Origin: Anaerolineae bacterium
GTDB taxonomy: Bacteria; Chloroflexota; Anaerolineae; Aggregatilineales; Phototrophicaceae
NCBI GenBank assembly: GCA_022820665.1
Contig: JAJEFB010000004.1
Coordinates: 60,870-124,869 of the forward strand
DNA: 64,000 bases
Reading direction: 5' to 3'
In this document: piece after piece, positions 1-64,000 of the stretch
Layout of the letters: each line of letters starts with the position of its first letter
How positions within the stretch are numbered: position 1 is the first letter of the stretch
Made by a program: the position numbers and the translations under genes
The notes under the pieces: model-generated
Database searches by the model: none
Seen by the model: only the letters and a program-made list of their open reading frames with translations
Told to the model about the DNA's origin: nothing

Positions 1-281
1 GTCAACGTCGGGCGGTCGCGGAAGTCGCCCAAGCCGTCGCCGCCGTGGAACTCGGCCGCGTCTTCCCAAGCCTGGACCAAGGGACGGTCGATGCCGGCGT
101 ATACCGGCACGTCCCGCTTCATGATTTCGAGGATGGTCAGCACGTTGGGATTGACCTGGCGGATATGCACGTTGCCGGTCAAGGTAGTGATGGCCAGCAC
201 GTCGACATCGGGCTGGGTCAGCGCCAACATGATCGCTTGGGCGTCGTCGACGCCGGCGTCTGTATCAATGATCAGTTTCAT
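1..281 (-). CDS. Nucleoside hydrolase (IUNH family), N-terminal 93 codons only; the rest lies outside the window
   Basis: Absent from the ORF track because there is no stop in the window. Reverse-strand ATG at 281-279 gives MKLIIDTDAGVDDAQAIMLALTQPDVDVLAITTLTGNVH... It carries the DTDxGxDD aspartate cluster and resembles the N-terminus of the 10184..11128 product. Confidence 0.8.
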   Translation of the reverse strand, partial: MKLIIDTDAGVDDAQAIMLALTQPDVDVLAITTLTGNVHIRQVNPNVLTILEIMKRDVPVYAGIDRPLVQAWEDAAEFHGGDGLGDFRDRPTL

Positions 282-453
282 AGTAATTCGCTTCTCTCTC
301 GGCAGATTTATCCACCCTAATATAGCACGGTCAAGTCGCCTGCCATATAAACATCGACCAAGCCAAATCCGTCTAAGCCAGAGCAATCATTAGAGTTAGA
401 CGATTTACACGAAAAAATTCGGATTGAAACTGTGCAAAATATATAAATAACCC

Positions 454-481
454 TTGACTTGTGATAATTTTGTCTTTCAAT
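454..481 (+). promoter_or_regulatory. Putative sigma70-type promoter for the small-peptide pair
   Basis: TTGACT (454-459), 16-nt spacer, TTCAAT (476-481), in an AT-rich stretch about 40 nt upstream of sORF1. Confidence 0.3.
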
Positions 482-519
482 GAGGATGACGATGTTCACG
501 GAATAAGGAGGCGCGAAAA

Positions 520-618
520 ATGCCTGAGTCGGGCCATGTCGAACTGGCAAACGCGCTCGTGATTGTCGTGATTGCCGGGGTCGTCATTCGCGGTTTGCTC
601 TCAAGGAACTGGGGATAA
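520..618 (+). CDS. Small hydrophobic peptide, 32 aa (sORF1)
   Basis: Below the ORF-track size cutoff. AAGGAGG lies 8 nt upstream of ATG 520. Translation: MPESGHVELANALVIVVIAGVVIRGLLSRNWG, i.e. one predicted TM helix and a C-terminal RNW motif shared with sORF2. Confidence 0.4.
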   Translation: MPESGHVELANALVIVVIAGVVIRGLLSRNWG

Positions 619-731
619 CCGCTCATTGATAATAGATAGTTTCACCGTCAGCTCTTTCTTGGTAGATAACTTCTGTTTCTCAGTCAAGATCGGCGGTACA
701 CGAGAAGAACTGAATTGACGAGGAGGCGGAG

Positions 732-833
732 ATGTACGGAGACGATCTGGTAATTGCATTTGATTTGATTGCCTACGCGATTTTGATTCTGGCTTGGGTA
801 TGTCTGTATCGCAATTGGCAAAGCAATTCCTGA
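732..833 (+). CDS. Small hydrophobic peptide, 33 aa (sORF2), paralog-like to sORF1
   Basis: GAGGAGG lies upstream of ATG 732. Translation: MYGDDLVIAFDLIAYAILILAWVCLYRNWQSNS. Same architecture as sORF1: acidic N-terminus, TM helix, RNW. Confidence 0.4.
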   Translation: MYGDDLVIAFDLIAYAILILAWVCLYRNWQSNS

Positions 834-993
834 CATGCTTTTCCGCGGGCTGAGGTCTTGCTGCGTCCTTTACCTGGCCGAAACTGCGCTGTTCCCAATT
901 GGCAGCAATCGAAAGGCGCGGTGATAGCCCGCGCCCCACAAACCAGACGGCGCTTGCTTCGCGGCTCGTAGCGAGCGAGCCCCGTTATCGGAT

Positions 994-1023
994 AGCCCGC
1001 CCGAAAAGGCGGGCTTTTTTATT
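994..1023 (+). terminator. Rho-independent terminator
   Basis: Perfect 8-bp stem AGCCCGCC / GGCGGGCT with a 6-nt loop CGAAAA, followed by a T-run (1015-1020). Confidence 0.7.
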
Positions 1024-1061
1024 GTAGGCTCATGCTAGCGAGCGAATCCCCGGGCTGGATT

Positions 1062-1091
1062 TTGCCCATTCCGAAGAAAAGTGGGTATAAT
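1062..1091 (+). promoter_or_regulatory. Putative promoter of the BMP/ABC nucleoside-transport operon
   Basis: TTGCCC (1062-1067), 18-nt spacer, TATAAT (1086-1091). GGAGG at 1133-1137 precedes ATG 1144. Confidence 0.4.
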
Positions 1092-1143
1092 AGCCAAATC
1101 AGAATTGCATCTGATCAAAGCCAATTTTTAGTGGAGGAATCAA

Positions 1144-2292
<1,149 letters not shown>

Positions 2293-2479
2293 CCCTCATC
2301 CCCAGCCCCCTCTCCCATGAAGGGAGGGGGGGAGTTTACTCGACTCGCAATCTGTCTCAACCATGTGAGGGCCTCGCTCCGATATGGTAGCTGCAATTGC
2401 TTATGAACGTCAGACTTGCAACGATTAAGTCCCTTCCCTGTTGAGGGAGGGGTTTGGGCGGGGGGTGAAATCAGGAATT

Positions 2480-4021
2480 ATGCCCATAATCGAAACCCAA
2501 AACGTCCACAAGATTTATCCCAACGGCGTGCACGCCAACGATGACATCAGTTTCGCGGTCGAGCAGGGGGAGATCCACGCCCTGGTCGGCGAGAACGGCG
2601 CCGGCAAATCCACCTTGATGAAGCTCCTTTATGGCTTGGAGCATCCTTCGTCGGGGCGCATTTTCATCCGCGAACAGGAAGTCGAAATCGGCAACCCGCA
2701 GGTCGCTATCGAGCACGGCATCGGCATGGTGCACCAGAACTTCATGCTGGTGAATTCTTTCACGGTGGCGCAGAACATCATCCTCAATCGCGAGACCAAA
2801 CAGGGCATGTCAATCGACTTTCAGGGCGCTGTCACCGATACGGTGGCGCTATCGGAAGAGTACGGCTTAACTGTCAATCCGGATGCCAAAATCGAGGATA
2901 TCCCGGTGGGCATGCGACAGCGGGTGGAGATCCTCAAGGCGCTTTACCGCGGCGCGGAGATATTGATCCTCGATGAGCCGACCGCTGTCTTGACGCCGAG
3001 CGAGACGCAAGACCTGTTTGCGGCCATCCGCAACCTGGTCGAGGGCGGCAAGACTGTCATCTTCATCACGCACAAACTCAAGGAAGTGATCGAGATATCC
3101 GACCGCGTCACGGTCATGCGCGACGCGCGCGTGATCGGCACGGTCAATACCGCCGAGACGGACGAGCGCGAATTGGCGCGCATGATGGTCGGGCGCGAGG
3201 TCTTCATGCAGGTCGACCGGCCGGAAGTGACGCGCGGCATGCCGGTGCTGGATGTGATTCACTTGACCTATGCCGACGACAGCGGTCATCAACTGCTCAA
3301 ACAGGTCAGTTTCCGCGTCTATGAAAACGAGATTCTGGGCATCGCCGGCGTGGAAGGCAACGGGCAGACCGAACTCGCCGAGGTGCTGACCGGCTTGCGC
3401 CCGCCCACCACGGGAGAAGCCTATATCAGCAACGAACAAATCCTGGGCCACGGTCCTCGTTCTGTGCGCGAGCATCAAGTGGCGCATATACCAGAAGATC
3501 GCCTGACAAACGGCGTCGCCTTGACATCGTCCATCGAAGACAACTTGATTATTGATCGTTATTATCGTGAACCATTTACCCGGCGCGGACTGCTGGATAT
3601 CAAGTCCATCGTCGACAACGGCGCGGACTTGATCCGCGAGTTCAATATCATCGCGCCGAACGGCGCCATCCCGGTCAACGCGCTTTCCGGCGGCAATATG
3701 CAGAAAGTTGTTGTCGCCCGCGAATTGTCCTCGACGCCCAAGCTCTTAATCGCCGCCCAGCCCACGCGCGGCGTCGATATCGGCGCTATCGAGTTCATCC
3801 ATCAGGAATTGGTCGATCAACGCACGGGCGGGCTTGCCATTCTGCTGATTTCGGCCGACCTGCAAGAAGTGATGAAGCTATCCGACCGCATCATGGTGAT
3901 GTACGAGGGCGAGATCGTCGGCATCTTCCCCAATGACGAGAGTCTGACCGAGGAGCGCATTGGCTATTATATGCTGGGCGCCGAACGGCAGGACGCGGCT
4001 GAAATGGAGCGATACGCATGA
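2480..4021 (+). CDS. ABC transporter ATP-binding protein with duplicated cassettes (RbsA/NupA-like)
   Basis: Walker [10 protein letters not shown], Walker [10 protein letters not shown], a second cassette [10 protein letters not shown] and signature [10 protein letters not shown] prefer ATG 2480 (MPIIETQNV...) to the track's TTG 2441, which lies in a repeat. Confidence 0.9.
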
Positions 4022-5718
4022 CATCGTTGCGGACCAACCTCCTGTTGATCGTCGGCGGACTGGCCGGCATCCTGGTCACGCTTTTCATCACCAACACCAT
4101 GTTCGACGGCTCGATGGAAAAGATGACCGGCACCCCAACCTGGCAGAATATCCTGCTGGTCAATGTGCTGGTTGGCGCTTGCATCTTGCTCTTTGTCGTG
4201 GAACTGCGCAGGCAAGCCATACGCGTTTTGCTCACGGTTATTGTGGCGCTCATATTGGGATTCATCGTCACATTCGTCTTTAACCTCGACTCGGCGAATC
4301 GCTTCACCAGCGGAGAGTTCCGCGCGCAGGTGATTTCTGATGCCGAGCCGGTGGACAATGAGGATGTCGACCTGGAATACAACGAGCGCCGAGGCGGGCA
4401 TTTCAATAAACCAAACGTGGTCGCGCCCGTCAGCGAAATCGCTTGGACATTTGCCGGCCGCGAAGGGGACGTCGTCTCTCTGCTTGCCTATGCCAAGAAC
4501 CGCCGTTCCGAGGTCGATGTGCTGGTCGAATTGCGCGATGACACCGGCGCTGTTCTGGCATCCGCCACTTCCGCCACCATGACACAGGTGGATGATGTTT
4601 TTGACGACCTTGTCAGCACGAAAGACGCTGTCATCGAAGGCTACGAGTTGCCCGGCGACGGCATCTACACGCTATATTCACGACCTGAGGAGATCGAGAC
4701 GGGCACGGTGCTCTCCGAAGCGATGAGCCAGTCTCAACTGGCTTTCGAAGCGCTGCTGCTGGGTCCGATCGAGCGCGTCAATCGCTGGGGCGTCTGGATA
4801 CAGGACGCCATCACGCTGATCTTGCTGGGCTTGTCTTTCGCGATTGTCTTTCGCGCGCAGCAGTTCAGCCTGGGCGCTGAAGGGCAGCTCTATTTCGGCG
4901 CCTTGGTATCCGGCATTATCGCGCTCAACTCGCCGCATATTCCGGGCATCCTCTTGATTCCTTTCATCATCCTGGCATCGGGTACGGCGGGTTTCATATA
5001 TGGACTGATACCCGGCGCGCTGAAAGCCTATCTCGGCGCCAATGAACTGGTCTCGACGCTGATGCTCAACGTAATCGCAACGCGCTTCTTCGAGATGGTG
5101 CTCAACTTTCAACTCAAACCGCCTGACGCAGGTTATGTCGCATCAAGCAAATTCACCGACAACGCGATTTTGCCGGTCATCGTGGAAAAGACACAGGTCA
5201 CCATCGGCGTCTTTGTGGTTGTCATCGTCATTTTCATCTCCTGGCTCTTGATCCGGCGCACGCCGCTCGGTTACGAAATTCGCATCATCGGCTCCAACCT
5301 CAAATTTGCCGATTACGGCGGCGTCAACTCGCGACGAACGATCATGCTGGTGATGGCCATCAGCGGTATCGTTGCCGGTTTGGCGGGCATGCACCTGGCG
5401 ACGGGCATCCATCGACAATTGATCTTGAACATATCGTTCGCGCTGGCATTTGAAGGGGTGGTTGTCGCCTTGCTGGCGCGCTTGAATGTGCTGGTGGTGC
5501 CTTTCACCGGCTTGTTGTACGCCTACTTGCGGGCCGGCGCGCAATTCATGGAGCGCGATGCCAATGTCAGCTTCGAAGTGGTGCGCATGATCCAGGCCAT
5601 CATCATCTTGCTGATAACGGCCGAAGCGCTGGTCACTTTCTTCCAACAACGACAGAAACGCGCCGATATCGACGAAAGCGGGCACGCCGTAGCAGCCGTG
5701 GAGGGTAGCGATGTTTGA
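4018..5718 (+). CDS. BMP-type ABC permease with a roughly 250-aa N-terminal extension (TM helices plus a beta-sandwich-like extracytoplasmic domain)
   Basis: The ATGA overlap with the upstream stop suggests translational coupling. The C-terminal ~320 aa look like a YufP/NupB-type permease. The extension contains WTFAGREGDVVSLLAYAKNRRSEVDVLVELRDDTGAVLASA...GIYTLYS, which resembles a pre-peptidase C-terminal (PPC)-type domain. Confidence 0.85.
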   Translation: MTSLRTNLLLIVGGLAGILVTLFITNTMFDGSMEKMTGTPTWQNILLVNVLVGACILLFVVELRRQAIRVLLTVIVALILGFIVTFVFNLDSANRFTSGEFRAQVISDAEPVDNEDVDLEYNERRGGHFNKPNVVAPVSEIAWTFAGREGDVVSLLAYAKNRRSEVDVLVELRDDTGAVLASATSATMTQVDDVFDDLVSTKDAVIEGYELPGDGIYTLYSRPEEIETGTVLSEAMSQSQLAFEALLLGPIERVNRWGVWIQDAITLILLGLSFAIVFRAQQFSLGAEGQLYFGALVSGIIALNSPHIPGILLIPFIILASGTAGFIYGLIPGALKAYLGANELVSTLMLNVIATRFFEMVLNFQLKPPDAGYVASSKFTDNAILPVIVEKTQVTIGVFVVVIVIFISWLLIRRTPLGYEIRIIGSNLKFADYGGVNSRRTIMLVMAISGIVAGLAGMHLATGIHRQLILNISFALAFEGVVVALLARLNVLVVPFTGLLYAYLRAGAQFMERDANVSFEVVRMIQAIIILLITAEALVTFFQQRQKRADIDESGHAVAAVEGSDV

Positions 5719-7096
5719 GAACGTCATTGACGGCATTTTCAGCGCTGTATTTCTCGCCGCCATCCTGCGCGTGACCACGCCGATCCTGCTGCCATCGCTG
5801 GGCGCGCTCATTTCTGAAAAAGCTGGCGTGCTCAACATCGGTCTGGAAGGCATGATGCTGTCCTCGGCCTTCACAGGGGTGGTAGTCAGCGCCTATTCGC
5901 AAGACTGGTTCGGCGCGGAAACCGGCCTGACTATTGGTCCCTGGCTGGGGCTCTTGCTGGGCGTTTGCGTATCGCTGCTCCTGTCCTTCGTGCTCGCGCT
6001 CTTCCACCTGGATCTCAAAGGCGATTTGTTCCTGTCCGGCATCGCGCTGAATATCTTCGGCTCGTCCGCCACTGTCGCCATCATGTTCGAATTGACCGGG
6101 GACCGCGGCAATACCAGCACCCTGGCCAGCTTGCAGATGCCCTTCATTCAACTCCCCGAATTCATCAACCAGATTCCCATCATCGGCGGATTCATCTTCG
6201 GCGTGTTTGACAATCAAAGCGTCATGACCTGGGTGGCATTCATCTCCGTCTTCTTCGTGACATTCTTTCTTTATCGCACGCCCTTCGGCATGCACTTGCG
6301 CGCGGTGGGCGAAAATCCCGAAGCGGCGGCATCGGTCGGCATCAACGTCAAGCGCATCCGCTATCTGGCGCTGTTGATCAGCGGTTTCTTCGCCGGCTTG
6401 GGCGGCATTCACATGAGCATGGGCTACTTGCAGCTCTTCCAGCGCGATATGACGGCGGGTCGCGGTTTTATCGCCCTGGTCACGCCGTCGCTGGGCGGCG
6501 GCACTCCCATCGGCGCCATGATCGCCTCGTCCATCTTCGGCTTTTTCGACGCGCTGGGCATCCGTATTGGCTCGCTGGAGATCCCGTCGCAGTTGCCGCA
6601 GTCGATTCCCTATTTCGCGACCGTCCTGGCGCTGGTGATTTATGCGCTGCAACGGCGCATTTCCCAACGCGTCAGCGAGATGCGCACCGCTTCCGGCGCC
6701 GCTTTCGACGCCGATTTCTGGCGCTCAATCCAGCGCATCAGCATCTTGCACATGTTGCTGATGATGGTGGCGGTCATCGGCGTTGTGACCGGCGTCAGCA
6801 TCCTGGCGGCTCCCAACGGCTTCGGCGGCGCGGATGGCGCGGTCCCGATAGGCTTGCTGATCGGCGCCTTGTCCATCGCGCTCTTCCTCATCAGCCTGCC
6901 CTTCGTCCGCGATATCTTCAAGATTCAGCGGCGTTGGAAAGCCAGCGCGGCCGTGACGGTGATCTCGCTGGGCATCTATCTGACGCTGTTTCTGGCGCTC
7001 TTCTTCGAGCCGATTCTGGCGCTGGTCATCGGGCTGGTCGCCGCTGGCGCGATCTGGCTGATCATCGGCGGGCGGGTGCTGATGCGGGCGGAGTGA
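5711..7096 (+). CDS. BMP-type ABC permease (YufQ/NupC-like) with a roughly 130-aa C-terminal multi-TM extension
   Basis: 8-nt overlap with the upstream gene. Permease core, then about 4 extra hydrophobic helices (ILHMLLMMVAVIGVVTGVSIL..., AIWLIIGGRVLMRAE). Confidence 0.85.
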   Translation: MFENVIDGIFSAVFLAAILRVTTPILLPSLGALISEKAGVLNIGLEGMMLSSAFTGVVVSAYSQDWFGAETGLTIGPWLGLLLGVCVSLLLSFVLALFHLDLKGDLFLSGIALNIFGSSATVAIMFELTGDRGNTSTLASLQMPFIQLPEFINQIPIIGGFIFGVFDNQSVMTWVAFISVFFVTFFLYRTPFGMHLRAVGENPEAAASVGINVKRIRYLALLISGFFAGLGGIHMSMGYLQLFQRDMTAGRGFIALVTPSLGGGTPIGAMIASSIFGFFDALGIRIGSLEIPSQLPQSIPYFATVLALVIYALQRRISQRVSEMRTASGAAFDADFWRSIQRISILHMLLMMVAVIGVVTGVSILAAPNGFGGADGAVPIGLLIGALSIALFLISLPFVRDIFKIQRRWKASAAVTVISLGIYLTLFLALFFEPILALVIGLVAAGAIWLIIGGRVLMRAE

Positions 7097-7100
7097 GCGG
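7047..7100. repeat. Direct repeat copy 1 (native 3-prime end of the permease gene)
   Basis: 54 nt matching 7494-7547 with 4 mismatches. Encodes ...AIWLIIGGRVLMRAE-stop. Confidence 0.9.
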
Positions 7101-7124
7101 AACGGAAGGCGCCTTAAAACCCGG

Positions 7125-7337
7125 TTATGAGCTTTGTATCGCAAACATGATTATTCCAACAATAACACCGGTCGCTATTGCTACCATGATGGCGACAATC
7201 ACGCCCAGAATCCACTTCAGATTATCCAGTTTCGTTTCGATGCGGACGAGTGTTGGGGCAATCTCGCTACGCTTCACATATTCTTCCGCGCGAGTCTCTA
7301 TCCTAGTCAGTCGGTCGTTCATCGTTGCTTCAGTCAT
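7125..7337 (-). CDS. Small coiled-coil plus C-terminal TM protein, 70 aa; architecture reminiscent of XhlA-type membrane proteins
   Basis: MTEATMNDRLTRIETRAEEYVKRSEIAPTLVRIETKLDNLKWILGVIVAIMVAIATGVIVGIIMFAIQSS. A TATAAT and an AAGG lie upstream on the minus strand. It sits inside the 447-bp segment bounded by the direct repeats. Confidence 0.5.
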   Translation of the reverse strand: MTEATMNDRLTRIETRAEEYVKRSEIAPTLVRIETKLDNLKWILGVIVAIMVAIATGVIVGIIMFAIQSS

Positions 7338-7493
7338 GGTCTACCTTGTGAGCCTCGTGTCTGCGAATTATGATATTGTACTCGCATTATATCGGAGATT
7401 ATGCGATTTGCCCATTTTACAGTCGTCGGAAAGAAAACAACTGAAGCGCGTCCCTTTTGCCGACAGGTCTTATTATCAGCCCTGCGATGAGCA

Positions 7494-7547
7494 GCGCGAG
7501 CTGGCTGATCATCGGCGGGCGCGTTCTGATGCGCGCGGAGTGAGCGG
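7494..7547. repeat. Direct repeat copy 2 (orphan 3-prime gene end)
   Basis: Reads SWLIIGGRVLMRAE-stop in frame. 3 of the 4 differences from copy 1 are synonymous third-position changes (cgg/cgc, gtg/gtt, cgg/cgc). Confidence 0.85.
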
Positions 7548-7677
7548 CTGATAGCTTTCGTTCATGTTCTCTTCCTCTTCAATCCGTGATGCTTGCGAGA
7601 GCAGAGAGTTAGCAACTCTGTGTGAGCGCGACGGTAAGATTCGCTGGTTATTTCCCGGGCGGTTTTCTAGGGAAATG

Positions 7678-7702
7678 GTAGGGGCGATCCGCCGGATCGC
7701 CC
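7678..7702. repeat. 25-nt palindromic REP-like element (GTAGGGGCG family)
   Basis: gtaggggcgatccgccggatcgccc. Same head and tail as copies at 39301, 50464, 52212 and 53967, with covarying inner arms. Confidence 0.7.
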
Positions 7703-7801
7703 AGACTTGTTAGGAATCGACTGCGAGCGGCTTTGCCCAGTGATGGGTTGACGCGCCATGTGTGAAATATCCTGATATTGGAAGGAACAAGGCGGTTCCA
7801 C

Positions 7802-8824
7802 ATGACCACGCACGCAAGACATTTGCAAAACAAGATCCTCGGATGCCTATACGGCCAGGCGCTGGGCGATGCCTTCGCCATGCCTTCGCAGGTCCACCCG
7901 GACGATACCGAGCGCAGCTTCGGCTGGCTCGATAGCTGGCAAGACGCGCCCGATGACCACATCGTGCACGCCGGCTTGCCCGCTGGCCGCATCACGGATG
8001 ATTCCGAGCAAGCTTTCTCCATCGCGGCTGCGGTGATTGAGGCTGGCGGCGTGACGCTGGACGCGGTCGTCCACGGATTGGTCAGTTGGTACGACCGCGT
8101 TGGCGGCGATGACTCGCCTTATGTCGGTCCCAGCACCCGGCGCGGCATCAACGCGTTGAAAGCCGGCGGAGATCCGCGTACGACCGGTCTCTGGGGCGAT
8201 ACCAACGGCGCGCCCATGCGCATTGCGCCAATCGGCTTGCTGTACCCGGGCGACATACTCGCCGCGGTCGCCGATGCTGTGATTGTCTGCATGCCCACGC
8301 ACTACACTCAGCCGGCGGTATCGGGCGCCTCTGCAGTGGCGGCGGCAGTGGCGGCGGCGATGCTTGACGGCATCACGTTAGAGGTGGTGCTTGATGCGGG
8401 CTGGAAAGGCGCGCAACTCGGCAGAGCGAAAGGGCGCCCGTGGTTCGGCTGCTTGGTGGATTTCAAGATTGATCAGGCGCTGGATATTGCCGCGAGCGGT
8501 GAGGACGACAGGACGCGCTTGCGTCGGCTCTTTGAAGAGGTGGGCACGACCTTAAACGTGCCGGAAACGGTTGGCGCGGCTTTTGGCCTGCTGGCGATGG
8601 GGAATGGCGATCCCAAGCGAACGGCGATTCTGGCCGCCAATCTGAGCGGCGACGCCGATACCATCGGCGCTATCGCCTGCGCCATGGCTGGCACCTACGC
8701 CGGCTTTGACGCGATTCCGGCCGCAGATGTCGCGGTGTTGGAAAATGACGACGTCTTCCGCAGCTATGATGTGCGCGGTATCGCCGCCGGGCTGGAAACG
8801 CTCATTCACAGATCATTCAGCTGA
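7802..8824 (+). CDS. ADP-ribosylglycohydrolase (ARH/DraG) family protein
   Basis: N-terminal GQALGDAFAMP and C-terminal GDADTIGAIACAMAGTYAG metal-site motifs. ATG 7802 is preferred over the track's TTG 7778. Confidence 0.85.
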   Translation: MTTHARHLQNKILGCLYGQALGDAFAMPSQVHPDDTERSFGWLDSWQDAPDDHIVHAGLPAGRITDDSEQAFSIAAAVIEAGGVTLDAVVHGLVSWYDRVGGDDSPYVGPSTRRGINALKAGGDPRTTGLWGDTNGAPMRIAPIGLLYPGDILAAVADAVIVCMPTHYTQPAVSGASAVAAAVAAAMLDGITLEVVLDAGWKGAQLGRAKGRPWFGCLVDFKIDQALDIAASGEDDRTRLRRLFEEVGTTLNVPETVGAAFGLLAMGNGDPKRTAILAANLSGDADTIGAIACAMAGTYAGFDAIPAADVAVLENDDVFRSYDVRGIAAGLETLIHRSFS

Positions 8825-9780
8825 TGACTAAACGGCTAATTACAGTTGGCGACCTGGTGGTCGATCTACTGCTGGATGTTCGGTTGCCCATCAGGGCTGA
8901 CGACCATCAAATGTCGCCGACGCTGCTGCTGGAACCCGGCGGCGCTTGCAGCACCATCCTGGCGGCGCGCAATCTGGGTTTGGATGTCGCCGCGCTGGGC
9001 GCCGTCGGCGCTGATTTCCAGGGACGGATGCTGCTCGATATTATGGCGGGAGCCGGCGTCGACACGTCGGCGCTGTTGGCGTCCGCGAGCAGTACCACGA
9101 CGACTGTAGTCGCCCTCGCGGATCAGGAAGGCGGCGGGCATGTTTTCCTGGGCAACTATGGCGAAGGACCCGACATCGCGCTGACGGACGCCGCCCGCGA
9201 ACAATTGCGGCGCGCGGATGTCGTCTTTGTCTCGGGTTACTCCCTGGTCGAAGAGCGGCTGCGTCCGCTTATCGACGGCGTTTTGGAGTTTGTCAAGGAC
9301 AGTCCGACGCGGCTGTACGTGGATGTGGGTCCATTTATGAGCCAGTTGACGCGCGCAATGGTGGAGCGCGTCCTGGGTTTGGCGGATGTCCTGCTGCTGA
9401 CCGAAGACGAGATTCCTTTTGTCAGCGATGGGGAAACCGGTATCAAAGCCTGCCGCCGCTTGCTCCAACGCTATCCGTCCCTTTTGATTGTGCTGAAGTT
9501 GGGCGAAATGGGCTGCCGCATTATGGCGCCCGAAATCGACTTGCGCTGCCCCGGCTTTCCGGTCGCGGTCATTGATACCATTGGCGCGGGCGACGTCTAT
9601 GCCGCGGCTTTCATTTGGGCGCGCGCCCAGGGATATGCGCTGGAGGATTGTGGTACTATTGCCAACGCCATGGGCGCCGCGAGCGTCACAAAAGCGGGCG
9701 CCGGTCGCGGGGCGCCGACCCGAAGCGAGGTACAGGCATTGTTGGATAAGCACAAGACAGGATTGCAACTCTCATGCTAA
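8824..9780 (+). CDS. PfkB-family carbohydrate/nucleoside kinase
   Basis: DTIGAGDVYAAAFI (the PfkB GAGD motif). Abuts the ARH gene. Confidence 0.85.
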   Translation: MTKRLITVGDLVVDLLLDVRLPIRADDHQMSPTLLLEPGGACSTILAARNLGLDVAALGAVGADFQGRMLLDIMAGAGVDTSALLASASSTTTTVVALADQEGGGHVFLGNYGEGPDIALTDAAREQLRRADVVFVSGYSLVEERLRPLIDGVLEFVKDSPTRLYVDVGPFMSQLTRAMVERVLGLADVLLLTEDEIPFVSDGETGIKACRRLLQRYPSLLIVLKLGEMGCRIMAPEIDLRCPGFPVAVIDTIGAGDVYAAAFIWARAQGYALEDCGTIANAMGAASVTKAGAGRGAPTRSEVQALLDKHKTGLQLSC

Positions 9781-10181
9781 AGACCGTAGTTTTTGATACG
9801 CCGCGCGGCGATGCCCTGGTTGATATCACAGCGCATGTGCAGCAGGTGATCGATGAAAGCGGCGTAGATGCCGGGCTCTGCGCTATCGTTGTTCCACATA
9901 CTACCGCTGGCATCACCGTCAATTCGGGACTTGATCCCGCCACGCCGAACGATATTCTGGCTGATCTCAAGCGGCTGGTGCCGACGCGGGTCGATTTCGA
10001 GCATCAGTACGATACGCCAGCCGATGCCGCCGGGCATATCAAAGCGACTTTGGTCGGGCATAGCGTGACGCTGGTGATCGAGGAGGGCAAATTGCTGCTC
10101 GGGCACTCGCAAAGCATCCTGTTCTACGAATTCGACGGGCCGCGCAAGCGTCGCGCCCAAGTCAAAATACTGGGAGGATAG
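9774..10181 (+). CDS. YjbQ/UPF0047 family protein (secondary thiamine-phosphate synthase-like)
   Basis: 135 aa, PHTTAGITVNS...GHIKATLVGHS pattern typical of UPF0047. 7-nt overlap with the kinase gene. Confidence 0.8.
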   Translation: MLKTVVFDTPRGDALVDITAHVQQVIDESGVDAGLCAIVVPHTTAGITVNSGLDPATPNDILADLKRLVPTRVDFEHQYDTPADAAGHIKATLVGHSVTLVIEEGKLLLGHSQSILFYEFDGPRKRRAQVKILGG

Positions 10182-10183
10182 CC

Positions 10184-11128
10184 ATGCCGCGCAAAATCAT
10201 CATTGATACCGACCCGGGCGTTGACGACACCATGGCGATCTTCTTCGCCTTGTGCTCGCCCGAGCTGGAAGTGATCGGCTTGACCACGATCTTCGGCAAT
10301 GTGCATACCGAGTTGGCGACCAAAAACGCGCTGCGCTTGCTGGAAATCGCCGGCCGGTCCGATATCCCGGTTGCCCATGGCGCCGATAACGCGCTGACCG
10401 GACCCTTCGAAGGTCCCGTTCCTTTTGTGCATGGCAGCGACGGGCAAGGCGATATCTTCCTGCCGGACCCGGCTGGCGCGCCGCTAGACATCAGCGCGGC
10501 GCAGTTTATCGTCGAGCAACTGCGCGCGCATCCCGGCGAGATCACGCTGGCGCCGGTTGGTCCCTTGACCAATATCGCGCTGGCGCTGCGCCTGGAGCCG
10601 CGCATCACCGAGTGGGTCGATCAGGTGGTGCTGATGGGCGGGAACGCGCTGGCGCCGGGCAATGCCAGCCCCGCCGGCGAAGCCAATATCCGCAACGATC
10701 CGGAAGCGGCCGATCTGGTATTCGGCGCCGATTGGCTCGTGACCATGGTGGGCTTGGACGTGACGCACAAGGTGCACATGAAGCCGGAAGACATCGCCGA
10801 ATACGAGAGACATGGCAATCCCATGTCCGACCATATCATCCGCATCCTGCCGCACTATCGCAACTACTTCGAATCAAGCTATCCGGCGGAGGGGATCTTC
10901 GTTCACGATTCCAGCGCCATCGCCTATATTCTCGATCCGTCGCTATTCGAGACCAAGCGCTGGGCGATCCGCGTCGGTACGCAGGGCTTGGGACGGGGCA
11001 AGACCTGGCCCGCCTTCGGCAAGCACATATTGCCGCCCTGGCAGAATCGGCCGCTGGTCAATGTCTGCGTCGACGTCGATGGTCCCCGCGTGGTGGCGCT
11101 GGAAGCCCAGCGCCTGCGGGACGCGTAA
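10184..11128 (+). CDS. Nucleoside hydrolase (IUNH family)
   Basis: MPRKIIIDTDPGVDDTMAIFFAL... with the DTDPGxDD motif. 314 aa. Confidence 0.9.
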   Translation: MPRKIIIDTDPGVDDTMAIFFALCSPELEVIGLTTIFGNVHTELATKNALRLLEIAGRSDIPVAHGADNALTGPFEGPVPFVHGSDGQGDIFLPDPAGAPLDISAAQFIVEQLRAHPGEITLAPVGPLTNIALALRLEPRITEWVDQVVLMGGNALAPGNASPAGEANIRNDPEAADLVFGADWLVTMVGLDVTHKVHMKPEDIAEYERHGNPMSDHIIRILPHYRNYFESSYPAEGIFVHDSSAIAYILDPSLFETKRWAIRVGTQGLGRGKTWPAFGKHILPPWQNRPLVNVCVDVDGPRVVALEAQRLRDA

Positions 11129-11139
11129 GGGCGCGAGCT

Positions 11140-12183
11140 TCAGACTGGTATTGGGCGCGCCTGCCGCGCCACGGTCAACTCCCGCATGCGCTCGAAGACA
11201 TCCACGCCCAACTGGTCATAGATATGCAGCAGGTCGACCAGTACCCAGTTCTCACGGATCATTCCACGTTCGCAGCGCCAGAAATCCAGGCTGCGGCGCA
11301 GCAGCTTCTGCCCAGCCGGCGCGATGCCCAGCCAACCGTCGCCGACCAGCGTCGACTGACCGCCGGGCCAGGCAGTAAAACCGACATATTCATCGTCGCC
11401 GAACATGACGCCTTTCTCCAGGAAGGCGAAGCGATCAGGCATCGCTTTCAGGAAAGGCGTCTGATGCCAGTTTCGGAAGCCGGAGACGCGCCTCATGGAG
11501 CCGATGCCGGCCGGTCCATACCACATCATCTTGGGGTGCCAATGGCGATCCAGTTGCATTGCCTCGACGCCCTTGGGCGAGTTGCGCAGCGCTTTCAGCA
11601 TATCCATTACCAGTTGTACGCTGGCATCTGCTTTTGCCTGATCATAGGGCGCGCTGACAATACCGTCATTGGAAGCGGGACCGGGGATTGTCGCCCAATC
11701 CGGAGCCAAACTCGGCGTCAGCGGCCAGGCAGCGGCTTGCATCATCAGGGCGGGAATATCCCAGAGCGCCTGCATCTCTACAATCTCGCCGTCGACGAAG
11801 CGGAAGAATTCGTGATAGCGCATCGCCACCATATGCTGCGTCGGCGGAATATCCAGCCAGGGCTGTTCAAAGACGCCGACATAGTGCCCGCCGCAGCCGA
11901 CCCAGTCGCCGCTCCACTGGCCCGGAGAATGACCAGCCATTACAATGAAATCGCGCCGTTCCAGATCCGGAATGGCCTGAATCAGCGGCAGATAGGCGCG
12001 CGCGACTAATTCCGCGGGCCCATCGAGATCTTCGAAAGGAGAAGCGAGATGAACCTTGCAATCGCGAGCGAAGATTTCGTTCAATTGCTGTAGCAATTGC
12101 GCCGGCTCGATATCGTACAAGGCGGCGCGCAGCGCGTTGATGCGCTGCTTGTTAAGATTGTGAATGCTAAATGTAATGCTCAC
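11140..12183 (-). CDS. Fused double SnoaL/NTF2-like ('ester cyclase') protein, subfamily A (P1)
   Basis: 347 aa in two halves, each with SnoaL-like features (AIPDLERRD...; DFWRCERGMIRENWVLVDLLHIYDQLG). C-terminus similar to P3. Confidence 0.75.
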   Translation of the reverse strand: MSITFSIHNLNKQRINALRAALYDIEPAQLLQQLNEIFARDCKVHLASPFEDLDGPAELVARAYLPLIQAIPDLERRDFIVMAGHSPGQWSGDWVGCGGHYVGVFEQPWLDIPPTQHMVAMRYHEFFRFVDGEIVEMQALWDIPALMMQAAAWPLTPSLAPDWATIPGPASNDGIVSAPYDQAKADASVQLVMDMLKALRNSPKGVEAMQLDRHWHPKMMWYGPAGIGSMRRVSGFRNWHQTPFLKAMPDRFAFLEKGVMFGDDEYVGFTAWPGGQSTLVGDGWLGIAPAGQKLLRRSLDFWRCERGMIRENWVLVDLLHIYDQLGVDVFERMRELTVARQARPIPV

Positions 12184-12217
12184 CCCTAGTCCAATTCAAG
12201 CGCGCGCTGGACGGCGC

Positions 12218-13402
12218 TCAATCGCGAAAGATCTGCTGCATCACGGCGAATTCATTGAAGAGCATCCATTCCGCCGCGATCGCGCCGTCGACGATCCGGT
12301 GTTGGGAAATGCCCCACATTGTGATTTGCCGTCCGGTCGGCTGCCCGTAGATGCCATTGCCGCGATGCGAGCCGGCGATGCTCCAGCGCACTGCGGCCAG
12401 GTAGCCCTCGTCGTCATTGCCCATCCAGTAGATATCGTCGATTGTCAGCGCCAGATCGGGGAACATCGCCAGAATCGACAGGACATAGGACTGATAATCG
12501 CCGCGCCCGCTGAAAGCGCGCCCGGTCGAGCCTCTGAATTGCAGCGACTGATGGTAGGCGCGCCTGACATCGTTCAGCATGCGCCGGTTCCAGATGTTGT
12601 GGTAAGTGCGGCGAATGAACTCCTCGACATCGAATCCGTCGAATCCGCTGGCGCTGTTCGGCAGCAGGTAGGCCGGCTTGCCTTGTCCGGGCAGGCGCTC
12701 CCCTTCGCCGGCGACTTCACTGTCGGCTCCGCTTTCCATCTGGTTGCCGAACTCCCGCGCCATCTCGCGCAGGTCAAAACCCAGTTGATGAATCAAACTG
12801 GCGGTATCGTAGATCACCCATTCCTTGAAGATTTCGTTTTCTAAGGAAACACAATTGGCGATGCACCAAAGCAGCACTTTCTTGCCCGTCGGCGGTCCAT
12901 AGCGCGAGAAGCCGGTATTGTGCCCGCTGATGACCGTGCGGTGCGAGGTATGGAAGCCGCTGACATCGTCCCCCGCCCAGATGATCTCATCTGCGAACAA
13001 GCGGATATCGGGGAAGGCATTGATGGTGTGAACCGTGTCGGCGACGATCTTCTCGCTGCCGTATTGCAAGCCATAGTCGTCGTAAACGCGCGAGTTATGT
13101 CGATAGGTGTCGTAGATATAGCCGATGTCCTTTTCTTCCCAGATCCGGTGGGTGATGCGCACGATATAGTCGATGATGTCGACATAGGTATCTTCAAAGC
13201 CGCGCATGCTTTGCAGGCGCTCATTGCCCGGATTCAGCAGCAAATTGTCAGTACCGCCTTTGGCCGCCAGCGAGATTGAAAAGTCGGGCGGCATGAAGCG
13301 CACGTTGCTAGGACTAGCGGCGTCGTCCGGCGAGTTCTGGCTGGCGTTCGCTTTACGCTCGTCCGCTGGTGTTTGCTCATTGGCCATGGCTTGCCCTCTC
13401 AT
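12218..13402 (-). CDS. Fused double SnoaL/NTF2-like protein, subfamily B (P2)
   Basis: 394 aa. ITHRIWEEKDIGYIYD...AFPDIRLFADEIIW...EWVIYDTASLIHQLG, then a second repeat ending MFPDLALTIDDIYW...AEWMLFNEFAVMQQI. Paralogous to P5 (26261..27256). Confidence 0.75.
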   Translation of the reverse strand: MRGQAMANEQTPADERKANASQNSPDDAASPSNVRFMPPDFSISLAAKGGTDNLLLNPGNERLQSMRGFEDTYVDIIDYIVRITHRIWEEKDIGYIYDTYRHNSRVYDDYGLQYGSEKIVADTVHTINAFPDIRLFADEIIWAGDDVSGFHTSHRTVISGHNTGFSRYGPPTGKKVLLWCIANCVSLENEIFKEWVIYDTASLIHQLGFDLREMAREFGNQMESGADSEVAGEGERLPGQGKPAYLLPNSASGFDGFDVEEFIRRTYHNIWNRRMLNDVRRAYHQSLQFRGSTGRAFSGRGDYQSYVLSILAMFPDLALTIDDIYWMGNDDEGYLAAVRWSIAGSHRGNGIYGQPTGRQITMWGISQHRIVDGAIAAEWMLFNEFAVMQQIFRD

Positions 13403-14388
13403 AAACCATTTTCATTGCGATAGTCGCGGTAGCGCTCGAATACGTCAATGCCCATCTGCATGAACACGTCGATCATGTCAATATGGACCCAATTGCTGAT
13501 CAACAGATCGTCTTTTCGTTCCCAAAAGTCCATGATCCTCCAACGCAATGTCCGTCCCGTTGGCTCTTGACCGAGGAAAAAACCGTCATGAACCGCAACC
13601 AGGCTTGGCCAGCCGCTGGATACGGCGAAACGCCCCTCGGCATAGCGGGCATTGTGCGAGCCGCCCCAGGCTCCGCTCAATCCGCGCAAGAATTCGGTGT
13701 GAATTCGCTCCAGAAACTCTTGTAGACTGCGCGCCGTACCAACCCCGCTCGGGCTATTCCAGGTCATCTTCTCATCCCAATAGAGTGACATCGGCTGATC
13801 TTTGCGTACCAGCCCAAATAGCATCGACTCGATCAAGCGCAGGGTCTGCCGCGTTTCGGCAGGGTCTTGCACCGTGTTCAAGATACCGCTGCCGAATTTC
13901 ACAGGCGGTCGCAAGCCTTCCAAGGCTGGCGCATCCCAACCCAGATGGTAACCGCCTTGCTGCATAACATCCAGCAGGTCGAGCAGGAAATAAGTCTTGA
14001 CGATTTTGCCCGTTTCCAGCGACATAATTTCGCCGTAACGTATCTGCGTTTTTTCGCCAGTCGCGACGATGCCCAGCCAATCCTCTTCAAATGTGCCTTC
14101 GAGGTAGCCGGTCGCGCTCACCCAATTCTGATCTCGAAAAGAGCCGGCCAGGAGCACGTCGCAGCGGCGACGCAGATCCGGAAAGGATTGACGCAGGGGA
14201 ATCCACAATTTTTCGATTAGGCCATCTACGCCGTGAATGTCATTGAACGGTTGTGGTCCGTGCCATGCTATATCATTGTGGGTATAGGCTCTGACGATTT
14301 CCGGAAGTTTTTCCGCGCTTGATGCGTCAAGCTCGTTCCAATACTGCCGAATGGTCTCTCGATTGCGCTGGGCATTATGAACTGACAA
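13399..14388 (-). CDS. Fused double SnoaL/NTF2-like protein, subfamily A (P3)
   Basis: 329 aa. SFPDLRRRCDVLLAG... and MDFWERKDDLLISNWVHIDMIDVFMQMG. ATGA-type overlap with P2. Confidence 0.75.
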   Translation of the reverse strand: MSVHNAQRNRETIRQYWNELDASSAEKLPEIVRAYTHNDIAWHGPQPFNDIHGVDGLIEKLWIPLRQSFPDLRRRCDVLLAGSFRDQNWVSATGYLEGTFEEDWLGIVATGEKTQIRYGEIMSLETGKIVKTYFLLDLLDVMQQGGYHLGWDAPALEGLRPPVKFGSGILNTVQDPAETRQTLRLIESMLFGLVRKDQPMSLYWDEKMTWNSPSGVGTARSLQEFLERIHTEFLRGLSGAWGGSHNARYAEGRFAVSSGWPSLVAVHDGFFLGQEPTGRTLRWRIMDFWERKDDLLISNWVHIDMIDVFMQMGIDVFERYRDYRNENGL

Positions 14389-14467
14389 GTTATTTCTCCT
14401 TTTACTTAGATACCGACAGTCGGCTTTTCACTTGTATGCGTCTATCCGGCGCGCCCAGCTTGCGCAG

Positions 14468-15472
14468 TTAGCCCTTCACGGCGCCGGCCGCCAAGCCTCT
14501 CACTAGATGTTTTTGAAAGAACAAGATGACCACAATGATGGGAATGGTCGCCGATACCGAAGCGGCGGCCGCCAAAGTCAATTGCGCTGGATCTTCCGCG
14601 CCGGTGTAGCGTGAGATGGCAACGGGCAAGGTCCAATTGGTCTGCGTCAGCACCCGCACCAGCAAGAATTCATTATAAGCCAGCAGAAGGGTGAAGAGCG
14701 CGGTGGAAATAATGCCGGGCCAAGCGACCGGGACGATAACATTCAGGAATGAGGTCAGTCGATTTGCGCCATCGACCATGGCCGCTTCTTCCAGGTCCTT
14801 TGGCACTTCCATAAAGAAGCTGCGCAGCATCCAGATCGTGAAGGGCTGGTTGACCGCTACCAGCGCGATGACCAACAAAAGGTGTGAATCAAGCAGATTG
14901 AGCAGCGAGCCGATCCAAAAGTAAGGCAGTACAAAAGCCAAGCGCGGCAGCGCGCGGAATGCCAAGGCAGAGATCAAAATGAGCACAGCCGCCATACCGG
15001 CATATCGCGCCAGCGCGTAGCCCGCCAGGCAGCCGATGCTGATCGAGATGAGAATCGTGAAAACTGTGACGATAATCGTATTGATGAAATAACTATAAAA
15101 CTTCTGCATATAGACGAGTTGCGGTATCGCCCAGAGCAGCGCGCCGTAACCGACGAGGCAACCGATGTAGATCCATGCCGGGTTGACGGGGATGTAGCGG
15201 GCAAAGAGCATCAAACAGGTTAGGATCAAAGCCGCCGCCAGAATGAGGTAGCCGACCGCTGAACCGGCATCAGGCAGCGAGCGAATCCAGACGTCTTGGT
15301 AATTGGCCCAGGTCGGTTGGAAGATTAAGATCGGCGCGCGTGAGAAGGCGTCTTTGAAGGTCTTGAAGGACTGCAGCGCTGTCCAAAAGAACGGAACCAA
15401 ACTATATACAGCGAAAAGCAACAACACCGTATGAATGAATACCCGGCCAGCGGGTCTTCTAACTTTATCCAT
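14468..15472 (-). CDS. CUT1-type sugar ABC permease (MalG-like) with an extra two-helix insert
   Basis: EAA loop EEAAMVDGANRLTSFLNVIVPVAWPG. 334 aa, with about 60 extra residues carrying two hydrophobic helices between NYQDVW and FYSYFINT. Confidence 0.85.
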   Translation of the reverse strand: MDKVRRPAGRVFIHTVLLLFAVYSLVPFFWTALQSFKTFKDAFSRAPILIFQPTWANYQDVWIRSLPDAGSAVGYLILAAALILTCLMLFARYIPVNPAWIYIGCLVGYGALLWAIPQLVYMQKFYSYFINTIIVTVFTILISISIGCLAGYALARYAGMAAVLILISALAFRALPRLAFVLPYFWIGSLLNLLDSHLLLVIALVAVNQPFTIWMLRSFFMEVPKDLEEAAMVDGANRLTSFLNVIVPVAWPGIISTALFTLLLAYNEFLLVRVLTQTNWTLPVAISRYTGAEDPAQLTLAAAASVSATIPIIVVILFFQKHLVRGLAAGAVKG

Positions 15473-15475
15473 GAA

Positions 15476-16339
15476 TCAGCGGTCCGCGATCTGTTCTTTG
15501 TACATCAGACGCAGGAAGGGCACCAGCACAACCATGATGCCGATGACAGTGAGGATCGCCATCGCATTCGCTTTGCCCAGCCGCTGCACCTGCATGGCAG
15601 TGAGGAACGTATAGGTCATCACGGTATCGGCTTTGAATTGCGGGTTCAATTCGGATAGAACAAAGATGCTGTCGAAGACGCGATAAGCGTCCATAATTGA
15701 GAATAACAAGATGAAAACTGTCAAGGAACTGACATAAGGGATGACGATGTGGCGGATCTTTTGCAGGCGGCTTGCGCCGTCAATCGACGCGGCTTCGATC
15801 ATCTCCGCCGGCAATGTCTGTAAACCGGCGAAATAGACGACGATGGTGAAGGGCGTAACATACCAGATGCCGAAAATGATGATCAAAGTTTTGACCGAGG
15901 TCTCGTTGACGCGATAGCGGCTGCCCGTCAATTGCTGATATACCCAAGTCAGCAAACCGGAAGGTTCCCAGAGCTGCTTGAACATGATCGTGCCGATGAC
16001 CGGCACAATGATGAAAGGCAGCAGGAAGATCGACAGATAAACGCCGCGGACCAAGCCCGAGACTTGGTCGAGGAAGAGTGCGATGATGAAACCGATAACG
16101 ACCCAGCTCGGCACGACGATTGCCGTGTAAAGCGCGGTGAAGCTGAAGGAACGCCAGAAACGGGGATCTTCCAGTATTTCTATGAAATTGCGCAAGCCGA
16201 CGAAGTCCGGCTCGGTGATATTGCGGAAGGTCATGTACTGCGTACTTAGCCAGAGCGCCATCATCAATGGCACGACCATGAGGGCAAGCATCACGACGAT
16301 GCTTGGCGAGGCGAAAGCGAAGAAAGTATTACGCTTCAC
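15476..16339 (-). CDS. CUT1-type sugar ABC permease (MalF-like)
   Basis: EAASIDGASRLQKIRHIVIP EAA motif. GTG start giving MKRNTFFAF... Confidence 0.85.
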   Translation of the reverse strand: MKRNTFFAFASPSIVVMLALMVVPLMMALWLSTQYMTFRNITEPDFVGLRNFIEILEDPRFWRSFSFTALYTAIVVPSWVVIGFIIALFLDQVSGLVRGVYLSIFLLPFIIVPVIGTIMFKQLWEPSGLLTWVYQQLTGSRYRVNETSVKTLIIIFGIWYVTPFTIVVYFAGLQTLPAEMIEAASIDGASRLQKIRHIVIPYVSSLTVFILLFSIMDAYRVFDSIFVLSELNPQFKADTVMTYTFLTAMQVQRLGKANAMAILTVIGIMVVLVPFLRLMYKEQIADR

Positions 16340-16460
16340 TGTTGATTCCGTTGCTTCTTCTCACCGAAACGTTTGTGCAGGGGCGACCTGGCAAGCCGCT
16401 CGAAATGGTATTGGCGGCGGCTGTGGGCGACGCACAGCGTCGCCCCTTTTTATGTAAACC

Positions 16461-16507
16461 GCGTCGCTCATGCGACGAGAAGGCTTGCTATTTTGCGTGA
16501 GCGCGAC
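16461..16507. repeat. Palindromic intergenic repeat (CGCTCATG...GACGAGAAGGCTT...TGAGCGCG family)
   Basis: By hand alignment, 36 of 47 positions match 47165-47210. Lies between the binding-protein and permease genes. Confidence 0.6.
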
Positions 16508-16567
16508 ATTCCTGTGACCTTTTCGCCGGTTACGCGCCGTGCGGCTCTGTCGCGTAGAGCGCGGACT

Positions 16568-17860
16568 TTAGCCCTCAATATAACCCTGAGCGGTCGCTTC
16601 GGTGATGTAGTCGGCCGCGGCGGCTTCCAGCGCTTCTTCGGCGGTCATGTCGCCGGGCCATACCAGCGGCAAATACTGCTCCAGCTTGGCGATGGCAATG
16701 CTGACGGCTGGGTTCACCGCATAGTTGCCGATGCCGTTGCCGATTGTCTCGTTGGCAGCCGGCAGATAGGGTCCGCCAAATTCGCCAGCCGAATTGCGCG
16801 TGGTTGAGCCGACGGCTGCGGCGGCTTGCTGGCTGGCGGCGTCGACCGTTTCCATGATGACCTGGAAGATTAGATCCGGGTCATTGGTGGTGTTGGTCGG
16901 GATGAAGTAGAAATCGAGCCAGGCAGAACCGGCGCGCGGACCGCCTTCAACGACGCTCGGTGCTGGCGCATAGCCAATAACATCGCCCAGGTCCGTGCGC
17001 TCGGGGTCGGCCATTGTGGCGGCGCGGCTAGCCCAGATTTTGGTCAGTGGCAAACCACCGTTGCCCATGGCGACCTGGATTTCGTTCAAGCCGTAGGCTA
17101 CGCCATCCGCACCGACACAGCGATTGACCGTCTCGATCATCAGATCGACAGCGGCCAGACCCTCGTCGCTATTGAAGGCGGGCATATTGTCGTCATCAAG
17201 GTAATCGCCGCCCATGGCGCGCAGCAGCATGAAGAACTCCAGTTCCCAGGCGCGGGCGCGCGACACGTCCATCGCATAGATCAATTCCCAGTCCGGGTTG
17301 CCCAAACCGACTTCGTCGCACCAATTGTGCAGGTCGTCATAGGTATCGGGGACTTCCCATCCGTTCTCTTCGAAAACATCCGCGCGGTAGACCAGGTGCA
17401 GCGTATTGCCCACCATGGGGATACCGTAGATATTGCCGTTGTAGCTGCCGCTATCCCAATAGCCGGGCGGGATATCGTCCAGGTCGTACTCGTCGCGATA
17501 TTTATCGATCAGGTCGTTGAGCGGCATGACCCAGCCGGGCGCGCCCCACTCGGCGATCTGACCGTTGGCGCCGTGCAGGATGTCATAGGGCGAATCCCCA
17601 CCGGCCGAAAGCGCCAGGCGCACTTGCTCTTGCAGCGATGAGGAATCCAGCAGGTTGGTGTTGATGGTCAGGTTGTCAACTTCGCTGCAGGCTTCCATTT
17701 CGGCAGCGTAGAACTCGGTGATGGCGAAGGGCCAACTGATCATCTCGATTTCGACAGGTTCCATCGGAGAATCGATATTGCAGGGGTCTCCGCTCTGAGC
17801 GAATGCCGGGATCGAGACGAACAATCCCAACAACAGCACTACAGATATTAACTTAGGCAT
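16568..17860 (-). CDS. Extracellular solute-binding protein family 1 (sugar-type)
   Basis: Start moved to ATG 17860 (MPKLISVVLLLGLFVSIPAFAQSG), which has AAGGAG 8 nt upstream. The track start at 17935 adds 25 unlikely residues. Confidence 0.85.
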   Translation of the reverse strand: MPKLISVVLLLGLFVSIPAFAQSGDPCNIDSPMEPVEIEMISWPFAITEFYAAEMEACSEVDNLTINTNLLDSSSLQEQVRLALSAGGDSPYDILHGANGQIAEWGAPGWVMPLNDLIDKYRDEYDLDDIPPGYWDSGSYNGNIYGIPMVGNTLHLVYRADVFEENGWEVPDTYDDLHNWCDEVGLGNPDWELIYAMDVSRARAWELEFFMLLRAMGGDYLDDDNMPAFNSDEGLAAVDLMIETVNRCVGADGVAYGLNEIQVAMGNGGLPLTKIWASRAATMADPERTDLGDVIGYAPAPSVVEGGPRAGSAWLDFYFIPTNTTNDPDLIFQVIMETVDAASQQAAAAVGSTTRNSAGEFGGPYLPAANETIGNGIGNYAVNPAVSIAIAKLEQYLPLVWPGDMTAEEALEAAAADYITEATAQGYIEG

Positions 17861-18004
17861 AACAGACTCCTTTTTTGATAGACTTCGAACATCCGTACAT
17901 TTCAAAAAGGCGCGCTTTCGGTGAGCGATCGCCACCTTTTCCTCATTCCGTTCACGCCGAGCTTAGGGCGCGTTTTGACACATTGCTATCGGCTTAGGCT
18001 CACA

Positions 18005-19045
18005 TTAAATTTTTGGATTCGGACCGGTGGATCCACGTACGATGAGTTCCACCGGGAGCGTATGTTGAATCGGCGCCCGCGGCTGTTCTTCGATCAGTTG
18101 CAGCAAACTCTCTACAGCCAGCCTGCCCATATCCGACACCGCCTGCCCAACGGTAGTTAAAGCCGGCTCGGTCACGCCAGAGGCCAAGATGCCATCGTAA
18201 CCGGCGATGGACAGATCTTGCGGAATGCGGATACTTTGTTCTTTTGCCAGCGAAAGGGCATTGATTGCCATGGGGTCGGTGAAAAACAGAATAGCTGTCG
18301 GTGGCGCGGGTTGAGACAGAAAGGTCCTGAACGACCGCGTATGGTAATGCGGATCAGTGGATTTTGCCGATATGACCAGCGACGGGTCATAAGCAATACC
18401 TGCGTCTCTCAACGCGCCCGCGTATCCCGCGTGTCTGTCGCCGTCGGTCTCGTAGACTTCCGGCAGCCTCTCGAAGCCAATGCGCCTGTGTCCCAAGGAA
18501 ATCAGGTGCTGCGTCAAGGCTCTCGCTCCCTGTACGTGATCGGCAGCCACAAAAGATATTCCGGCGTTTGAAAAGCGTCGCGGCAGGAAGACATGCGGCA
18601 TCTGCTCGTCCGCCATCAGCTGCGAGAGCGCCACCGTCTCGCTCGAGCCGGGCGGCCAGGCTACGATGATGCCGTCAACCTCGCGCGAGCGGCACAGGCT
18701 TTTGATCCTCTGCTCGTTGCCCGCCATAGAGGTATACAGGATCAAGTTATATTCGGCGTCTTCGGCAACCGCTGCCATGCCAGGAATGAGCTCGGCGAGG
18801 AAATCGGCGACTCTTTGAAAAGGATAATTGACGACCAGACCAAGTTTCTCCGTGCGCTGCCGGCGCAGGTTGCGCGCAGCTGCCGAAGGCTGATAGCCCA
18901 ATTCGTCCACTGCGCGCAAAACTCGCTCTCTGGTAGCCGACGAGACGTCGCTACGGCCATTTAAGGCTTTGGAAACGGTTGAGCGCGATAGGCTCAGCTC
19001 ATTTGACAGATCTTTGATCGTGACGGGCACCTTGCGTATCTCCAA
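18005..19045 (-). CDS. LacI/GalR-family transcriptional regulator
   Basis: N-terminal HTH VTIKDLSNELSLSRSTVSKALNG followed by a periplasmic-binding-fold body. Confidence 0.9.
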   Translation of the reverse strand: MEIRKVPVTIKDLSNELSLSRSTVSKALNGRSDVSSATRERVLRAVDELGYQPSAAARNLRRQRTEKLGLVVNYPFQRVADFLAELIPGMAAVAEDAEYNLILYTSMAGNEQRIKSLCRSREVDGIIVAWPPGSSETVALSQLMADEQMPHVFLPRRFSNAGISFVAADHVQGARALTQHLISLGHRRIGFERLPEVYETDGDRHAGYAGALRDAGIAYDPSLVISAKSTDPHYHTRSFRTFLSQPAPPTAILFFTDPMAINALSLAKEQSIRIPQDLSIAGYDGILASGVTEPALTTVGQAVSDMGRLAVESLLQLIEEQPRAPIQHTLPVELIVRGSTGPNPKI

Positions 19046-19077
19046 TTGCCCAAAAAACAGCGAAATCCACCACTAAT

Positions 19078-19097
19078 TTACGAAATCGATTTCGTAA
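19078..19097. promoter_or_regulatory. Perfect 20-bp palindrome, candidate LacI operator
   Basis: TTACGAAATCGATTTCGTAA, centred on CG as in LacI-family operators. Sits just downstream of the predicted -10 of the lacI-like gene. Confidence 0.45.
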
Positions 19098-19107
19098 TCT
19101 GAGGCTA

Positions 19108-19136
19108 AGTTTAACACGCTTGCTGAAGAAAAGCAA
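19108..19136 (-). promoter_or_regulatory. Putative promoter of the LacI-like gene 18005..19045
   Basis: On the minus strand: TTGCTT, 17-nt spacer, TAAACT. Positionally homologous to the stronger promoter upstream of the second lacI paralog. Confidence 0.35.
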
Positions 19137-19204
19137 GTGATACGGTATCATGTCAGGGCAATCGCATCAAATTGATCGAAGCAGATGAAACACGAAATCG
19201 TTAT

Positions 19205-19519
19205 CTATCGCTGCTCGGAAGCGATTTGCCGTAAACTGTTTTTGCTTGTATCGCGTTTGAGCAGATTCAAGATTATGGCGCGTAAGGTTGCCATGTTTTC
19301 GGAGCTTTCGCCGTCTCGGATGCGGGAATAATCCTCGCCGAAGGTGACATCCGGGATCCAGTGGTAGCTGGTTTCGATTGTCCAGTGTCGCCGCGTTGAC
19401 CTCAAGATCACTGCGGCAGAAGCCTTAAGGCTACTGATATAATAGGCATTCTGGCGTCGAATCTGCCCGTTATGACGGCGCTCTCGCTGGACCCGGATAA
19501 TGCTGCGTAGGTCAGCCAT
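19205..19519 (-). mobile_element. ISAs1-family transposase, C-terminal ~100 aa remnant (5-prime truncated)
   Basis: YYISSL...RRHWTIETSYHWIPDVTFGEDYSRIRDGESSENMATLRAIILNLLKRD matches the conserved DDE C-terminal block of ISAs1 (H-repeat) transposases. No N-terminal ~270 aa is present. Confidence 0.75.
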
Positions 19520-19540
19520 CCCTGATAGTGTCGAATATAC

Positions 19541-19825
19541 TCAAAAGCTTTCGATCCCTGAGCGGCCAACATTTGCGTATTTCAATCCCCAGGCGATTCT
19601 CACACGACCGGCGGTGATGGATGGGGCAGTCGGCAGATACTCCGTCAAGTTATCGGCGACAACGTCGGCCGCGGCGCTGTTCGAGGCCATTGCCGATGCT
19701 TCACTGTCAAAGACGCTGATGGCGGCTATCTGATCGACACCATCGTTCATCAACTGAATATCGGCCTTGCCTCGAACGGTAACTTGTTTGGTCCCAGGTG
19801 AGTTTTCCTCAGCACTTATGTGCAT
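19541..19825 (-). CDS. Hypothetical small protein (94 aa), possibly ABM/Dabb-like; its C-terminus may have been altered by the adjacent IS remnant
   Basis: Starts 12 nt after the SnoaL gene stop and ends 22 nt from the transposase stub. The weak ...ISVFDSEASAMAS... pattern is only suggestive. Confidence 0.35.
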   Translation of the reverse strand: MHISAEENSPGTKQVTVRGKADIQLMNDGVDQIAAISVFDSEASAMASNSAAADVVADNLTEYLPTAPSITAGRVRIAWGLKYANVGRSGIESF

Positions 19826-19836
19826 ATCCTCGAATA

Positions 19837-20331
19837 TCAGTCCGTCTCCACGCTGTCAAAGAACTCAGGCGGCTTGGAGCCGATGAATGCGAGTACCTTG
19901 TGGATGTCGTAACCCACTTGCTCCAGAAAGCCCAGGATGTCGATGAGCACCCAGTTCTCCGCCAGCTTATCCCCCTCGACGCGCCAGAAATCCATGTAGC
20001 GTAACTTGATTGGTTTTCCACTGGCGGGAATACCGAACCAGTCCCCGGTGTGGGTGGCATGTTGATATCCGTGTGCGGCGACATAGTCCCCTTCAGCGAT
20101 GCGGATCTCGTCGCGCGCCACTTTGTCGGGAATAGCATTGATGGCGGGCCTGCGCAACACCTCCTCGAACTCCTTGATACCGTGCAGGGTCCCGATACCC
20201 GCTGGACCGTACCAAGCCATGTCCTCCGTCCAAAACTCCTCCATAATACCGAGCACGCTCTTGTTGAGGGCAGTGTACAAGCGTGCGATCAGTTCTTTGT
20301 TCTTTTCTTCTTTGCTCATTTCTGTAGACAT
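19837..20331 (-). CDS. Single-domain SnoaL-like 'ester cyclase' (P4)
   Basis: 164 aa. ...GDYVAAHGYQHATHTGDWFGIPASGKPIKLRYMDFWRVEGDKLAENWVLIDILGFLEQVG. AAGGAG 9 nt upstream of the ATG. Confidence 0.8.
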   Translation of the reverse strand: MSTEMSKEEKNKELIARLYTALNKSVLGIMEEFWTEDMAWYGPAGIGTLHGIKEFEEVLRRPAINAIPDKVARDEIRIAEGDYVAAHGYQHATHTGDWFGIPASGKPIKLRYMDFWRVEGDKLAENWVLIDILGFLEQVGYDIHKVLAFIGSKPPEFFDSVETD

Positions 20332-20482
20332 ATCTTCATCTCCTTTGGTGTTAGATTGACAAATGCCTTACCTGTCCCGACGACGCCTATTTCCTTACAG
20401 ACGCAACCCAAGAGAGGGGGTTCTACACCGGGCAGAATAGGTAGCTCACGAACGGCATCTCCGGCGACTCCACGCATCTGGC

Positions 20483-21502
20483 TCAGCCCTTCACTGCCCC
20501 GGCCGACAAGCCCTTCACCAGTTGCTTCTGGAAGAAGAGTATCACTAAAACGATCGGGATGGTGCTGGACACGGCCGCTGCCGCTTGCATCGGGATCTGG
20601 CCCGGGATCTGTGCGCCGCCGATAAATTGGACCATCGCCAACGGCAGTGTCCACTTTGACTGCGTGAGTATTCTCACCAACAAGAACTCGTGGTAGGCCA
20701 GCAACAGCGTGAACAGCGCCGTCGAGAAAATGCCCGGCCACATGATCGGGGTGATCACTTTCAGGAAGGCCCCAAGTCGGGAGGCGCCGTCGATCATGGC
20801 TGCCTCCTCGATCTCCCGCGGGATATCCATGAAGAAGCTGCGCAACAGCCAGATCGTGAAGGGTTGGTTCACCGCCACCAGAGCGATTATCACCAGGAAG
20901 TAGGTGTCGTGCAAGCCACTCATCCTGCCCATCCAATAGAAGGGTAGTAAAAACGCCATCCTGGGCAGGGCTCGAAAAGCGAGCGCCACGAGCAACATTA
21001 CCACGCCAGACATCCCGGAATAGCGCGCCAGCGCATATCCAGAAAGACAACCAATGCTGACCGAGACCGCGACCTCCCCCACGCTCACGATCAGCGAATT
21101 CACAAAGTAGTCATAGAACTTTGCCGTATCCACTATCTTGGGAATGACCCAAATGATCGCGATCACAGCACCCAGGATACCGGCGGTGATGATGTTTCTC
21201 GGGATGGGCAGTCGTCCAGCAAAGACGCCTAGGAGCACCAGGACGACGACGCCCGTCAGTCCAAAAGCGAGTACTGCGACGTTATTGGGGGTCGAATCCA
21301 ACCAGAGACGGCCATAGTTGTCGATGGTAGGCCTGAAAATGAACAGCGGAACGCGTGCGGCCGCCTGCCGTTGCGTCTTGAACGACTGGAGCGTTATCCA
21401 GACGATGGGGACGACGCTCCACAGCAGGAACACTATCAGCGAAACGTAGATGACGAACCGGCCGATAGGATTGGTGACAGGCCGCATGTCAGCGCTCCTC
21501 AA
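20483..21502 (-). CDS. CUT1-type sugar ABC permease (MalG-like), paralog of 14468..15472
   Basis: EEAAMIDGASRLGAFLKVITPIMWPG. Same two-helix insert. The C-terminus ...FFQKQLVKGLSAGAVKG mirrors the paralog. Confidence 0.85.
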   Translation of the reverse strand: MRSADMRPVTNPIGRFVIYVSLIVFLLWSVVPIVWITLQSFKTQRQAAARVPLFIFRPTIDNYGRLWLDSTPNNVAVLAFGLTGVVVLVLLGVFAGRLPIPRNIITAGILGAVIAIIWVIPKIVDTAKFYDYFVNSLIVSVGEVAVSVSIGCLSGYALARYSGMSGVVMLLVALAFRALPRMAFLLPFYWMGRMSGLHDTYFLVIIALVAVNQPFTIWLLRSFFMDIPREIEEAAMIDGASRLGAFLKVITPIMWPGIFSTALFTLLLAYHEFLLVRILTQSKWTLPLAMVQFIGGAQIPGQIPMQAAAAVSSTIPIVLVILFFQKQLVKGLSAGAVKG

Positions 21503-22307
21503 TCTGCTCGCGGTAGGTCATAATGAGGAAGGGGATGACCACCACGAAGATCCCGATCATCGCCAGGATAGCCATCGCGCTCCCCTTGCCCAAGCGCTGC
21601 ACGGTTATCGCCACTCTGAAGTTGTAGGTCATGACGGTGTCAGCTTTGAATATCGGGTTCTGCTCAGTCAGGATGAAGACGCTGTCGAAGAGGCGAAAGA
21701 AATCCATTAGCGCAATCAGTGCCTCCAGCACGATCAATGACCTCAGGTGGGGAATAACCACATAGCGCAACTGCTGCAACCTGCTGGCGCCATCGATTGC
21801 CGAAGCGTCGACCAGCTCCCCGGGCAGCGTCTGTAAGCCAGCAAAAAAGATGACCAGGGCAAAAGGCGTGCTCGCCCAGATCGTGTGCAGTATGATAAGC
21901 GCCTTCACAGAGTACTCTGTGAAGATAAATCGCTGCCCAATGATCTCGCTGAAGAACCACGCGAACAAGCCGGTCGACTCGAACAATTGCCTGAACATGA
22001 GCGTCCCCACGACGGGCACCACGATCATGGGCATCAGCATCCCGGGCAGGAGCACGCTCCGCATCCGACCCGATGTCTCGTCGAGTAGCAGCGCCACGAC
22101 CAAACCGATTATGATATGAGCCGGGACACTGATCGAGGCGATCAACAACGTGAACCGGAGCGCCTGCCAAAAGCGCGCATCGGAAAGCACTTCCTGGTAG
22201 TTTGCGAGCCCGACGAATTCCGGCGCGTCGAGCGTGCGAAACGTGATGAAGTTCAGACTCAGCCAGACCGCCATCACCAGGGGCACGGTCATAAGCGCGA
22301 TCATCAC
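21489..22307 (-). CDS. CUT1-type sugar ABC permease (MalF-like), paralog of 15476..16339; annotated from an internal GTG
   Basis: Homology to the paralog's N-terminus continues upstream in frame (IKRGTFFWFTAPSNI vs MKRNTFFAFASPSIV). The aligned start position is ATA (22352-22350), with GAGGA upstream. Confidence 0.8.
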   Translation of the reverse strand: MMIALMTVPLVMAVWLSLNFITFRTLDAPEFVGLANYQEVLSDARFWQALRFTLLIASISVPAHIIIGLVVALLLDETSGRMRSVLLPGMLMPMIVVPVVGTLMFRQLFESTGLFAWFFSEIIGQRFIFTEYSVKALIILHTIWASTPFALVIFFAGLQTLPGELVDASAIDGASRLQQLRYVVIPHLRSLIVLEALIALMDFFRLFDSVFILTEQNPIFKADTVMTYNFRVAITVQRLGKGSAMAILAMIGIFVVVIPFLIMTYREQIEER

Positions 22308-22450
22308 GATGTTGCTAGGAGCCGTAAACCAGAAGAACGTTCCTCGTTTTATGGTCTCTTCCTCTTCTTCACGCCTTGGTCTGGTTCAGAAGGGGCAGGT
22401 CGCGCCCAGTTAGTTCGCTCCAGCGAGCGCGACCTTCATCATTGTGTTGA

Positions 22451-23758
22451 CTAGGGTAGATAGCCCTGGGCGGTTGCCTCGACGATATACTCCTCGGCCG
22501 CCCTATCCAAAGCCTCTTGCGGCGTCATCTCGCCAGTGCCGATGAACGGCAGCCAATTCCCGATGGCGGTCTGCGCCAGGACAATCGCCGGGTTGGCGTC
22601 ATATATGCCCACGCCATTGACGATAGTCTCGTTGATAGCCGCCGCATTAGACAGTTGTTCAGGGACAGACAAGCGGGTCATGGGATGAATCTTCGCGCCC
22701 TCCTCTTGGCTCTGCCTATCCGTGGCCTCCATGATTACCCGGAAGACGAGATCCGGGTCAACATCGCTCGTCGCCGGAATGGTGAAGTAGTCGTGCCAGG
22801 CGCTGCCTCCCAGCGGACCTCCGGGGTTGGGAGCGGCCGCGGGCGCGGATTCAATCAGGCCGACTACGTTTGATGTGTCAGGATCCTCAAAGATAGCGCC
22901 TTGACCCGCCCAAGTGTGTATGAACGCGATTGTGCCGTTCGCCAGACCGTTCGCGCTATCATCGATACTGTAGGTGATGCCTTCGGGTCCCATACAGGCG
23001 TCGATGACTTCCTTTATTTTGGTGGCGGCGGCGAGGCCCTCCGGACCATTAAACGCCGGCGTGTTGTCGTCGTTGAGGTAGTCTCCCCCGAAGGACCGGA
23101 TGAAGGAGAAGAACCTGATGTCCCAGGCCCAGCCGGCATGCACTTGCATGGTGAAGGGAAGATTGATGCTGGGCTCATCCTTCAAGACCTCACAGGCCGC
23201 CATCACCTCATCGTACGTGCTCGGCGGTTCCAGGCCATATTCCTCGAACAGGTCCGTCCGGTACCAAAGGTGCAGCGTGTTGGCTCTAAACGGGACGCCG
23301 TAAATCTGCCCGTTTATGGTGGCGCCCTCCCATGCGGTGGCCGAGTGATCGTCCAAGTCATACTCCTCGCCGTATTTGCCAATCAAATCGTTGAGCGGCA
23401 GGAGCCAGCCCGCGAAACCCCACTCGACGAGCTCGGTATTGGACGCATGCACGATCTGGTAAGGCGATTCGCCGCCCGCGGACAGCGCCAGGCGAACCTG
23501 TTCCACCACGCTTGAGAAGTCCAGGATCTGCGCGTCGAACTCAAGGTTCTCCACGTCATTGCACTTCGCAAACTCGTCGTTGTAGAAATATATACTGAGA
23601 CCCGCCCAGGCAATTAAGTTGACGGTGGTCGGAGACTCGGGCGCCTCAAGGTTGCAGGCCATGGGGTCATCGGACTGGGAGAGCGCGATGGAAAACACCG
23701 GCACGGTAACGATTAAGATTAACGTTATCCACAGAAAACTCTTGTTTGGGCTAAACAT
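22451..23758 (-). CDS. Extracellular solute-binding protein family 1, paralog of 16568..17860
   Basis: Signal/anchor MFSPNKSFLWITLILIVTVPVFSIALS, AAGGAGG upstream. Shared blocks with the paralog, e.g. LALSAGGESPYQIVHA vs LALSAGGDSPYDILHG. Confidence 0.85.
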   Translation of the reverse strand: MFSPNKSFLWITLILIVTVPVFSIALSQSDDPMACNLEAPESPTTVNLIAWAGLSIYFYNDEFAKCNDVENLEFDAQILDFSSVVEQVRLALSAGGESPYQIVHASNTELVEWGFAGWLLPLNDLIGKYGEEYDLDDHSATAWEGATINGQIYGVPFRANTLHLWYRTDLFEEYGLEPPSTYDEVMAACEVLKDEPSINLPFTMQVHAGWAWDIRFFSFIRSFGGDYLNDDNTPAFNGPEGLAAATKIKEVIDACMGPEGITYSIDDSANGLANGTIAFIHTWAGQGAIFEDPDTSNVVGLIESAPAAAPNPGGPLGGSAWHDYFTIPATSDVDPDLVFRVIMEATDRQSQEEGAKIHPMTRLSVPEQLSNAAAINETIVNGVGIYDANPAIVLAQTAIGNWLPFIGTGEMTPQEALDRAAEEYIVEATAQGYLP

Positions 23759-23820
23759 TTTTCCTTTCCTCCTTATATGTGTTTCTTGAAAAACAGACTA
23801 CTGTCGTTCCTTATCAGCTA

Positions 23821-23904
23821 TCAGTCCGTCTCCACGCTGTCAAAGAACTGAGGCGGCTTGGGCGATGAAGGCGAATACCATGTGGATGTTGTAGCCATCA
23901 ACCC
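23821..23904 (-). pseudogene. 3-prime remnant of a SnoaL-like gene (related to P4)
   Basis: About 84 nt align to 19837-19922. The first 29 nt are identical (tcagtccgtctccacgctgtcaaagaact), followed by a 2-nt deletion and scattered mismatches. Confidence 0.65.
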
Positions 23905-23905
23905 G

Positions 23906-24328
23906 CCTATCAGCTATCAGCTATCTGCTATCATTGTACGCAAATGTCCGTGCTCGGTCAAGTCATCCATTCTGGTCAACGTACTGCACCACACATCACT
24001 TCTTCCGCCGCCTTCACGAAACAAGGCGCATCACGAAAGCGGTGTTGAAGGCGATCAATCGGACTAGAAAGCAACTCCCAGTTGTCTTAGCATCAGAATA
24101 GCTCGAGCTTGGCACGGTGGGACCATCGCAACATCACCACAGTTGAAGCAAACAGCGATCCGGCTTCTCGTCGCTGGTGTGGGCGGCAATGGCTGCGGTA
24201 TCATTGAATCAAGCATGTCCATGAATTTGCTAAGCTGGGTTTGGCCGGAAAAACAGCAACGAATTGGTCCGCTTGACCGAGCAAGCTCGTTCGAGTAAAG
24301 TGATAGCAGATAGCAGATAGCTGATAGG
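23906..24328. repeat. MITE-like element bounded by long terminal inverted repeats rich in GATAGC units
   Basis: The 28-nt arms 23906-23933 and 24301-24328 match 27/28 as reverse complements. A second perfect 12-nt arm pair (23951-23962 / 24272-24283) lies at the same 17-nt offset on both sides. Confidence 0.45.
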
Positions 24329-24453
24329 TTTGCCTGGACTATGACAGTCGCGAGGCCCGTGTTCACCGTGACCGATTCACATAAGGCCGCAACCTGTCCG
24401 TCGGGCAGCCGACAATAAAAGACGAAACAATAGCGCACATGGAGGCGAAAGCG

Positions 24454-25356
24454 ATGAATATAGGTACAGGCAGTCCGGAGCGCCAGGTCTACGTTAGTGG
24501 GGAGTATGTTCCCGAAAACGAGGCTCGGATCTCTGTCTTCGACCATGTGGTGCTCTATGGTGACGCCGTATACGATACGGCCTGCGCCTGGGGCGGCAAG
24601 GTGTTCAAACTGGACGAACATGTGGATCGGCTATTCGAATCCGCTCACGCGCTGAAGATTGAGGTCCCTCTCGACAAGGAAGGCGTGAGGAGGGTCGTTC
24701 TAGAGCTCATGCGACGCAACAAGCTCGAAAATGCATATATCAAAATACTTGTAACGCGCGGCGTGGGACGTATGCCCTTGATGAGTCCCTACAACTGCAC
24801 GCCGAATCTGATCGCCTTTGCCATCCCCTATCTCAGCCTTACTGACAGTGGCGTACAAGACGAAGGCCTTCGGGCTGGCATATCATCAATGCGCCGGATT
24901 CCTTCAGAATGCCTGGATTCAAAGATCAAGTGCTGCAATTATTTGAATCACATCCTGATGCGCATGGAGGCAAATGAGGCCGGACTCGACGAGGCTATCG
25001 AGCTTGACATCGGCGGCTACGTTGCCGAGGCGCCGGGCTACAACGTGTTTATCGCGAAGCAAGGCGTATTGTACACCCCAGGCGAGAACATCCTCGTCGG
25101 CGTGACTCGGCAGACTGTTATAGAGCTGGCGGCGGCGGAGGGAATGGAAACCGTAGTGGGCAGATTGACAGCCTTCGACCTCTACAACGCGGACGAGGTC
25201 TTCTTGACCAGTACAGCGGGCGGCATCTTTGCCGTCAGGGAGGTGGATGGGCGAACGATCGGTCACGGCAAGCCAGGTCCCATCACGCAATTACTGAATC
25301 AGAAGTATATGGAGCTTCTCGAAAGCGGAGTGCAAAGCACGCCTGTATACCCGTGA
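24454..25356 (+). CDS. PLP fold-type IV aminotransferase (branched-chain / D-amino-acid aminotransferase family)
   Basis: ...VSGEYVPENEARISVFDHVVLYGDAVYDT...EAPGYNVFIAKQGVLYTP... GGAGG lies 8 nt upstream of ATG 24454 (the track start 24439 is also possible). Confidence 0.85.
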   Translation: MNIGTGSPERQVYVSGEYVPENEARISVFDHVVLYGDAVYDTACAWGGKVFKLDEHVDRLFESAHALKIEVPLDKEGVRRVVLELMRRNKLENAYIKILVTRGVGRMPLMSPYNCTPNLIAFAIPYLSLTDSGVQDEGLRAGISSMRRIPSECLDSKIKCCNYLNHILMRMEANEAGLDEAIELDIGGYVAEAPGYNVFIAKQGVLYTPGENILVGVTRQTVIELAAAEGMETVVGRLTAFDLYNADEVFLTSTAGGIFAVREVDGRTIGHGKPGPITQLLNQKYMELLESGVQSTPVYP

Positions 25357-25431
25357 GAGGGCGGATAGGCACATGCTAGGAACTCAAGGCGCGATGGCTC
25401 CGAGAGATTCTAGCGCAGAGGACAAGTGAGT

Positions 25432-26184
25432 ATGATGTCAAATTCAAAGTCTCTGGCGAGGGCTGGCCTCGTGGATCAGGCTGTGGATGCAATACTGGTC
25501 ATCATTGCCGAGCAAGGGCTGAGGCCCGGAGACCATCTTCCATCACAGGCAGATCTAATAAGTCAGCTCGGCATTGGTCGCACTTCGCTCCGTGAGGCCA
25601 TTCAGCGCCTGGTCGCCCTAGGCGCTATCACCGTGACGCCTGGCAAGCGGATGGCTGTCGGGCCCATGATTCGGAGCAACCGACAGGCGACCGCTGCCGA
25701 ACTGGAAGCCTCTCTACGGCATGCGGCCCTCCAGGAACTGGCGGAGGTGCGCGATCTAATAGAACCTGAGGCTGCCGCACTGGCGGCCCAACGCATTGAA
25801 GACGACTTGCTTCGTCGCATCGAGGGCATCGTCGAAGAAATGAAGCTGTCAGAAGATCCTGCCACCGACTTCCACTTAAACACACAGTTTCATGCGGCAG
25901 TCGCTGAGGCAACCCAGAACGAGGCTCTGCGCCACATTCTTCAGGTTGTCGCTGACATGCTGTCGCCACTGCAGCGCCATATGTATGAGCGATCGCTAGA
26001 GAACTACCGGGCTGATCAGGAACATCTTCCTATATTGCTGGCGCTAAAGGATCGCGACGCCGATAAGGCTCGGAAAGCCATGCATGACCACATCGGGATC
26101 TTTAGCAGATTTGTGGCCAGCAATTATGCAACGCCTTCAAACAGTGAACCTGCCCTCTCCCAATCTCTTGAGGCGATGCAGTAG
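25432..26184 (+). CDS. GntR/FadR-family transcriptional regulator
   Basis: wHTH LPSQADLISQLGIGRTSLREAIQRLVALGAITV plus a helical FCD-like C-terminal domain. Confidence 0.85.
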   Translation: MMSNSKSLARAGLVDQAVDAILVIIAEQGLRPGDHLPSQADLISQLGIGRTSLREAIQRLVALGAITVTPGKRMAVGPMIRSNRQATAAELEASLRHAALQELAEVRDLIEPEAAALAAQRIEDDLLRRIEGIVEEMKLSEDPATDFHLNTQFHAAVAEATQNEALRHILQVVADMLSPLQRHMYERSLENYRADQEHLPILLALKDRDADKARKAMHDHIGIFSRFVASNYATPSNSEPALSQSLEAMQ

Positions 26185-26260
26185 CATAAGACCCTTTGAT
26201 CCCGTGCTCAAGGGCGCTAGCGTCATTTATCCCAGACAGGAATGAAAAGCTTAAGCTGGA

Positions 26261-27256
26261 ATGGAGATCATCATGGGTATGCAGAACTTTGCTCCGGAAT
26301 TCGAAACGCCAGAGCAATATATCATCGATATTACCTACATCATTTGGGAAGAAGAGAACGTGGGACGCATTCGGGATTGGTATGCGCCTGTGTGTCCGAT
26401 ACGGTCCCCGCACGGTGTCATGAACACGGCGGAAGAAATACTAAATGAAACCCTGGAGCAGATGCACGTTTTTGCCAAGCGGAAACCACTGGCTGATGAT
26501 GTAATCATTGGCGACAAGCCCAGCGGTTTCTATTCATCGCATCGCGTTCGTTCAGTCGGATTGCACATGGGCGACAGCGAGTTAGGCCCGGCAACTGGAC
26601 GCGCTTACCAAGGGTTGGGTATTGCCGACTGCCTGTGCCGCGACAATCAGGTCGTGGAGGAATGGAAACTGCGTGACCACGCTTCATTTGTCCAGCAACT
26701 CGGCATCGATCCGGTGGCTCATGGCTTTTCCCTGGGTAAGAACAATCCCAAAGCGTATGCCATTGGCAATGAAGCAATGCGCCATCGCTGGGCGGACGAA
26801 AATGGGTTGACCATCCTGGGTGATAAAGCCATCGCCAACCGCATTATTGACACCTGTGACGCCCTGTGGAATGGGAAGCGCCTCAACATGGTTGCTGAAC
26901 AATATGCGGCGGCGGCGCGGTTTGAAGGGCCAAGTGGTCATCTTAGCTATGGTCGAGAACCAGTAAGCAATATGGTTGCTAGCATAACCGCCTCTCTGCC
27001 AGACGGACGTTTCGAGCCGCATCATGTCATCGTTCGCCAACAGAATAATCGGGCTGTTAGGGTGGCAATACGCTGGACTTTCTGCGGCGCCCACAGTGGG
27101 CATGGTCGATATGGGGCGCCAACGAATGCCCCCGTAGCCATCTTGGGGATCTCCCATTTTGAATTACATGATGGTTTGATCGCAAGTGAGTGGATGGTGG
27201 CGGATGACACGGCTATTTACGCCCAAATTGCCGCGTATCAGGAGATTAGAGACTAG
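26261..27256 (+). CDS. Fused double SnoaL/NTF2-like protein, subfamily B (P5)
   Basis: 331 aa. IIDITYIIWEEENVGRIRDWY...EEWKLRDHASFVQQLG, then a second repeat ...ASEWMVADDTAIYAQI. Paralog of P2. Confidence 0.75.
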   Translation: MEIIMGMQNFAPEFETPEQYIIDITYIIWEEENVGRIRDWYAPVCPIRSPHGVMNTAEEILNETLEQMHVFAKRKPLADDVIIGDKPSGFYSSHRVRSVGLHMGDSELGPATGRAYQGLGIADCLCRDNQVVEEWKLRDHASFVQQLGIDPVAHGFSLGKNNPKAYAIGNEAMRHRWADENGLTILGDKAIANRIIDTCDALWNGKRLNMVAEQYAAAARFEGPSGHLSYGREPVSNMVASITASLPDGRFEPHHVIVRQQNNRAVRVAIRWTFCGAHSGHGRYGAPTNAPVAILGISHFELHDGLIASEWMVADDTAIYAQIAAYQEIRD

Positions 27257-27507
27257 AAAGTGCAGATTGCTTCCTGCAAATCTCCAATCTCCAGTTTCCC
27301 AGAAAGGACACCAACACAATAGGTTTGAAAAATTTTCACCAGAATTTGAGACTGTATCGTTCAAAAACTTGATTCATTGGGATTATGGGCCGATTGTATG
27401 TCGTCAAACCAAGTTGGGCTTGCTTCGTTTCAATCTCACTCGGACACCAGGATTGGATAGACTTGAGGGGACTTTCAACCTAATCGATCAACTAAAGGAG
27501 ATCAGAC

Positions 27508-27790
27508 ATGGGTGAGAAAGCCTCAGCAGAATAAACTGTTCGAACCATTCGTCGCAAAACACGCCGCCAGTACAACGCCGGGGAGAAGATCTGGATTGTG
27601 CTGGAAGGACTGCGTGGCGAGGAGAGCATCGTTTGGAGCGCTAACTACAGCGTAAGCTCTTGCAAAACCAGAACCTGTATGGCTGTGACGACATAAAACT
27701 CCATGGCTTACGCAAACTGCCAAGGGGTTGCACAACAGCGAGTCGCCGACGCCGGGCAAGCTGACGATTAAGCGGGGCAAGTTGCGTTAA
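27508..27790 (+). pseudogene. Degraded IS3-family orfA (HTH transposase subunit) remnant
   Basis: SD plus ATG 27508, then an in-frame TAA at codon 9. It continues TVRTIRRKTRRQYNAGEKIWIVLEGLRGEESI..., and after a frameshift ..NQNLY.., which fits the conserved IS3 OrfA block as I recall it. No orfB follows. Confidence 0.55.
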
Positions 27791-27864
27791 GGGAATGGTG
27801 GGACGCGTTCGAGGATCTAGTTACCGTCTATTTTGGCGCCAATGCCGTGAATGCTTTCGAATTC

Positions 27865-28689
27865 TCAGTCCAGCGCTTTTGCTGTTATTTCAAAAAAGCG
27901 AATTGTCGCGTCGCGCAGCGGCAGCCAGTCGTGCCCGCTGTTCTCGATGACTTCCATCGTCACATCACAGCCGATCCGCTGGTATTGCTGCAGCAGCGTA
28001 TCCAGTCGCTCGCGGCGCGTGATGCCGGCGTGGTTCGCGCCGGGCACCCAGTCGGTATCGCCTTCAAGAACTGTGATATCACTGTCATCGTTTTCGCCGA
28101 TCAGAAGCTGTATCGGCATACCACGCAGCGCGCCAGCGTCGATGACCTGCCCAAATAGCTGCTCGACATCGCGGATGCCACTCCACCAGTCCAGCGAATC
28201 GTCAAGCAGCGTAACGCGACCGGGCGCCGCCAGCGAAAGCGCTTGCACATACCCTGGATGCAAATAGGCGAAGCGATGCGCGAATTGCGCTCCGCCGGAA
28301 AACCCGCCCAGCATGAAGCGATCATTCGCTACGTCATAGCGCTCGCGAATCTCTTCCAGCATGTCCAGCAGAATCAGGTCAAAACGAATGCCGCGGAAAA
28401 GCAAGTTCTTGTAGTTGTCGACATCGTCGGGGTCAATGAGGCCGGCCGGGAAGAGCGGGCAGGCCAGAAGGACTCGATTCCTAATCGCGAAATCGCTGAG
28501 ATGATCGCGATACAAGGCAGCGTCTCGATATGTCCCATGCACATAGACGCAGATCCGCTGAATTTCATCGGGCACGTACATGCAATACGAGAAACGCGGA
28601 TCGGCGCGATGCGCGAAGAATGCTGTCCGTCCGAAAAGGAAGGCGGATCGGTCGCCAGTCCCTCGCGTTTTCGACATTTCCCCGTTCAT
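27865..28689 (-). CDS. Alpha/beta-hydrolase esterase (PHB-depolymerase-type esterase family)
   Basis: Nucleophile elbow GFSGG within MLGGFSGGAQFAHRFAYLHPG. 274 aa, no signal peptide. Confidence 0.7.
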   Translation of the reverse strand: MNGEMSKTRGTGDRSAFLFGRTAFFAHRADPRFSYCMYVPDEIQRICVYVHGTYRDAALYRDHLSDFAIRNRVLLACPLFPAGLIDPDDVDNYKNLLFRGIRFDLILLDMLEEIRERYDVANDRFMLGGFSGGAQFAHRFAYLHPGYVQALSLAAPGRVTLLDDSLDWWSGIRDVEQLFGQVIDAGALRGMPIQLLIGENDDSDITVLEGDTDWVPGANHAGITRRERLDTLLQQYQRIGCDVTMEVIENSGHDWLPLRDATIRFFEITAKALD

Positions 28690-28723
28690 GTCATCGGCAC
28701 CGCTTGCCGGGTTGCGCTTGTGG

Positions 28724-29953
28724 CTAGGGCCGCGCGTAGCTAATGCTCAGCATGCCCTCTATATCGAGCGGATCGACGCCGTAGTGTTTTCTCTGTTCGG
28801 CGCGCAGCAGCGCCTCGGATTCGAGATCGCCTTCAAGCGGCAGGGATAGTCGTTTCCCCTCTTGCAGGGCGGATTCGCGCGTGGCGACATCCATCATCAT
28901 TGCCATCAACGCGTCTTCGTCGTTGTATTCGGATGCGCGGATGCCCCGCACAGTTTCAGCGAAGTCGACAATGTGGCTGATCACCGCGGCGCTATAGTAG
29001 TTGCGGCGATGATAGGCGCTTTTGCCAAGACGATAGGGATTGACGTATTCGATGCGCCCTGTCGGCAGATCGACATGCGAGGACAGCCAGTCGCGCCCGT
29101 CCCCCAGATGCACGATGGGGTAAGCCAGGTCGTGACGTCCGCCATTTGCCAGAGCCTCATCGGTGCAATAGCGCAGCTCGCCGATGCCGTGCCAACCTTC
29201 GCCCGCTTGTTGCACGATTGCGCCGCGCGCCCCCGCCAGCTCCGTGTAGCCCGGCCGCGGATAGCGGCCCAGCATGCTTTTGATATTGCCGGCGTGGTCA
29301 ATGACCAGCGCCTGATCGGGGAACCAGAAAAAGTGCGCGCGGTACTTCTCCGATTCGTGATAGCGATGCGCCAACTGATAGTGCCCGTCCGTCGGCATGA
29401 CATGCGATATGGCTTGAACCTCGCTGGGATGCGCGCCGAAGAAGCGAATCCAGCGCGAGTTGTTGTGGTAGCCGGTGTGATCGTGCCAGCAGGTCAAGCG
29501 CTTGATCGGTCCAATGAATCCGTCTTCGGCGATCAACTTGATCATGCGGTCGAAGGGAAAGCGGAAGAAATTCTCGGCGATGAGCAAGACCGCATCGTTG
29601 CCGCGGGCCGCCTGCACCATTTCCCGCGCTTGAATCAGCAGGCTGCACATGCTCGTCTCGACATTGACGTGAATGCCATGGGCAAGCAGATAGCAGCAAA
29701 TCGAGTGGTGGGACGGAATCGGGCTGACCACGAAGGCCGCTTCCATCGGGCGCGCCTTGACCAGTTCTTTGAGATCATAAAAGGCCGGTACGCCTAAGGA
29801 CTGGGCGAATTCATCGGCCGAGCCTTTGACCGGGTCGCAGACCGCCACCAGCTCGATCCAGGGTTTCAAAAAGTCGAAGAGCGGCCGGTAGGTCGTTTTG
29901 GAGCGATTGCCCGTGCCGACCAGCGCCACTCGCAGCTTTTCATTCAGTGCCAT
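28724..29953 (-). CDS. Gfo/Idh/MocA-family oxidoreductase
   Basis: Start moved to ATG 29953 (MALNEKLRVALVGTGNRSK, Rossmann GxGxxx). This removes the track ORF's overlap with the upstream gene and leaves a 12-nt gap. Confidence 0.85.
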   Translation of the reverse strand: MALNEKLRVALVGTGNRSKTTYRPLFDFLKPWIELVAVCDPVKGSADEFAQSLGVPAFYDLKELVKARPMEAAFVVSPIPSHHSICCYLLAHGIHVNVETSMCSLLIQAREMVQAARGNDAVLLIAENFFRFPFDRMIKLIAEDGFIGPIKRLTCWHDHTGYHNNSRWIRFFGAHPSEVQAISHVMPTDGHYQLAHRYHESEKYRAHFFWFPDQALVIDHAGNIKSMLGRYPRPGYTELAGARGAIVQQAGEGWHGIGELRYCTDEALANGGRHDLAYPIVHLGDGRDWLSSHVDLPTGRIEYVNPYRLGKSAYHRRNYYSAAVISHIVDFAETVRGIRASEYNDEDALMAMMMDVATRESALQEGKRLSLPLEGDLESEALLRAEQRKHYGVDPLDIEGMLSISYARP

Positions 29954-31061
29954 TTTGCAGCCTTTCTTTGATTGCGTCGGGTATCTCCGCCTCATAAACT
30001 TGCGCATGTCCGGTTCTGTCGCTGGTGTAGACAACAAAGCGATTGTCCGGCGAGAACGAGGGATGCGGGTGGGTATGTTGTGGCGCGTAGACCTTGATCG
30101 GGCCGTCTTCATAGGGGAAGGGACCGTTCCAGTGCGCGCCCTCGCTGCTGGCGCCGGGATAGCAGAGCGTGATTGGAAATCCCGCCCCGTCCAGCGGGTT
30201 AAACAGTTGCAAACCGATATCGGGAAAATTGGTATCGGCGACCATCATCGCGCCATCGCGATTGCAAATGGCGTGCCAGGCGTTGAAAGAGGCGACTCGC
30301 CGCTCAACGCCGGTATCGACGTTGATAGCGCGGATGCCCTTGTTCCAATCGACAAACGCCAGTTCGCGCCGGCCGGGGATCCAGCTTTCGTGGGTGATCC
30401 ATTCGCCCGGCGCGCGCTGATAGAGGCGGCGATTGCCTGTTCCGTCGCGCTTGATGATCCAGACGCGATCCTTGAGCGGACCAGCATAATAGAGCAGGTC
30501 GGCGTCATCGGGGCAGAACATGAGATGGGCGATGGTATCTCGCTTAAGGATGACCTCGCGCTCGCCGCTGCTGGTATCGACAACCGCCAGGCAGGCTTCC
30601 GCATTGACGCTGAAGCGGATCGCCCAGTAGCGGTCGTCGAAACTGAGCGCCGTGGTGCCCATGGCATCCGCGACCATGCCGGCTTCGCGCAAGCTGACCT
30701 CGCCGAAGTCGACCAGTTGCTCTTCGCGCAAAGTCTCGGTATGGACTCGGTATGCGCCCCTGCCGGCGGTGAAATAGACGTAGCGCCCATCGTGCGAGGG
30801 ATAGACCGAATACTCGCCGATGTTCTCGCGTTCTGTTAGTTGGATCAGCTTGCCGTTGGCGCGCTCTTCGGCGAAGATCTCCGGTCGGCCTGTGCGATGT
30901 GAGACGAAGATCAAGCGCTGCATGGCATCGTCGTAAGCTGGGACGATAAAAAATGGATGGTGATGAATCGAGGCTTGATCGGTGACCTGCCTGATTTTGA
31001 CGCCGGTGCTTTCGTCTTGAAAACAGATCGATTCCGACGGATAGATTTGTCCGCGGGCCAT
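29940..31061 (-). CDS. Oligogalacturonate-lyase-like (PL22-like) beta-propeller protein
   Basis: The N-terminus FQDESTGVKIRQVTD...HHHPFF...LIFVSHRTGRPEIF...GKLIQLTE parallels the Ogl pattern F.D..TG..I.RLT...H.NYF...iiF....QLTEG. No signal peptide. Confidence 0.6.
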   Translation of the reverse strand: MARGQIYPSESICFQDESTGVKIRQVTDQASIHHHPFFIVPAYDDAMQRLIFVSHRTGRPEIFAEERANGKLIQLTERENIGEYSVYPSHDGRYVYFTAGRGAYRVHTETLREEQLVDFGEVSLREAGMVADAMGTTALSFDDRYWAIRFSVNAEACLAVVDTSSGEREVILKRDTIAHLMFCPDDADLLYYAGPLKDRVWIIKRDGTGNRRLYQRAPGEWITHESWIPGRRELAFVDWNKGIRAINVDTGVERRVASFNAWHAICNRDGAMMVADTNFPDIGLQLFNPLDGAGFPITLCYPGASSEGAHWNGPFPYEDGPIKVYAPQHTHPHPSFSPDNRFVVYTSDRTGHAQVYEAEIPDAIKERLQNGTE

Positions 31062-32042
31062 CTAGGAGACGTTCCGTTCCAGAACGGCAAAGCCGGCTTC
31101 GGTCAATTCGGCGGCGATGCGGTCGATCTCGCCCTGCGGCAGCGGACGAATGGGACGCCGCATGCGCATGGACGGGAATTTGCCGATCAGTGTCATGGCG
31201 CACTTCATGCGTTGATGCGCGTCGCTCGACGGTTCGCCGAAGCGATAAACGATCTGCGAGAGCGGACGCACCTTGTCTTGCAGGGTATTGGCTTGTTCCA
31301 GGTCGCCGCTCAAAGCCGCCTTGACCAAGGCTGTGATCAACTCCGGCACGAATCCCGCGAAGCCAACCAGCGCGCCATCGGCGCCGTCGAGCAGCGTCAC
31401 CAGCAGGTATTCGTCCTGGCAGCTGATGATGCTGACATCGGGCGCGGAGATCTTCAAATTGCGATAGTCATGCGCCCAACGCGACATATCGCGCGTGCCC
31501 ATTTTGATGCTGACGACGCGGTCGAGTTGAGCCATGGCCTGCATTTCCGCCAGCGAATAGCTGGCTTTGGTCCAGGCCGGGTACTGATGCACGATAATGT
31601 CGATTTCAGCGTCTTCGGCGACATCTTTGAAGAAGCCCACGGCGGTTTCGCTGGTCCTGCCGAAGCGCAGCCAATGATGCGGCGGCATCAGCAGGATGGC
31701 GTCGGCGCCGACGTCTTTCGCGGCCAGCGCCTGCGCGATGGCTTCGTCGCTGCCTTCGGCACAAACGCCGGAGACTACCTTGACCTTGTGCCCAACTTCG
31801 TCAGCGATGATCTCGGTGACGCGGGCTCGCTCATGATTGCGCAGGGACATGACCTCGCCGGTATGTCCATTGCAAACCAAGCCGGTGATGCCATCCACCG
31901 AAGCTAGATACTGAACGTATTCGCGCAAGCCGATCTCGTCAATCGAGTCGTCGTCATTAAAGGGACACAGCGTCGCCGGCAGTACCCCGGTCCATGGTTG
32001 TTGGATCATTCCTTCACCCTTTCCAAACGTTGATTCGCTCAA
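31062..32042 (-). CDS. DapA/DHDPS-family aldolase (keto-deoxy sugar-acid aldolase or dehydratase-like)
   Basis: GVLPATLCPFNDDDSIDEIGLREYVQYLASVDGITGLVCNGHTGEVMSL is the typical DHDPS-family N-terminus. Confidence 0.8.
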   Translation of the reverse strand: MSESTFGKGEGMIQQPWTGVLPATLCPFNDDDSIDEIGLREYVQYLASVDGITGLVCNGHTGEVMSLRNHERARVTEIIADEVGHKVKVVSGVCAEGSDEAIAQALAAKDVGADAILLMPPHHWLRFGRTSETAVGFFKDVAEDAEIDIIVHQYPAWTKASYSLAEMQAMAQLDRVVSIKMGTRDMSRWAHDYRNLKISAPDVSIISCQDEYLLVTLLDGADGALVGFAGFVPELITALVKAALSGDLEQANTLQDKVRPLSQIVYRFGEPSSDAHQRMKCAMTLIGKFPSMRMRRPIRPLPQGEIDRIAAELTEAGFAVLERNVS

Positions 32043-33145
32043 GAAACGCGGTGCCGCTCCAGAAAGTCGTAATTCGGCGTGACACCCAAGCCCGGCCTAT
32101 CGGGTATGGTCAAATAACCGTCCTCATCCAATGTCATCTTTTCTTCAAAGATCTTGCCGCGGTTGACATCCACGGTCTCGCGATAGAACTCCACGATCAA
32201 GCCGTTGCTGATGGCGCCAACCAGGTGCAGATGGATCTCTTGATCGCCGTGCGGCGCGATATGCAAGTCATGGGCGGCGACCAACGCAGCCACATTCATG
32301 AATTCTGTTATGCCGCCCAGTATCTGCGCATCGGCGTTGTAGATGGCGGCGGCCTCATTGGCGATTAAATCGCGGAAGCCGTAGCGCGTGTATTCGTTCT
32401 CGCCCGTGGCGATGGGAATCGATGTCGACCGCGCCAATATGCCATGACCGCGATAATCATCCGGCGCGACTGGCTCTTCAAACCAGAACACGTCATACGC
32501 TTCCATCTTGCGGGCGATGTCGATTGCCTCGCGCAGGCTGTAGGCGCAATTGGCGTCGACCATCAGTTTGACGTCTTCGCCGATCGTCTGGCGCACGACG
32601 CGCACACGCTCTAGATCTTCCTTGATGGACGCGCCGCCGATCTTCATCTTGATCGCCCTGGCGCCCAAGTCGAGGTTTTCTTCCATCTCGGCGGCCAAGC
32701 CGGCGAGTCCCTTGCCTTCTTGATAGTAACCGCCGGCGATGTAAGCCGGCACGCGATCGTGGAAACCGCCCAGCAGCTTATGCACCGACTTGCCGGTGGC
32801 CAGCCCCATCAGATCCCAAAGCGCGATATCAATGCCGCTGATGAAGCGCGTGGTGATGCCGCGTCTGCCCACCAGCTTGGGTTCCCAGAGCGCGTCCCAG
32901 ATGCGGCGGTAATTGAAGGGGTCCTCGCCGATCAGCAGCGGCTTGAAATGCTCCAGCAAGCCCTGCGCGACCTTGGCCATGCCGGGCGTAGCGGGTTTGC
33001 CCGCCCAGCCGATGCCGCTCACTCCCTCGTCAGTGTGGATGCGCAGCAAGCTAAGCCCGCTGTCCGTGTAGATGTGCTTGCCATTGCGGATCGGCTCCCC
33101 GCGCTCCCAACGATAAACGCGCAGTTCGACATCTGTTATTTTCAT
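32039..33145 (-). CDS. Enolase-superfamily enzyme (mandelate racemase/muconate lactonizing family; probable acid-sugar dehydratase)
   Basis: MKITDVELRVYRW... capping domain and a barrel with KMKIG, DANCAY and WFEEP blocks. Confidence 0.85.
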   Translation of the reverse strand: MKITDVELRVYRWERGEPIRNGKHIYTDSGLSLLRIHTDEGVSGIGWAGKPATPGMAKVAQGLLEHFKPLLIGEDPFNYRRIWDALWEPKLVGRRGITTRFISGIDIALWDLMGLATGKSVHKLLGGFHDRVPAYIAGGYYQEGKGLAGLAAEMEENLDLGARAIKMKIGGASIKEDLERVRVVRQTIGEDVKLMVDANCAYSLREAIDIARKMEAYDVFWFEEPVAPDDYRGHGILARSTSIPIATGENEYTRYGFRDLIANEAAAIYNADAQILGGITEFMNVAALVAAHDLHIAPHGDQEIHLHLVGAISNGLIVEFYRETVDVNRGKIFEEKMTLDEDGYLTIPDRPGLGVTPNYDFLERHRVS

Positions 33146-33163
33146 GCTGTCGCGCGCTCTCTC

Positions 33164-34285
33164 TCAAGGTGTGAATACGGTAGCGGCGATATGGCGGACG
33201 CCGCCGTTGCATTGAATCTCGTCATCGGCTCTGTTGATATAATACGCGGTCATCACCTTGCCGCCGCTCAGCTTGATCGTGCGCGGATAACCCAGGTCCC
33301 AGGAGCCGGCGTCGTCGCGCAGAATGAGTTCCGGTCCCCAGCTTTTGCCATTGTCTTGGGAGAGGCGGGCGCGAATGCCGTAAGGCAGGACGCGATAACC
33401 GTAGACGATGAGCAGGCGTCCGTCATCGAGCAGGGTCAAGTCGGTCGGACCGCCCCAATCGCTCGGTCGCGAAAGGAACCGCCAAGTGCGTCCGCCATCG
33501 GGCGATTCAAAGATCTCGGGCCAGGCGTTGCGCGCGTCAATTTGGCAGCGCAGCGCCGCCAGAATTCGGCCATCGTCAAGCATGACTGGGCTGGCGTAAT
33601 AGCGATTGACATAATGCCCGTCAGCCGAGTCAGTGATGATTGGCGCCAGATAATTCCAGGTCAGCCCGGCATCCGGCGATCCATAGACCGCGACGAAGCG
33701 ATTGCCGCGCTTGCCCGAGGCGATGCCGGCAGTGACGAAAAGCAAGACCAAGCCATCGGGACGCAGGATATAGTCCGGCTTGACCTGTATCCATTGGAAG
33801 CCGAAGGAAGGCATGCGGAAAGGACCTTCCCAGCTATGCCCGCGGTCGCGCGAATATTGAATGTAGCCGATCGATTGATCCCGTTCGGGCGGGATGCCGA
33901 AGCCGGCCGTCATGAAGAAGTCCGGCGATGCCCAGTCATAAGGTTCGCTTGGCGCGTCTTCGGCGCTCATGAAGAGCGGTCTTTCGATCTCTTGTCGGTT
34001 GCCGAGCGACCGCAAGCTCTCAATGGGCCAGGTCAAGCCGCCGTCGCTCGAGCGCATGACGACGTATTCGCCGCCGCGGGCATCGACCACGTGATGCGCC
34101 ATGTCGTAGGGAGAGCTGTAGTTACAGGGTCCGCGGGAAAAACTTATCAGCAGTTCGCCGTCCGAAAAAGCTTTGAAGCCATGATTGAAGGGCCAGGCAG
34201 CGAAGTAACCTTCGTCATAATAGATGGTGATGTGTTCGGCGTCCGTTGGGTATTCGGCAGACGGATACGCTGGTGATGACATCAA
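33164..34285 (-). CDS. BNR/Asp-box repeat sialidase-fold glycosidase-like protein
   Basis: Five Asp-boxes: SSDGGLTW, SRDRGHSW, SPDAGLTW, SPDGGRTW, SQDNGKSW. No signal peptide. Confidence 0.75.
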   Translation of the reverse strand: MMSSPAYPSAEYPTDAEHITIYYDEGYFAAWPFNHGFKAFSDGELLISFSRGPCNYSSPYDMAHHVVDARGGEYVVMRSSDGGLTWPIESLRSLGNRQEIERPLFMSAEDAPSEPYDWASPDFFMTAGFGIPPERDQSIGYIQYSRDRGHSWEGPFRMPSFGFQWIQVKPDYILRPDGLVLLFVTAGIASGKRGNRFVAVYGSPDAGLTWNYLAPIITDSADGHYVNRYYASPVMLDDGRILAALRCQIDARNAWPEIFESPDGGRTWRFLSRPSDWGGPTDLTLLDDGRLLIVYGYRVLPYGIRARLSQDNGKSWGPELILRDDAGSWDLGYPRTIKLSGGKVMTAYYINRADDEIQCNGGVRHIAATVFTP

Positions 34286-34306
34286 AACTCCCTTGCGCTC
34301 CCGGGC

Positions 34307-35290
34307 TTAACTGTTGCGGCGCGGGTCCAGCGCATCGTTCAAGCCATCGCCCAGGAAGACAAAGGCCACGGTGATGACGCCGATGGTCACAGCCGGGCTG
34401 AGCACCAGATGAGGGAATACCTGCCACAGGCGCAAGGACTCGTTAAGCATGGAACCCCAGCTGGCGTTGGGCGGTTGCACGCCAATGCCGAGGAAGCTCA
34501 AGGTCGCTTCAAAGGTCACAGCGCCACCCATGCTAGCAGTCACAGCCACGACCAGGGGACCCAGAGCGTTGGGTATGACGTGGCGCAGCATGATATGCCA
34601 CTCGGAAGCGCCGAGCGCCCGCGCCGCCAATACATAATCTTCTTCGTTGATGCTCAAGACTTGCCCGCGGATTAGCCGCGCCAGCCCGGGCCAGGCGATC
34701 AAAGCCAGGGCGCTGAAGACCAGCACGTAGTCCAACCAAAGCGTGTTCAGATAAAAGGGATTTTTTGTCTGTTCATAAAGCTGATCGAACCAGTTGATGA
34801 TCGGACGGCGCAGGGTCGTATTGATAAGAATGACGAGAAGCAAGCCCGGCATGGCTTGAATCAAGTCGCTGATCCACATCAGAAACTGGTCGGTGCGCCC
34901 GCCGCGAATGCCGGACCAGGTACCGAGCAATACGCCGATGACAAGGCTTATGGCGGTGGTGGAGAAGGCGACCAAAGCGGCTGTGCGCGCGCCGTGTAGC
35001 ATCCGGCTGAGGACATCCCGCCCCAGGTCGTCGGCGCCCAGGGGATGCTCGACGGTGAATCCGCCAAAGGCATTGGCGATGTTCTGTTCGAGGAAGTCGT
35101 AGGGCGCGATATGCGGTCCGACCAGCGCCAGGATGAGGAAGGCGATCACGACGAACAGGCCGCCCACCGCCAGCCAGTTCCGCCGGAAGCGCCGCGCCCC
35201 GTCCTGCCACAGGCTGCGATGGTATTCCAGCGAGAGGCTCTTGTCGTCGATGACGCGGGAGCGTTTAGGGCTGGCAGTCTCCGCGCTCAT
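34307..35290 (-). CDS. Dpp/Opp-type ABC permease (DppC-like)
   Basis: 327 aa. N-terminal ...RFRRNWLAVGGLFVVIAFLILALVGPHIAPYDF is typical of OppC/DppC. Confidence 0.85.
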   Translation of the reverse strand: MSAETASPKRSRVIDDKSLSLEYHRSLWQDGARRFRRNWLAVGGLFVVIAFLILALVGPHIAPYDFLEQNIANAFGGFTVEHPLGADDLGRDVLSRMLHGARTAALVAFSTTAISLVIGVLLGTWSGIRGGRTDQFLMWISDLIQAMPGLLLVILINTTLRRPIINWFDQLYEQTKNPFYLNTLWLDYVLVFSALALIAWPGLARLIRGQVLSINEEDYVLAARALGASEWHIMLRHVIPNALGPLVVAVTASMGGAVTFEATLSFLGIGVQPPNASWGSMLNESLRLWQVFPHLVLSPAVTIGVITVAFVFLGDGLNDALDPRRNS

Positions 35291-36237
35291 TTCGCCCTCA
35301 CTCGGGGGTCCAGAATCGGATAGATGATATCGACCAGGAAATTGCTGATGAAGATAATCAAGGTGCCGACGACAGCCACCGCCATGATGATAGGATAATC
35401 GACCTTCTTGATGCCCTCGATGGTCAGCAAGCCAAAGCCGGGGATATTAAAAATGAGTTCGACGATTAATGAGCCGTTGATGAGGCTAATCATCACCAGG
35501 CCGAGAGTGGTGACGACCGGCGTCAACATCGGGCGCATCATGTGGCGCATGATGATCCAAAACTCGGGCACGCCTTTGGCGCGGGCGGTGCGCACATAAA
35601 GTTGGCTCTTGATTTCCAGCATGGCGGAGCGGGTCTGGCGCACGATGATGGGCAGGATGCTTATCGATATGACCGCGACCGGCAGCGCGGCGTCGATATG
35701 AAACAGTCCACTCCACCCGTAGGGCACGTCGATTAGCCCGAGTTGCAGCACGAGCAAGAGCAATAGCATCGGACCGACGACGAAAATGGGAATGCCGTTG
35801 ATGAACAAGACGGTGCTGATAATGAGCCGATCCAGCCAGCGATTGTGATAGAGCGCCGCGATCACGCCAAGACCGATACCGACCACGGCGCCGATGACAG
35901 TGGCGGCGAAGCCCAACTGCATCGATATCGGTAGTCGGAATTTGACGATTTCCAGTACCGGGCGGTCGACTTGCAAGCGAATTGAGCGTCCCCAATCCCC
36001 TTGGACCAGCTTGTTGAGATAATTGCCGAACTGCACAATGAAGGGCTCGTCCAAGCCATACTTCTTCCGCAGCGCCAGCATGACGACTTCGTCTTCGCTG
36101 TCGAAATCTTCGCCCTGGATGAACATCATGCGGATGGGATCGCCGGCTCCGTAATACATCATCGCATAGGTAACAAAGAGGATGAGCAAAAGCCCAACCG
36201 ACCAGCGCAATAGACGTATCAGCAAGAATGATGCCAT
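35287..36237 (-). CDS. Dpp/Opp-type ABC permease (DppB-like)
   Basis: 316 aa, MASFLLIRLLRW...DPIR... is the typical OppB/DppB N-terminus. 4-nt overlap with the DppC-like gene. Confidence 0.85.
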   Translation of the reverse strand: MASFLLIRLLRWSVGLLLILFVTYAMMYYGAGDPIRMMFIQGEDFDSEDEVVMLALRKKYGLDEPFIVQFGNYLNKLVQGDWGRSIRLQVDRPVLEIVKFRLPISMQLGFAATVIGAVVGIGLGVIAALYHNRWLDRLIISTVLFINGIPIFVVGPMLLLLLVLQLGLIDVPYGWSGLFHIDAALPVAVISISILPIIVRQTRSAMLEIKSQLYVRTARAKGVPEFWIIMRHMMRPMLTPVVTTLGLVMISLINGSLIVELIFNIPGFGLLTIEGIKKVDYPIIMAVAVVGTLIIFISNFLVDIIYPILDPRVRAK

Positions 36238-36336
36238 GCCGGCGCTTCCTTTACCCCACCCGAAGTCCCTCCCTCCATCAATAGAGAGAGGGACTTTACT
36301 CCCCTTCCCTCATTTTGGGGGGAAGGGGGATGGGGG

Positions 36337-37950
36337 CTAACGCTCGATGTAGATCTTCCAGGGTTCGATCACGCTAACGTCGGGACCACTGTAGTATTCC
36401 ATGACGTGCGCGCGGGCGTTGGCGGTGCGCAAGGGCTTGCCGAAGTGCATGATGACGTAGTCGCCCTCGTATTGCGCCTGCGCTTCGAGCGCCAGTTCGC
36501 AGCGCCGCGGATCATCCGGCGCCAGGGTCAAGGCTTCGTCAACCGCCGCTTCCAGCGCCTCGTTATAGTAACCACGCAGCATGGAGCTGCTGGCAACGGG
36601 ACCCGATGAATGGCCCGCCGCCCACATATAGGTAGCGGCATCGGGGAAGCGAATGACAACATCGTCACGGCTCAGGTTGATCTTGTCGAAGTCATCGCCG
36701 AAGCTGTTGGGATCTTGCTGGAACTCGACATTTTCGATGCCCAGGTTCTGGCGCCAGAACTCGATGACCGCTTGCAGCGCGCGGTTGTTGAACTCGTTGC
36801 TGCCGCGCGGCGTGACGCGCAGTTTCGGCAGGTTCATGGCATCGCCATAGCTGGACGCGGCCAAAGCGGCTTGCGCGCCTTCGACATCGTAGGGATAGCC
36901 GGACGCGTCCGGGTTCTGGCAGGTCACGATATCGTCCAGGGTCTGCGTGGTCATAACGCCGCTGCCTTCGATCGGGAAGGCGGCTTGGAATACAGCGTTC
37001 CAATCGACCGACTTGATCAGCGCTTCACGGACTTTCGGATCACTGGTCGGCTCGACAGTCGGCTGCATCCAGAAGGTGTTGAAGCCGATAGCGTCGAATT
37101 GACGGAAGTAATCCGGCATTGCCGAGCGCAGGACCGAGGGCGCCGCCGCCAAACTGGCGTCGATTTGATCGTTCAGCGCCATCGTGCCGACGATTTGCTG
37201 ATCAGGAACAAACTGGAAGGTGACCTTTTCCAAGATCGGACCGTCTTTCCACCATTCCGGATTCGGCGTCAACTCGGCCGTCTGCAGGTCGGCGTCAAAG
37301 CTGGTGAGGATGAAGGGACCGTTGACGATGGGATTGTTCTCCGGCTTCCAGAATTCGTTGAAGCCATGTTCCAGCACGTCCTCGGCGCGGGCGATAGCCA
37401 TGTGCGCGGTGGCGATGCGCCAGAAGAAGATCGGATCCGGCAGGACCAGCTCAACCTGGACGGTCGAATCATCAAGCGCCGACAGACCACTGACATCGAC
37501 GGTCATGGCGTCTTCGGCAGCCATCTCGCGCGCATCGGCGAATCCCTGCACGTTGCCCAGATAAGTGCGGATACGGCCGACGCTGTTAAGCGGCGCCGCT
37601 TGCACCTGCCAGGAATCGATGACCTGCTGCGCGGTAATAGAGCTGCCATCGGACCAGCGAGCCTCCGGGTCGACCGAGAAGGTCCACACGGTGCCATCGT
37701 CGTTGGAACTCCAATCGTTGAAGTAGCCGGTCTTCAAGTTGAAGTCGACATCAAAATAGAGTGGCGGAACCGACTGGAAAGTGATCCAGTTCTGCTGGTC
37801 GCCGCCGGCCGACAAGATCTGGAAGCTGAAATTGGCGACGCCGGAAGAACCGGTGGCGATCCTCAGCACTTGATCCTGCGCCATTGCGCCGGTCGCGCCG
37901 AGCAGCAAGACCAACGCGATCAGGGTTAGGGTGAATAACTTCTTCGACAT
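36337..37950 (-). CDS. Solute-binding protein family 5 (peptide/oligosaccharide type)
   Basis: 537 aa, signal MSKKLFTLTLIALVLLLGATGAMAQ, GAGGAGGAG upstream. Confidence 0.85.
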   Translation of the reverse strand: MSKKLFTLTLIALVLLLGATGAMAQDQVLRIATGSSGVANFSFQILSAGGDQQNWITFQSVPPLYFDVDFNLKTGYFNDWSSNDDGTVWTFSVDPEARWSDGSSITAQQVIDSWQVQAAPLNSVGRIRTYLGNVQGFADAREMAAEDAMTVDVSGLSALDDSTVQVELVLPDPIFFWRIATAHMAIARAEDVLEHGFNEFWKPENNPIVNGPFILTSFDADLQTAELTPNPEWWKDGPILEKVTFQFVPDQQIVGTMALNDQIDASLAAAPSVLRSAMPDYFRQFDAIGFNTFWMQPTVEPTSDPKVREALIKSVDWNAVFQAAFPIEGSGVMTTQTLDDIVTCQNPDASGYPYDVEGAQAALAASSYGDAMNLPKLRVTPRGSNEFNNRALQAVIEFWRQNLGIENVEFQQDPNSFGDDFDKINLSRDDVVIRFPDAATYMWAAGHSSGPVASSSMLRGYYNEALEAAVDEALTLAPDDPRRCELALEAQAQYEGDYVIMHFGKPLRTANARAHVMEYYSGPDVSVIEPWKIYIER

Positions 37951-38114
37951 AATCTCCTCCTCATTTGAACCTTATGTCAATTTGCTTGCTATAGGACGGA
38001 CACACTCTTCTATGCCCACAGCTTTGATTGAGCTGTCATAACGAAAACCGTTTCTCGCGCTCGCCTGCTCCTTTCAATAAATGACTCTAAAACAGCTGAC
38101 CGCAAATCGTCTTG

Positions 38115-39161
38115 TCAGCCACGGGTGAATAACTCGTCGCAAAGATAATCCGATGACTCGCGGATGACGAGCTGCGTCGGCAATTTGATGACGCGATCGG
38201 TCCTGTTTCCATTATTCGCAATGCCCTGCAACAACAAGCGGGCAGCTGTTTTCCCCAATAAGTTCAGGTCGCGGCGGATCACCGTGACCGGTGGACGATA
38301 CAACTGCGTCAGGTGGATGTCGTCGCATGCGACCAGCGCAATATCGCGCCCGACCGTCAGCTGCCGATCTTGCAGCGCTTGCAAGGCGCCGATCAATATG
38401 ATATTGCCCGCCACGATCAAGGCTGACGGCTGCGGTCGATTGCGCATCAGCAAGAGCGCCTCGGCAAAGGCGTCGGTTTCAGTGAAGGACGCGAAGCGCG
38501 CCAATTCGCTGCGGGGCGGAATCCCGGCTTCGGCCAGCGCCTCTTGATAGGCTCGAAATCGCTGCTGTGTGGGGTAAAAACCTTGTGGTCCGCCGATGAA
38601 TCCGATATTGCGATGCCCGTTTTCGACCAGATGCAAGACCGCTTTGCGTACGCTGCTTTCGTGATCGGACTGTACGGCGAAAACGCGCTCTCCGTCGACG
38701 GGCTCGCGATCCAGCAGCGCCGTCGGTATATTCGTCTCCTGAATAAAGCGGCGCGAGGGTTCGGGCGATTCCGAGGCGGACGAGACAATCAATCCGCTCA
38801 CCTGCCGGCTGGCTAGCAGACGCAAACAGGCGATATCCAGATCGGCTTGATTGCGCGAGGACACCAGTGTTACGGCGTAACCATTGGTGGCAAGAGCCTC
38901 GGCAGCGGCTTCATATATGGTGGAAATGACCGGATTGGCGATGCTGCCAACCAGAAAACCAATCGAGTTGGTCTCTCCCCGGCGCAAACTATGCGCCAGG
39001 AAAGCCGGCTGATAATCCAACTCCTCAGCGGCTTCTACCACGCGCGTCTTCAAAGCCTCGGAGACATGCGGGTAATTGTTCAGCGCCCGCGAAACGGAAC
39101 TGACCGAGACCCGCGCATGATGCGCCACATCGTGGATGGTAGCCTTCTGCGACAAGGACAA
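38115..39161 (-). CDS. LacI/GalR-family transcriptional regulator
   Basis: HTH ATIHDVAHHARVSVSSVSRALNN. TTG start. Confidence 0.9.
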   Translation of the reverse strand: MSLSQKATIHDVAHHARVSVSSVSRALNNYPHVSEALKTRVVEAAEELDYQPAFLAHSLRRGETNSIGFLVGSIANPVISTIYEAAAEALATNGYAVTLVSSRNQADLDIACLRLLASRQVSGLIVSSASESPEPSRRFIQETNIPTALLDREPVDGERVFAVQSDHESSVRKAVLHLVENGHRNIGFIGGPQGFYPTQQRFRAYQEALAEAGIPPRSELARFASFTETDAFAEALLLMRNRPQPSALIVAGNIILIGALQALQDRQLTVGRDIALVACDDIHLTQLYRPPVTVIRRDLNLLGKTAARLLLQGIANNGNRTDRVIKLPTQLVIRESSDYLCDELFTRG

Positions 39162-39167
39162 TCCCTG

Positions 39168-39187
39168 GAAATCTGAAAACGATTTCC
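39168..39187. promoter_or_regulatory. Candidate autoregulatory operator of the lacI-like gene
   Basis: GGAAATC-N6-GATTTCC inverted repeat containing TGAAAACGATTTCC, a near match to the perfect operator at 39479. Sits just downstream of the -10 hexamer, over or near the predicted start site. Confidence 0.45.
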
Positions 39188-39190
39188 GAA

Positions 39191-39219
39191 ACTTTAGCGC
39201 ATAAGATGATGTTTGTCAA
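39191..39219 (-). promoter_or_regulatory. Promoter of the LacI-like gene 38115..39161
   Basis: On the minus strand: TTGACA (39219-39214), 17-nt spacer, TAAAGT (39196-39191). Confidence 0.5.
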
Positions 39220-39300
39220 ACGGATTGATCATGCTCGCAGGGCAATCGCATTAAATTGTTTTTTCACCACAGGTCGCGCAGACACCGACCGGCAAAGCGC

Positions 39301-39325
39301 GTAGGGGCGACCAATCTGGTCGCCC
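39301..39325. repeat. 25-nt palindromic REP-like element (GTAGGGGCG family)
   Basis: gtaggggcgaccaatctggtcgccc. Differs by one nt from the 52212 copy. Confidence 0.7.
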
Positions 39326-39443
39326 GCCGATAAATCGATGAGTTGCGGCATAGTGCCCTCGGTGGTTACGAAAAATCCAGTTTCGCCTCATGCCAGTCGC
39401 CATCGTTTGAAGCGATTGACTTGCGTCAGACGACGAGCGGACT

Positions 39444-39471
39444 TTGACATTTCCTCGCCTTTCGCTATACT
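39444..39471 (+). promoter_or_regulatory. Promoter of the DapA-like/sulfatase operon
   Basis: TTGACA (39444-39449), 16-nt spacer, TATACT (39466-39471). The track's TTG start at 39444 is this -35 box. Confidence 0.55.
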
Positions 39472-39478
39472 CTTCCGC

Positions 39479-39492
39479 TGAAAACGTTTTCA
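39479..39492. promoter_or_regulatory. LacI-family operator (perfect palindrome)
   Basis: TGAAAACGTTTTCA fits the TGnAAnCGnTTnCA LacI/GalR consensus. Starts 8 nt after the -10 hexamer. Confidence 0.6.
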
Positions 39493-39518
39493 AAAGCGAT
39501 CGCTTCCGGAGATTGGCT

Positions 39519-40442
39519 ATGCCCGATTATCAGGCGCCTGACGGCGCATATCCTATTCTGCTGACCGCCTTTGACGAGAATGATGCGCTCGATTTGCCAG
39601 CCATCAGCAGCTTGCTCGACTTTTATAAGGATGTTGGCGTTCCCGGCGTGCTGGCTTTGGGTCAGGCGAGCGAGGTGCTCTATCTCGATGACGACGAACG
39701 TTTGACAGTAGCGCAGCATGTGGCGGATCACCCCACTGGCGACTTGACCATCGCTACGGTCGGCAACTTCGGCGCGACGCTGTCCGAGCAGGCAGCTTGC
39801 TTGCGGAGGATCTACGACATGGGCAGCGATCTTGCGGTGGTTGCGCTGTCCCTGTTGCCCAGCGCGCAGAATCTGGACGAGCAGTTGCTTGCGATTGCTT
39901 CCCTGGTCGGCGCTCATGTGCGGCTGGGCATATATGAACTGCCGCAGCCGGAGCACCGCCTGCTGACGCCGGCCGAAGTCGGGCGAGTGGCGGCCAGCGG
40001 TCGATATTATTTCATGAAGGATACCTGTCGCGAAATCGCGCCATTCAGCGCCAAGGTGAGAGCCGCTGCCGGCAGCAAGCTCAAGCTCTTTCAAGCCAAT
40101 CTCAAAGTCCTGCCGCCGTCTATGGAAGCCGGCAGCCGCGGATTCTGCGGCTGGCTGCCTATGGTTTCTCCCGAATTGAGCGCGCAAGTCTGCGATTTGT
40201 CGCTGCCGGGGGAGATCCGCAAGGAAGCGCACCAGCGGTTGGTGGCTTTCAACGAGGTCATGGTGGCGCAGGGCTTTCCCGCTTCGGCGAAGCATATCCT
40301 GGCGGGACGCGGCGTCGCGATTCAAGCCTGGAGCCGGGCTGAATCGGCGCGGCGATTCTGCGAGTCGGGAGCGGCGGCTCTGGACCAATACATCGCGGAA
40401 AACGAGCCCTTTACGGCGGTCGCGATGGCGGAGACTCGATGA
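39519..40442 (+). CDS. DapA/DHDPS-family protein
   Basis: Start set at ATG 39519 (MPDYQAPDGAYPILLTAFDENDALD...VPGVLALGQASEVLYL). Confidence 0.75.
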   Translation: MPDYQAPDGAYPILLTAFDENDALDLPAISSLLDFYKDVGVPGVLALGQASEVLYLDDDERLTVAQHVADHPTGDLTIATVGNFGATLSEQAACLRRIYDMGSDLAVVALSLLPSAQNLDEQLLAIASLVGAHVRLGIYELPQPEHRLLTPAEVGRVAASGRYYFMKDTCREIAPFSAKVRAAAGSKLKLFQANLKVLPPSMEAGSRGFCGWLPMVSPELSAQVCDLSLPGEIRKEAHQRLVAFNEVMVAQGFPASAKHILAGRGVAIQAWSRAESARRFCESGAAALDQYIAENEPFTAVAMAETR

Positions 40443-41812
40443 AGCCCAACATCATCGTCTTCTTCAGCGATGACCACGCCGCTTGGGCGCTGCCACCCTA
40501 CGGCAACAGCGAGATCATCGCGCCCCATATCAGCAAGCTGGCTGATGCTGGCGCTGTGATGGAAAATGCCTTCACGCCATGTCCGGTCTGCTCGCCGGCG
40601 CGGGCCTCGTTTTGGACGGGCTTGTATCCCTCACAACACGGCGTGCACGATCATCTGGCGGAGGATGATCCAGAGGTGGGAGCGACGCCCTGGCTGCAAG
40701 GCATTCCGACCCTCGCCGATTACCTGCGCGATGCCGGATACATCAGCGCCATGTGCGGCAAATGGCATTGCGGCGCGGGCGAAACCCCGAAGTCCGGCTT
40801 CGATTACTGGCACAGTTCCTGGCGCAAGACACCCAAGTACAGCGCGATGACCCACAAATACAGCGATCAAGGTCAGGTGGTGGAGCGTACCGGCTACGAT
40901 ACGCGGATCATCACCGACGCCGCCATCGACTTCCTGCGGCGGCGCGACGGCGAGAGACCTTTCTTCCTCTTCATCGGATACGCGACTACGCACAACCCCT
41001 GGATCAATCGCGAAGAAGAGCTGGTTGCGCGCTATCGCAATGCGAGTTTCGACGATATTCCCGACGATAGTCCCTTTGCCTTTGGCGAACCGGGTACGCA
41101 TCCCGTCGCGCCGGATGATCCCGGCGAGGCGCGGGCGCAATACTACGCTTCGGTAACGATGATCGACGAGGCGGTCGGACGGGTGCTGGAGGAACTGGCG
41201 GATCAACGCGATGAAACGCTGGTCGTCTACACTTCCGATCATGGGCTGAACATGGGGCACCACGGCATCTGGGGCAAGGGCAACGGCAGCGAACCGCTGA
41301 ATATGCTCGAGGAATCCATTCGTGTGCCGCTGATCCTCAATCAGGCCGGGGAGATCGCAGGGGGGCAAAGACGCGCCGAGCAAGTCAATCACTGCGACTT
41401 GTTCATGAGCCTGCTGGACTTCGCTGACGCGCGGCCACAAGCGGCGGATCGTTTCCCTGGCAAAAGCTTCCGCGGCATGCTGCTCGGCGAGGGCGATCCA
41501 GCATGGGAGAACAGGACCATCGTCGAATACGGTAATGTCCGCGCGATCCACGACGCGCGTCACAAACTGGTTCAGCGCCGCGATGGCTACCCGAACCTCT
41601 TGCACGACCTGGGGCGCGATCCGCGGGAGACGGTGAATCTCTACCGAGATCCACAGTACCAGGGCGTTGTGAGGCGCTTGACCGGCGCGCTGGAGAGCTT
41701 CTTCGCGGTATACGAAGTAGCGGAGCGCAGCGGACTACGCGGGGACGATCTGCCAGTCCATAACCGGAACGAAGCCTGGCGAAGCAAAAAACGCCTGAGT
41801 AATCCCAACTGA
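40439..41812 (+). CDS. Cys-type (formylglycine) sulfatase, no signal peptide
   Basis: IIVFFSDDHA... and the CSPAR core in TPCPVCSPARASFWTG (C-x-P-x-R). ATGA overlap with the upstream gene. Confidence 0.9.
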   Translation: MKPNIIVFFSDDHAAWALPPYGNSEIIAPHISKLADAGAVMENAFTPCPVCSPARASFWTGLYPSQHGVHDHLAEDDPEVGATPWLQGIPTLADYLRDAGYISAMCGKWHCGAGETPKSGFDYWHSSWRKTPKYSAMTHKYSDQGQVVERTGYDTRIITDAAIDFLRRRDGERPFFLFIGYATTHNPWINREEELVARYRNASFDDIPDDSPFAFGEPGTHPVAPDDPGEARAQYYASVTMIDEAVGRVLEELADQRDETLVVYTSDHGLNMGHHGIWGKGNGSEPLNMLEESIRVPLILNQAGEIAGGQRRAEQVNHCDLFMSLLDFADARPQAADRFPGKSFRGMLLGEGDPAWENRTIVEYGNVRAIHDARHKLVQRRDGYPNLLHDLGRDPRETVNLYRDPQYQGVVRRLTGALESFFAVYEVAERSGLRGDDLPVHNRNEAWRSKKRLSNPN

Positions 41813-42080
41813 GTAACGGAAAACTCACCACAGAGGCGCAGAGACAAATGGCAAAACAATCAAATACATATCGCACAACTGATGACCTATATGAAGCTCA
41901 GAATCTCAAAAGGGGATTGCTGATCAACTTCAATTTACGATTTTTGAGAGAAGGAGCGGGTAGTCCTTTTGTTCTCTCCTCTGCCCTCGCTGTGTCTCTT
42001 TGGTGAATTCCCCACTTTTTTGGGATATAGCGGCCAGATTTACATGACTGACCTGGACTTTCTTCCGGTGAAAGGCTCTT

Positions 42081-43244
42081 ATGAAAATAACAGCGATTCA
42101 TGACCGGGTCGTGCCCATACGCTCGGATATCCGCAACGCCTTCATCGACTTCTCGCAGATGACCGCTTCAATCGTCGGCATCCAGAGCGATGTCATACGC
42201 GCTGGCGCGCCACTGATTGGCTATGGCTTCAACTCCAATGGGCGCTACTCGCAGAGCGGCATCCTGCGCGATCGCGTCATTCCCCGCCTGCTGGCGGCGC
42301 AGCCCGGGGCGCTGCTCAACGACGATGACAGCAATTTTGATCCCGCCAAAGCCTGGGACATCATGATGAGCAACGAAAAGCCGGGCGGTCATGGCGAGCG
42401 CTCGGTGGCGGTGGGCGTCGTCGATATGGCGCTCTGGGATCTGGTCGCCAAGATCGAAGACGTCCCGCTTTATCGTTTGCTGGGCCAGCGCTACCGCGGC
42501 GGCCAGGTCGACGACGATGTCTTCGTCTATGCCGCGGGCGGCTATTATTACCCGGGCAAGGATCTGGGCGCGCTGCAAGAGGAAATCAAGACTTATCTCG
42601 GTCTGGGTTATAACAGGGTCAAGATCAAGATCGGCGGCGCGCCGCTGGCGGAGGACCTCAAACGCATCGAGGCGGTCATTGACATCGTCGGGGACGGAAA
42701 GCGCCTGGCCGTCGATGCCAACGGGCGCTTCGACCTGAAGGAGGCGCTGGCTTACGCCCAAGCCCTGGAGTCATACGACCTGTTCTGGTACGAGGAGCCG
42801 GGCGATCCCCTCGACTATCTGCTAAACGCCGCGCTGGCGGCTTCGACCAGCTTGCCGCTGGCGACGGGCGAAAACCTTTTTTCGACCATCGACGCGGCCA
42901 ACTTGATCCGCTACGGCGGCATGAGGCCCGATAAGGATTTCCTGCAAATGGATCCCGCGCTCAGCTACGGTTTGGTGGAATACCTGCGCACGCTGGACAT
43001 GCTAAGCAATTACGGCTGGTCCCCCCGGCGCTGCATCCCGCACGGCGGTCACCAGTTCGCCTTGCATATCGCCGCCGGTTTGGGGCTCTTCGGCAATGAA
43101 TCCTACCCCCATGTTTTCCAGCCCTTTGGCGGCTTCGGCGACGATATCGCCGTGCGGAACGGGCGAATTCAGCCGCCGCAGGCGCCCGGAATCGGCTTTG
43201 AACTGAAAGCCGACCTGATGAGAGAATTCGACGGGCTTTTCTAA
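42081..43244 (+). CDS. Enolase-superfamily enzyme (mandelate racemase subgroup-like dehydratase)
   Basis: 387 aa, with KIKIGG, VDANGRF and WYEEPGDP barrel blocks. Confidence 0.8.
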   Translation: MKITAIHDRVVPIRSDIRNAFIDFSQMTASIVGIQSDVIRAGAPLIGYGFNSNGRYSQSGILRDRVIPRLLAAQPGALLNDDDSNFDPAKAWDIMMSNEKPGGHGERSVAVGVVDMALWDLVAKIEDVPLYRLLGQRYRGGQVDDDVFVYAAGGYYYPGKDLGALQEEIKTYLGLGYNRVKIKIGGAPLAEDLKRIEAVIDIVGDGKRLAVDANGRFDLKEALAYAQALESYDLFWYEEPGDPLDYLLNAALAASTSLPLATGENLFSTIDAANLIRYGGMRPDKDFLQMDPALSYGLVEYLRTLDMLSNYGWSPRRCIPHGGHQFALHIAAGLGLFGNESYPHVFQPFGGFGDDIAVRNGRIQPPQAPGIGFELKADLMREFDGLF

Positions 43245-43275
43245 TGGCGCGGGACTATACAGCCAGGACGGCCGC

Positions 43276-44040
43276 ATGATCGCCTTTGTCACCTTCTACA
43301 TGGATGTCACGGCGCGGACGATGGAGGACATTCATCGGACGACCTCGACCATCACCGTGACCGAGCCGCAGAAATACATCCAGACCATGTTCGCTTCGGC
43401 CAGGCGATTCCACAGCCAATGCCGGCAAGTCATACTTAGCGACCGGGGCACGCTCTTCCCCCCGCATCCGGGTACCGATATCATCCGCTTCGATCTCGAT
43501 GCCGAGAGCCCGATGATGTCGCGGTCTATCGCCTGGCTTGCATATGTCGAGGAGGCGGCGGAGCACACGATATTTCTGGATTCCGATATCCTGATTAATG
43601 GCGATCTGTCTCCGGTCTTCGACTACGACTTCGATGTATCACTGACTTACCGCAATGAGGACAAATGGCCCATCAACGCCGGCATCAATTTCGCGCATAG
43701 ACAGCGCATCGACGGCGCCGCGCGCTTCCACAGGCGCTGGCTGCGGCGCTTCCGCAGCCAGCATCATGGCAGGGGTGTTTGGGGTGGCGATCAAGACGCC
43801 CTGCGCGAGATCTTCAGCGCCGTGGACTTCGCCCGCGACGATATCTTTTGCCATGATCTCGACGGCATCAAGGTCTTGTTCCTTCCTTGTTCGACTTACA
43901 ATTTTTCGACATCAATGAAATGCGAGATGGACGGGCATTACCCGGAGAAGAAAGTCTTGCATTTCAAAGGCAGGCGCAAGCCGCATCTGTTTCCCTATTG
44001 GCGTCGCTATATAAAACAAGAAGCGACCGAAAAAGGATAG
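43276..44040 (+). CDS. Nucleotide-diphospho-sugar transferase-like (GT8-like) protein, tentative
   Basis: FLDSDILINGDLSPVF (DxD-type motif) and WGGDQDAL. 254 aa. Confidence 0.45.
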   Translation: MIAFVTFYMDVTARTMEDIHRTTSTITVTEPQKYIQTMFASARRFHSQCRQVILSDRGTLFPPHPGTDIIRFDLDAESPMMSRSIAWLAYVEEAAEHTIFLDSDILINGDLSPVFDYDFDVSLTYRNEDKWPINAGINFAHRQRIDGAARFHRRWLRRFRSQHHGRGVWGGDQDALREIFSAVDFARDDIFCHDLDGIKVLFLPCSTYNFSTSMKCEMDGHYPEKKVLHFKGRRKPHLFPYWRRYIKQEATEKG

Positions 44041-44043
44041 ACG

Positions 44044-47000
44044 ATGGAACTGATTCCCCATATTGACATCATTGAGCCGGAACGCATCGCGGCGCTCTTC
44101 TCGGACCCGCGCAACTACTCCTGGCGCGCGGTGGATTGCGAAACGCTGGATACCTGGTCTCCCGATTTTGGATTGACCGCCTATCCCAAGCCCAGCATTT
44201 ATCGCGCGAACGCTGTCGCCGAATCCGGGCGCTCGTCGACATTGCGCCATCGCTTCTGGCAGACAATCGAGAGCCAAGCCGATCACACCGGTCGGCGCTA
44301 CGTCGGTATCTTGATCTATTGCAAGGCGGGTGAAACCTGCCCGATGGAACTGCGCCTGGCCAGCCAAGAGATCGGGCGCGTGGAGCCGAGCCGGCACGAC
44401 AACCGCCCCCACCTGATTGTGGTCGACAAGCCGGTGCAATTCATGGGCGCGATGGAAGTTTTTCGTTTGACCGCGCCGGGACCCGGGGGCTATCGCATTG
44501 AAGGATTTGTCTTGTTGCGCGAGCGCCCAGAGCCGAGCCGCTTCGCCCCGGAGATCGCGAATTTGACCCTTCGCGCGCAGCGCGCCGAGGACGGGCACTG
44601 GACGGCTCGCTTGCAATTCACCACCTCGCGGCTGGCGCGGGTTGACGCGGTCATCGTCGATAATGAGGCCGCGTTTCGCGCCGAGCGGAGCGCCGAGCCG
44701 GCGCGCCTGCATCATCTTGTTTTTTCCGATTTGCCAGCCGAGCGCAGCTACGAGGTCGCAGTCTCAGCGTCCGACCCCTCCGGTGAATCGTTCACGGAGA
44801 CGCTGGCGTTTTCCACTGCGCAGGCTGAGGCGCCGCTCGCGGAAAAGGTCGCTGTTCCGCTGGAACTGATAAATCTCAACAGGACTGATCTCGCCGGTCT
44901 GCCTTTGACATTTGGACTTCCCTTCAGCAAGGGCGCCGTTCCACAGGTTGAGACTTGCCGCTTGCATGTGGGAGAACAAATCCTGCCGGCGCGGGCGCAA
45001 GCGCAAAGCCACTGGGACGATGGCACGGTACGTTGGGCGCTCGTGGAAAGCCGCGTTCCCCAAGGCTTGGCAGGTGAAGGGTCGCTATCGGCAGAGCTCC
45101 ATGTCAACGCGCCAGACCTGAAAGCGGCCCGGCTGAGCCGAACCGCTTCCGACCGGAGCGACGATGCGCTGCGCTTGAAGGTTTGCGATGATGACCTTGT
45201 GATCGAGAGAGGTCTGAATGAAAACTGGGAAAAAGCCTTGTCACTGTCGGACCTGCGCTTCCAGACGACGTTGAGCAACGGCACGAGGCTGCGGTCGAGC
45301 GCGGTCCGCTGTCTGAGCCGAGATTCTCGCGCTCTCCAGTTCGAGGTCAAGCACGAAGACGAGAGGGGCGTCGCGCACTTGAGAAGCGCGCTGCGCTTGC
45401 GCCTTTACGCTGGGCAAAGGTTCGTCAAGCTGCAGCACCGCCTGGAAGTGATCAGCCCGGCGCTGGCGCCCGCGGCCAATGGCGGCGACTTGCCAGCCGA
45501 ATGTGACGAAGCGATCCGTTCGGTCGTCGTCGGCGAGGGCGGCGAGGAGAGTACCCTGCTCAAGCTGCGCTCCTTTTCCGTCCGCATCCCCTTCTCCGGC
45601 GCGACGGTCCTTCAATACGCCGAGCAAAGTTGGAGCGCCGCCGGCGGCTGGCAACTGCGCCATGATCACGACCTGGCGTACGAAATTGGCGGCGAAAACC
45701 GAGAAGGGAGGGCGCCCGGTCATATTCGAGTTGACGGCGATTCCGGCGCGCTGGGCATCGGCTTGCGGCGCTTCTGGCAGCTTTATCCCAAAGCGCTGTC
45801 GGTGGACGAAGAGGGTATATTGATCCAGCTATTCCCGGAACGGGGCGGCGTCGACCTGCCCGGCGACGAAGACGCGCCCCACCGGCTCTACTTCTGGCTC
45901 GATGACGACGGCTATATCCTGAAATCCGGCATGGCGCTGAGCAATGAAATCCTGCTCGATTTTGGCGGCGATCAGCCAGCCGCATTTGACTGGCTGGAAG
46001 GGGGCGTCCTGGCGCGGCCCGATATCGACTATCTCAATAGTACGGGCGCGCTTTACCCGCTCGGCGCGCGGCGGGATTCGATCTTGCCCGACTACGAGAA
46101 ACTCGCCGACAGCGCCCTGGCGTCTTTCCACGCCGATCGCGAGCATTTCCGCGCTTATGGACAGGTCAACTTCGGCGACTGGTACGGCGAGAGCGGCTGG
46201 TCCTGGGGCAACAACGAATACGACCCGGCTTACTGCGGCTACGCGGAGTTCTTGCGCGGGGGCGATCCGCGCTGGGCAGCCTGGTCGGCCGAGTCGGCGC
46301 GGCACCTGGCTGATGTCGATACGATCAACTTCTCGGGCGATCCCTCGGAAATCGGCGGACAATCCATGCACATGCCCGGGCACCTGGGCGGGTACTTGCC
46401 GCCGCTATTCCGCAGCAAGATGGCGGGGACCAAGACAATTCCCTCGCATACCTGGGTCGAGGGACCCATGCTGCACTATTTGTTGACAGGCGACCACTTT
46501 GTTTATGAATCGCTGCGGAAGACCAGAAACTGGCTTTTGCAGAAACGCTTCTTCGACCATTACGATTTCACGAATGCGCGCGAAGCCGGCTGGCATTTGA
46601 TCCATCTCTGCATGTTGGCCGCGGCGCAAGACGATCCCGACTGCCTGAACGCCGCCTCAATCATCGTCGAGCGGGTTTTGGAACGCGCCGAGCCCGAAGG
46701 CGGCTGGGTACGCAACTTGACCGAAAGTCATTGCGGCTGTGGCTATCCGCGCTGCCGCGGCGAAGCCGGTTTCATGGTCGGCGTTTTGCTCTCCGGCTTG
46801 AAGCGCTATTACAATCTCACGGGGGACCCGCGGGTAAGCGAGGCGATCATTGGCGGGGCGCGCTGGCTGATCCGCGAGACCTTCGACCACGAGAGCGGGC
46901 ACTTCCGATACACCTCCTGCCCCAACCGCACGCTCGGCGGCAACTTTCGCTGTACGCAGTGGGTGCTGGAAGGCTTGGCGGCGGCTTGGGAACTTTCCGG

Positions 47001-47157
47001 CGATGCCGATATCGCCCTGTATGTGAAAAAGGGCTTGCCCGCCATCGGCATGTTTCCCGAATGGATCTCTCATCTGGGCATGGGCAAAGCCATGTCACAG
47101 CAAATGCGCTATGTGCCGACGATTCTGGCGACGCTGGAATCACGACCTCTTGTTTAA
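44044..47157 (+). CDS. Large (1037 aa) cytoplasmic protein. The central and C-terminal part is PcRGLX/YetA-like (polysaccharide-lyase-like beta-sandwich plus alpha/alpha toroid), preceded by a ~270-aa unassigned N-terminal region
   Basis: Clean long ORF. GLPLTFGLPFSKGAVPQVETCRLHVGEQILPARAQAQSHWDDGTVRWALV resembles the first PcRGLX-like domain. NFGDWYGESGWSWGNNEYD plus a helical C-terminus suggests a toroid. The functional call is inference. Confidence 0.5.
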   Translation: MELIPHIDIIEPERIAALFSDPRNYSWRAVDCETLDTWSPDFGLTAYPKPSIYRANAVAESGRSSTLRHRFWQTIESQADHTGRRYVGILIYCKAGETCPMELRLASQEIGRVEPSRHDNRPHLIVVDKPVQFMGAMEVFRLTAPGPGGYRIEGFVLLRERPEPSRFAPEIANLTLRAQRAEDGHWTARLQFTTSRLARVDAVIVDNEAAFRAERSAEPARLHHLVFSDLPAERSYEVAVSASDPSGESFTETLAFSTAQAEAPLAEKVAVPLELINLNRTDLAGLPLTFGLPFSKGAVPQVETCRLHVGEQILPARAQAQSHWDDGTVRWALVESRVPQGLAGEGSLSAELHVNAPDLKAARLSRTASDRSDDALRLKVCDDDLVIERGLNENWEKALSLSDLRFQTTLSNGTRLRSSAVRCLSRDSRALQFEVKHEDERGVAHLRSALRLRLYAGQRFVKLQHRLEVISPALAPAANGGDLPAECDEAIRSVVVGEGGEESTLLKLRSFSVRIPFSGATVLQYAEQSWSAAGGWQLRHDHDLAYEIGGENREGRAPGHIRVDGDSGALGIGLRRFWQLYPKALSVDEEGILIQLFPERGGVDLPGDEDAPHRLYFWLDDDGYILKSGMALSNEILLDFGGDQPAAFDWLEGGVLARPDIDYLNSTGALYPLGARRDSILPDYEKLADSALASFHADREHFRAYGQVNFGDWYGESGWSWGNNEYDPAYCGYAEFLRGGDPRWAAWSAESARHLADVDTINFSGDPSEIGGQSMHMPGHLGGYLPPLFRSKMAGTKTIPSHTWVEGPMLHYLLTGDHFVYESLRKTRNWLLQKRFFDHYDFTNAREAGWHLIHLCMLAAAQDDPDCLNAASIIVERVLERAEPEGGWVRNLTESHCGCGYPRCRGEAGFMVGVLLSGLKRYYNLTGDPRVSEAIIGGARWLIRETFDHESGHFRYTSCPNRTLGGNFRCTQWVLEGLAAAWELSGDADIALYVKKGLPAIGMFPEWISHLGMGKAMSQQMRYVPTILATLESRPLV

Positions 47158-47164
47158 TGAACCA

Positions 47165-47210
47165 TGCCGCTCATGAGACGAGAAGGCTTATTGTTTTACA
47201 TGAGCGCGGC
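47165..47210. repeat. Palindromic intergenic repeat, second copy of the 16461 family
   Basis: tgccgctcatgagacgagaaggcttattgttttacatgagcgcggc. The arms CGCTCATG / CATGAGCG pair perfectly. Confidence 0.6.
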
Positions 47211-47248
47211 AGTTCTTCTCGCTGCCGCCGAGCGGCTGGAAGGAGAAA

Positions 47249-48046
47249 ATGATGACTGATTGGAAGACGCGCCTGGCAATCATCAGCGACGAAGCCGATG
47301 ATTCCTTCCGCGAAGCGGTCGAATTCTGTTTGCCGCTGGGCATCCGCAATTACGAGATACGCAAGCTGGGCGGCGGTCGCTTTCCCAACGTCAGTGACGA
47401 AGCGATTCAAGAAGTGATCGATACCGTCGCCGAATACGACTTGAACCTGATCGGCGTCAGCCCGGGTTTTTTCAAGCACGACCTGGACGAGGCGACAAGC
47501 GAGCAAACGTTTCATGATGGCTTGCCGCGCGCCATCACGCTGATGCGCAAGCTGGGCATGACGCGCATGACGCTCTTTACTTTCAAGCGAGGCAGCGACC
47601 CGGACGCGCCGATTCCCGGGCGGATTTATGACTACCTGGGACGGACAATCGAGATCTGTCGCGGCGAAGGCATCGAAGTTCTGCTGGAAAATGCCGCCAG
47701 CATCTGGAGCAATACCGGCGCCAATCTAGCGAAGATCGCGCGCGAGCTGGGCGCGCGCGTGGTGTGGGATCCAGCGAATGCCGCCGCTTCCGGGGAGCTT
47801 GCCTACCCCGATGGCTACGCCGAGGTCCGCGATCTGATCGCTCATGTTCACTTCAAGAATTGGACCAAGGTGGATGGTTTCGTGGCGATCAAGGACGGCG
47901 TTGCCGACTTGGCCGGACAGGTGGCGGCGCTCAAAGCCGACGGCTACGACGGATATTATTGCCTGGAGCCGCATCAATGGGCCGATCGGCATAATGCTGT
48001 GCGGGCGAACAGCGCGCAACTATTGCAACTCTTGCAAGAGGAATGA
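47249..48046 (+). CDS. Xylose-isomerase-like TIM-barrel protein (sugar-phosphate isomerase/epimerase family)
   Basis: 265 aa with a pattern typical of the AP-endonuclease-2 TIM-barrel family (..LLENAA.., ..HVHFKN.., ..YCLEPH..). Confidence 0.7.
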   Translation: MMTDWKTRLAIISDEADDSFREAVEFCLPLGIRNYEIRKLGGGRFPNVSDEAIQEVIDTVAEYDLNLIGVSPGFFKHDLDEATSEQTFHDGLPRAITLMRKLGMTRMTLFTFKRGSDPDAPIPGRIYDYLGRTIEICRGEGIEVLLENAASIWSNTGANLAKIARELGARVVWDPANAAASGELAYPDGYAEVRDLIAHVHFKNWTKVDGFVAIKDGVADLAGQVAALKADGYDGYYCLEPHQWADRHNAVRANSAQLLQLLQEE

Positions 48047-49107
48047 GGCAGATTATGCAATTCGAGAAGATTCGCGCGATGATCCTTGGCATGGGCGGCA
48101 TCAGCCGAACCATGCTCCGCGCGCTGGAAAGCAAAGCCTGGCATGAACTGGTCGCCGTCGTCGATGTCAACGAAGACGCGCTGCAACAGGCGGGGAGCGA
48201 TTTTTCGCTGCCGGAAGCGGCGCTTTTCACCGACCTGGATTCGGCTTGCCGGAGTTCGTCGGCAAATGTCGTCTTGATCAACACGCCATCCGAACTGCAC
48301 TACGCGCAGAGCAAAACCGCGCTGGAAGCCGGCTTGACGCCGCTGGTCGCCAAACCGCTCGCGAATTGCTTCGCGCATTCCAGGGACCTGGTGAAGCTAG
48401 CTTCCGAGAAGCGCATCAAGCTCTGTGTGGGCCAGCAAATGCGTTATCGCCGGCACTATCTCAGCGCCGCCGAATTTGTGGCGAGCGGCGCTCTCGGGGC
48501 GGTCGAGCAGATTTATTTCCTCAGCGCCAAACCGCGACATCAGGCGCGCAATTTGAAACGCTTCGCGCAACCTGTGCTCTACGAAATGACTTGCCATCAC
48601 CTCGACGTGCTCTTCGCCGTTTTGCCGGACCTGGCGCCGGAATCCGTCATTTGCGATGGCTATATGCCTTCCTGGTCTCCTTACGGCAGCGACTGTATGA
48701 TCAACGGGCTTTTTCGCTTTCATGGCGGCGTGCATATGCTCTATCACGCCGGTTATTCAACGCAATCGAGCTGCTACGAGCTCCGTCTGGAAGGCGCGAA
48801 GGGCGCCCTGCGCTGCCGCGGCATCCATATGTCGAACGATACGATGGATTACGAATTCGCCGAGCGTGGCGGGGACTTCCGCCCGATCGATCTCGACCGG
48901 GGAAGGCCAGCGACCGATCCCTGGAGCCAATTCTTTGACCTCTGGTACGATTATCTCAATGGCGGGGAAGAGCCGCCCTTCAGCGGAAGCAAAAACTTGA
49001 AAATCTTGTCCGTCATCGACGCCGCGATAGCGTCCCTTGAACGAGGCGCTTTCGTCGAGATTGCCAGCGGCGCGACTTGTCAAGCTCTAGCCGAGACCCC
49101 GTCATGA
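48043..49107 (+). CDS. Gfo/Idh/MocA-family oxidoreductase
   Basis: IRAMILGMGGISRTMLRAL Rossmann N-terminus. ATGA overlap with the upstream stop. Confidence 0.8.
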   Translation: MRQIMQFEKIRAMILGMGGISRTMLRALESKAWHELVAVVDVNEDALQQAGSDFSLPEAALFTDLDSACRSSSANVVLINTPSELHYAQSKTALEAGLTPLVAKPLANCFAHSRDLVKLASEKRIKLCVGQQMRYRRHYLSAAEFVASGALGAVEQIYFLSAKPRHQARNLKRFAQPVLYEMTCHHLDVLFAVLPDLAPESVICDGYMPSWSPYGSDCMINGLFRFHGGVHMLYHAGYSTQSSCYELRLEGAKGALRCRGIHMSNDTMDYEFAERGGDFRPIDLDRGRPATDPWSQFFDLWYDYLNGGEEPPFSGSKNLKILSVIDAAIASLERGAFVEIASGATCQALAETPS

Positions 49108-50081
49108 TCATTGATTGCCAGAGCCACGTTTTCCCCCGAGCCTATGCCGAATTGCTCACGCTTAATAGCAATAGCCTGCGCGCAAGACGCGTCGACGATG
49201 GCGTCTACCTGATCAATTACGGCGATGCGCAGCGCTTCCGTCTCGACCTCGATAGCTACAGCGTCGACCGCAAACTGCGCGACATGGACGCCTCCGGCCT
49301 TGATATGAGCGTGATCAGCGTCAATATCCCCAGTCCCGATATGCTGGACCCCGATCTGGCAAGCGAAGGCGCGCGCGTCTGCAACGATGCCCTGGCTGAG
49401 CTATGCGCGGGGCATCCCGACCGCTTTGTTGGCTTGGCCAGCCTGCCCCTCAATGATGTGCCGGCCGCCATTGCCGAATTGGACCGCGCCGTCGACGAAC
49501 TTGATCTGCGCGGCGTATTCTTGCCCTCGCATGTCAATGGCGCGCCGCTTGACGCGCCGCAATTTGAAGCCTTCTACGCGCATGTCGCCGGGCGGGGCGT
49601 ACCGCTGGTTTTGCACCCGACCGTGCCGGTCTGGGGCGAGGCGATCAAGGAACACAGCATGATCCCGATGGTGGGTTTTATGGTCGATACCTCTTTTGCC
49701 ATGCTGCGGCTGATCCTGGGCGGCGTCATGGAGCGGCATCCGACATTAAAAGTCCTGCACCCGCATGTCGGCGGCGTATTGCCCTATCTGATGGGGCGCG
49801 TGGTCGAGCAGACCGAGGTCAAGCGGCGCGGGCGCGATCACATCACGCAGTCCCCGCGCGAAACTTACAAGCGCGTCTACCTCGATCTCGTTTCGCCCGA
49901 TCCGCTGGCGATCCGCTACGCTTACGACTTCGCCGGCGCTGATCGGCTGCTCTTCGGCAGCGATCATCCCTGGGTCGGCATCGACGCCATTCTTGATATC
50001 GTTAAGGCGCTGCCTGCGCCCCCCGCAGACAAAGACAAGATGCTCGCAGGCAATGCGATGAGACTGTTTCGCATCACTTGA
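49104..50081 (+). CDS. Amidohydrolase-2 family (ACMSD-like metal-dependent hydrolase/decarboxylase)
   Basis: MIIDCQSHVFP... and ...LLFGSDHPW. ATG 49104 overlaps the upstream TGA (ATGA). Confidence 0.8.
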   Translation: MIIDCQSHVFPRAYAELLTLNSNSLRARRVDDGVYLINYGDAQRFRLDLDSYSVDRKLRDMDASGLDMSVISVNIPSPDMLDPDLASEGARVCNDALAELCAGHPDRFVGLASLPLNDVPAAIAELDRAVDELDLRGVFLPSHVNGAPLDAPQFEAFYAHVAGRGVPLVLHPTVPVWGEAIKEHSMIPMVGFMVDTSFAMLRLILGGVMERHPTLKVLHPHVGGVLPYLMGRVVEQTEVKRRGRDHITQSPRETYKRVYLDLVSPDPLAIRYAYDFAGADRLLFGSDHPWVGIDAILDIVKALPAPPADKDKMLAGNAMRLFRIT

Positions 50082-50290
50082 CCTTCGTCGGGAGTTGTAA
50101 ACATCGCGGAATTATTGTCACTTAGCGAAACCGCGCGGGTTTTTTCATCACCGGGGACACAAGTAGAACCAAGAATAGTGATGAACGTTTTGAGGACAGC
50201 TAAGGGAACAGGTTTTGGGCGACATGGCAGGTCGCGTAGGGCGCGTGGGTCGCGTAGACACTGACCGCCTGTCGCCCCTACGACCCGCCG

Positions 50291-50459
50291 CGCCCATGAA
50301 CACTCTCGTTGGACAACAACAACATACGTTGTCCAACGAGAGTGTGGGTTTAGTTTTGTAGCCTTTCCCTTCCTAGGGGATACAAAACTACAAAACTAAA
50401 TGGACGTCGGATCGGGCTTGCGATAAGTCTTGACATTGTGCCGACCCGTTTCCTCCGAC
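50291..50459. repeat. Repeat module copy A: hairpin 1 (50301-50344), hairpin 2 (50349-50400) and a ~60-nt 3-prime fragment of a wHTH gene
   Basis: About 90% identical by hand alignment to 54068-54235. Hairpin 1 is a perfect 17-bp stem, cactctcgttggacaac / gttgtccaacgagagtg. Hairpin 2 is a 13-bp stem, tttagttttgtag / ctacaaaactaaa. Confidence 0.85.
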
Positions 50460-50463
50460 GCTT

Positions 50464-50488
50464 GTAGGGGCGGGCAATCTGCCCGCCC
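50464..50488. repeat. 25-nt palindromic REP-like element (GTAGGGGCG family)
   Basis: gtaggggcgggcaatctgcccgccc. Confidence 0.7.
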
Positions 50489-50830
50489 GAAAACTCTGCG
50501 CCTCTGTGGTGAATCCTTGTCGCCCGCCGATGAAGCAACGGATTTCGACATGGTATGAGGGGCGACATGTTTTTTAACGACTAACTTGGAACTACTGAGT
50601 TTCTGTGCCTGGCGAATTTATCATAGTGTCGGAATTTATCGCTTCATTTGCGCGAAAATTGTGACTCGTCCCGCGAAAATGGTTACAATCTATTCTGACT
50701 GGGAGAGACAAGAACGCGGTTTCGCGTTGGTCCAGTCTCATATGCGATCGAGTTGATTTCGAAGGGCATCCGCTTTGAAGATGTCTGTTTGTACGCCATC
50801 TATTTGAATGAAGCGACATAGGAGAGAGCC

Positions 50831-52138
50831 ATGAAACTTTTTGATTACGCGGACTTTGTTGAAGGCTGGGACCTCACGATAAACCGCTATGCGACGCAAA
50901 AGGTCGAATTCGGCGCGCCCGGCGTCGCGGAAAAAGTCGCCGAAATCGAAGCGCTGCTCAAGCAAAAGATAGCGGAACTGGACGCGCTGCCCAACGACCC
51001 CGAGCTGGCGAAGGCGGAACCCGACGATCTGGCCTCAATCAAGGCGCTGCGCCCGCCCGGCCGCCGCCGCTTGACGACATCGCTCCCCGACAACTTCCGC
51101 GATCGCCTGGCAGGAGCCTGGCTCGCTCGCTGCGCTGGCTGTACGCTCGGCTCTATCGTCGAAGGCTGGAAAGTGGACCGCATGGAGCGCTGGGCTGCTT
51201 ACCTCGGCGACCCGTTCCCGCTGGTGGACTACTGGAGCCAGGCGGAACAACCGCATTTGCCACGCTTGAAGATGAGCGTGCGCCACGATTACACGCCCTC
51301 AAAGATGGACGGCGTGCCCAGCGATGACGACCTGAATTACACGCTGCTCGGTCTGCTGGTCCTGGAAGAATACGGACCCGATTTCACCGTCGAAGACGTG
51401 GGGGCGGCTTGGGTGAAATACCTGCCCTTCGCCTTCACTGCCGAGGGCATCGCGCTTGACAATCTGCGGGCGGGCTTGCCGGCGATGCAAGCGGGGGCGC
51501 TCAACAATCCCTGTCAGAATTGGATCGGCGCTGATATCCGCTCCGATCCCTGGGGTTATGCCGCGCCCGGCTGGCCAGAGAGAGCGGCGGAATTCGCCTG
51601 GCGCGACGCCACCATCAGCCACCGGCGCAACGGCGTCTACGCCGCCATGTTTTTCTCGGCGGCGATTTCGGCTGCCTTCGCCGTCGATGATCCGATGGAG
51701 GCTTTGAAAATCGGCTTGGAAGAGATACCCGCCGATTCCATTACGGCGCGTGAAATCCGCTGGGCGCTGGAGGTAGCGCCGTCTATCTCGGGTTACAAAG
51801 ATGCCGCCGCGCTGGTCGAGGAGCGTTATCCCGGTATGTGGAAGTCGCATTCCTTCCAGAATAACGCCTTGACGATCTGGGGCTTGGCGGTCGGCGGCGA
51901 TGACTGCACCAAAGTCATCGGCGAAACTGTTTCCATGGGCCAGGACAACGACTGCACCGCCGCCACCGCCGGCAGCATCTTCGGCGGCGTCTACGGGACG
52001 GATGCCATCCCCGAACACTGGACACGCAATTTCAACAACAAGATTCATTGCTACCTGAACGGGCATCCGAGTTTCGCCCTCGACTACGTGGTTGATCGCT
52101 TCGTCGCGCAGGCGGAAAGGGTCATTGCAGGTGATTAG
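50831..52138 (+). CDS. ADP-ribosylglycohydrolase-family protein with a ~90-aa N-terminal helical extension (ARH-A)
   Basis: 435 aa. C-terminal metal motif MGQDNDCTAATAGSIFGGVYG. The extension MKLFDYADFVEGWDLTINRYATQKVEFGAPGVAEKVAEIEALLKQK... has no family I recognise. Confidence 0.85.
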   Translation: MKLFDYADFVEGWDLTINRYATQKVEFGAPGVAEKVAEIEALLKQKIAELDALPNDPELAKAEPDDLASIKALRPPGRRRLTTSLPDNFRDRLAGAWLARCAGCTLGSIVEGWKVDRMERWAAYLGDPFPLVDYWSQAEQPHLPRLKMSVRHDYTPSKMDGVPSDDDLNYTLLGLLVLEEYGPDFTVEDVGAAWVKYLPFAFTAEGIALDNLRAGLPAMQAGALNNPCQNWIGADIRSDPWGYAAPGWPERAAEFAWRDATISHRRNGVYAAMFFSAAISAAFAVDDPMEALKIGLEEIPADSITAREIRWALEVAPSISGYKDAAALVEERYPGMWKSHSFQNNALTIWGLAVGGDDCTKVIGETVSMGQDNDCTAATAGSIFGGVYGTDAIPEHWTRNFNNKIHCYLNGHPSFALDYVVDRFVAQAERVIAGD

Positions 52139-52211
52139 GAGATTCACCACAGCCGCTCGCAATTCCGAGCTTGGCTGGCGCGAAATAAAAAGTTCACAAA
52201 TACGAGAATTT

Positions 52212-52236
52212 GTAGGGGCGACCAACCTGGTCGCCC
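52212..52236. repeat. 25-nt palindromic REP-like element (GTAGGGGCG family)
   Basis: gtaggggcgaccaacctggtcgccc, between the two ARH paralogs. Confidence 0.7.
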
Positions 52237-52295
52237 GTTGTGGCTGTAATCCGTATTTCCGCAATCAGTAATCAGACTTAAAACAGGAGAGAACC

Positions 52296-53603
52296 ATGCG
52301 ACTATTTGAGTATCCGGACAAAGTGGCGGCTTGGGAACGGATGATCAACGCCTACGCGCAGCAGAAGGTCGAATTCGGCGCCAGCGGCGTGGCGGAAAAA
52401 GTGGCGGAGATTGAAGCGCTGCTCAAGCAAAAGGTGGCGGAGTTGGACGCCTTGGCCAACGATGCCGCATTGGCAAAGGCGGAACCCGATGATCTCGAGA
52501 CGATCCGCAGCCTGCGCCCGGCGGGCAGCCGCCGGATCTGGACGAGCCTTTCGGAGGATTTCCGTGAGCGCCTGGAAGGGTCCTGGCTGGGGCGCTGCTC
52601 CGGCTGCACGCTCGGCTCGATCGTCGAAGGCTGGACCGTCGAGCGGATGGAGCAATGGGCGGAATACCTCGGCGACGAATACCCGCTGGTGGATTACTGG
52701 AGTCAGGCGGAACAACCTCATAATCGCAAGTACCAAACTAGCCTGCGCGAAGACTTCACGCCCGCAAAGATGGATGGCGTGCCCACCGATGACGATCTCA
52801 ACTACACGCTGCTCGGTCTGATGATCCTGGAAGAATACGGGACCGACTTCACTACCGATGAACTGGGCGAAGCCTGGATCAAATACCTGCCCTTCGCCTT
52901 CACTGCCGAAGGCATCGCCCTGGATAACTTGCGGAAGGGCATCCCGCCCATGCAAGCGGCTGAAGTCGACAATTGCTTTCTGAACTGGATCGGCGCCGAT
53001 ATCCGCTCGGATCCCTGGGGTTACGCCGCGCCCGGCTGGCCCGAGAAAGCGGCGGAATTCGCCTATCGCGATGCTTACGTCAGCCACCGGCGCAACGGCA
53101 TCTATGCCGCCATGTTTTTCTCGGCGGCGATTTCGGCCGCTTTCGCCGTTAATGATCCGGTCGAGGCTCTGCAAATCGGCTTGGAAGAGATACCAGCCGA
53201 CTGTCTTCTGGCGCGGGAAGTGCGCTGGGCGCTTGATATGGCGCCATCAATCGCGAACTATCGCGATGCCGCCGCCGCCATCGAGGAACGTTATCCGCAA
53301 ATGGGCGGGGCGCACGCCATCAACAACACCGTTCTCACCGTTTGGGGTTTGACCGTCGGCGGCGGCGACTACACAAAAGTCATCGGCGAAACCGTCGCCA
53401 TGGGCAAGGACAACGACTGCACCGCCGCCACCGCCGGCAGCATCTGGGGCGCAGTCTATGGCAAGAGCGCCATCCCCAAGCACTGGTACAAGAACTTCAA
53501 CAACAAGGTGCATACTTTCTTGTACCACCAATCGACCTTTGCCATTGACGACGTCTTGGATCGCTTTGTCGTCCAGGCGGAGAAAGTCATGGCGGGTGAT
53601 TAG
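52296..53603 (+). CDS. ADP-ribosylglycohydrolase-family protein, tandem paralog (ARH-B)
   Basis: Also 435 aa and colinear with ARH-A. 44/60 identical in the first 60 residues by hand count. MGKDNDCTAATAGSIWGAVYG. Confidence 0.85.
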   Translation: MRLFEYPDKVAAWERMINAYAQQKVEFGASGVAEKVAEIEALLKQKVAELDALANDAALAKAEPDDLETIRSLRPAGSRRIWTSLSEDFRERLEGSWLGRCSGCTLGSIVEGWTVERMEQWAEYLGDEYPLVDYWSQAEQPHNRKYQTSLREDFTPAKMDGVPTDDDLNYTLLGLMILEEYGTDFTTDELGEAWIKYLPFAFTAEGIALDNLRKGIPPMQAAEVDNCFLNWIGADIRSDPWGYAAPGWPEKAAEFAYRDAYVSHRRNGIYAAMFFSAAISAAFAVNDPVEALQIGLEEIPADCLLAREVRWALDMAPSIANYRDAAAAIEERYPQMGGAHAINNTVLTVWGLTVGGGDYTKVIGETVAMGKDNDCTAATAGSIWGAVYGKSAIPKHWYKNFNNKVHTFLYHQSTFAIDDVLDRFVVQAEKVMAGD

Positions 53604-53966
53604 CCTCCGATTTTCGAGGTAGATCAGCGGCATACCGCGAGCGCTATATGGCAAGGACGGAACGCGCTTTCGTGTCGAGATTGTAGGGCTTGTCCGGTAC
53701 TGGTAAAGTCGCATTCGCCTTTGATCTACCCCCCTCAATCCCCCCATAGCAATGGGGGGAAGCTAGTTTCGACGCTGCATCAACGCGAGTATTCTGATGT
53801 TGCAAGTGTCGATAGCTGCCGTTTTCAAGCGAGTTCGCGCTACGTTAGCTCCCCTTCCCTGATGCCTCGGGATACTTCCCCCGTGAGGCGGGGGACCGAG
53901 GGGGCACTGGGCCGGGGGATGGGGTAGAAAAAGCGCGGTTGCATGACCCAGTACCGGACAAGCCTT

Positions 53967-53991
53967 GTAGGGGCGGGCAATCCGCCCGCCC
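53967..53991. repeat. 25-nt palindromic REP-like element (GTAGGGGCG family)
   Basis: gtaggggcgggcaatccgcccgccc. One nt different from the 50464 copy. Confidence 0.7.
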
Positions 53992-54067
53992 GCCGATGAC
54001 GCGACAGGTCACATAGGCTGGCGGGCGACATGGTATGTCGCCCCTACGAGTTTCGACAGTAACGCCA

Positions 54068-54235
54068 CGCCCATGAACACTCCCACTGGACAACAACAAC
54101 AAAAGTTGTCCAGTGGGAGTGTGGGTTTAGTTTTGTAGCCTTTCCAATCCTAGGGAATACAAAACTACAAAACTAAATGGGCGTCAGATCGGGCTTGCGA
54201 TAGGTTTTGCGATTCTCGGGACCCTTTTCCTCGAC
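54068..54235. repeat. Repeat module copy B: hairpin 1 (54078-54121), hairpin 2 (54126-54177) and the 3-prime end of the intact wHTH gene
   Basis: Hairpin 1 is cactcccactggacaac / gttgtccagtgggagtg, again perfect. It differs from copy A at three stem positions, each compensated on the other arm. Confidence 0.85.
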
Positions 54236-54445
54236 CAGGGCTTCTTCGGCCACCAATTCTTTGATATACGGTGTACATTGCCAGCGGCTCAAACCGACAG
54301 CCTCCGCAATCGCTTCCTGGCTGTCATGCCCGGCTGCGACGGCAGCCATGATCTTGTCCTTGACGCGCGGCGCTGGCTCTGTCCTCGGACCCGTCTTGAC
54401 CGCGATGACGGGTGATATGGTCGGTCGCGTAGGGCGCGTGGACAC
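54173..54445 (-). CDS. Small winged-helix DNA-binding protein (MarR/ArsR-like wHTH), start uncertain
   Basis: ...KDKIMAAVAAGHDSQEAIAEAVGLSRWQCTPYIKELVAEEALVEEKG... The GTG start and first ~10 codons (STRPTRPT) lie in a REP-like repeat. The stop codon lies inside the hairpin 2 stem. Confidence 0.5.
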   Translation of the reverse strand: MSTRPTRPTISPVIAVKTGPRTEPAPRVKDKIMAAVAAGHDSQEAIAEAVGLSRWQCTPYIKELVAEEALVEEKGPENRKTYRKPDLTPI

Positions 54446-54532
54446 AGCCCTTCGACACTGACCGCCTTTCGCCCCTACAATTCTCGCGATGAAACTTGTA
54501 GGGGACGGGTCGAAGAGGGCTCAATTGCAAAT

Positions 54533-55825
54533 CTAAAAGACCCTCACCAATTGTTCGCGTTCGGGGCCGACGCTGACGCTCCTGATCGGAACGTCGCATA
54601 GCTCGGCGACGCGCTTGACATAGTATCTGGCGGCTTCTGGCAATTCCTCAAGCGCGCGGCAGCCGGTGATATCGTCTCGCCACCCGGGCAGAGTTTCATA
54701 GATGGGAACGGCGCATTCCAATTGTTCATTGGTCACCGGAGGATACTCGTGGCGTCGCCCGTCGATTTCATATGCCACCGCCAGTTTCAGTTCGTCAAAG
54801 CCGGACAGGATATCCATTTTTGTAAGCATCAATTCACTCAAGCCATTGACGCTGGCGGCATAACGCAGCATAACGACATCGAGCCAGCCGCAGCGACGCG
54901 GACGACCTGTCGTTGTGCCAAACTCATCCCAAAAGTTGGCGCCAGTGCCGCGCAAGCGATCCGCGATTTCCCCGTCCAACTCCGTTGGCATAGGACCGCC
55001 TCCAACCCGGGTGCTGAAAGCCTTGGCAACGCCGATCACGCGCTCGACAAACAGCGGACCGACCCCCAGTCCGGTCAAAGCGCCGCCGGCCGTGGGCGAT
55101 GAACTCGTGACGAAGGGATAACTGCCATGATCGATATCAAGCATGGTTCCCTGCGCCCCTTCACAGACGACTCGCTTGCCCGACTTCAAAGCCTTGTGCA
55201 GATAGATGGATACATCCTTGATATAAGGGCGCAGATAATCGGCTGCTTCCAGGTAGCTCTCCGCAGCCTCGATTGGATCCAAAGAAGCCAAACCTTGCTG
55301 CCGCAATTCGGCATTCGTGGCCGCAACGGCGACGCTCAGGCGCTCGGCAAAGACTTCGATATCGAGTAGCATATCGCCGGTCCTGATGCCGGCGCGGTTG
55401 GTCTTGTCCAGATAAGCGGGCCCGATGCCGCGCAGCGTCGTGCCGATCTTTTCGTCCCCCAGCGCGCGTTCCCGCGCTTTGTCCAGCTCAATATGGGCGG
55501 GCGTGATGATGTGTGCGCGGGAACTGATAACCAGGCGCTCCGGCGTGATGTCCAAGCCCTGATCTCTGAGAGATTGGATTTCTCGCAGCAGATTGACCGG
55601 ATTGATCACCATCCCGTTGCCCATGATGGAAACGACTTCGTCATGCAAAATGCCGGAGGGCACCAGGTGAAGTTTGTACACTTCACTGCCCAGCGCCACT
55701 GTATGTCCGGCGTTGTCTCCGCCGGCATAGCGCGCCACAATATCGGCGGACGAAGCCAGCCAGTCGACGGCGCGACCCTTGCCTTCGTCCCCCCACTGCG
55801 CTCCTATCAATATCGTAATTGGCAT
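54533..55825 (-). CDS. purA: Adenylosuccinate synthetase
   Basis: MPITILIGAQWGDEGKGRAVD... P-loop, 430 aa, colinear with PurA. Confidence 0.95.
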   Translation of the reverse strand: MPITILIGAQWGDEGKGRAVDWLASSADIVARYAGGDNAGHTVALGSEVYKLHLVPSGILHDEVVSIMGNGMVINPVNLLREIQSLRDQGLDITPERLVISSRAHIITPAHIELDKARERALGDEKIGTTLRGIGPAYLDKTNRAGIRTGDMLLDIEVFAERLSVAVAATNAELRQQGLASLDPIEAAESYLEAADYLRPYIKDVSIYLHKALKSGKRVVCEGAQGTMLDIDHGSYPFVTSSSPTAGGALTGLGVGPLFVERVIGVAKAFSTRVGGGPMPTELDGEIADRLRGTGANFWDEFGTTTGRPRRCGWLDVVMLRYAASVNGLSELMLTKMDILSGFDELKLAVAYEIDGRRHEYPPVTNEQLECAVPIYETLPGWRDDITGCRALEELPEAARYYVKRVAELCDVPIRSVSVGPEREQLVRVF

Positions 55826-55853
55826 CTTTCGCCTGCTTTTTCCTTATGGCTGA

Positions 55854-56513
55854 TCAAATGTCGGCTTGGCGCGACGGATCGCCCAAGCTAAAAGTGATCT
55901 GTTTGTCGCCCCAGGTTTCGATGTGTCCATCAGGACCCAGGACCAGAGCGGAACACTTATCAATTGCGACGCCCACTGCATCCGGTCGCTTTTGAAAGAC
56001 CAATTGCGCCGTCTCTGTTGCGAGGAAGCTGTTCACGTCAACCGCCACATAGACGTCTTCTACGAACTTTAACGCCCTGGCAACCTCCCCGGACGGGTCC
56101 AAATAATAAGAGCCGGCCAGCGTGGCGGCCAAGCCTTCAAACAAAACCAGCGCGCCATCTTGAAGCGCCTCTTTCATGGCATGCAGAACTGTCTGCGTCA
56201 TGAGTCGTCTTAAGCGGTGAATATCATCGCCGGCTTCTATGACGATCATGCCGGCGCCGCTCAAGCGTTCGTGGATTTCGTTATTATCCCGATCTTCCAG
56301 ATCAACCAGGTAACCTGAAGGCGCTCCCAATTCCGCCAGGTCGTCCATTAGCGCGTCGCCATAATCGTCCGCGAGCGAAATATAAGCGACCGCGCCGGAG
56401 GCGTTGCATCTACTCAAAGCCAGGGCGCGGATCTCGCTGTGAGGATCGGCGCTGCCAGAGAGCACCAGCCAGCCATAGGATTCCAGCCAGCGAATGGGAA
56501 GGCCGTCCAGCAT
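55854..56513 (-). CDS. Class I glutamine-amidotransferase-like / peptidase S51 (cyanophycinase)-like protein, tentative
   Basis: 219 aa. ...GWLVLSGS...MIVIEAGD...LVLFEGLAATLAG... resembles the S51 layout, but I could not identify a nucleophile Ser motif. Confidence 0.4.
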   Translation of the reverse strand: MLDGLPIRWLESYGWLVLSGSADPHSEIRALALSRCNASGAVAYISLADDYGDALMDDLAELGAPSGYLVDLEDRDNNEIHERLSGAGMIVIEAGDDIHRLRRLMTQTVLHAMKEALQDGALVLFEGLAATLAGSYYLDPSGEVARALKFVEDVYVAVDVNSFLATETAQLVFQKRPDAVGVAIDKCSALVLGPDGHIETWGDKQITFSLGDPSRQADI

Positions 56514-57695
56514 CTAGGCGCCCGCTCCCAAATAATCGGCGATTAGCGCCGACATCATGCCTACGCTGAGGGGGAGCGCGTCTTCGTCAAAGTCGAAGCG
56601 CGGATGATGATGAGGAAAGTCAAGCTCACGTTCGTGATTTGCGGAACCCACGAGCAGATAGGCGCTGGGATTGCGCTGCATGAACAAGCCAACGTCTTCA
56701 GAGGCCATCCAGGGCTGCCGCACCACGTCAACAGGTTTCCCCAAGCCGGAAAACACCGAGCGCGCATGCGCGGCCACCTCAGCATCGTTTACGATCGCGC
56801 CGATCCCAAGGCCGAAGTTGACATCGGCTCGGCAGCCCATTCCCTGCGCCACCCCGGTGGCAATATCGTGGATGCGCGACTTGATCGTAGCGCGCGTCTC
56901 TTCGCGGAAAAGACGGAAGGAGCCGCTAAAGCTCACCGTCTGCGGGATGATGTTGCGGGCGCTGCCGCCGCGCAATTCTCCTATCGTCAAGACAACTGTG
57001 TCCAAAGGGTCGATGTTGCGGCTGACAATCGACTGAAGCGCGACGATGATCTGGGCGCTGCACACGATGGGATCTGCCGTTTGATGGGGCATTGCGCCGT
57101 GACCGCCCTTTCCGGCAACTGTTATTTCGAAGACCCCGGCGCCCGACATCGCGGGACCGTCGACTACGCTCACCGTACCAACCTCCAGATCGTTCCAGAG
57201 GTGAATGCCCAAAGTGAGATCCGGCGCCGGCGCTTCCAGGGCGCCGTCGTCAATCATGGAACTCGCGCCGCTGCCAACTTCTTCAGCCGGCTGAAAGACA
57301 AACTTGACTCTGCCGCCCAGTTGCTCGCGGTGAGTGGTCAAGAGTTTGGCGATGCCCAGCGCTATCGCGGTATGTCCGTCGTGCCCGCAGGCATGCATTA
57401 CCCCCGCCGCTTGCGAAACATATTCAGCCTGGTTTTCTTCCTGGATCGGCAAGGCGTCCATATCGGCGCGGTACAAGATTGTGGGTCCATCGTTCGCGCC
57501 TTCCAATATGCCAATCACGCCGGTTTTGCCCACGCCGGTTTGCACTTCCAAGCCCAGCTTATTGAGTTCATCAGCCACAATGCCGGCGGTACGATGTTCC
57601 TGATAAGCCAGCTCCGGATGGCGGTGAAAGTCGCGGCGCCGGTCTATCAACTCGTCGCGCAGGTTTTCAGCCTCTGCCATGTAATCAATTGCCAT
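56514..57695 (-). CDS. M20-family amidohydrolase (N-acyl-amino-acid amidohydrolase/hippuricase type)
   Basis: FHRHPELAYQEHRTAGIV..., HACGHDGH. Confidence 0.85.
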   Translation of the reverse strand: MAIDYMAEAENLRDELIDRRRDFHRHPELAYQEHRTAGIVADELNKLGLEVQTGVGKTGVIGILEGANDGPTILYRADMDALPIQEENQAEYVSQAAGVMHACGHDGHTAIALGIAKLLTTHREQLGGRVKFVFQPAEEVGSGASSMIDDGALEAPAPDLTLGIHLWNDLEVGTVSVVDGPAMSGAGVFEITVAGKGGHGAMPHQTADPIVCSAQIIVALQSIVSRNIDPLDTVVLTIGELRGGSARNIIPQTVSFSGSFRLFREETRATIKSRIHDIATGVAQGMGCRADVNFGLGIGAIVNDAEVAAHARSVFSGLGKPVDVVRQPWMASEDVGLFMQRNPSAYLLVGSANHERELDFPHHHPRFDFDEDALPLSVGMMSALIADYLGAGA

Positions 57696-57701
57696 GTTTC
57701 C

Positions 57702-58424
57702 TTATCCTAGGGTTATGACGCGAAATCTTTCGATATGGCGCGGGTATTCGGGCGGAGAATTGGGATCCAGCGTACCCTCGCGTATGCGCTGCGCCATTTT
57801 TTCCATATCCGAAATCTGACTCTTGTGTGAATAGAGCGAGCGGATCTTGGTCTCTACCGCATCGGAGACATCGACTGTCAGCGTTGGCTCGGCCGCGCCG
57901 GCAATGTAAACGGTCGGCACTTTATGCGTGGCCAAGCCCTCGTCGCGCTCTTGTTCCAGAAAATTGAGACGGTCCCGCGCTGTCGGGAAGACCGCCTCCA
58001 GAGTCGCCGCGCCTATCGCGCGATGGTCGGGGTGGTTAATGCCCCGCGTGCCACGCCAGAATACCGTAGGATCGAGTGTAACGACGATGTCAGGCTTGGT
58101 CAGGCGTATCACCCGCGTGATATCGCGCCGAAGCTCCAGCGTCGGGAACAATTCCCCGTCCCGGTAGCGCAGGAAGATAACTTCCTTGACGCCAAGCACA
58201 GCGGCGGCTTCGCGCTCCTCCTGCTCGCGAATCTTTGACAGGCGCGCGCCGGTCATATCGGGATCGGCGCTGCCCTTGTCCCCACTGGTAGCGACAAGAA
58301 AGGTGATCTCGGCGCCGTCGGCCGCCCATTTGGCGAAGGTTGCGCCAGCAAAGAACTCCGGATCGTCGGGATGCGCGAAAACGCCAAGTATCCGTTTTGC
58401 GCGTCCCTTTTCGTTATCGGTCAT
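57702..58424 (-). CDS. PIG-L/LmbE-family N-acetylglucosaminyl deacetylase
   Basis: ILGVFAHPDDPEFFAG motif. Start set at ATG 58424 (MTDNEKGRAK...). This removes the 164-nt overlap that the track ORF has with the PSP1 gene. Confidence 0.8.
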   Translation of the reverse strand: MTDNEKGRAKRILGVFAHPDDPEFFAGATFAKWAADGAEITFLVATSGDKGSADPDMTGARLSKIREQEEREAAAVLGVKEVIFLRYRDGELFPTLELRRDITRVIRLTKPDIVVTLDPTVFWRGTRGINHPDHRAIGAATLEAVFPTARDRLNFLEQERDEGLATHKVPTVYIAGAAEPTLTVDVSDAVETKIRSLYSHKSQISDMEKMAQRIREGTLDPNSPPEYPRHIERFRVITLG

Positions 58425-58446
58425 ATTGGCATTCCGCAGGTCAGAT

Positions 58447-59565
58447 TCAATCGCGGCTATTTGGCCGCTTGGCGGAGGGATCTTCACGCCGACGGGATCG
58501 ACGACGTCCTCGACGCCGCCTGGGACTCTTGCCCGGCTCCGCCGACTTGTCGCGGGATCGACGCGGCCGGCGCTCCGACTTGCCCTCTTGTTCCGTTTTC
58601 GATGGCGCATCAGTCCGTTCGGATGGCGCGCGACGGGATGCGATCACATCCGCCTGACGCTTGCCAACCGGCATGCCACATTCGCAACTGCCGTCGCCGT
58701 GTTTGTCGCAGGGGGCATGCGCTTTCTCGGCCAATTTGCGAAATTCTTCCAGCGGAATGATTTCTTCTCGGGTGACGATTTTTCGTATGCCGTCTCCCAG
58801 GTCCACCATCACAGCGTCGCGCAAGGGAAGCTGATCAGTGACGCGGGCTTCGCCGTGCGGGGTGCCGACTCGCTTGTTGCGGCGCGGCAACTTGCGCCGA
58901 GCTTCCACGTATTGCTCGTACTCGTAAACTAGACAACAGCGCAGCCGTCCGCACATACCCGTGATTTCCGAGGGGTTCAAGGAAACGCCTTGCGCCTTGG
59001 CCATTTTGATCGATATCGGGCTGAAGTCGGTCAAGAAAGTGCTGCAACAGCGCGTCTCGCCACAGGCGCCGAAACCGCCCAAGAGCTTGGCGACATCACG
59101 GGGACCGATCTGCCGCATTTCGATTCGCGCGTCAAATTTGCGTTGAAGCCGTTTCTGCAAAACAGCCGTATCAATCTTTTGTTCGGCGCTAAACAGAAAG
59201 GTGATTACGCTTCCGTCATAGTTGTATTGCGCGGCAACAAACTTGACGCCGGCAAGACGCCGCAAGTTGGCGGCGGTATCTTTACAGGTATCGAGAGCCT
59301 CCGCCTCTTTTGATTCCCAATGCTGTCGTAATACCAGGTCGCGGGCAGTGGCTTGACGCAGGATCTGCCGTACCGGGCGATTGGAATCGGGCGCGGTAAA
59401 GCCCATAACCTGGCCCATCTGCCGGCCGCGCAAGGTATCGACAATGACAAAGTCGCCCGTCTTCAACTCGGGATGTGTTGAATAATCAAAATGATAGAGC
59501 TTGCCGATCTTTTGAAACCGCACACCCGCTACGAGTCTCGATTCTTCAGCATGAACCGTAGCCAT
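58447..59565 (-). CDS. PSP1 domain protein (YaaT/RicT-like) with a Cys-rich, strongly basic C-terminal tail
   Basis: KLYHFDYSTHPELKTGDFVIVDT...GRLRCCLVYEYE. The tail is PCDKHGDGSCECG...RRRRGRRRSRRRED. Start set at ATG 59565 (MATVHAEES). Confidence 0.85.
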   Translation of the reverse strand: MATVHAEESRLVAGVRFQKIGKLYHFDYSTHPELKTGDFVIVDTLRGRQMGQVMGFTAPDSNRPVRQILRQATARDLVLRQHWESKEAEALDTCKDTAANLRRLAGVKFVAAQYNYDGSVITFLFSAEQKIDTAVLQKRLQRKFDARIEMRQIGPRDVAKLLGGFGACGETRCCSTFLTDFSPISIKMAKAQGVSLNPSEITGMCGRLRCCLVYEYEQYVEARRKLPRRNKRVGTPHGEARVTDQLPLRDAVMVDLGDGIRKIVTREEIIPLEEFRKLAEKAHAPCDKHGDGSCECGMPVGKRQADVIASRRAPSERTDAPSKTEQEGKSERRPRRSRDKSAEPGKSPRRRRGRRRSRRREDPSAKRPNSRD

Positions 59566-59833
59566 ACAGATTCGCCTTCCGCTAGGACCGGAGGATCGTC
59601 CCGGCAAATCGCCGAACATCCGGCTTTCGCGCTAAAAGATACGGGTACTCGAACGTTTTGCACTTTACTTGAAAACCGCTGCAAACGCAATATCGACAAG
59701 TCTAAATTCGCTGGCGTCGACTGTTGCCGCTTAAGAAAAATTGCTAGAATATCTGCAGCGATGGTCATCTTTCTTTCGACGAAGCGGACATGATTTGATT
59801 CCAGCGCATTGAGTTGCGGCGAACGAGGATTGC

Positions 59834-61243
59834 ATGGCACTCTTAACCATGAAATTCGGCGGGGGCTCGCTGGGGACGGCAAAGGCGCTCGTCCAGGTAT
59901 TGGCTATCATCATCGACGAGTCCAAACGCTGGGAGCGCATTTTGATCGTGGCGTCGGCGCTGGAGGGCGTGACGGACATGCTGCTCGAGGCTGCGCTGCA
60001 CGCCAGAGTCGGCGACCAGAGGGGATATCGCCGCATCGCCGCCACTTTGCGCACGCGACACATGGCTTTGGTCGATCAACTGCCCTTCGATACCTCCGAT
60101 CGTAACGCGCTCAAAGCGGACATCGACCAGTTGCTTTCCGACATGCTTGATCAATGTCAGAAAGTAGCCAAGAATCTCAATGACGAGTTGCTGCCCAGTA
60201 TGAGCGATGCCGTGGTCGCGGTAGGCGAACGCCTGTCAGCGCGGATCATCGCCGCTTTGCTGCGCCAGAATGATATTCGCGGCGTCACCGTCGATGGCAC
60301 CGAATTGATCGTCACGGACGACGTGCATGGCAATGCGAATCCGATCTTGCAACGCAGCGCCGAGAACGTCAAGGACCTGCTGCTGCCCATGCTTGAACGC
60401 GAGATCATGCCGGTGGTGACCGGGTACATCGGCGCGACTGAAGCGGGAGAAACCACAACGCTCGGTCGCGGCGGAACGGATTTCACCGCTTCTGTGCTGA
60501 GCGCGCTGCTGGGGGCGGAGGCGCTGTGGATCTGGACCGATGTCGACGGCATGATGTCTGCCGACCCGCGCGAAATCTCCAACGCGCGCGTGATTCCCGC
60601 GCTAGATTATAACGAGGCGGCAGAGCTTGCCTATTTTGGCGCCAAGATACTTCATGCCAAAATGATCGCGCCCCTTGCCAAAGGCGCGATTCCTTTGCGC
60701 ATCAAGAATATCTACCGACCGCAGAAGACAGGTACGGCAATCTCGCATAGCGCCGACAACGGGCAGCCGGTCATAAAAGCCGTCACTTCCATCCAGGGCT
60801 TGGCTTTGACGCGGCCCACAAGCGGTTCGATGGCGGGCATCACGCGACTGGTGGGCAATACGCTCTTCAAAACTCTGGGCATGCGCACTGAAGTGATGAT
60901 CGCCTCGCAATCCTCCAGCAGCAGCTTTCTGGTCCTGGTGATTCCAACCAGCATCGGCATTGATGGCGTGGATCGGCTGCAACGGGCGCTGCGGGGGAAG
61001 ATGGCGGAGCACCCGGAAAAGACGCCCTGGGAGATCGAAACAATCGCTCTGGTCACCGCCATCGGCAACAACATCAGTTCCTCGCCCGGGCTGCTGGCGA
61101 CAGCTTTGGCAAAACTGGACGATATTCCCGTCTTGGGGCTGGCGGTAGGTCCCTCAAATTGCAGCATCACCGTGGCGGTATCGCAAACGCATTCGCGCGC
61201 GGCGCTTGCCCGAATTCACGAACTGATCGTCAAAAACGGCTAA
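59834..61243 (+). CDS. Aspartate kinase
   Basis: LTMKFGGGSLG N-terminal kinase motif, 469 aa, ACT-like C-terminus. GAGGA upstream. Confidence 0.9.
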   Translation: MALLTMKFGGGSLGTAKALVQVLAIIIDESKRWERILIVASALEGVTDMLLEAALHARVGDQRGYRRIAATLRTRHMALVDQLPFDTSDRNALKADIDQLLSDMLDQCQKVAKNLNDELLPSMSDAVVAVGERLSARIIAALLRQNDIRGVTVDGTELIVTDDVHGNANPILQRSAENVKDLLLPMLEREIMPVVTGYIGATEAGETTTLGRGGTDFTASVLSALLGAEALWIWTDVDGMMSADPREISNARVIPALDYNEAAELAYFGAKILHAKMIAPLAKGAIPLRIKNIYRPQKTGTAISHSADNGQPVIKAVTSIQGLALTRPTSGSMAGITRLVGNTLFKTLGMRTEVMIASQSSSSSFLVLVIPTSIGIDGVDRLQRALRGKMAEHPEKTPWEIETIALVTAIGNNISSSPGLLATALAKLDDIPVLGLAVGPSNCSITVAVSQTHSRAALARIHELIVKNG

Positions 61244-62564
61244 GATAGCGCTCGAGTTCCCAAGATGTGACTTGCCTGTTGTACTCGGCGCACTCGTGGC
61301 GTTTGGCGGCAATGTAGCGGTCACTGACATAAGGTCCAAGCGCGGAAAGAATTACTTCGTCTTCGCTAAGGGCGTCAAGCGCTTCGTCAAGGGACTGCGG
61401 AAGCACCTCAATATGACGCATGCGACCGCTGGTGCGGCGCATAAGCGTCTCTTCCAGCGGTTCCGGCAGCGGCATCTTGTGCCTGATGCCATCGAGCCCG
61501 GCTTGCAACATGACTGCCATCGCCAGATAAGGATTGGCGGTCGGGTCGGGACAGCGCAATTCCAGACGCGTATGATATTCCTTGCCCGGAACGGTGCTTG
61601 GCACGCGGATCAAGGCATTGCGATTCACATGCGCCCAGGTGACGTCTACCGGCGCTTCGAAGCTGGTGCCCAGTCGCTTGTAGGAATTGACCAGCGGCGC
61701 CAATACCGCGCACATGGCGCGGGCATGTTCCAACTGTCCCGCCAGGAAGAACTTGGCAACCTCCGACAAACCATATTCGCCTTCTTTGTCCGCGAAGAGG
61801 TTTACGCCGGTCGCGACATCGTGAAGGCTTTGATGGGTATGCATGCCCGACCCCGGAAAGTCGGCATGAGGGCGCGGCATGAAGGTACAGTAATAATCGC
61901 CTTCTCTGGCAATAGTCTTCAGCGCTATGCGCGCGGTCAAAACATTGTCCGCGGATCGCAACGCGTCGTCGTACTGAAAATCGATTTCATGTTGCCCCGT
62001 GCCCGTCTCCGAATGGGTCGAATCCACACGAATGCCGATCTTGTCCAAGGCCGCAAGCATGGACCTTCCGATTGATTGAATCGGGTCGTCGGTCAAGTCG
62101 AAATACCCGGCAATATCATGATTCGCGACAATCTGCGGCTGGCCTTTCTCGTCAAAAGGAAAGAGAAAATACTCCAGTTCCATGCCGATCTTGAAGAGAA
62201 AGCCCATTCCCCGGGCTTGTTCAAGCACCTTGGATAAGAGATTGCGCGGATCGCCGATAAAGGGATCGCCGTTCTGCGTACAAATTGAGCAGATCAGTCG
62301 CGCGGTTTTGTCCTCGCCATCCGTCCAGGGCAATACAATGAAGCTTGACAAGTCCGGCATCAAGATCATGTCGCTTTCCGCGACTCGAGCGAAACCTTCA
62401 ATAGCGGAGCCATCAAAATGTGATCCATTTTCGAGCACATTCTCCAGTTCCACAGCCGGGATCATGATGCTCTTGACCAAGCCTGTGATATCGGTGAACC
62501 AGAGCGCGACAAACCGGACCCGTTCTTCCTGAACGGTCTGCAAGACTTCAGTTGCCATGAACAT
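61230..62564 (-). CDS. glnA: Glutamine synthetase type I
   Basis: VRFVALWFTDITG, HFDGSAIEGF, typical GS-I length. The start is ambiguous (TTG 62594, ATG 62564 or ATG 62558). Confidence 0.9.
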   Translation of the reverse strand: MFMATEVLQTVQEERVRFVALWFTDITGLVKSIMIPAVELENVLENGSHFDGSAIEGFARVAESDMILMPDLSSFIVLPWTDGEDKTARLICSICTQNGDPFIGDPRNLLSKVLEQARGMGFLFKIGMELEYFLFPFDEKGQPQIVANHDIAGYFDLTDDPIQSIGRSMLAALDKIGIRVDSTHSETGTGQHEIDFQYDDALRSADNVLTARIALKTIAREGDYYCTFMPRPHADFPGSGMHTHQSLHDVATGVNLFADKEGEYGLSEVAKFFLAGQLEHARAMCAVLAPLVNSYKRLGTSFEAPVDVTWAHVNRNALIRVPSTVPGKEYHTRLELRCPDPTANPYLAMAVMLQAGLDGIRHKMPLPEPLEETLMRRTSGRMRHIEVLPQSLDEALDALSEDEVILSALGPYVSDRYIAAKRHECAEYNRQVTSWELERYLSRF

Positions 62565-62677
62565 ATGCCACCCTGTCTGATTTTCCAGCGCCAAGTCAAG
62601 TATACGCGGCGGGGGCGCGCCTAGAATACTGACGAGATAGACAAATTTAGGCGCCGGTATTCATTTTCTTTCACCAG

Positions 62678-63127
62678 TTAGCCAGCCACAAGATCCCATT
62701 GACGGAGCAGGGCATCCACCGCCAAGACATAGCTGCGCCAGCCAAAACCGGCAATATGGCCCAGGCATACGCCCGACAAAACCGACTTGTGTCGAAAGGG
62801 TTCCCGTCCATGAATATTGGAAATATGGACTTCGATCACAGGCAAAGCGATCGCGGCAATGGCGTCGCGCAATGCGATTGATGTATGCGTATAAGCGCCC
62901 GGATTAAAGACAACGCCGTCCGCCCAGCCGCGCGCCTCATGCAAACGATCGATCAAATCGCCTTCGTGATTCGACTGTGCGACGCGCAACTCAATCTCAA
63001 AAGGCTTCACATGCTGCCGGAGCGCGCTATTGATTTCCTCCAGCGTCATACTGCCATAGATCTCCGGCTGCCGCGTACCCAGCAGGTTCAAATTGGGACC
63101 GTGCAAGATCAGAATCCCTTTTGACAT
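62678..63127 (-). CDS. aroQ: Type II 3-dehydroquinate dehydratase
   Basis: [21 protein letters not shown]...[18 protein letters not shown]. Confidence 0.95.
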
Positions 63128-63145
63128 GTTCTAATTCGTCCTTCG

Positions 63146-64000
63146 TTACAAGACCGCCAAGATTTCTTCTTTGGGCAATCCCTCAACCACTGTAGCTTCT
63201 CCTAAAGCCTTCAACAGGACAAAGCGTGACTTGCCCGCCCCCCACTTTTTGTCGGTAGACATGGCCGCGTACCATGCTTCGGGCTCCAATTCAATATCCA
63301 CTGGTAAGCCAATTCGTTCAAATGTAGATATGACTTTCTCTAGCAATTGCGCGTCAATCAAGCCGCAATTGCGCGACAGGCGCGCCGCTTTGCAAATCCC
63401 AATGGCGACAGCTTCGCCATGCGGGACGCTGTATTGCGTTACTTTTTCGATGGCGTGCCCGAAAGTATGTCCCAAATTGAGATGGGCGCGGATGCCATGT
63501 TCGTAGGGGTCTTCTTCGACCACTTCGACTTTCACCTGGATCGCCTGCCGCAGCAGGTTGACCAGATTTGCCTTCTCCCAGTTTTCGGGATCCAGCAGCC
63601 GGGGCCGGGCAATCAAGCCGTGTTTGATCACTTCCGCCATGCCGCATCGCCATTGCAGCGGCGGCAGGCTCTCCAAAACGCCCGTATCGACCAAGACCGC
63701 ATCGGGCTGTTTGAAGGCGCCGATCAAGTTTTTGCCCTGCGGCAGGTCGACGCCGACCTTGCCGCCCACACTTGAATCCACCATGGCAAGCAAGGTAGTC
63801 GGCGCTTGGATCAATCGGATCCCGCGCATATAGGTCGCGGCGACAAAACCAGCCATATCGCCCAGAACGCCGCCGCCGAGCGCAAGCAGAGTCGTGTTGC
63901 GGTCGGCGCCAAGCGCGAGCATCTCATCATAGATCGAAGACACTGTCTCCAGGTTCTTGTAGGCTTCCCCGTCCCTGACAGCTATGATGTCGGCGCGCGG
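63146..64000 (-). CDS. aroB: 3-dehydroquinate synthase, 5-prime end outside the window
   Basis: ALGGGVLGDMAGFVAATYMRGI, HLNLGHTFGHAIE. The frame stays open upstream of the track's GTG to the window edge (...RDGEAYKNLETVSSIYDEML). Confidence 0.9.
   Translation of the reverse strand, partial: PRADIIAVRDGEAYKNLETVSSIYDEMLALGADRNTTLLALGGGVLGDMAGFVAATYMRGIRLIQAPTTLLAMVDSSVGGKVGVDLPQGKNLIGAFKQPDAVLVDTGVLESLPPLQWRCGMAEVIKHGLIARPRLLDPENWEKANLVNLLRQAIQVKVEVVEEDPYEHGIRAHLNLGHTFGHAIEKVTQYSVPHGEAVAIGICKAARLSRNCGLIDAQLLEKVISTFERIGLPVDIELEPEAWYAAMSTDKKWGAGKSRFVLLKALGEATVVEGLPKEEILAVL

Follow-up and report, generated by a model that had tools for sequence, protein, structure and literature searches.

SnoaL and AknH (the nogalonic and aklanonic acid methyl ester cyclases), SnoaL2/AclR, IdmH and ChaU share an alpha+beta barrel (NTF2-like) fold, and the SnoaL/AknH-type cyclases are oligomers of single-domain chains of about 140 aa, whose substrates are hydrophobic aromatic polyketides and whose genes lie in biosynthetic clusters. 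To our knowledge, Lsd19 and MonBI/MonBII, the polyether epoxide hydrolases/cyclases, are the one well-known natural case in which two NTF2-fold catalytic domains are fused or paired; they are also biosynthetic and lie in polyether PKS clusters. Scytalone dehydratase, ketosteroid isomerase (KSI), the BaiE 7-alpha-dehydratase and limonene-1,2-epoxide hydrolase (LEH) work without cofactors on hydrophobic substrates, and between them they dehydrate beta-hydroxy ketones, catalyse isomerisation and open epoxides. The NTF2 fold is suited to cofactor-free acid/base catalysis, and PhzA/B, like AtzH, are NTF2-fold enzymes that perform chemistry of the C–N kind. Among the described importers, the CUT1 systems SmoEFGK and MalEFGK are accompanied by LacI repressors; the typical effectors of LacI and GntR/FCD regulators are sugars and sugar acids. 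The sugar mutarotases/pyranases RbsD, FucU and RhaM are small, cofactor-free proteins encoded within sugar-transporter operons. AtzH (DUF3225), the 1,3-dicarboxyurea amidohydrolase of cyanuric acid catabolism, shows that an NTF2-fold enzyme can act on a small polar nitrogenous substrate (PMC6219798).

The operon described here, located in a 64-kb stretch of DNA (the window) from a Chloroflexota (Anaerolineae-type) bacterium, shares with SmoEFGK and MalEFGK the SBP_bac_1 binding protein, the two BPD_transp_1 permeases, the LacI regulator and a palindromic operator with a central CG, but it lacks an ATPase gene and any glycoside hydrolase, kinase or dehydrogenase cargo. Instead, it encodes three fused two-domain proteins of 330–390 aa, P3, P2 and P1, each half of which has the fold of the SnoaL/AknH-type cyclases, whereas the sequence similarity is marginal and the LacI/ABC-importer operon contains no PKS. 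RbsD, FucU and RhaM are analogous in position and possibly in function, although their folds are unrelated and they occur as one copy per operon rather than as three to seven paralogues per locus, and AtzH belongs to another Pfam family, is single-domain and has no comparable transporter linkage. Literature searches found no description of an importer–SnoaL system, in agreement with an earlier reading of this DNA from its letters (the sequence-only reading), which knew of no pathway joining fused SnoaL proteins to a CUT1 importer. The pairing is found in five or more phyla and is probably the signature of a breakdown pathway not yet described.

Gene order and the candidate LacI operator

ORF and Pfam analysis gave the minus-strand order lacI, family-1 binding protein, two permeases, P3, P2 and P1, confirming the proposed arrangement, in which a LacI gene heads a family-1 importer and three double-SnoaL genes follow at the distal end. 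The first gene (18005..19045, start possibly GTG 19030) encodes a LacI-family repressor with LacI (HTH), Peripla_BP_1 and Peripla_BP_3 matches, while its NCBIfam matches to RbsR, CytR and PurR were all below cut-off. It is followed by the gene for the family-1 extracellular solute-binding protein SBP1 (16568..17935; SBP_bac_1, SBP_bac_8), whose translation most likely starts at M26 (17860), where the signal peptide MPKLISVVLLLGLFVSIPAFA begins, giving 430 aa as in homologues. The MalF/UgpA-like permease 1 (15476..16339) and the MalG/UgpE-like permease 2 (14468..15472), both BPD_transp_1, are 3 nt apart. P3 (13399..14388, 329 aa) starts with TTG, with a Shine-Dalgarno AGGAG 7 nt upstream, and is followed by P2 (12218..13402, an ORF of 394 aa) and by the last gene, P1 (11140..12183, 347 aa), which is convergent with a nucleoside hydrolase gene. 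All of these genes lie on the minus strand. An ABC ATPase gene was found neither in the operon nor elsewhere in the 64-kb window, and the SnoaL proteins, which carry no signal peptide, are the only enzymes of the operon.

The last five genes, from the permeases to P1, have gaps of 3–79 nt. The tight packing claimed earlier holds for the 34-nt gap between P2 and P1, and the ATGA overlap of P3 and P2 exists between the ORFs; however, the true start of P2 is probably the second ATG (13387; 389 aa), as in homologues and public gene calls, which would turn the overlap into a gap of 11 nt. Between SBP1 and the first permease, a 228-nt gap contains a GC-rich stem-loop (16425..16445, minus strand; RNA fold −25 kcal/mol, z = −2.9), which is probably an mRNA-stabilising or attenuating hairpin and not a terminator, because no U-tract follows it on the coding strand. 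The stable hairpin and the 228-nt gap count against the explanation favoured below.

About 35–55 nt upstream of the lacI start lies a perfect 20-bp palindrome, TTACGAAATCGATTTCGTAA (19078..19097), a candidate LacI operator that was found once in the window (0.02 expected). When its core, CGAAATCGATTTCG, was searched with at most 1 mismatch across 85 related loci, 37 occurrences were found in 31 loci against 0.26 expected, almost always 16–70 nt upstream of LacI orthologues. The core also precedes a P2-like gene in locus L004, a binding-protein gene in L074 and, in L003, four clustered double-SnoaL genes that are unlinked to the LacI–importer–P2 operon of L002 but share a genome with it. These occurrences show that the candidate operator is conserved across importer–SnoaL loci.

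Domains, fold and conservation of the SnoaL proteins

The Pfam profile SnoaL (PF07366) matched P1, P2 and P3 in two stretches apiece (66–94 bits against a cut-off of 28.4), as expected from the two SnoaL halves proposed by the sequence-only reading. Both halves of P1 and of P3 separately matched P4 (E 1e-9 to 1e-25), a single-domain SnoaL protein of 164 aa (19837..20331, minus strand; best PDB match 8ysb, E 1.6e-15). The two subfamilies suggested earlier are real and co-occur: P1 and P3 are 28.6% identical over 339 aa (E 1e-41) and P2 and P5 29.9% identical over 331 aa (E 1e-48), whereas matches between the P1/P3/P4 type and the P2/P5 type are weak and partial. The statement that SnoaL-like domains are normally proteins of about 130–150 aa has to be qualified, since fused double NTF2-fold proteins are known (Lsd19, MonBI/MonBII), albeit with a different domain arrangement. 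For the operon's SnoaL proteins, an NCBIfam search gave no match above cut-off, and PDB sequence matches were weak (E of at least 1e-6); on these searches and those of the literature, no characterised family appears to account for P1, P2 and P3.

The AlphaFold2 model of P2, of moderate confidence (pLDDT 67.8), contains two NTF2-like barrels (residues 71–201 and 254–386), while the P1 model was poor (pLDDT 50.3). In Foldseek searches with the P2 model, each barrel resembled SnoaL-family enzymes (TM about 0.75–0.83 per domain), and LEH and KSI were among the matches. The best full-length matches were Lsd19 and MonBI/MonBII (E 2.6e-9), which differ from P2 in domain arrangement (TM 0.27–0.41, rmsd 15–16 Å) and are 10–12% identical to it. 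The enolate-type enzymes scytalone dehydratase, KSI, BaiE and LEH have no specific sequence relationship to the SnoaL proteins described here, and the analogy with them would be one of mechanism.

P2 sequences from different phyla share at least 60% identity. About 120 positions do not vary, and many of these are occupied by His, Asp, Glu, Arg, Cys or Asn. The conservation pattern of P1 is similar; the segment of residues 32–70 of P2 is conserved and poorly modelled. Because many of the invariant residues are polar, these data suggest that P2 is an enzyme for a hydrophilic ligand and not for a polyketide. From hand mapping onto the SnoaL sequence, the canonical catalytic Asp is presumably absent from both halves of P2, a point against the explanation favoured below.

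Linkage to importers across phyla and in the window

P2 orthologues, 60–95% identical, were found in Chloroflexota, Actinomycetota, Deinococcota, Acidobacteriota and Pseudomonadota, and about 20 species have a P3 orthologue (64–95% identity) at the equivalent place. Of the 80 species-level P2 loci, 31 have a full importer on the same strand no more than 6 kb away, including loci of Acidobacteriota, Actinomycetota and Herpetosiphonaceae, and in the cultured Ensifer adhaerens Corn53 the genes for a P2-like protein, SBP, two permeases, MalK-type ATPase, HisD-like protein, SDR and LacI stand in a row. The linkage of binding protein, permeases and SnoaL genes, which neighbourhood mining had been proposed to reveal, thus recurs together with the candidate operator. 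P1/P3/P4-type genes stand beside P2 at 29 of the 31 loci with an importer against 9 of the 49 without (odds ratio 64, p 1e-11, in statistics that ignore the phylogenetic kinship of the loci). In about 29 of the 80 species P2 is present but an importer is not, so the compound on which P2 acts does not have to enter through this system, which also weighs against the explanation favoured below. Judged by this distribution, P2 is the resident core gene, and the P1/P3/P4-type genes travel with the transporter. An obligate hetero-oligomer, a version of the hetero-oligomeric function suggested earlier, is unsupported by the occurrence of P2 alone and by operons that consist of LacI, importer and P2 only (L002/L036 and L045).

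The window has the gene content of a glycan and sugar-acid catabolic island, including a sulfatase, enolase-superfamily dehydratases, DHDPS-type aldolases, a BNR protein and GFO oxidoreductases. An alpha/beta hydrolase, unk274 (27865-28689), and a GFO_IDH_MocA oxidoreductase (28724-30112, probable start M54) lie at 27865..30112 on the minus strand (Pfam, NCBIfam, PDB). In relatives, the genes for the GFO oxidoreductase and unk274 stand in this order directly upstream of lacI, and in others unk274 is placed either between P3 and P2 or directly ahead of P2; here, the pair is displaced from lacI by an 8.7-kb insertion. The earlier remark that the operon has no hydrolase or dehydrogenase therefore describes a lineage-specific artefact. 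The window's ilvE passes the NCBIfam cut-off for the housekeeping ilvE equivalog, and a glutamine-synthetase-like gene lies 43 kb away.

A catabolic explanation and its alternatives

With a probability of roughly 50%, we propose that the locus is a substrate-inducible catabolic operon, in which an imported carbohydrate-like compound passes through acid/base steps that SnoaL enzymes catalyse without cofactors. The LacI-family repressor would bind the palindrome in front of lacI and keep a co-transcribed unit of seven genes off until the effector arrives. The family-1 (CUT1-type) importer, a secreted binding protein with two permeases and presumably an ATPase encoded elsewhere, would take up a small, hydrophilic, carbohydrate-like compound, either a polyol-, cyclitol- or glycoside-type molecule or a conjugate of such a molecule. 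In the cytoplasm, the pseudo-dimeric SnoaL/NTF2-fold enzymes may process this compound by general acid/base (enol/enolate-type) chemistry, such as ring opening, isomerisation, dehydration/elimination or C–O/C–N cleavage. P2 would be the core enzyme, and the transporter-coupled P1/P3/P4-type proteins would convert the imported form for P2 and for downstream enzymes, possibly the GFO-type oxidoreductase and the alpha/beta hydrolase here and a HisD-like protein, SDR and aldolase in other phyla.

The 'sugar' importer of the sequence-only reading is consistent with the closest solved relatives of SBP1 (5iai, 4rya (sorbitol) and MalE3; E about 1e-12), which bind polyols or disaccharides, but the P2 partners in distant phyla point elsewhere. 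These are heterogeneous, with amine- and methyl-related enzymes among them, and include an N-methyl-amino-acid-oxidase-like DAO, which scores 497 bits with the NCBIfam model for N-methyl-L-tryptophan oxidase (cut-off 257 bits), HisD-like amino-alcohol dehydrogenases scoring above the NCBIfam cut-off for the hisD domain, MetE-like, URO-D-like and glutamine-synthetase-like proteins, an M20 peptidase (dipeptidase-like), a C–N hydrolase, a beta-lactamase-fold hydrolase and a DUF1537 kinase. Such partners hint that the substrate is an amine conjugate or a methylated one and not a plain sugar. An N-linked conjugate on which the SnoaL proteins do C–N chemistry (hydrolysis or rearrangement of an imine, enaminone or amide) is possible, though unlikely; speculative substrates are an Amadori/opine-like secondary amine, an N-/O-methylated polyol or cyclitol, or a mycosporine-like amino acid. 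The DAO and Asp/Glu racemase genes directly upstream of the four-SnoaL cluster of L003, the likeness of unk274 to poly(aspartic acid) hydrolase-1 (PDB, E 1e-6) and the precedent of AtzH as an NTF2-fold amidohydrolase (PMC6219798) also fit such a substrate. However, apart from the distant glutamine-synthetase-like gene, these partners are absent from the window, ilvE is probably unrelated given its housekeeping assignment, the regulators are of the LacI and GntR/FCD types, and the nearest relatives of SBP1 are the sugar and polyol binders named above.

The lack of any other enzyme in the operon, the tight co-variation of P1/P3/P4-type genes with the importer and the position of P4 as the single non-transport gene of a second importer operon would suit accessory anomerases or tautomerases, analogues of RbsD, FucU and RhaM that speed ring, anomer or keto-enol interconversion while the catabolic enzymes are encoded elsewhere, and the NTF2 fold fits such cofactor-free acid/base catalysis. 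We consider this unlikely, as the number of paralogues per locus is far above that of known mutarotase systems, P2 is kept without a transporter in many genomes, and P2 is more strongly conserved than is usual for a rate enhancer that a cell could do without.

It is very unlikely that the SnoaL proteins are non-enzymatic, acting as cytoplasmic ligand-binding, sequestering or regulatory proteins or as an obligate P1–P2–P3 hetero-oligomer. Non-catalytic NTF2-fold proteins are common (PMC6219798), the subfamilies co-occur, and residues 32–70 of P2 could serve as a docking arm; against this, the invariant residues of P2 and P1 are polar ones of a catalytic kind, P2 is found by itself or with varying partner sets, and the tandem paralogue arrays resemble substrate diversification among enzymes. 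Secondary-metabolite (polyketide) cyclases or hydroxylases fortuitously close to an importer, as the 'ester cyclase' annotation, the Pfam SnoaL and SnoaL_2 matches and the polyketide tailoring enzymes among the structural neighbours might imply, are highly improbable, because no PKS or tailoring genes were found in the window or in the 85 related loci, similarity to characterised cyclases is marginal, and the linkage with importer, LacI and operator is conserved across phyla.

The pairing of importer and SnoaL genes also extends to the second, paralogous family-1 importer (20483..23758, minus strand; SBP2 22451-23758, permeases 21489-22307 and 20483-21502; Pfam), of whose operon P4 is the last gene. 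In Ca. Leptofilum (L029 and L038), P2 itself stands with the SBP2-type importer, and the gene order is P4–SBP2–permease–P2–P4. On the plus strand of the window, a GntR/FCD regulator gene (25426-26184) is followed by P5 (26261-27256), a fused double SnoaL protein (25426..27256 together), and the ilvE–gntR–P5 block also adjoins the SBP2/P2 operon in both Ca. Leptofilum loci.

Anatomy and predicted regulation of the proposed operon

ORF calling and Pfam searches revealed seven consecutive ORFs on the minus strand, from 19045 to 11140, in the gene order described in the sequence-only reading: a LacI-family regulator (18005-19045), the family-1 solute-binding protein SBP1 (16568-17935; SBP_bac_1/SBP_bac_8), two BPD_transp_1 permeases (15476-16339 and 14468-15472), and the SnoaL-like proteins P3 (13399-14388), P2 (12218-13402) and P1 (11140-12183). 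The regulator combines an N-terminal LacI helix-turn-helix with a periplasmic-binding-protein-like effector domain, the domain composition of LacI repressors. All genes share one strand, and the last five are spaced 3-79 nt apart. The 34-nt spacing reported between P2 and P1 was correct. The reported ATGA overlap of P3 and P2 exists at the ORF level, but P2 likely begins at its second ATG (13387), which leaves an 11-nt gap; this start is used by homologues of 383-389 aa and by one exact public gene call, and is preceded by a Shine-Dalgarno-like GAGAGGG motif. SBP1 probably starts at Met26, the onset of a typical signal peptide.

The importer is of the CUT1 type, with a family-1 binding protein carrying a signal peptide and two MalF/MalG-type permeases. 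No ABC ATPase of the MalK/MsiK type, with a C-terminal regulatory domain, was found in the operon or in the whole 64-kb window; the ATPase is presumably shared and encoded elsewhere in the genome, and a MalK-type ATPase (ABC_tran and OB_MalK) is present in the homologous Ensifer cluster. SBP1 showed weak similarity (E about 1e-12) to solved polyol and disaccharide binders. A hairpin of -25 kcal/mol that lacks a U-tract on the coding strand lies in the 228-nt gap downstream of SBP1, and it looks like a stabilising stem-loop rather than a terminator. Such stem-loops are common downstream of binding-protein genes. A generic promoter and terminator scan gave counts no higher than the shuffled expectation.

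Just upstream of lacI, a perfect 20-bp palindrome with a central CG, TTACGAAATCGATTTCGTAA (19078-19097), is a candidate LacI operator, which occurs once in the window against 0.02 expected. Its 14-bp core, allowing at most one mismatch, was found 37 times in 31 of 85 related loci from other genomes (1.61 Mb), compared with 0.26 by chance; with few exceptions, a LacI orthologue begins 16-70 nt downstream of the copy. The core also precedes a P2-like gene in L004, a binding-protein gene in L074, and an unlinked four-gene double-SnoaL cluster in L003, which belongs to the same genome as L002, where only LacI, importer and P2 are found. The palindrome thus resembles a genuine LacI operator in its central CG, its nearness to the regulated gene and its conservation among orthologues. 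Because the core precedes LacI orthologues, SnoaL genes and SBP genes alike, these data are evidence, at the level of a regulon, for control of importer and SnoaL genes by one repressor, which is the strongest computational support for the proposed LacI-headed operon.

The apparent lack of a hydrolase or dehydrogenase, pointed out in the sequence-only reading, holds inside the operon of the window, but both enzymes are conserved beside lacI in relatives and are displaced here. In the close relatives L006, L008, L009, L012 and L048, the order is GFO_IDH_MocA oxidoreductase, 274-aa alpha/beta hydrolase, lacI and importer; the hydrolase lies between P3 and P2 in L050 and L056, and immediately before P2 in importer-less genomes. 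This hydrolase has no Pfam match but is similar to poly(aspartic acid) hydrolase-1 and to PHB-depolymerase-like esterases. In the window, the two genes are located at 27865-30112, separated from lacI by an 8.7-kb block that is common only to the closest relatives, L001 and L005. Since relatives keep both genes before lacI and the block is limited to these two loci, the operon without these enzymes is a local rearrangement and not a property of the system.

The block contains the double-domain SnoaL protein P5 (26261-27256) after a GntR/FCD regulator, ilvE, a MITE-like element, a second importer operon composed of SBP2 (22451-23758), two permeases (21489-22307 and 20483-21502) and, as its last gene, the single-domain SnoaL protein P4 (19837-20331), and a transposase remnant. 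No LacI-type palindrome was found upstream of SBP2. The ilvE gene scores above the equivalog cut-off for housekeeping ilvE and was for this reason rejected as a sign of amine chemistry. The transposase remnant, a 104-aa ORF between P4 and lacI (19205-19519, minus strand), looks by eye like the C-terminal part of an ISAs1/H-repeat-type transposase, which fits the block as a lineage-specific insertion. The MITE-like element, about 420 bp (23905-24330), lies in the divergent SBP2/ilvE intergenic region and ends in terminal inverted repeats of about 28 bp made of CTATCAG heptamers, CCTATCAGCTATCAGCTATCTGCTATCA ... TGATAGCAGATAGCAGATAGCTGATAGG. Upstream of SBP2, a 3'-end remnant of a P4-like SnoaL gene was also observed (23826-23862), whose reverse complement matches the 3' end of P4 (19840-19880); in Ca. 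Leptofilum (L029, L038), this position is occupied by an intact P4 gene.

Family and predicted fold of the SnoaL proteins

All five proteins scored above the gathering threshold of Pfam SnoaL (PF07366, 28.4 bits): P1 78, P2 93.5, P3 66.2, P4 81 and P5 62.7, so that P1, P2 and P3 reach about two to three times the threshold. Two matched stretches in each of P1, P2 and P3 bear out the two SnoaL halves proposed for them. NCBIfam gave no family above its cut-off for P1-P5 and only weak matches to TIGR02096. In the PDB sequence search, P1 and P2 gave marginal matches only, and the best match of P4 was DynA1 (8ysb). The halves of P1 and of P3 each separately match single-domain P4 (E 1e-9 to 1e-25), and P5 is collinear with P2 across both halves. 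The two proposed subfamilies are real: identity is 28.6% for P1 versus P3 (E 1e-41) and 29.9% for P2 versus P5 (E 1e-48), and similarity between the two groups is only marginal. An exhaustive search placed the P2 type in about 208 clusters at 50% identity (E <= 1e-30), those listed being mostly 320-400 aa; on this evidence, the fused double-SnoaL architecture can be regarded as an established yet unstudied family.

An AlphaFold2 model of P2, based on a 25-sequence alignment, predicted two alpha+beta barrels (residues 71-201 and 254-386; core pLDDT 70-90) of the NTF2-like cone fold; the overall pLDDT was 67.8 and the pTM 0.69, the N-terminal 70 residues and the 30-residue linker being poorly modelled. 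The P1 model (pLDDT 50.3) was confident in its N-terminal half only, with the C-terminal half unmodelled, and was too poor for a fold search. In Foldseek, single P2 domains matched IdmH, SnoaL2, AclR and 3kkg at TM about 0.8, and also ChaU, TsrD, LEH, KSI and PhzA/B, with an overall range of 0.6-0.83. Over its full length, P2 matched Lsd19 and MonBI/MonBII, polyether epoxide hydrolases of fused or paired type, whose domain arrangement is unlike that of P2 (full-length TM 0.27-0.41, rmsd 15-16 A), the inter-domain geometry of P2 being only moderately confident at this pTM.

About 120 positions are invariant across the 25 P2 sequences, including THRIWEEKD, HTSHR, CIANC and an EW motif in both halves. 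His80, Glu84/85, His120, His146/149, Cys175/179, Glu189 and Glu373 are among the invariant residues. As many of these positions are polar (His, Asp, Glu, Arg, Cys or Asn), P2 would fit an enzyme acting on a polar ligand. The catalytic residue of SnoaL is Asp121, in an environment of Gln105, His107 and His119. In a hand alignment to the SnoaL sequence, the four positions (105/107/119/121) presumably correspond to Cys175/Ala177/Glu189/Val191 in the N-half of P2 and to Gly359/Ser361/Glu373/Met375 in its C-half, and we take the His119 position to be an invariant Glu in both halves. This hand alignment suggests that the canonical Asp is missing from both halves of P2. By the same mapping, P1-C, P3-C and P4 appear to share a distinct (L/M)DFW...(E/S)NWV motif.

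Distribution and linkage to the importer

Database protein searches returned 2,598 relatives of P2 and 5,083 of P1. Among the best 120 of each, identity does not fall below 66%, and the named entries are all "ester cyclase" from Chloroflexota. When one genome per species was scanned, 335 loci proved to encode a P2 relative. The best 80 of these (60-94% identity) are mostly from Anaerolineae; Arthrobacter crusticola, Nakamurella, Nostocoides, Solirubrobacterales, Trueperaceae, an Acidobacteria MAG, Herpetosiphonaceae and Sphingomonadaceae are represented as well. Judging by MAG labels, many of the Chloroflexota carriers appear to come from sponge or coral holobionts.

By tblastn across these 80 loci, a full importer was present within 6 kb of P2 on the same strand in 31, a LacI gene near P2 in 37 and another SnoaL paralogue in 49. 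The SBP-permease-SnoaL linkage that the sequence-only reading proposed to look for therefore exists in other genomes and across phyla. P2 is a resident core gene, since it occurs without importer, LacI or paralogue in about 29 of the 80 loci. P1/P3/P4-type genes accompany P2 in 29 of 31 loci with an importer but in only 9 of the 49 that lack one (odds ratio 64, p 1e-11, uncorrected for phylogeny), whereas additional P2/P5-type copies showed no association with the importer in the same loci (p 0.45, likewise uncorrected). The P1/P3/P4-importer pattern was seen repeatedly, namely in Acidobacteriota, in Actinomycetota and in several orders of Chloroflexota, and L044, L058 and L061 share the order P2-like, SBP, permease, permease, P2, P3-like.

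Megablast against plasmids gave short matches only, and a weaker DNA match pointed to the cultured Ensifer adhaerens Corn53, in which the gene for a 422-aa P2-like protein is followed by genes for an SBP, two permeases, the MalK-type ATPase, a HisD-like protein, an SDR, LacI and a bicupin. This neighbourhood also encodes an FGGY kinase together with a GlpA-like flavoprotein pair. Divergent from this operon, on plasmid AB of about 345 kb (L085, 12853-19926), are genes for a DAO+BFD flavoprotein, a Pyr_redox_2 protein and the FGGY kinase, a trio reminiscent either of a polyol kinase with a polyol-phosphate dehydrogenase or of an opine-oxidase-like set; no genes are listed for this interval in the PLSDB gene table.

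Recurrent neighbours of P2 in distant phyla are HisD-like dehydrogenases scoring above the hisD domain cut-off, SDRs, HpcH/HpaI-type aldolases, a DAO of the monomeric sarcosine-oxidase type whose score exceeds the N-methyl-L-tryptophan oxidase cut-off, MetE-like and URO-D-like proteins, DUF1537 acid-sugar kinases, M20 peptidases, a C-N hydrolase, a beta-lactamase-fold hydrolase, cupins and a glutamine-synthetase-like protein. This set mixes polyol/sugar-acid themes with amine/methyl themes and matches no pathway familiar to us. In L064, L065, L072, L073 and L080 (Ca. Leptofilum, Promineifilaceae and Chloroflexia), a striking paralogue expansion was observed as tandem arrays of up to seven double-SnoaL genes, interspersed with HisD-like, C-N hydrolase, beta-lactamase-fold, DUF1537 kinase, Usp-domain and HpcH aldolase genes.

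Proposed function and genomic surroundings

Our best-supported reading, with a probability of roughly one half, is that the system is an inducible catabolic operon in which the SnoaL proteins act as enzymes. LacI would repress the operon via the palindrome, and the importer would bring in a hydrophilic, carbohydrate-like compound, on which cytoplasmic pseudo-dimeric SnoaL enzymes would carry out acid/base steps without a cofactor. The role of core enzyme would fall to P2, and the P1/P3/P4-type proteins would be transporter-coupled pre-processing enzymes. Known NTF2-fold chemistry comprises enolisation, dehydration, aldol/retro-aldol reactions, epoxide opening and amide hydrolysis; therefore, the likeliest reactions may be ring opening, isomerisation, C-O/C-N cleavage, or dehydration of oxidised (keto) intermediates.

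It is unlikely that the imported substrate is a nitrogen-linked conjugate on which the SnoaL proteins perform C-N chemistry; amine/methyl themes are found among the distant partners, and these partner families (HisD-like, SDR, HpcH/HpaI-type aldolase, MetE-like, DAO and others) are absent from the window, bar one distant glutamine-synthetase-like gene. That the SnoaL proteins are mutarotase- or tautomerase-like accessories is quite unlikely; P2 persists in many genomes where the importer is missing. A non-enzymatic role in binding or complex formation is very unlikely, the invariant polar residues of P2 being those that would suit an enzyme. The polyketide role given by annotation is effectively excluded by genomic context: SnoaL-type ester cyclases are located in type II PKS/anthracycline clusters, whereas P1-P3 have no such surroundings, and no PKS or tailoring genes were found in the window or in the related loci.

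Beyond the inducible catabolic operon, we tentatively propose, as one joint and doubtful conjecture, that the P2 family and the P1/P3/P4-type proteins might form a new catabolic enzyme class, in which SnoaL/NTF2-fold pseudo-dimers, in place of glycoside hydrolases, kinases and dehydrogenases, catalyse the first, transporter-coupled steps of a pathway that has spread horizontally and serves an abundant, unrecognised hydrophilic metabolite. This metabolite could originate in marine holobionts or soil crusts and be, for example, a polyol/cyclitol conjugate or a sugar derivative that is methylated or amine-linked, and the paralogue arrays might handle stereochemical or substituent variants of its compound class.

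The NTF2-like fold, the Pfam SnoaL family and the notion of fused NTF2 domains are already known. A full-text literature search on SnoaL/ester-cyclase proteins with ABC importers, LacI, polyols or Chloroflexi found no description of the family or of the linkage, in agreement with the sequence-only reading, which knew of no described pathway that pairs several duplicated SnoaL copies with a CUT1 importer; matches for "ester cyclase" concern Mg-protoporphyrin cyclase. Nor did we find descriptions of a cross-phylum, operator-linked tie between fused SnoaL proteins and CUT1-type importers, of a division into a resident core (P2) and transporter-coupled partners, or of many "ester cyclases" being catabolic. 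SnoaL-like proteins are routinely annotated as "ester cyclase" or "polyketide cyclase" and taken as genes of secondary metabolism; instead, thousands appear to be part of a regulated nutrient-uptake module common to Chloroflexota, Actinomycetota, Deinococcota, Acidobacteriota and Rhizobiaceae. Knowing the ligand would correct widespread mis-annotation, and could uncover new cofactor-free chemistry on polar substrates and indicate a metabolite exchanged in holobionts and soils. With the conserved operator and with Ensifer adhaerens Corn53 and Arthrobacter crusticola SLN-3 as two cultured carriers, the question is open to direct testing.

The remainder of the window is, by its predicted genes, a glycan and sugar-acid catabolic island, with a sulfatase, two enolase-superfamily dehydratases, two DHDPS-type aldolases, a BNR protein, an oligogalacturonate-lyase-like propeller, two GFO_IDH_MocA oxidoreductases, a xylose-isomerase-like TIM barrel and an Opp-type ABC system with its own LacI. 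A 1037-aa ORF (44044-47157, plus strand) and the preceding 254-aa ORF (43276-44040, plus strand), flanked by an enolase-superfamily gene and the TIM barrel/GFO pair, have no Pfam match at E <= 1e-5. The glutamine-synthetase-like gene (61230-62594, minus strand), 43 kb from the operon, is 32-34% identical to the corresponding P2 neighbour in L044 and L079. Convergent with P1, a riboside/nucleoside-salvage-like cluster (1144-11128, plus strand) encodes a Bmp/PnrA-type ABC system, an ADP-ribosylglycohydrolase, a PfkB kinase, YjbQ (UPF0047) and an inosine-uridine nucleoside hydrolase; its synteny with P2 is kept in almost every Anaerolineae relative and is not seen outside that clade. Upstream of P2 in L028, L053 and L059, a 435-aa protein of the ADP-ribosylglycohydrolase family is present as three to four tandem paralogues, whose genes adjoin BNR and enolase-superfamily genes.

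Follow-up and report, generated by a model that had tools for sequence, protein, structure and literature searches.

The alpha protein of phage P4 is a primase-helicase with a C-terminal DNA-binding domain that recognises octamer repeats in both orientations. In SaPI Rep and in PriRep5, a C-terminal winged-helix domain (WHD) binds iterons that lie directly downstream of rep and run in opposite directions (PMC9371898). ORF904 of plasmid pRN1 joins a prim-pol, a helicase and a WHD, and its gene is followed by a stem-loop origin whose structure, but not sequence, is conserved between conserved flanks; a small terminator hairpin sits directly after orf904 (PMC4234260).

We analysed a 64,000-nucleotide stretch of contig JAJEFB010000004.1 from an Anaerolineae bacterium (the window), which holds two copies of a two-hairpin module, A (approximately 50286–50455) and B (approximately 54063–54232). 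The two align along 170 nt with no gap, at 86% identity (86.5% by blastn). A sequence-only reading of this DNA had put the identity at about 90%, and the repeat that it reported is real. Both copies are probably 5′-truncated relics that stem from the replication module of a small phage- or satellite-like element, and this module is most probably the origin of that element. The features are listed in Table 1.

Table 1. Features of module copies A and B and of their surroundings (window positions).
Feature	Position	Strand	Remarks
Composite REP-type repeat, second copy, beside copy A	50217–50281	-	
Hairpin 1 of copy A, perfect 18-bp palindrome	50300–50345	-	Arms 50300–50317/50328–50345
Hairpin 2/iteron block of copy A	50349–50400	-	
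Copy A rep remnant, more severely truncated (last 19 codons and stop)	50396–50455	-	Encodes EETGRHNVKTYRKPDPTSI, then stop
ADP-ribosylglycohydrolase (ARH) tandem gene pair between the relics; context, not module	50831–53603	+	Pfam PF03747
Pair of simple REPs close beyond module B, GTAGGGGCGGGCAATCCGCCCGCCC and CGGGCGACATGGTATGTCGCCCCTAC	53964–54047	.	
Module 3′ tail, conserved, GTTCATGGGCG on the gene strand	54064–54076	-	
Hairpin 1 of copy B, perfect 18-bp palindrome, 10-nt spacer	54077–54122	-	Arms 54077–54094/54105–54122
Hairpin 2/iteron block of copy B, stop codon in 5′ arm	54126–54177	-	
5′-truncated Prim-Pol/AAA_25/winged-helix replication gene remnant, copy B	54176–54427	-	Residues 440–528 of P0026
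Composite REP-type host repeat (GTAGGGGCG head), adjoining remnant B where its 5′ end is cut	54410–54478	-	

The 23-nt core of the repeat occurs twice, with 0.00 occurrences expected from shuffles, and the hairpin modules fold with z-scores of −8.3 to −10.5. In both copies, hairpin 1 has a stem of 18 bp with 100% complementarity and a loop of 10 nt. The 5′ arms, ACACTCTCGTTGGACAAC and ACACTCCCACTGGACAAC, differ at three positions, and all three differences are compensated in the 3′ arm (T:A to C:G, G:C to A:T and T:A to C:G). The perfect stem and the three compensated pairs are exactly as the sequence-only reading had described them, with the correction that the stem comprises 18 bp and not 17. 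Its description of the second hairpin stands in full: 4 nt past hairpin 1, TTTAGTTTTGTAG pairs with CTACAAAACTAAA in a 13-bp stem that encloses a 26-nt loop with CCTAGG inside. The module has a GC content of 47% (38% in hairpin 2), and its flanks have about 58%.

A check for further copies extended the comparison to 18, from about 12 loci, and the covariation claimed for the two window copies proved genuine. Two-sided changes occur in 13 of the 29 pairs (0 of 500 shuffles), and 92.6% of the alignment cells are paired, against 33–44% in slid controls. The central three pairs of hairpin 1 vary among relatives with full compensation, and two-sided changes are found in 6 of 13 outer pairs. G:U pairs are almost absent from hairpin 1 and its transversions are fully compensated. 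We infer that the constraint on the hairpin 1 palindrome bears on its structure and not on its sequence. The flanks CTRAACC(C/A)NCAC and GTTCNTGGG are conserved, and the stem-loop between them keeps its structure with a variable sequence; GTTCNTGGG(C/T), in the 3′ tail, is present in 11 of 11 aligned copies. Copy A scores 142.8 bits with the covariance model over 50281–50424.

The reading frame beside copy B had been taken for a small stand-alone wHTH gene. It is instead the truncated C-terminal domain of a 528-residue replication protein: the remnant comprises the last 89 codons, which are 71% identical to P0026 (tblastn, E 1e-30). The 58-residue wHTH ORF called by gene finders (54173–54349, minus strand) starts at a Met that the full-length model places within WHD helix 1, and in Pfam it has only a sub-threshold wHTH-PRTase_assc match. 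Its TAG stop codon is located in the hairpin 2 arm, and copy A retains a gene end of about 60 nt, both as noted before. The copy A remnant, with GRHNVKTYR, resembles the P0004 and P0007 variants and not copy B. Between remnants and intact genes, pN/pS is 0.26–0.79, on too few sites to be informative.

Full-length homologues of the window ORF are P0026 and P0008. Both match AAA_25 (E 4e-18 and 5e-17) and a PHROG DNA polymerase/primase (3e-20), and the match to Prim-Pol (PF09250) is weak (E 6e-4; 20.7 bits, under the Pfam cut-off of 22.8). The C-terminal WHD is modelled as helix-helix-helix-wing with pLDDT 88–90; outside this domain, the full-length AlphaFold model has a pLDDT of 37. Foldseek returned only weak MarR/ArsR/AspA-like matches for the WHD, and an NCBIfam search gave nothing useful. 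The family is very small, with 22 proteins at E ≤ 0.001 among 1.84 billion representatives.

Intact rep adjoins terminase-like genes and comes from the same metagenome as the window relics. The gene order of the element is HTH protein, terminase-large-subunit-like protein, Rep. In three intact elements (L032, L033 and L031), the module starts at the rep stop codon (145.8, 94.9 and 68.1 bits, respectively), and it also lies directly 3′ of every rep remnant. Apart from rep remnants, no copy was found in approximately 290 kb of related loci, and there are two in the window. All relics are 3′-anchored and 5′-truncated, with tandem arrays in L029.

There is more to hairpin 2 than pairing: its 5′ arm carries direct copies of a unit, which a hairpin alone would not require. 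On the gene strand, copy B reads TTTAGTTTTG-TAGTTTTG-TAT ... CCCTAGG ... CTACAAAACTAAA, with the unit GTTTTGT present twice in direct and one to two times in inverted orientation. The unit differs by variant (TAGTTTTG, GTTAGGTA, GTTA, TAGA, GGTTTGG, GTTTTTG), and in 11 of 12 variants units of 5–8 nt are arranged as two to three direct copies on the left and one to three inverted copies on the right. Hairpin 2 thus looks like an iteron set.

The module diverges together with the WHD. Comparison of the three intact elements gives Rep identities of 73–97% per 30-column alignment window, with 90–97% across the ATPase core but only 40% in the WHD; TerS and TerL are conserved. When the window is compared with the syntenic locus L018, the flanks are 95–100% identical, but the stretch that starts at WHD codon 20 and takes in hairpin 2 and the hairpin 1 5′ arm is only 50–78% identical, as in a swapped cassette. 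Recognition helices with a Cys (C-T/W/M-P/D; four variants) pair with GTTT(T/K)G units and (L/F)R(P/A) helices (five variants) pair with GTTAG or AGTT(G/C)GG units, the classes having been grouped by eye among some 9–11 related variants that are not phylogenetically independent. P0009, which was fetched once the rule had been formed, obeys it, and P0011 does so only loosely (AGTTGGG/AGTTCGG). The L032 Rep and the window remnant have identical recognition helices, and the unit TAGTTTTG is common to L032, L017 and window copies A and B. Another candidate iteron, GGATTCACCACAGAGG, was rejected as the terminal repeat of an abundant MITE.

From these observations we propose that Rep consists of a Prim-Pol and an AAA_25 ATPase with a C-terminal WHD, and that the two-hairpin module beginning at the rep stop codon most probably serves as the origin of the element. 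The recognition helix of the WHD would read the hairpin 2 iterons on both sides of the conserved CCCTAGG, and the hairpin 1 palindrome may extrude or melt so that a helicase can load or priming can begin. All that survives in the window is the WHD-coding end and the site, amid REP and MITE repeats. Binding of the WHD and origin function are read here from sequence. Among the three roles named in the sequence-only reading, a repeat or palindrome bound by the wHTH protein fits best.

The proposed system resembles the Rep-ori pairs of SaPIs and other PICIs in its initiator-helicase with a C-terminal winged-helix domain (with a primase fusion in PriRep5), in a cis site directly downstream of the rep ORF, in short repeats on both sides in opposite directions, in variant-specific matched pairs of protein and site, and in terS-type packaging genes within the same small element. 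It differs in that the ATPase is AAA_25 (RepA/RecA-like), the first repeat overlaps the stop codon and hairpin 1 adds a perfect palindrome of 18 bp. Between the repeats lies CCCTAGG in place of an AT-rich centre, which counts against an origin. Also, the integrase and flanking att repeats of a PICI-type satellite were not found beside the element: there is no integrase between CoaE and TAL-PGI in L032 or L033, and the flanking 25-nt direct repeat belongs to an abundant MITE, as its terminal inverted repeat.

With pRN1, the element shares a replication protein composed of a prim-pol (here a match below the cut-off), an NTPase and a C-terminal winged helix, as well as a smaller hairpin at the stop codon. 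A large stem-loop 3′ of the gene, with structure kept over sequence and conserved flanks, is common to pRN1, Bordetella phage BIP-1 and our module (PMC4234260). However, pRN1 is an archaeal plasmid whose origin lacks iterons, ORF904 has an SF3 helicase whereas the ATPase here matches AAA_25, and the stem-loop here is the shorter one, at 46 nt compared with about 100 nt, and borders immediately on the repeat block. No sequence homology to SaPI Rep or ORF904 was detected, and phmmer against PDB sequences gave only RadA at E 0.08. P4 alpha is likewise a primase-helicase with a C-terminal DNA-binding domain reading bidirectional repeats, but its primase is of the Toprim type, neither its ori nor its crr is a hairpin module located at a stop codon, and homology to it was not found.

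Four other explanations were weighed against a rep-linked origin. The module could be a structured RNA, either a rep 3′ UTR or a small RNA with two hairpins or a three-way junction, that acts in mRNA stability, termination or regulation and hides the stop codon within hairpin 2. The strong covariation would suit such an RNA, and so would a closing stem, ACGCCCA/TGGGCGT, that encloses both hairpins in window-type copies and is kept by gene-strand G:U pairs in copy A and L019 and by two compensated pairs. This stem is tentatively a feature of the module, but L029 lacks it and in L018 and L028 it is weak. Gene-strand folds are 1–9 kcal/mol more stable than opposite-strand folds in window-type copies, and the gene strand is favoured in copy A, L017 and L018, yet the order is reversed in L019, L023, L028 and L029, and G:U counts are inconsistent between lineages. 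The near lack of G:U pairs and the fully compensated transversions in hairpin 1 also argue against RNA, pairing in RNA does not account for direct repeats within the hairpin 2 5′ arm, and Rfam gave 0 window matches at the gathering score and, in a permissive search, only sub-threshold miRNA-like hairpin matches. Moreover, the hairpin 1 loop is flipped in the orphan copy of L034, which is a DNA-level inversion. We regard an RNA as unlikely. The same inversion demonstrates that the arms recombine or switch template, and compensation might then merely reflect mutational upkeep by template switching or gene conversion between the arms of dead DNA, and would say nothing on function; the window relics lack a rep gene and nevertheless have two perfect stems. 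Other relics, however, do decay: L028a has two unpaired positions and L028b has one, the second L033 copy has lost the palindrome centre, and L034 and L029 contain degenerate copies, while the stems are perfect in all three intact elements. Upkeep also leaves the conserved flanking motifs and the WHD correlation unexplained; it is the least probable of the four.

Terminators, possibly bidirectional, that close the rep operon, with covariation arising solely from the demand for a stable stem, would account for the location directly after the stop codon and for the high stability of the stems; on the (+) strand hairpin 1 is followed by the T-rich GGGTTTAGTTTTG, and the small hairpin after orf904 offers a precedent (PMC4234260). 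Still, the gene-strand tails, AACCCACAC and TTCATGGGCG, lack the U-tract, as the sequence-only reading had remarked, and a terminator scan flags neither hairpin. Termination does not require the conserved CCCTAGG, CTRAACC and GTTCNTGGG or the direct repeats and does not explain the co-divergence with the WHD recognition helix, and in L017 and L032 the next genes are co-directional, so that an opposite-strand terminator would have no role there. We consider terminators improbable, and give no more credit to a recombination or packaging site (att, cassette junction or cos/pac) whose two direct copies mark an inserted ARH-pair cassette. For such a site speak the direct copies on either side of 3.6 kb, the synteny break exactly past module B, the truncated relics and their tandem arrays, the terS- and terL-like genes on the element, and assemblies that break at the module. 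If the element were circular, the module would be approximately 250–300 bp upstream of terS, which keeps a packaging site conceivable. Against it, neither the element nor the window segment contains or adjoins an integrase or recombinase, A and B contain no distinct identical core within their 86% identity, the coding remnant of copy A comes from another variant, TerS is conserved while the module diverges, and the breakpoints fall at REP and MITE repeats, which are enough alone to explain the rearrangements. The perfect stems lack the extrahelical bases typical of attC; an integron attC was rejected for these stems, for the lack of RYYYAAC/GTTRRRY at the stem base and for the lack of a tyrosine recombinase nearby.

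The ARH genes themselves (PF03747, E 5e-46 and 2e-46) lie on the strand opposite to the relics, and no composition anomaly was found in their segment. The notion that a unit brackets the pair is not supported, given that copy A stems from a different element variant than copy B, with neither a recombinase nor an identical core site; the position of the pair between the relics looks incidental. An extra segment shared by the two surroundings does exist (50217–50248 and 54410–54441, 88% identical; 50257–50281 and 54454–54478, 96%), but it is not a shuffled part of one unit, as had been thought. It is a separate REP-type host repeat that is also found apart from the module. A REP at 50461–50489 cuts off the copy A rep remnant, and synteny with relatives stops at the simple REPs. 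The module is palindromic and intergenic as REP/BIME repeats are, and true REPs with the GTAGGGGCG head adjoin both copies; in being low in copy number (two in the window), AT-richer, free of a GTAG head and always tied to the rep 3′ end, it is nonetheless distinct from them, and membership in this family, considered earlier, is not borne out.

Scanning genome contigs of 185,579 species with the hairpin 2 arms gave 16 unrelated hairpins made of TAGTTNNN octamers, in Neolewinella, Bacteroidota, Anaerolineales and Chloroflexus; two that were checked (L010 and L013) lie beside housekeeping genes and not rep. A three-motif pattern had a single chance match, inside a coding region, in metagenomes, a scan of viral sequences had none, and tblastn of the wHTH against phage and plasmid collections found no match.

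It is doubtful that the relic modules are still live origins that answer to a resident element. If they were, expression of a resident Rep could make two direct relic origins fire in situ and over-replicate the ARH-pair host genes, which the terminase of the element might perhaps package; alternatively, the truncated WHD and the iterons could be a decoy that limits replication of the element. For the reading of similar loci, a caution follows: hairpin compensation beside a small HTH ORF may be an inherited mobile-element origin and not a host RNA gene. With a rep-linked origin, a seemingly mysterious co-varying structure would become interpretable as the cis-acting site of a so far unstudied Prim-Pol/AAA_25/winged-helix replicon in an uncultured lineage, and the family would offer a natural series of matched pairs of recognition helix and repeat unit.

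The repeat with hairpins that a sequence-only reading had recognised in two copies is real: copies A and B align without gaps, and both have perfect stems. The stem of hairpin 1 is indeed perfect, but it measures 18 bp, not the 17 bp reported. Its 5' arms differ at three positions between the copies and the 3' arm matches every change, so that this arm-by-arm comparison bears out the three compensated pair changes. A 23-nt core occurs twice in the window against 0.00 expected from shuffles, and the hairpin region has folding z-scores of −8 to −10 on both strands. The module is 47% GC overall, with 38% in hairpin 2 and approximately 58% in the surroundings, and a search of it against Rfam gave no match.

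Features of the repeat copies, neighbouring elements and related loci (window coordinates unless a locus is named)
Feature	Location	Description
Repeat copies A / B	50286-50455 / 54063-54232	86% identity, 170 nt, gap-free (blastn 86.5%)
Hairpin 1, copy A	arms 50300-50317/50328-50345	perfect 18-bp inverted repeat, 10-nt spacer
Hairpin 1, copy B	arms 54077-54094/54105-54122	perfect 18-bp inverted repeat, 10-nt spacer
Hairpin 2	4 nt beyond hairpin 1	13-bp stem TTTAGTTTTGTAG/CTACAAAACTAAA, 26-nt loop with CCTAGG
REP GTAGGGGCG heads	7678, 39301, 50273, 50464, 52212, 53967, 54039, 54470	followed by GC-rich palindrome
Composite REP form	50217-50281, 54410-54478	~40-nt insert
MITE-like element	53687-53964	perfect 17-bp terminal inverted repeats GGCTTGTCCGGTACTGG, internal CCCCCCTCAATCCCCCCATAGCAATGGGGGG motif
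GGATTCACCACAGAGG(C)GCAGAG	50501-50515; L033 (16 copies in 21 kb), L032, L031	terminal inverted repeat, second abundant MITE family
ARH tandem paralogues	50831-52138, 52296-53603	opposite strand to copies, 435 aa each
Module context	L018, L030 (syntenic)	after purA
Module context	L017	after MutS-like gene
Module context	L019	after ABC gene
Module context	L023	near phage capsid gene
Module context	L028	adjoins IS110
Module context	L029	tandem array after trp operon
TAGTTNNN / NNNAACTA hairpins	L001, L005, L007, L011, L014 (Neolewinella lacunae); L009, L012; L010; L013	

A 58-aa ORF on the minus strand, which had been taken for a small wHTH gene in its own right, has its stop codon in an arm of hairpin 2. 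A HMMER search of 1.84 billion representatives returned only 22 hits, among them P0008 (524 aa), which carries this winged-helix domain (WHD) at its C-terminus. P0008 and the full-length replication protein (Rep) P0026 (528 aa) are 81% identical to each other and match AAA_25 (E 4e-18 and 5e-17), the PHROG DNA polymerase/primase (3e-20) and, weakly and slightly below the cut-off, Prim-Pol (E 6e-4). P0026 comes from the metagenome sample that also yielded contig L030, which matches the window at 100% identity over 10 kb. By tblastn, residues 440-528 of P0026 align to window positions 54427-54176 (71% identity, E 1e-30), and the rest of its gene was not found in the window. In a model of full-length Rep, the C-terminal domain alone is confident (pLDDT 88-90) and forms a complete helix-helix-helix-wing. 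Since the start Met assigned by the gene caller falls within the first helix of this domain, the 58-aa ORF is a gene fragment and does not encode a small regulator of its own.

The window copies are thus very probably relics of the 3' end of rep together with its downstream module. Copy B comprises 89 codons and the module, with a composite REP upstream and two REPs downstream. Copy A, which a REP has cut, is the shorter relic and retains of the ORF only the last 60 nt (19 codons); because its coding remnant, GRHNVKTYR, is closer to other variants, simple duplication of copy B does not explain it. Remnants elsewhere start at Rep residues 389-477, and all share the same 3' end. This anchoring could stem from deletion mediated by REPs or MITEs, from repeated insertion, or from selection favouring an origin or a WHD decoy.

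The 58-aa ORF, and then a profile, matched seven clusters only among 5.8 billion proteins. In every contig encoding a homologue, the two-hairpin module begins at the ORF stop codon, and the genomic contexts differ. A covariance model run over the 64-kb window and ~290 kb of related loci found no extra copies except beside the ORF or its fragments; therefore, the module is not a dispersed REP-like family. On the gene strand, three of its motifs are conserved: the hairpin 2 loop has CCCTAGG, the junction has CTRAACC(C/A)NCAC, and GTTCNTGGG lies past hairpin 1.

Both-sided changes occur in 11 of 29 pairs among 11 copies and in 13 of 29 among 18 copies, where 92.6% of cells are paired in an alignment that is biased towards pairing by its fit to the covariance model; a MAFFT alignment gives the same picture. 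None of 500 shuffles of the 18 copies attained the observed covariation values, and pairing falls to 33-44% when partners are slid by 1-3 columns. The covariation claimed from the two window copies is genuine. The three central pairs of hairpin 1 (RYW) are free to vary, always with complete Watson-Crick compensation, and the hairpin is nearly devoid of G:U pairs. This centre varies independently of WHD class: P0001 and P0026 have a common recognition helix, yet their centres read ACT and GTT. At an orphan module in L034 (2879-3016), the hairpin 1 loop reads AACAACAAAA, not TTTTGTTGTT, and so is inverted with respect to every other copy, with stems and flanks keeping their orientation; the palindrome has been inverted at the DNA level (flip/flop).

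Intact rep genes are also followed by the module after their stop codon, in L032 (145.8 bits), L033 and L031. They are preceded by genes for a 175-196-aa HTH protein and a 339-aa terminase-large-subunit-like protein (phrog_2, 9e-27); no integrase was found at the intact element. Stems are perfect in all three, and the relics L028a, L028b, the second copy of L033 and L034 show uncompensated changes or a collapsed palindrome. Although the numbers are small, this suggests that selection keeps the stems perfect in the active element and that they decay in relics. Comparing the three elements in 30-column windows gives Rep identities of 73-97%, with 90-97% over the ATPase core but only 40% in the WHD. 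The module diverges together with the WHD, whereas TerS and TerL stay conserved.

Direct repeats, localised divergence, a swapped cassette and the tracking of repeat unit by helix class favour the prediction that the module is most likely a DNA site read by the WHD, not a plain hairpin. In the 5' arm of hairpin 2, a 5-8-nt unit (by variant TAGTTTTG, GTTAGGTA, GTTA, TAGA, GGTTTGG, GTTTTTG or AGTT(G/C)GG) is repeated two or three times in direct orientation, and the 3' arm can pair with just one of the copies. Between the window and syntenic L018, the flanks are 95-100% identical, but the stretch that starts at WHD codon 20 and takes in hairpin 2 and the 5' arm of hairpin 1 is only 50-78% identical; the 3' arm has two differences only, both compensating partners. 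As judged from this alignment, the contrast is that of a putative swapped cassette. Synteny with L018 stops past the two REPs downstream of copy B. When grouped by eye, Cys-motif helices go with GTTT(T/K)G units (P0001/2/26, P0004, P0007, P0009) and (L/F)R(P/A) helices with GTTAG or AGTT(G/C)GG units (P0003, P0006, P0027, P0005/8, P0011); P0009, obtained after the rule was stated, fits, and P0011 fits loosely.

The module may also be a structured RNA, in which a closing stem would make a three-way junction. This stem has support in the window-type copies and in L019, with gene-strand G:U pairs among its base pairs, but L029 lacks it and in L018 and L028 it is weak. A transcription terminator is unlikely because the gene strand has no U-tract after the hairpins, and a packaging or recombination site is a further role that the module may have. 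Of the roles offered by the sequence-only reading, a protein-binding site is the best reading.

In the L029 array (9380-10830, 3' of the trp operon), modules of two types number at least four; they are accompanied by two rep fragments truncated at the 5' end, one of which has a REP in place of its start, and by further, decayed copies. Insertion or duplication has happened repeatedly at this hot spot. Repeats are frequent targets of IS110 elements, and L028 (7713-9157) has an orphan module with a gene for an IS110-family transposase ~100 bp away; the relic may have been split or duplicated by this insertion. Contigs L019 and L031 overlap at 99.8% identity and can be joined (L019 10001-11758 to L031 258-5733); in that genome, therefore, an MbnB/TglH-family gene separates a relic (P0004 plus module) from an intact element of a different specificity type that lies ~1.5 kb downstream. 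This layout resembles the window, where two modules flank host genes. Several public assemblies end at or just past the module and REP cluster (L030, at window 53922; L031, inside hairpin 1; L025; L026), showing that those genomes contain the region repeatedly and that it is difficult to assemble.

The further segment shared by both copies exists, but it is a REP-type repeat with a GTAGGGGCG head, also present elsewhere in related loci, and not a shuffled part of one unit. Eight heads occur in the window against 0.39 expected, one of them between the two ADP-ribosylglycohydrolase (ARH) genes. Kin of the MITE-like element are present in L019, L029, L032 and L033. The GGATTCACCACAGAGG(C)GCAGAG repeats flank and interrupt the rep element; we rejected them as extra iterons, since they are the terminal inverted repeat of a MITE family abundant in this lineage. 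The ARH paralogues share 73-82% nucleotide identity in blocks, and each has a ~95-aa N-terminal extension outside the Pfam domain. Both genes run on the strand opposite to the copies, and their composition is not anomalous. We found no evidence that the pair forms a cassette. Long hairpins of 8-nt periodic TAGTTNNN / NNNAACTA units in Bacteroidota and Chloroflexota genomes are unrelated to the module; those of Neolewinella lie within MITE-like elements with ACGTCAGGTTG... terminal repeats, and no link to rep genes was seen in two loci checked.

In SaPI Rep and PriRep5, a C-terminal winged-helix domain recognises short iterons, which in SaPIs lie directly downstream of the rep ORF and run in opposite directions either side of a centre (PMC9371898). 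ORF904 of pRN1 combines prim-pol, helicase and a C-terminal winged helix and requires a stem-loop downstream of its own gene; the structure of this stem-loop is conserved, its sequence is not, and conserved flanks lie on both sides, an arrangement likened to that of phage BIP-1 (PMC4234260). The module described here has features of both systems. We found no sequence similarity of Rep to either protein, which places the module outside both families by homology. The ATPase is AAA_25, not SF3 as in ORF904, and unlike in SaPIs the repeat block lacks an AT-rich centre and the element has no integrase. On balance, the module is probably the element's origin of replication. The window holds two truncated relics of this rep-linked module, which is of the origin type and belongs to a small phage- or satellite-like element.
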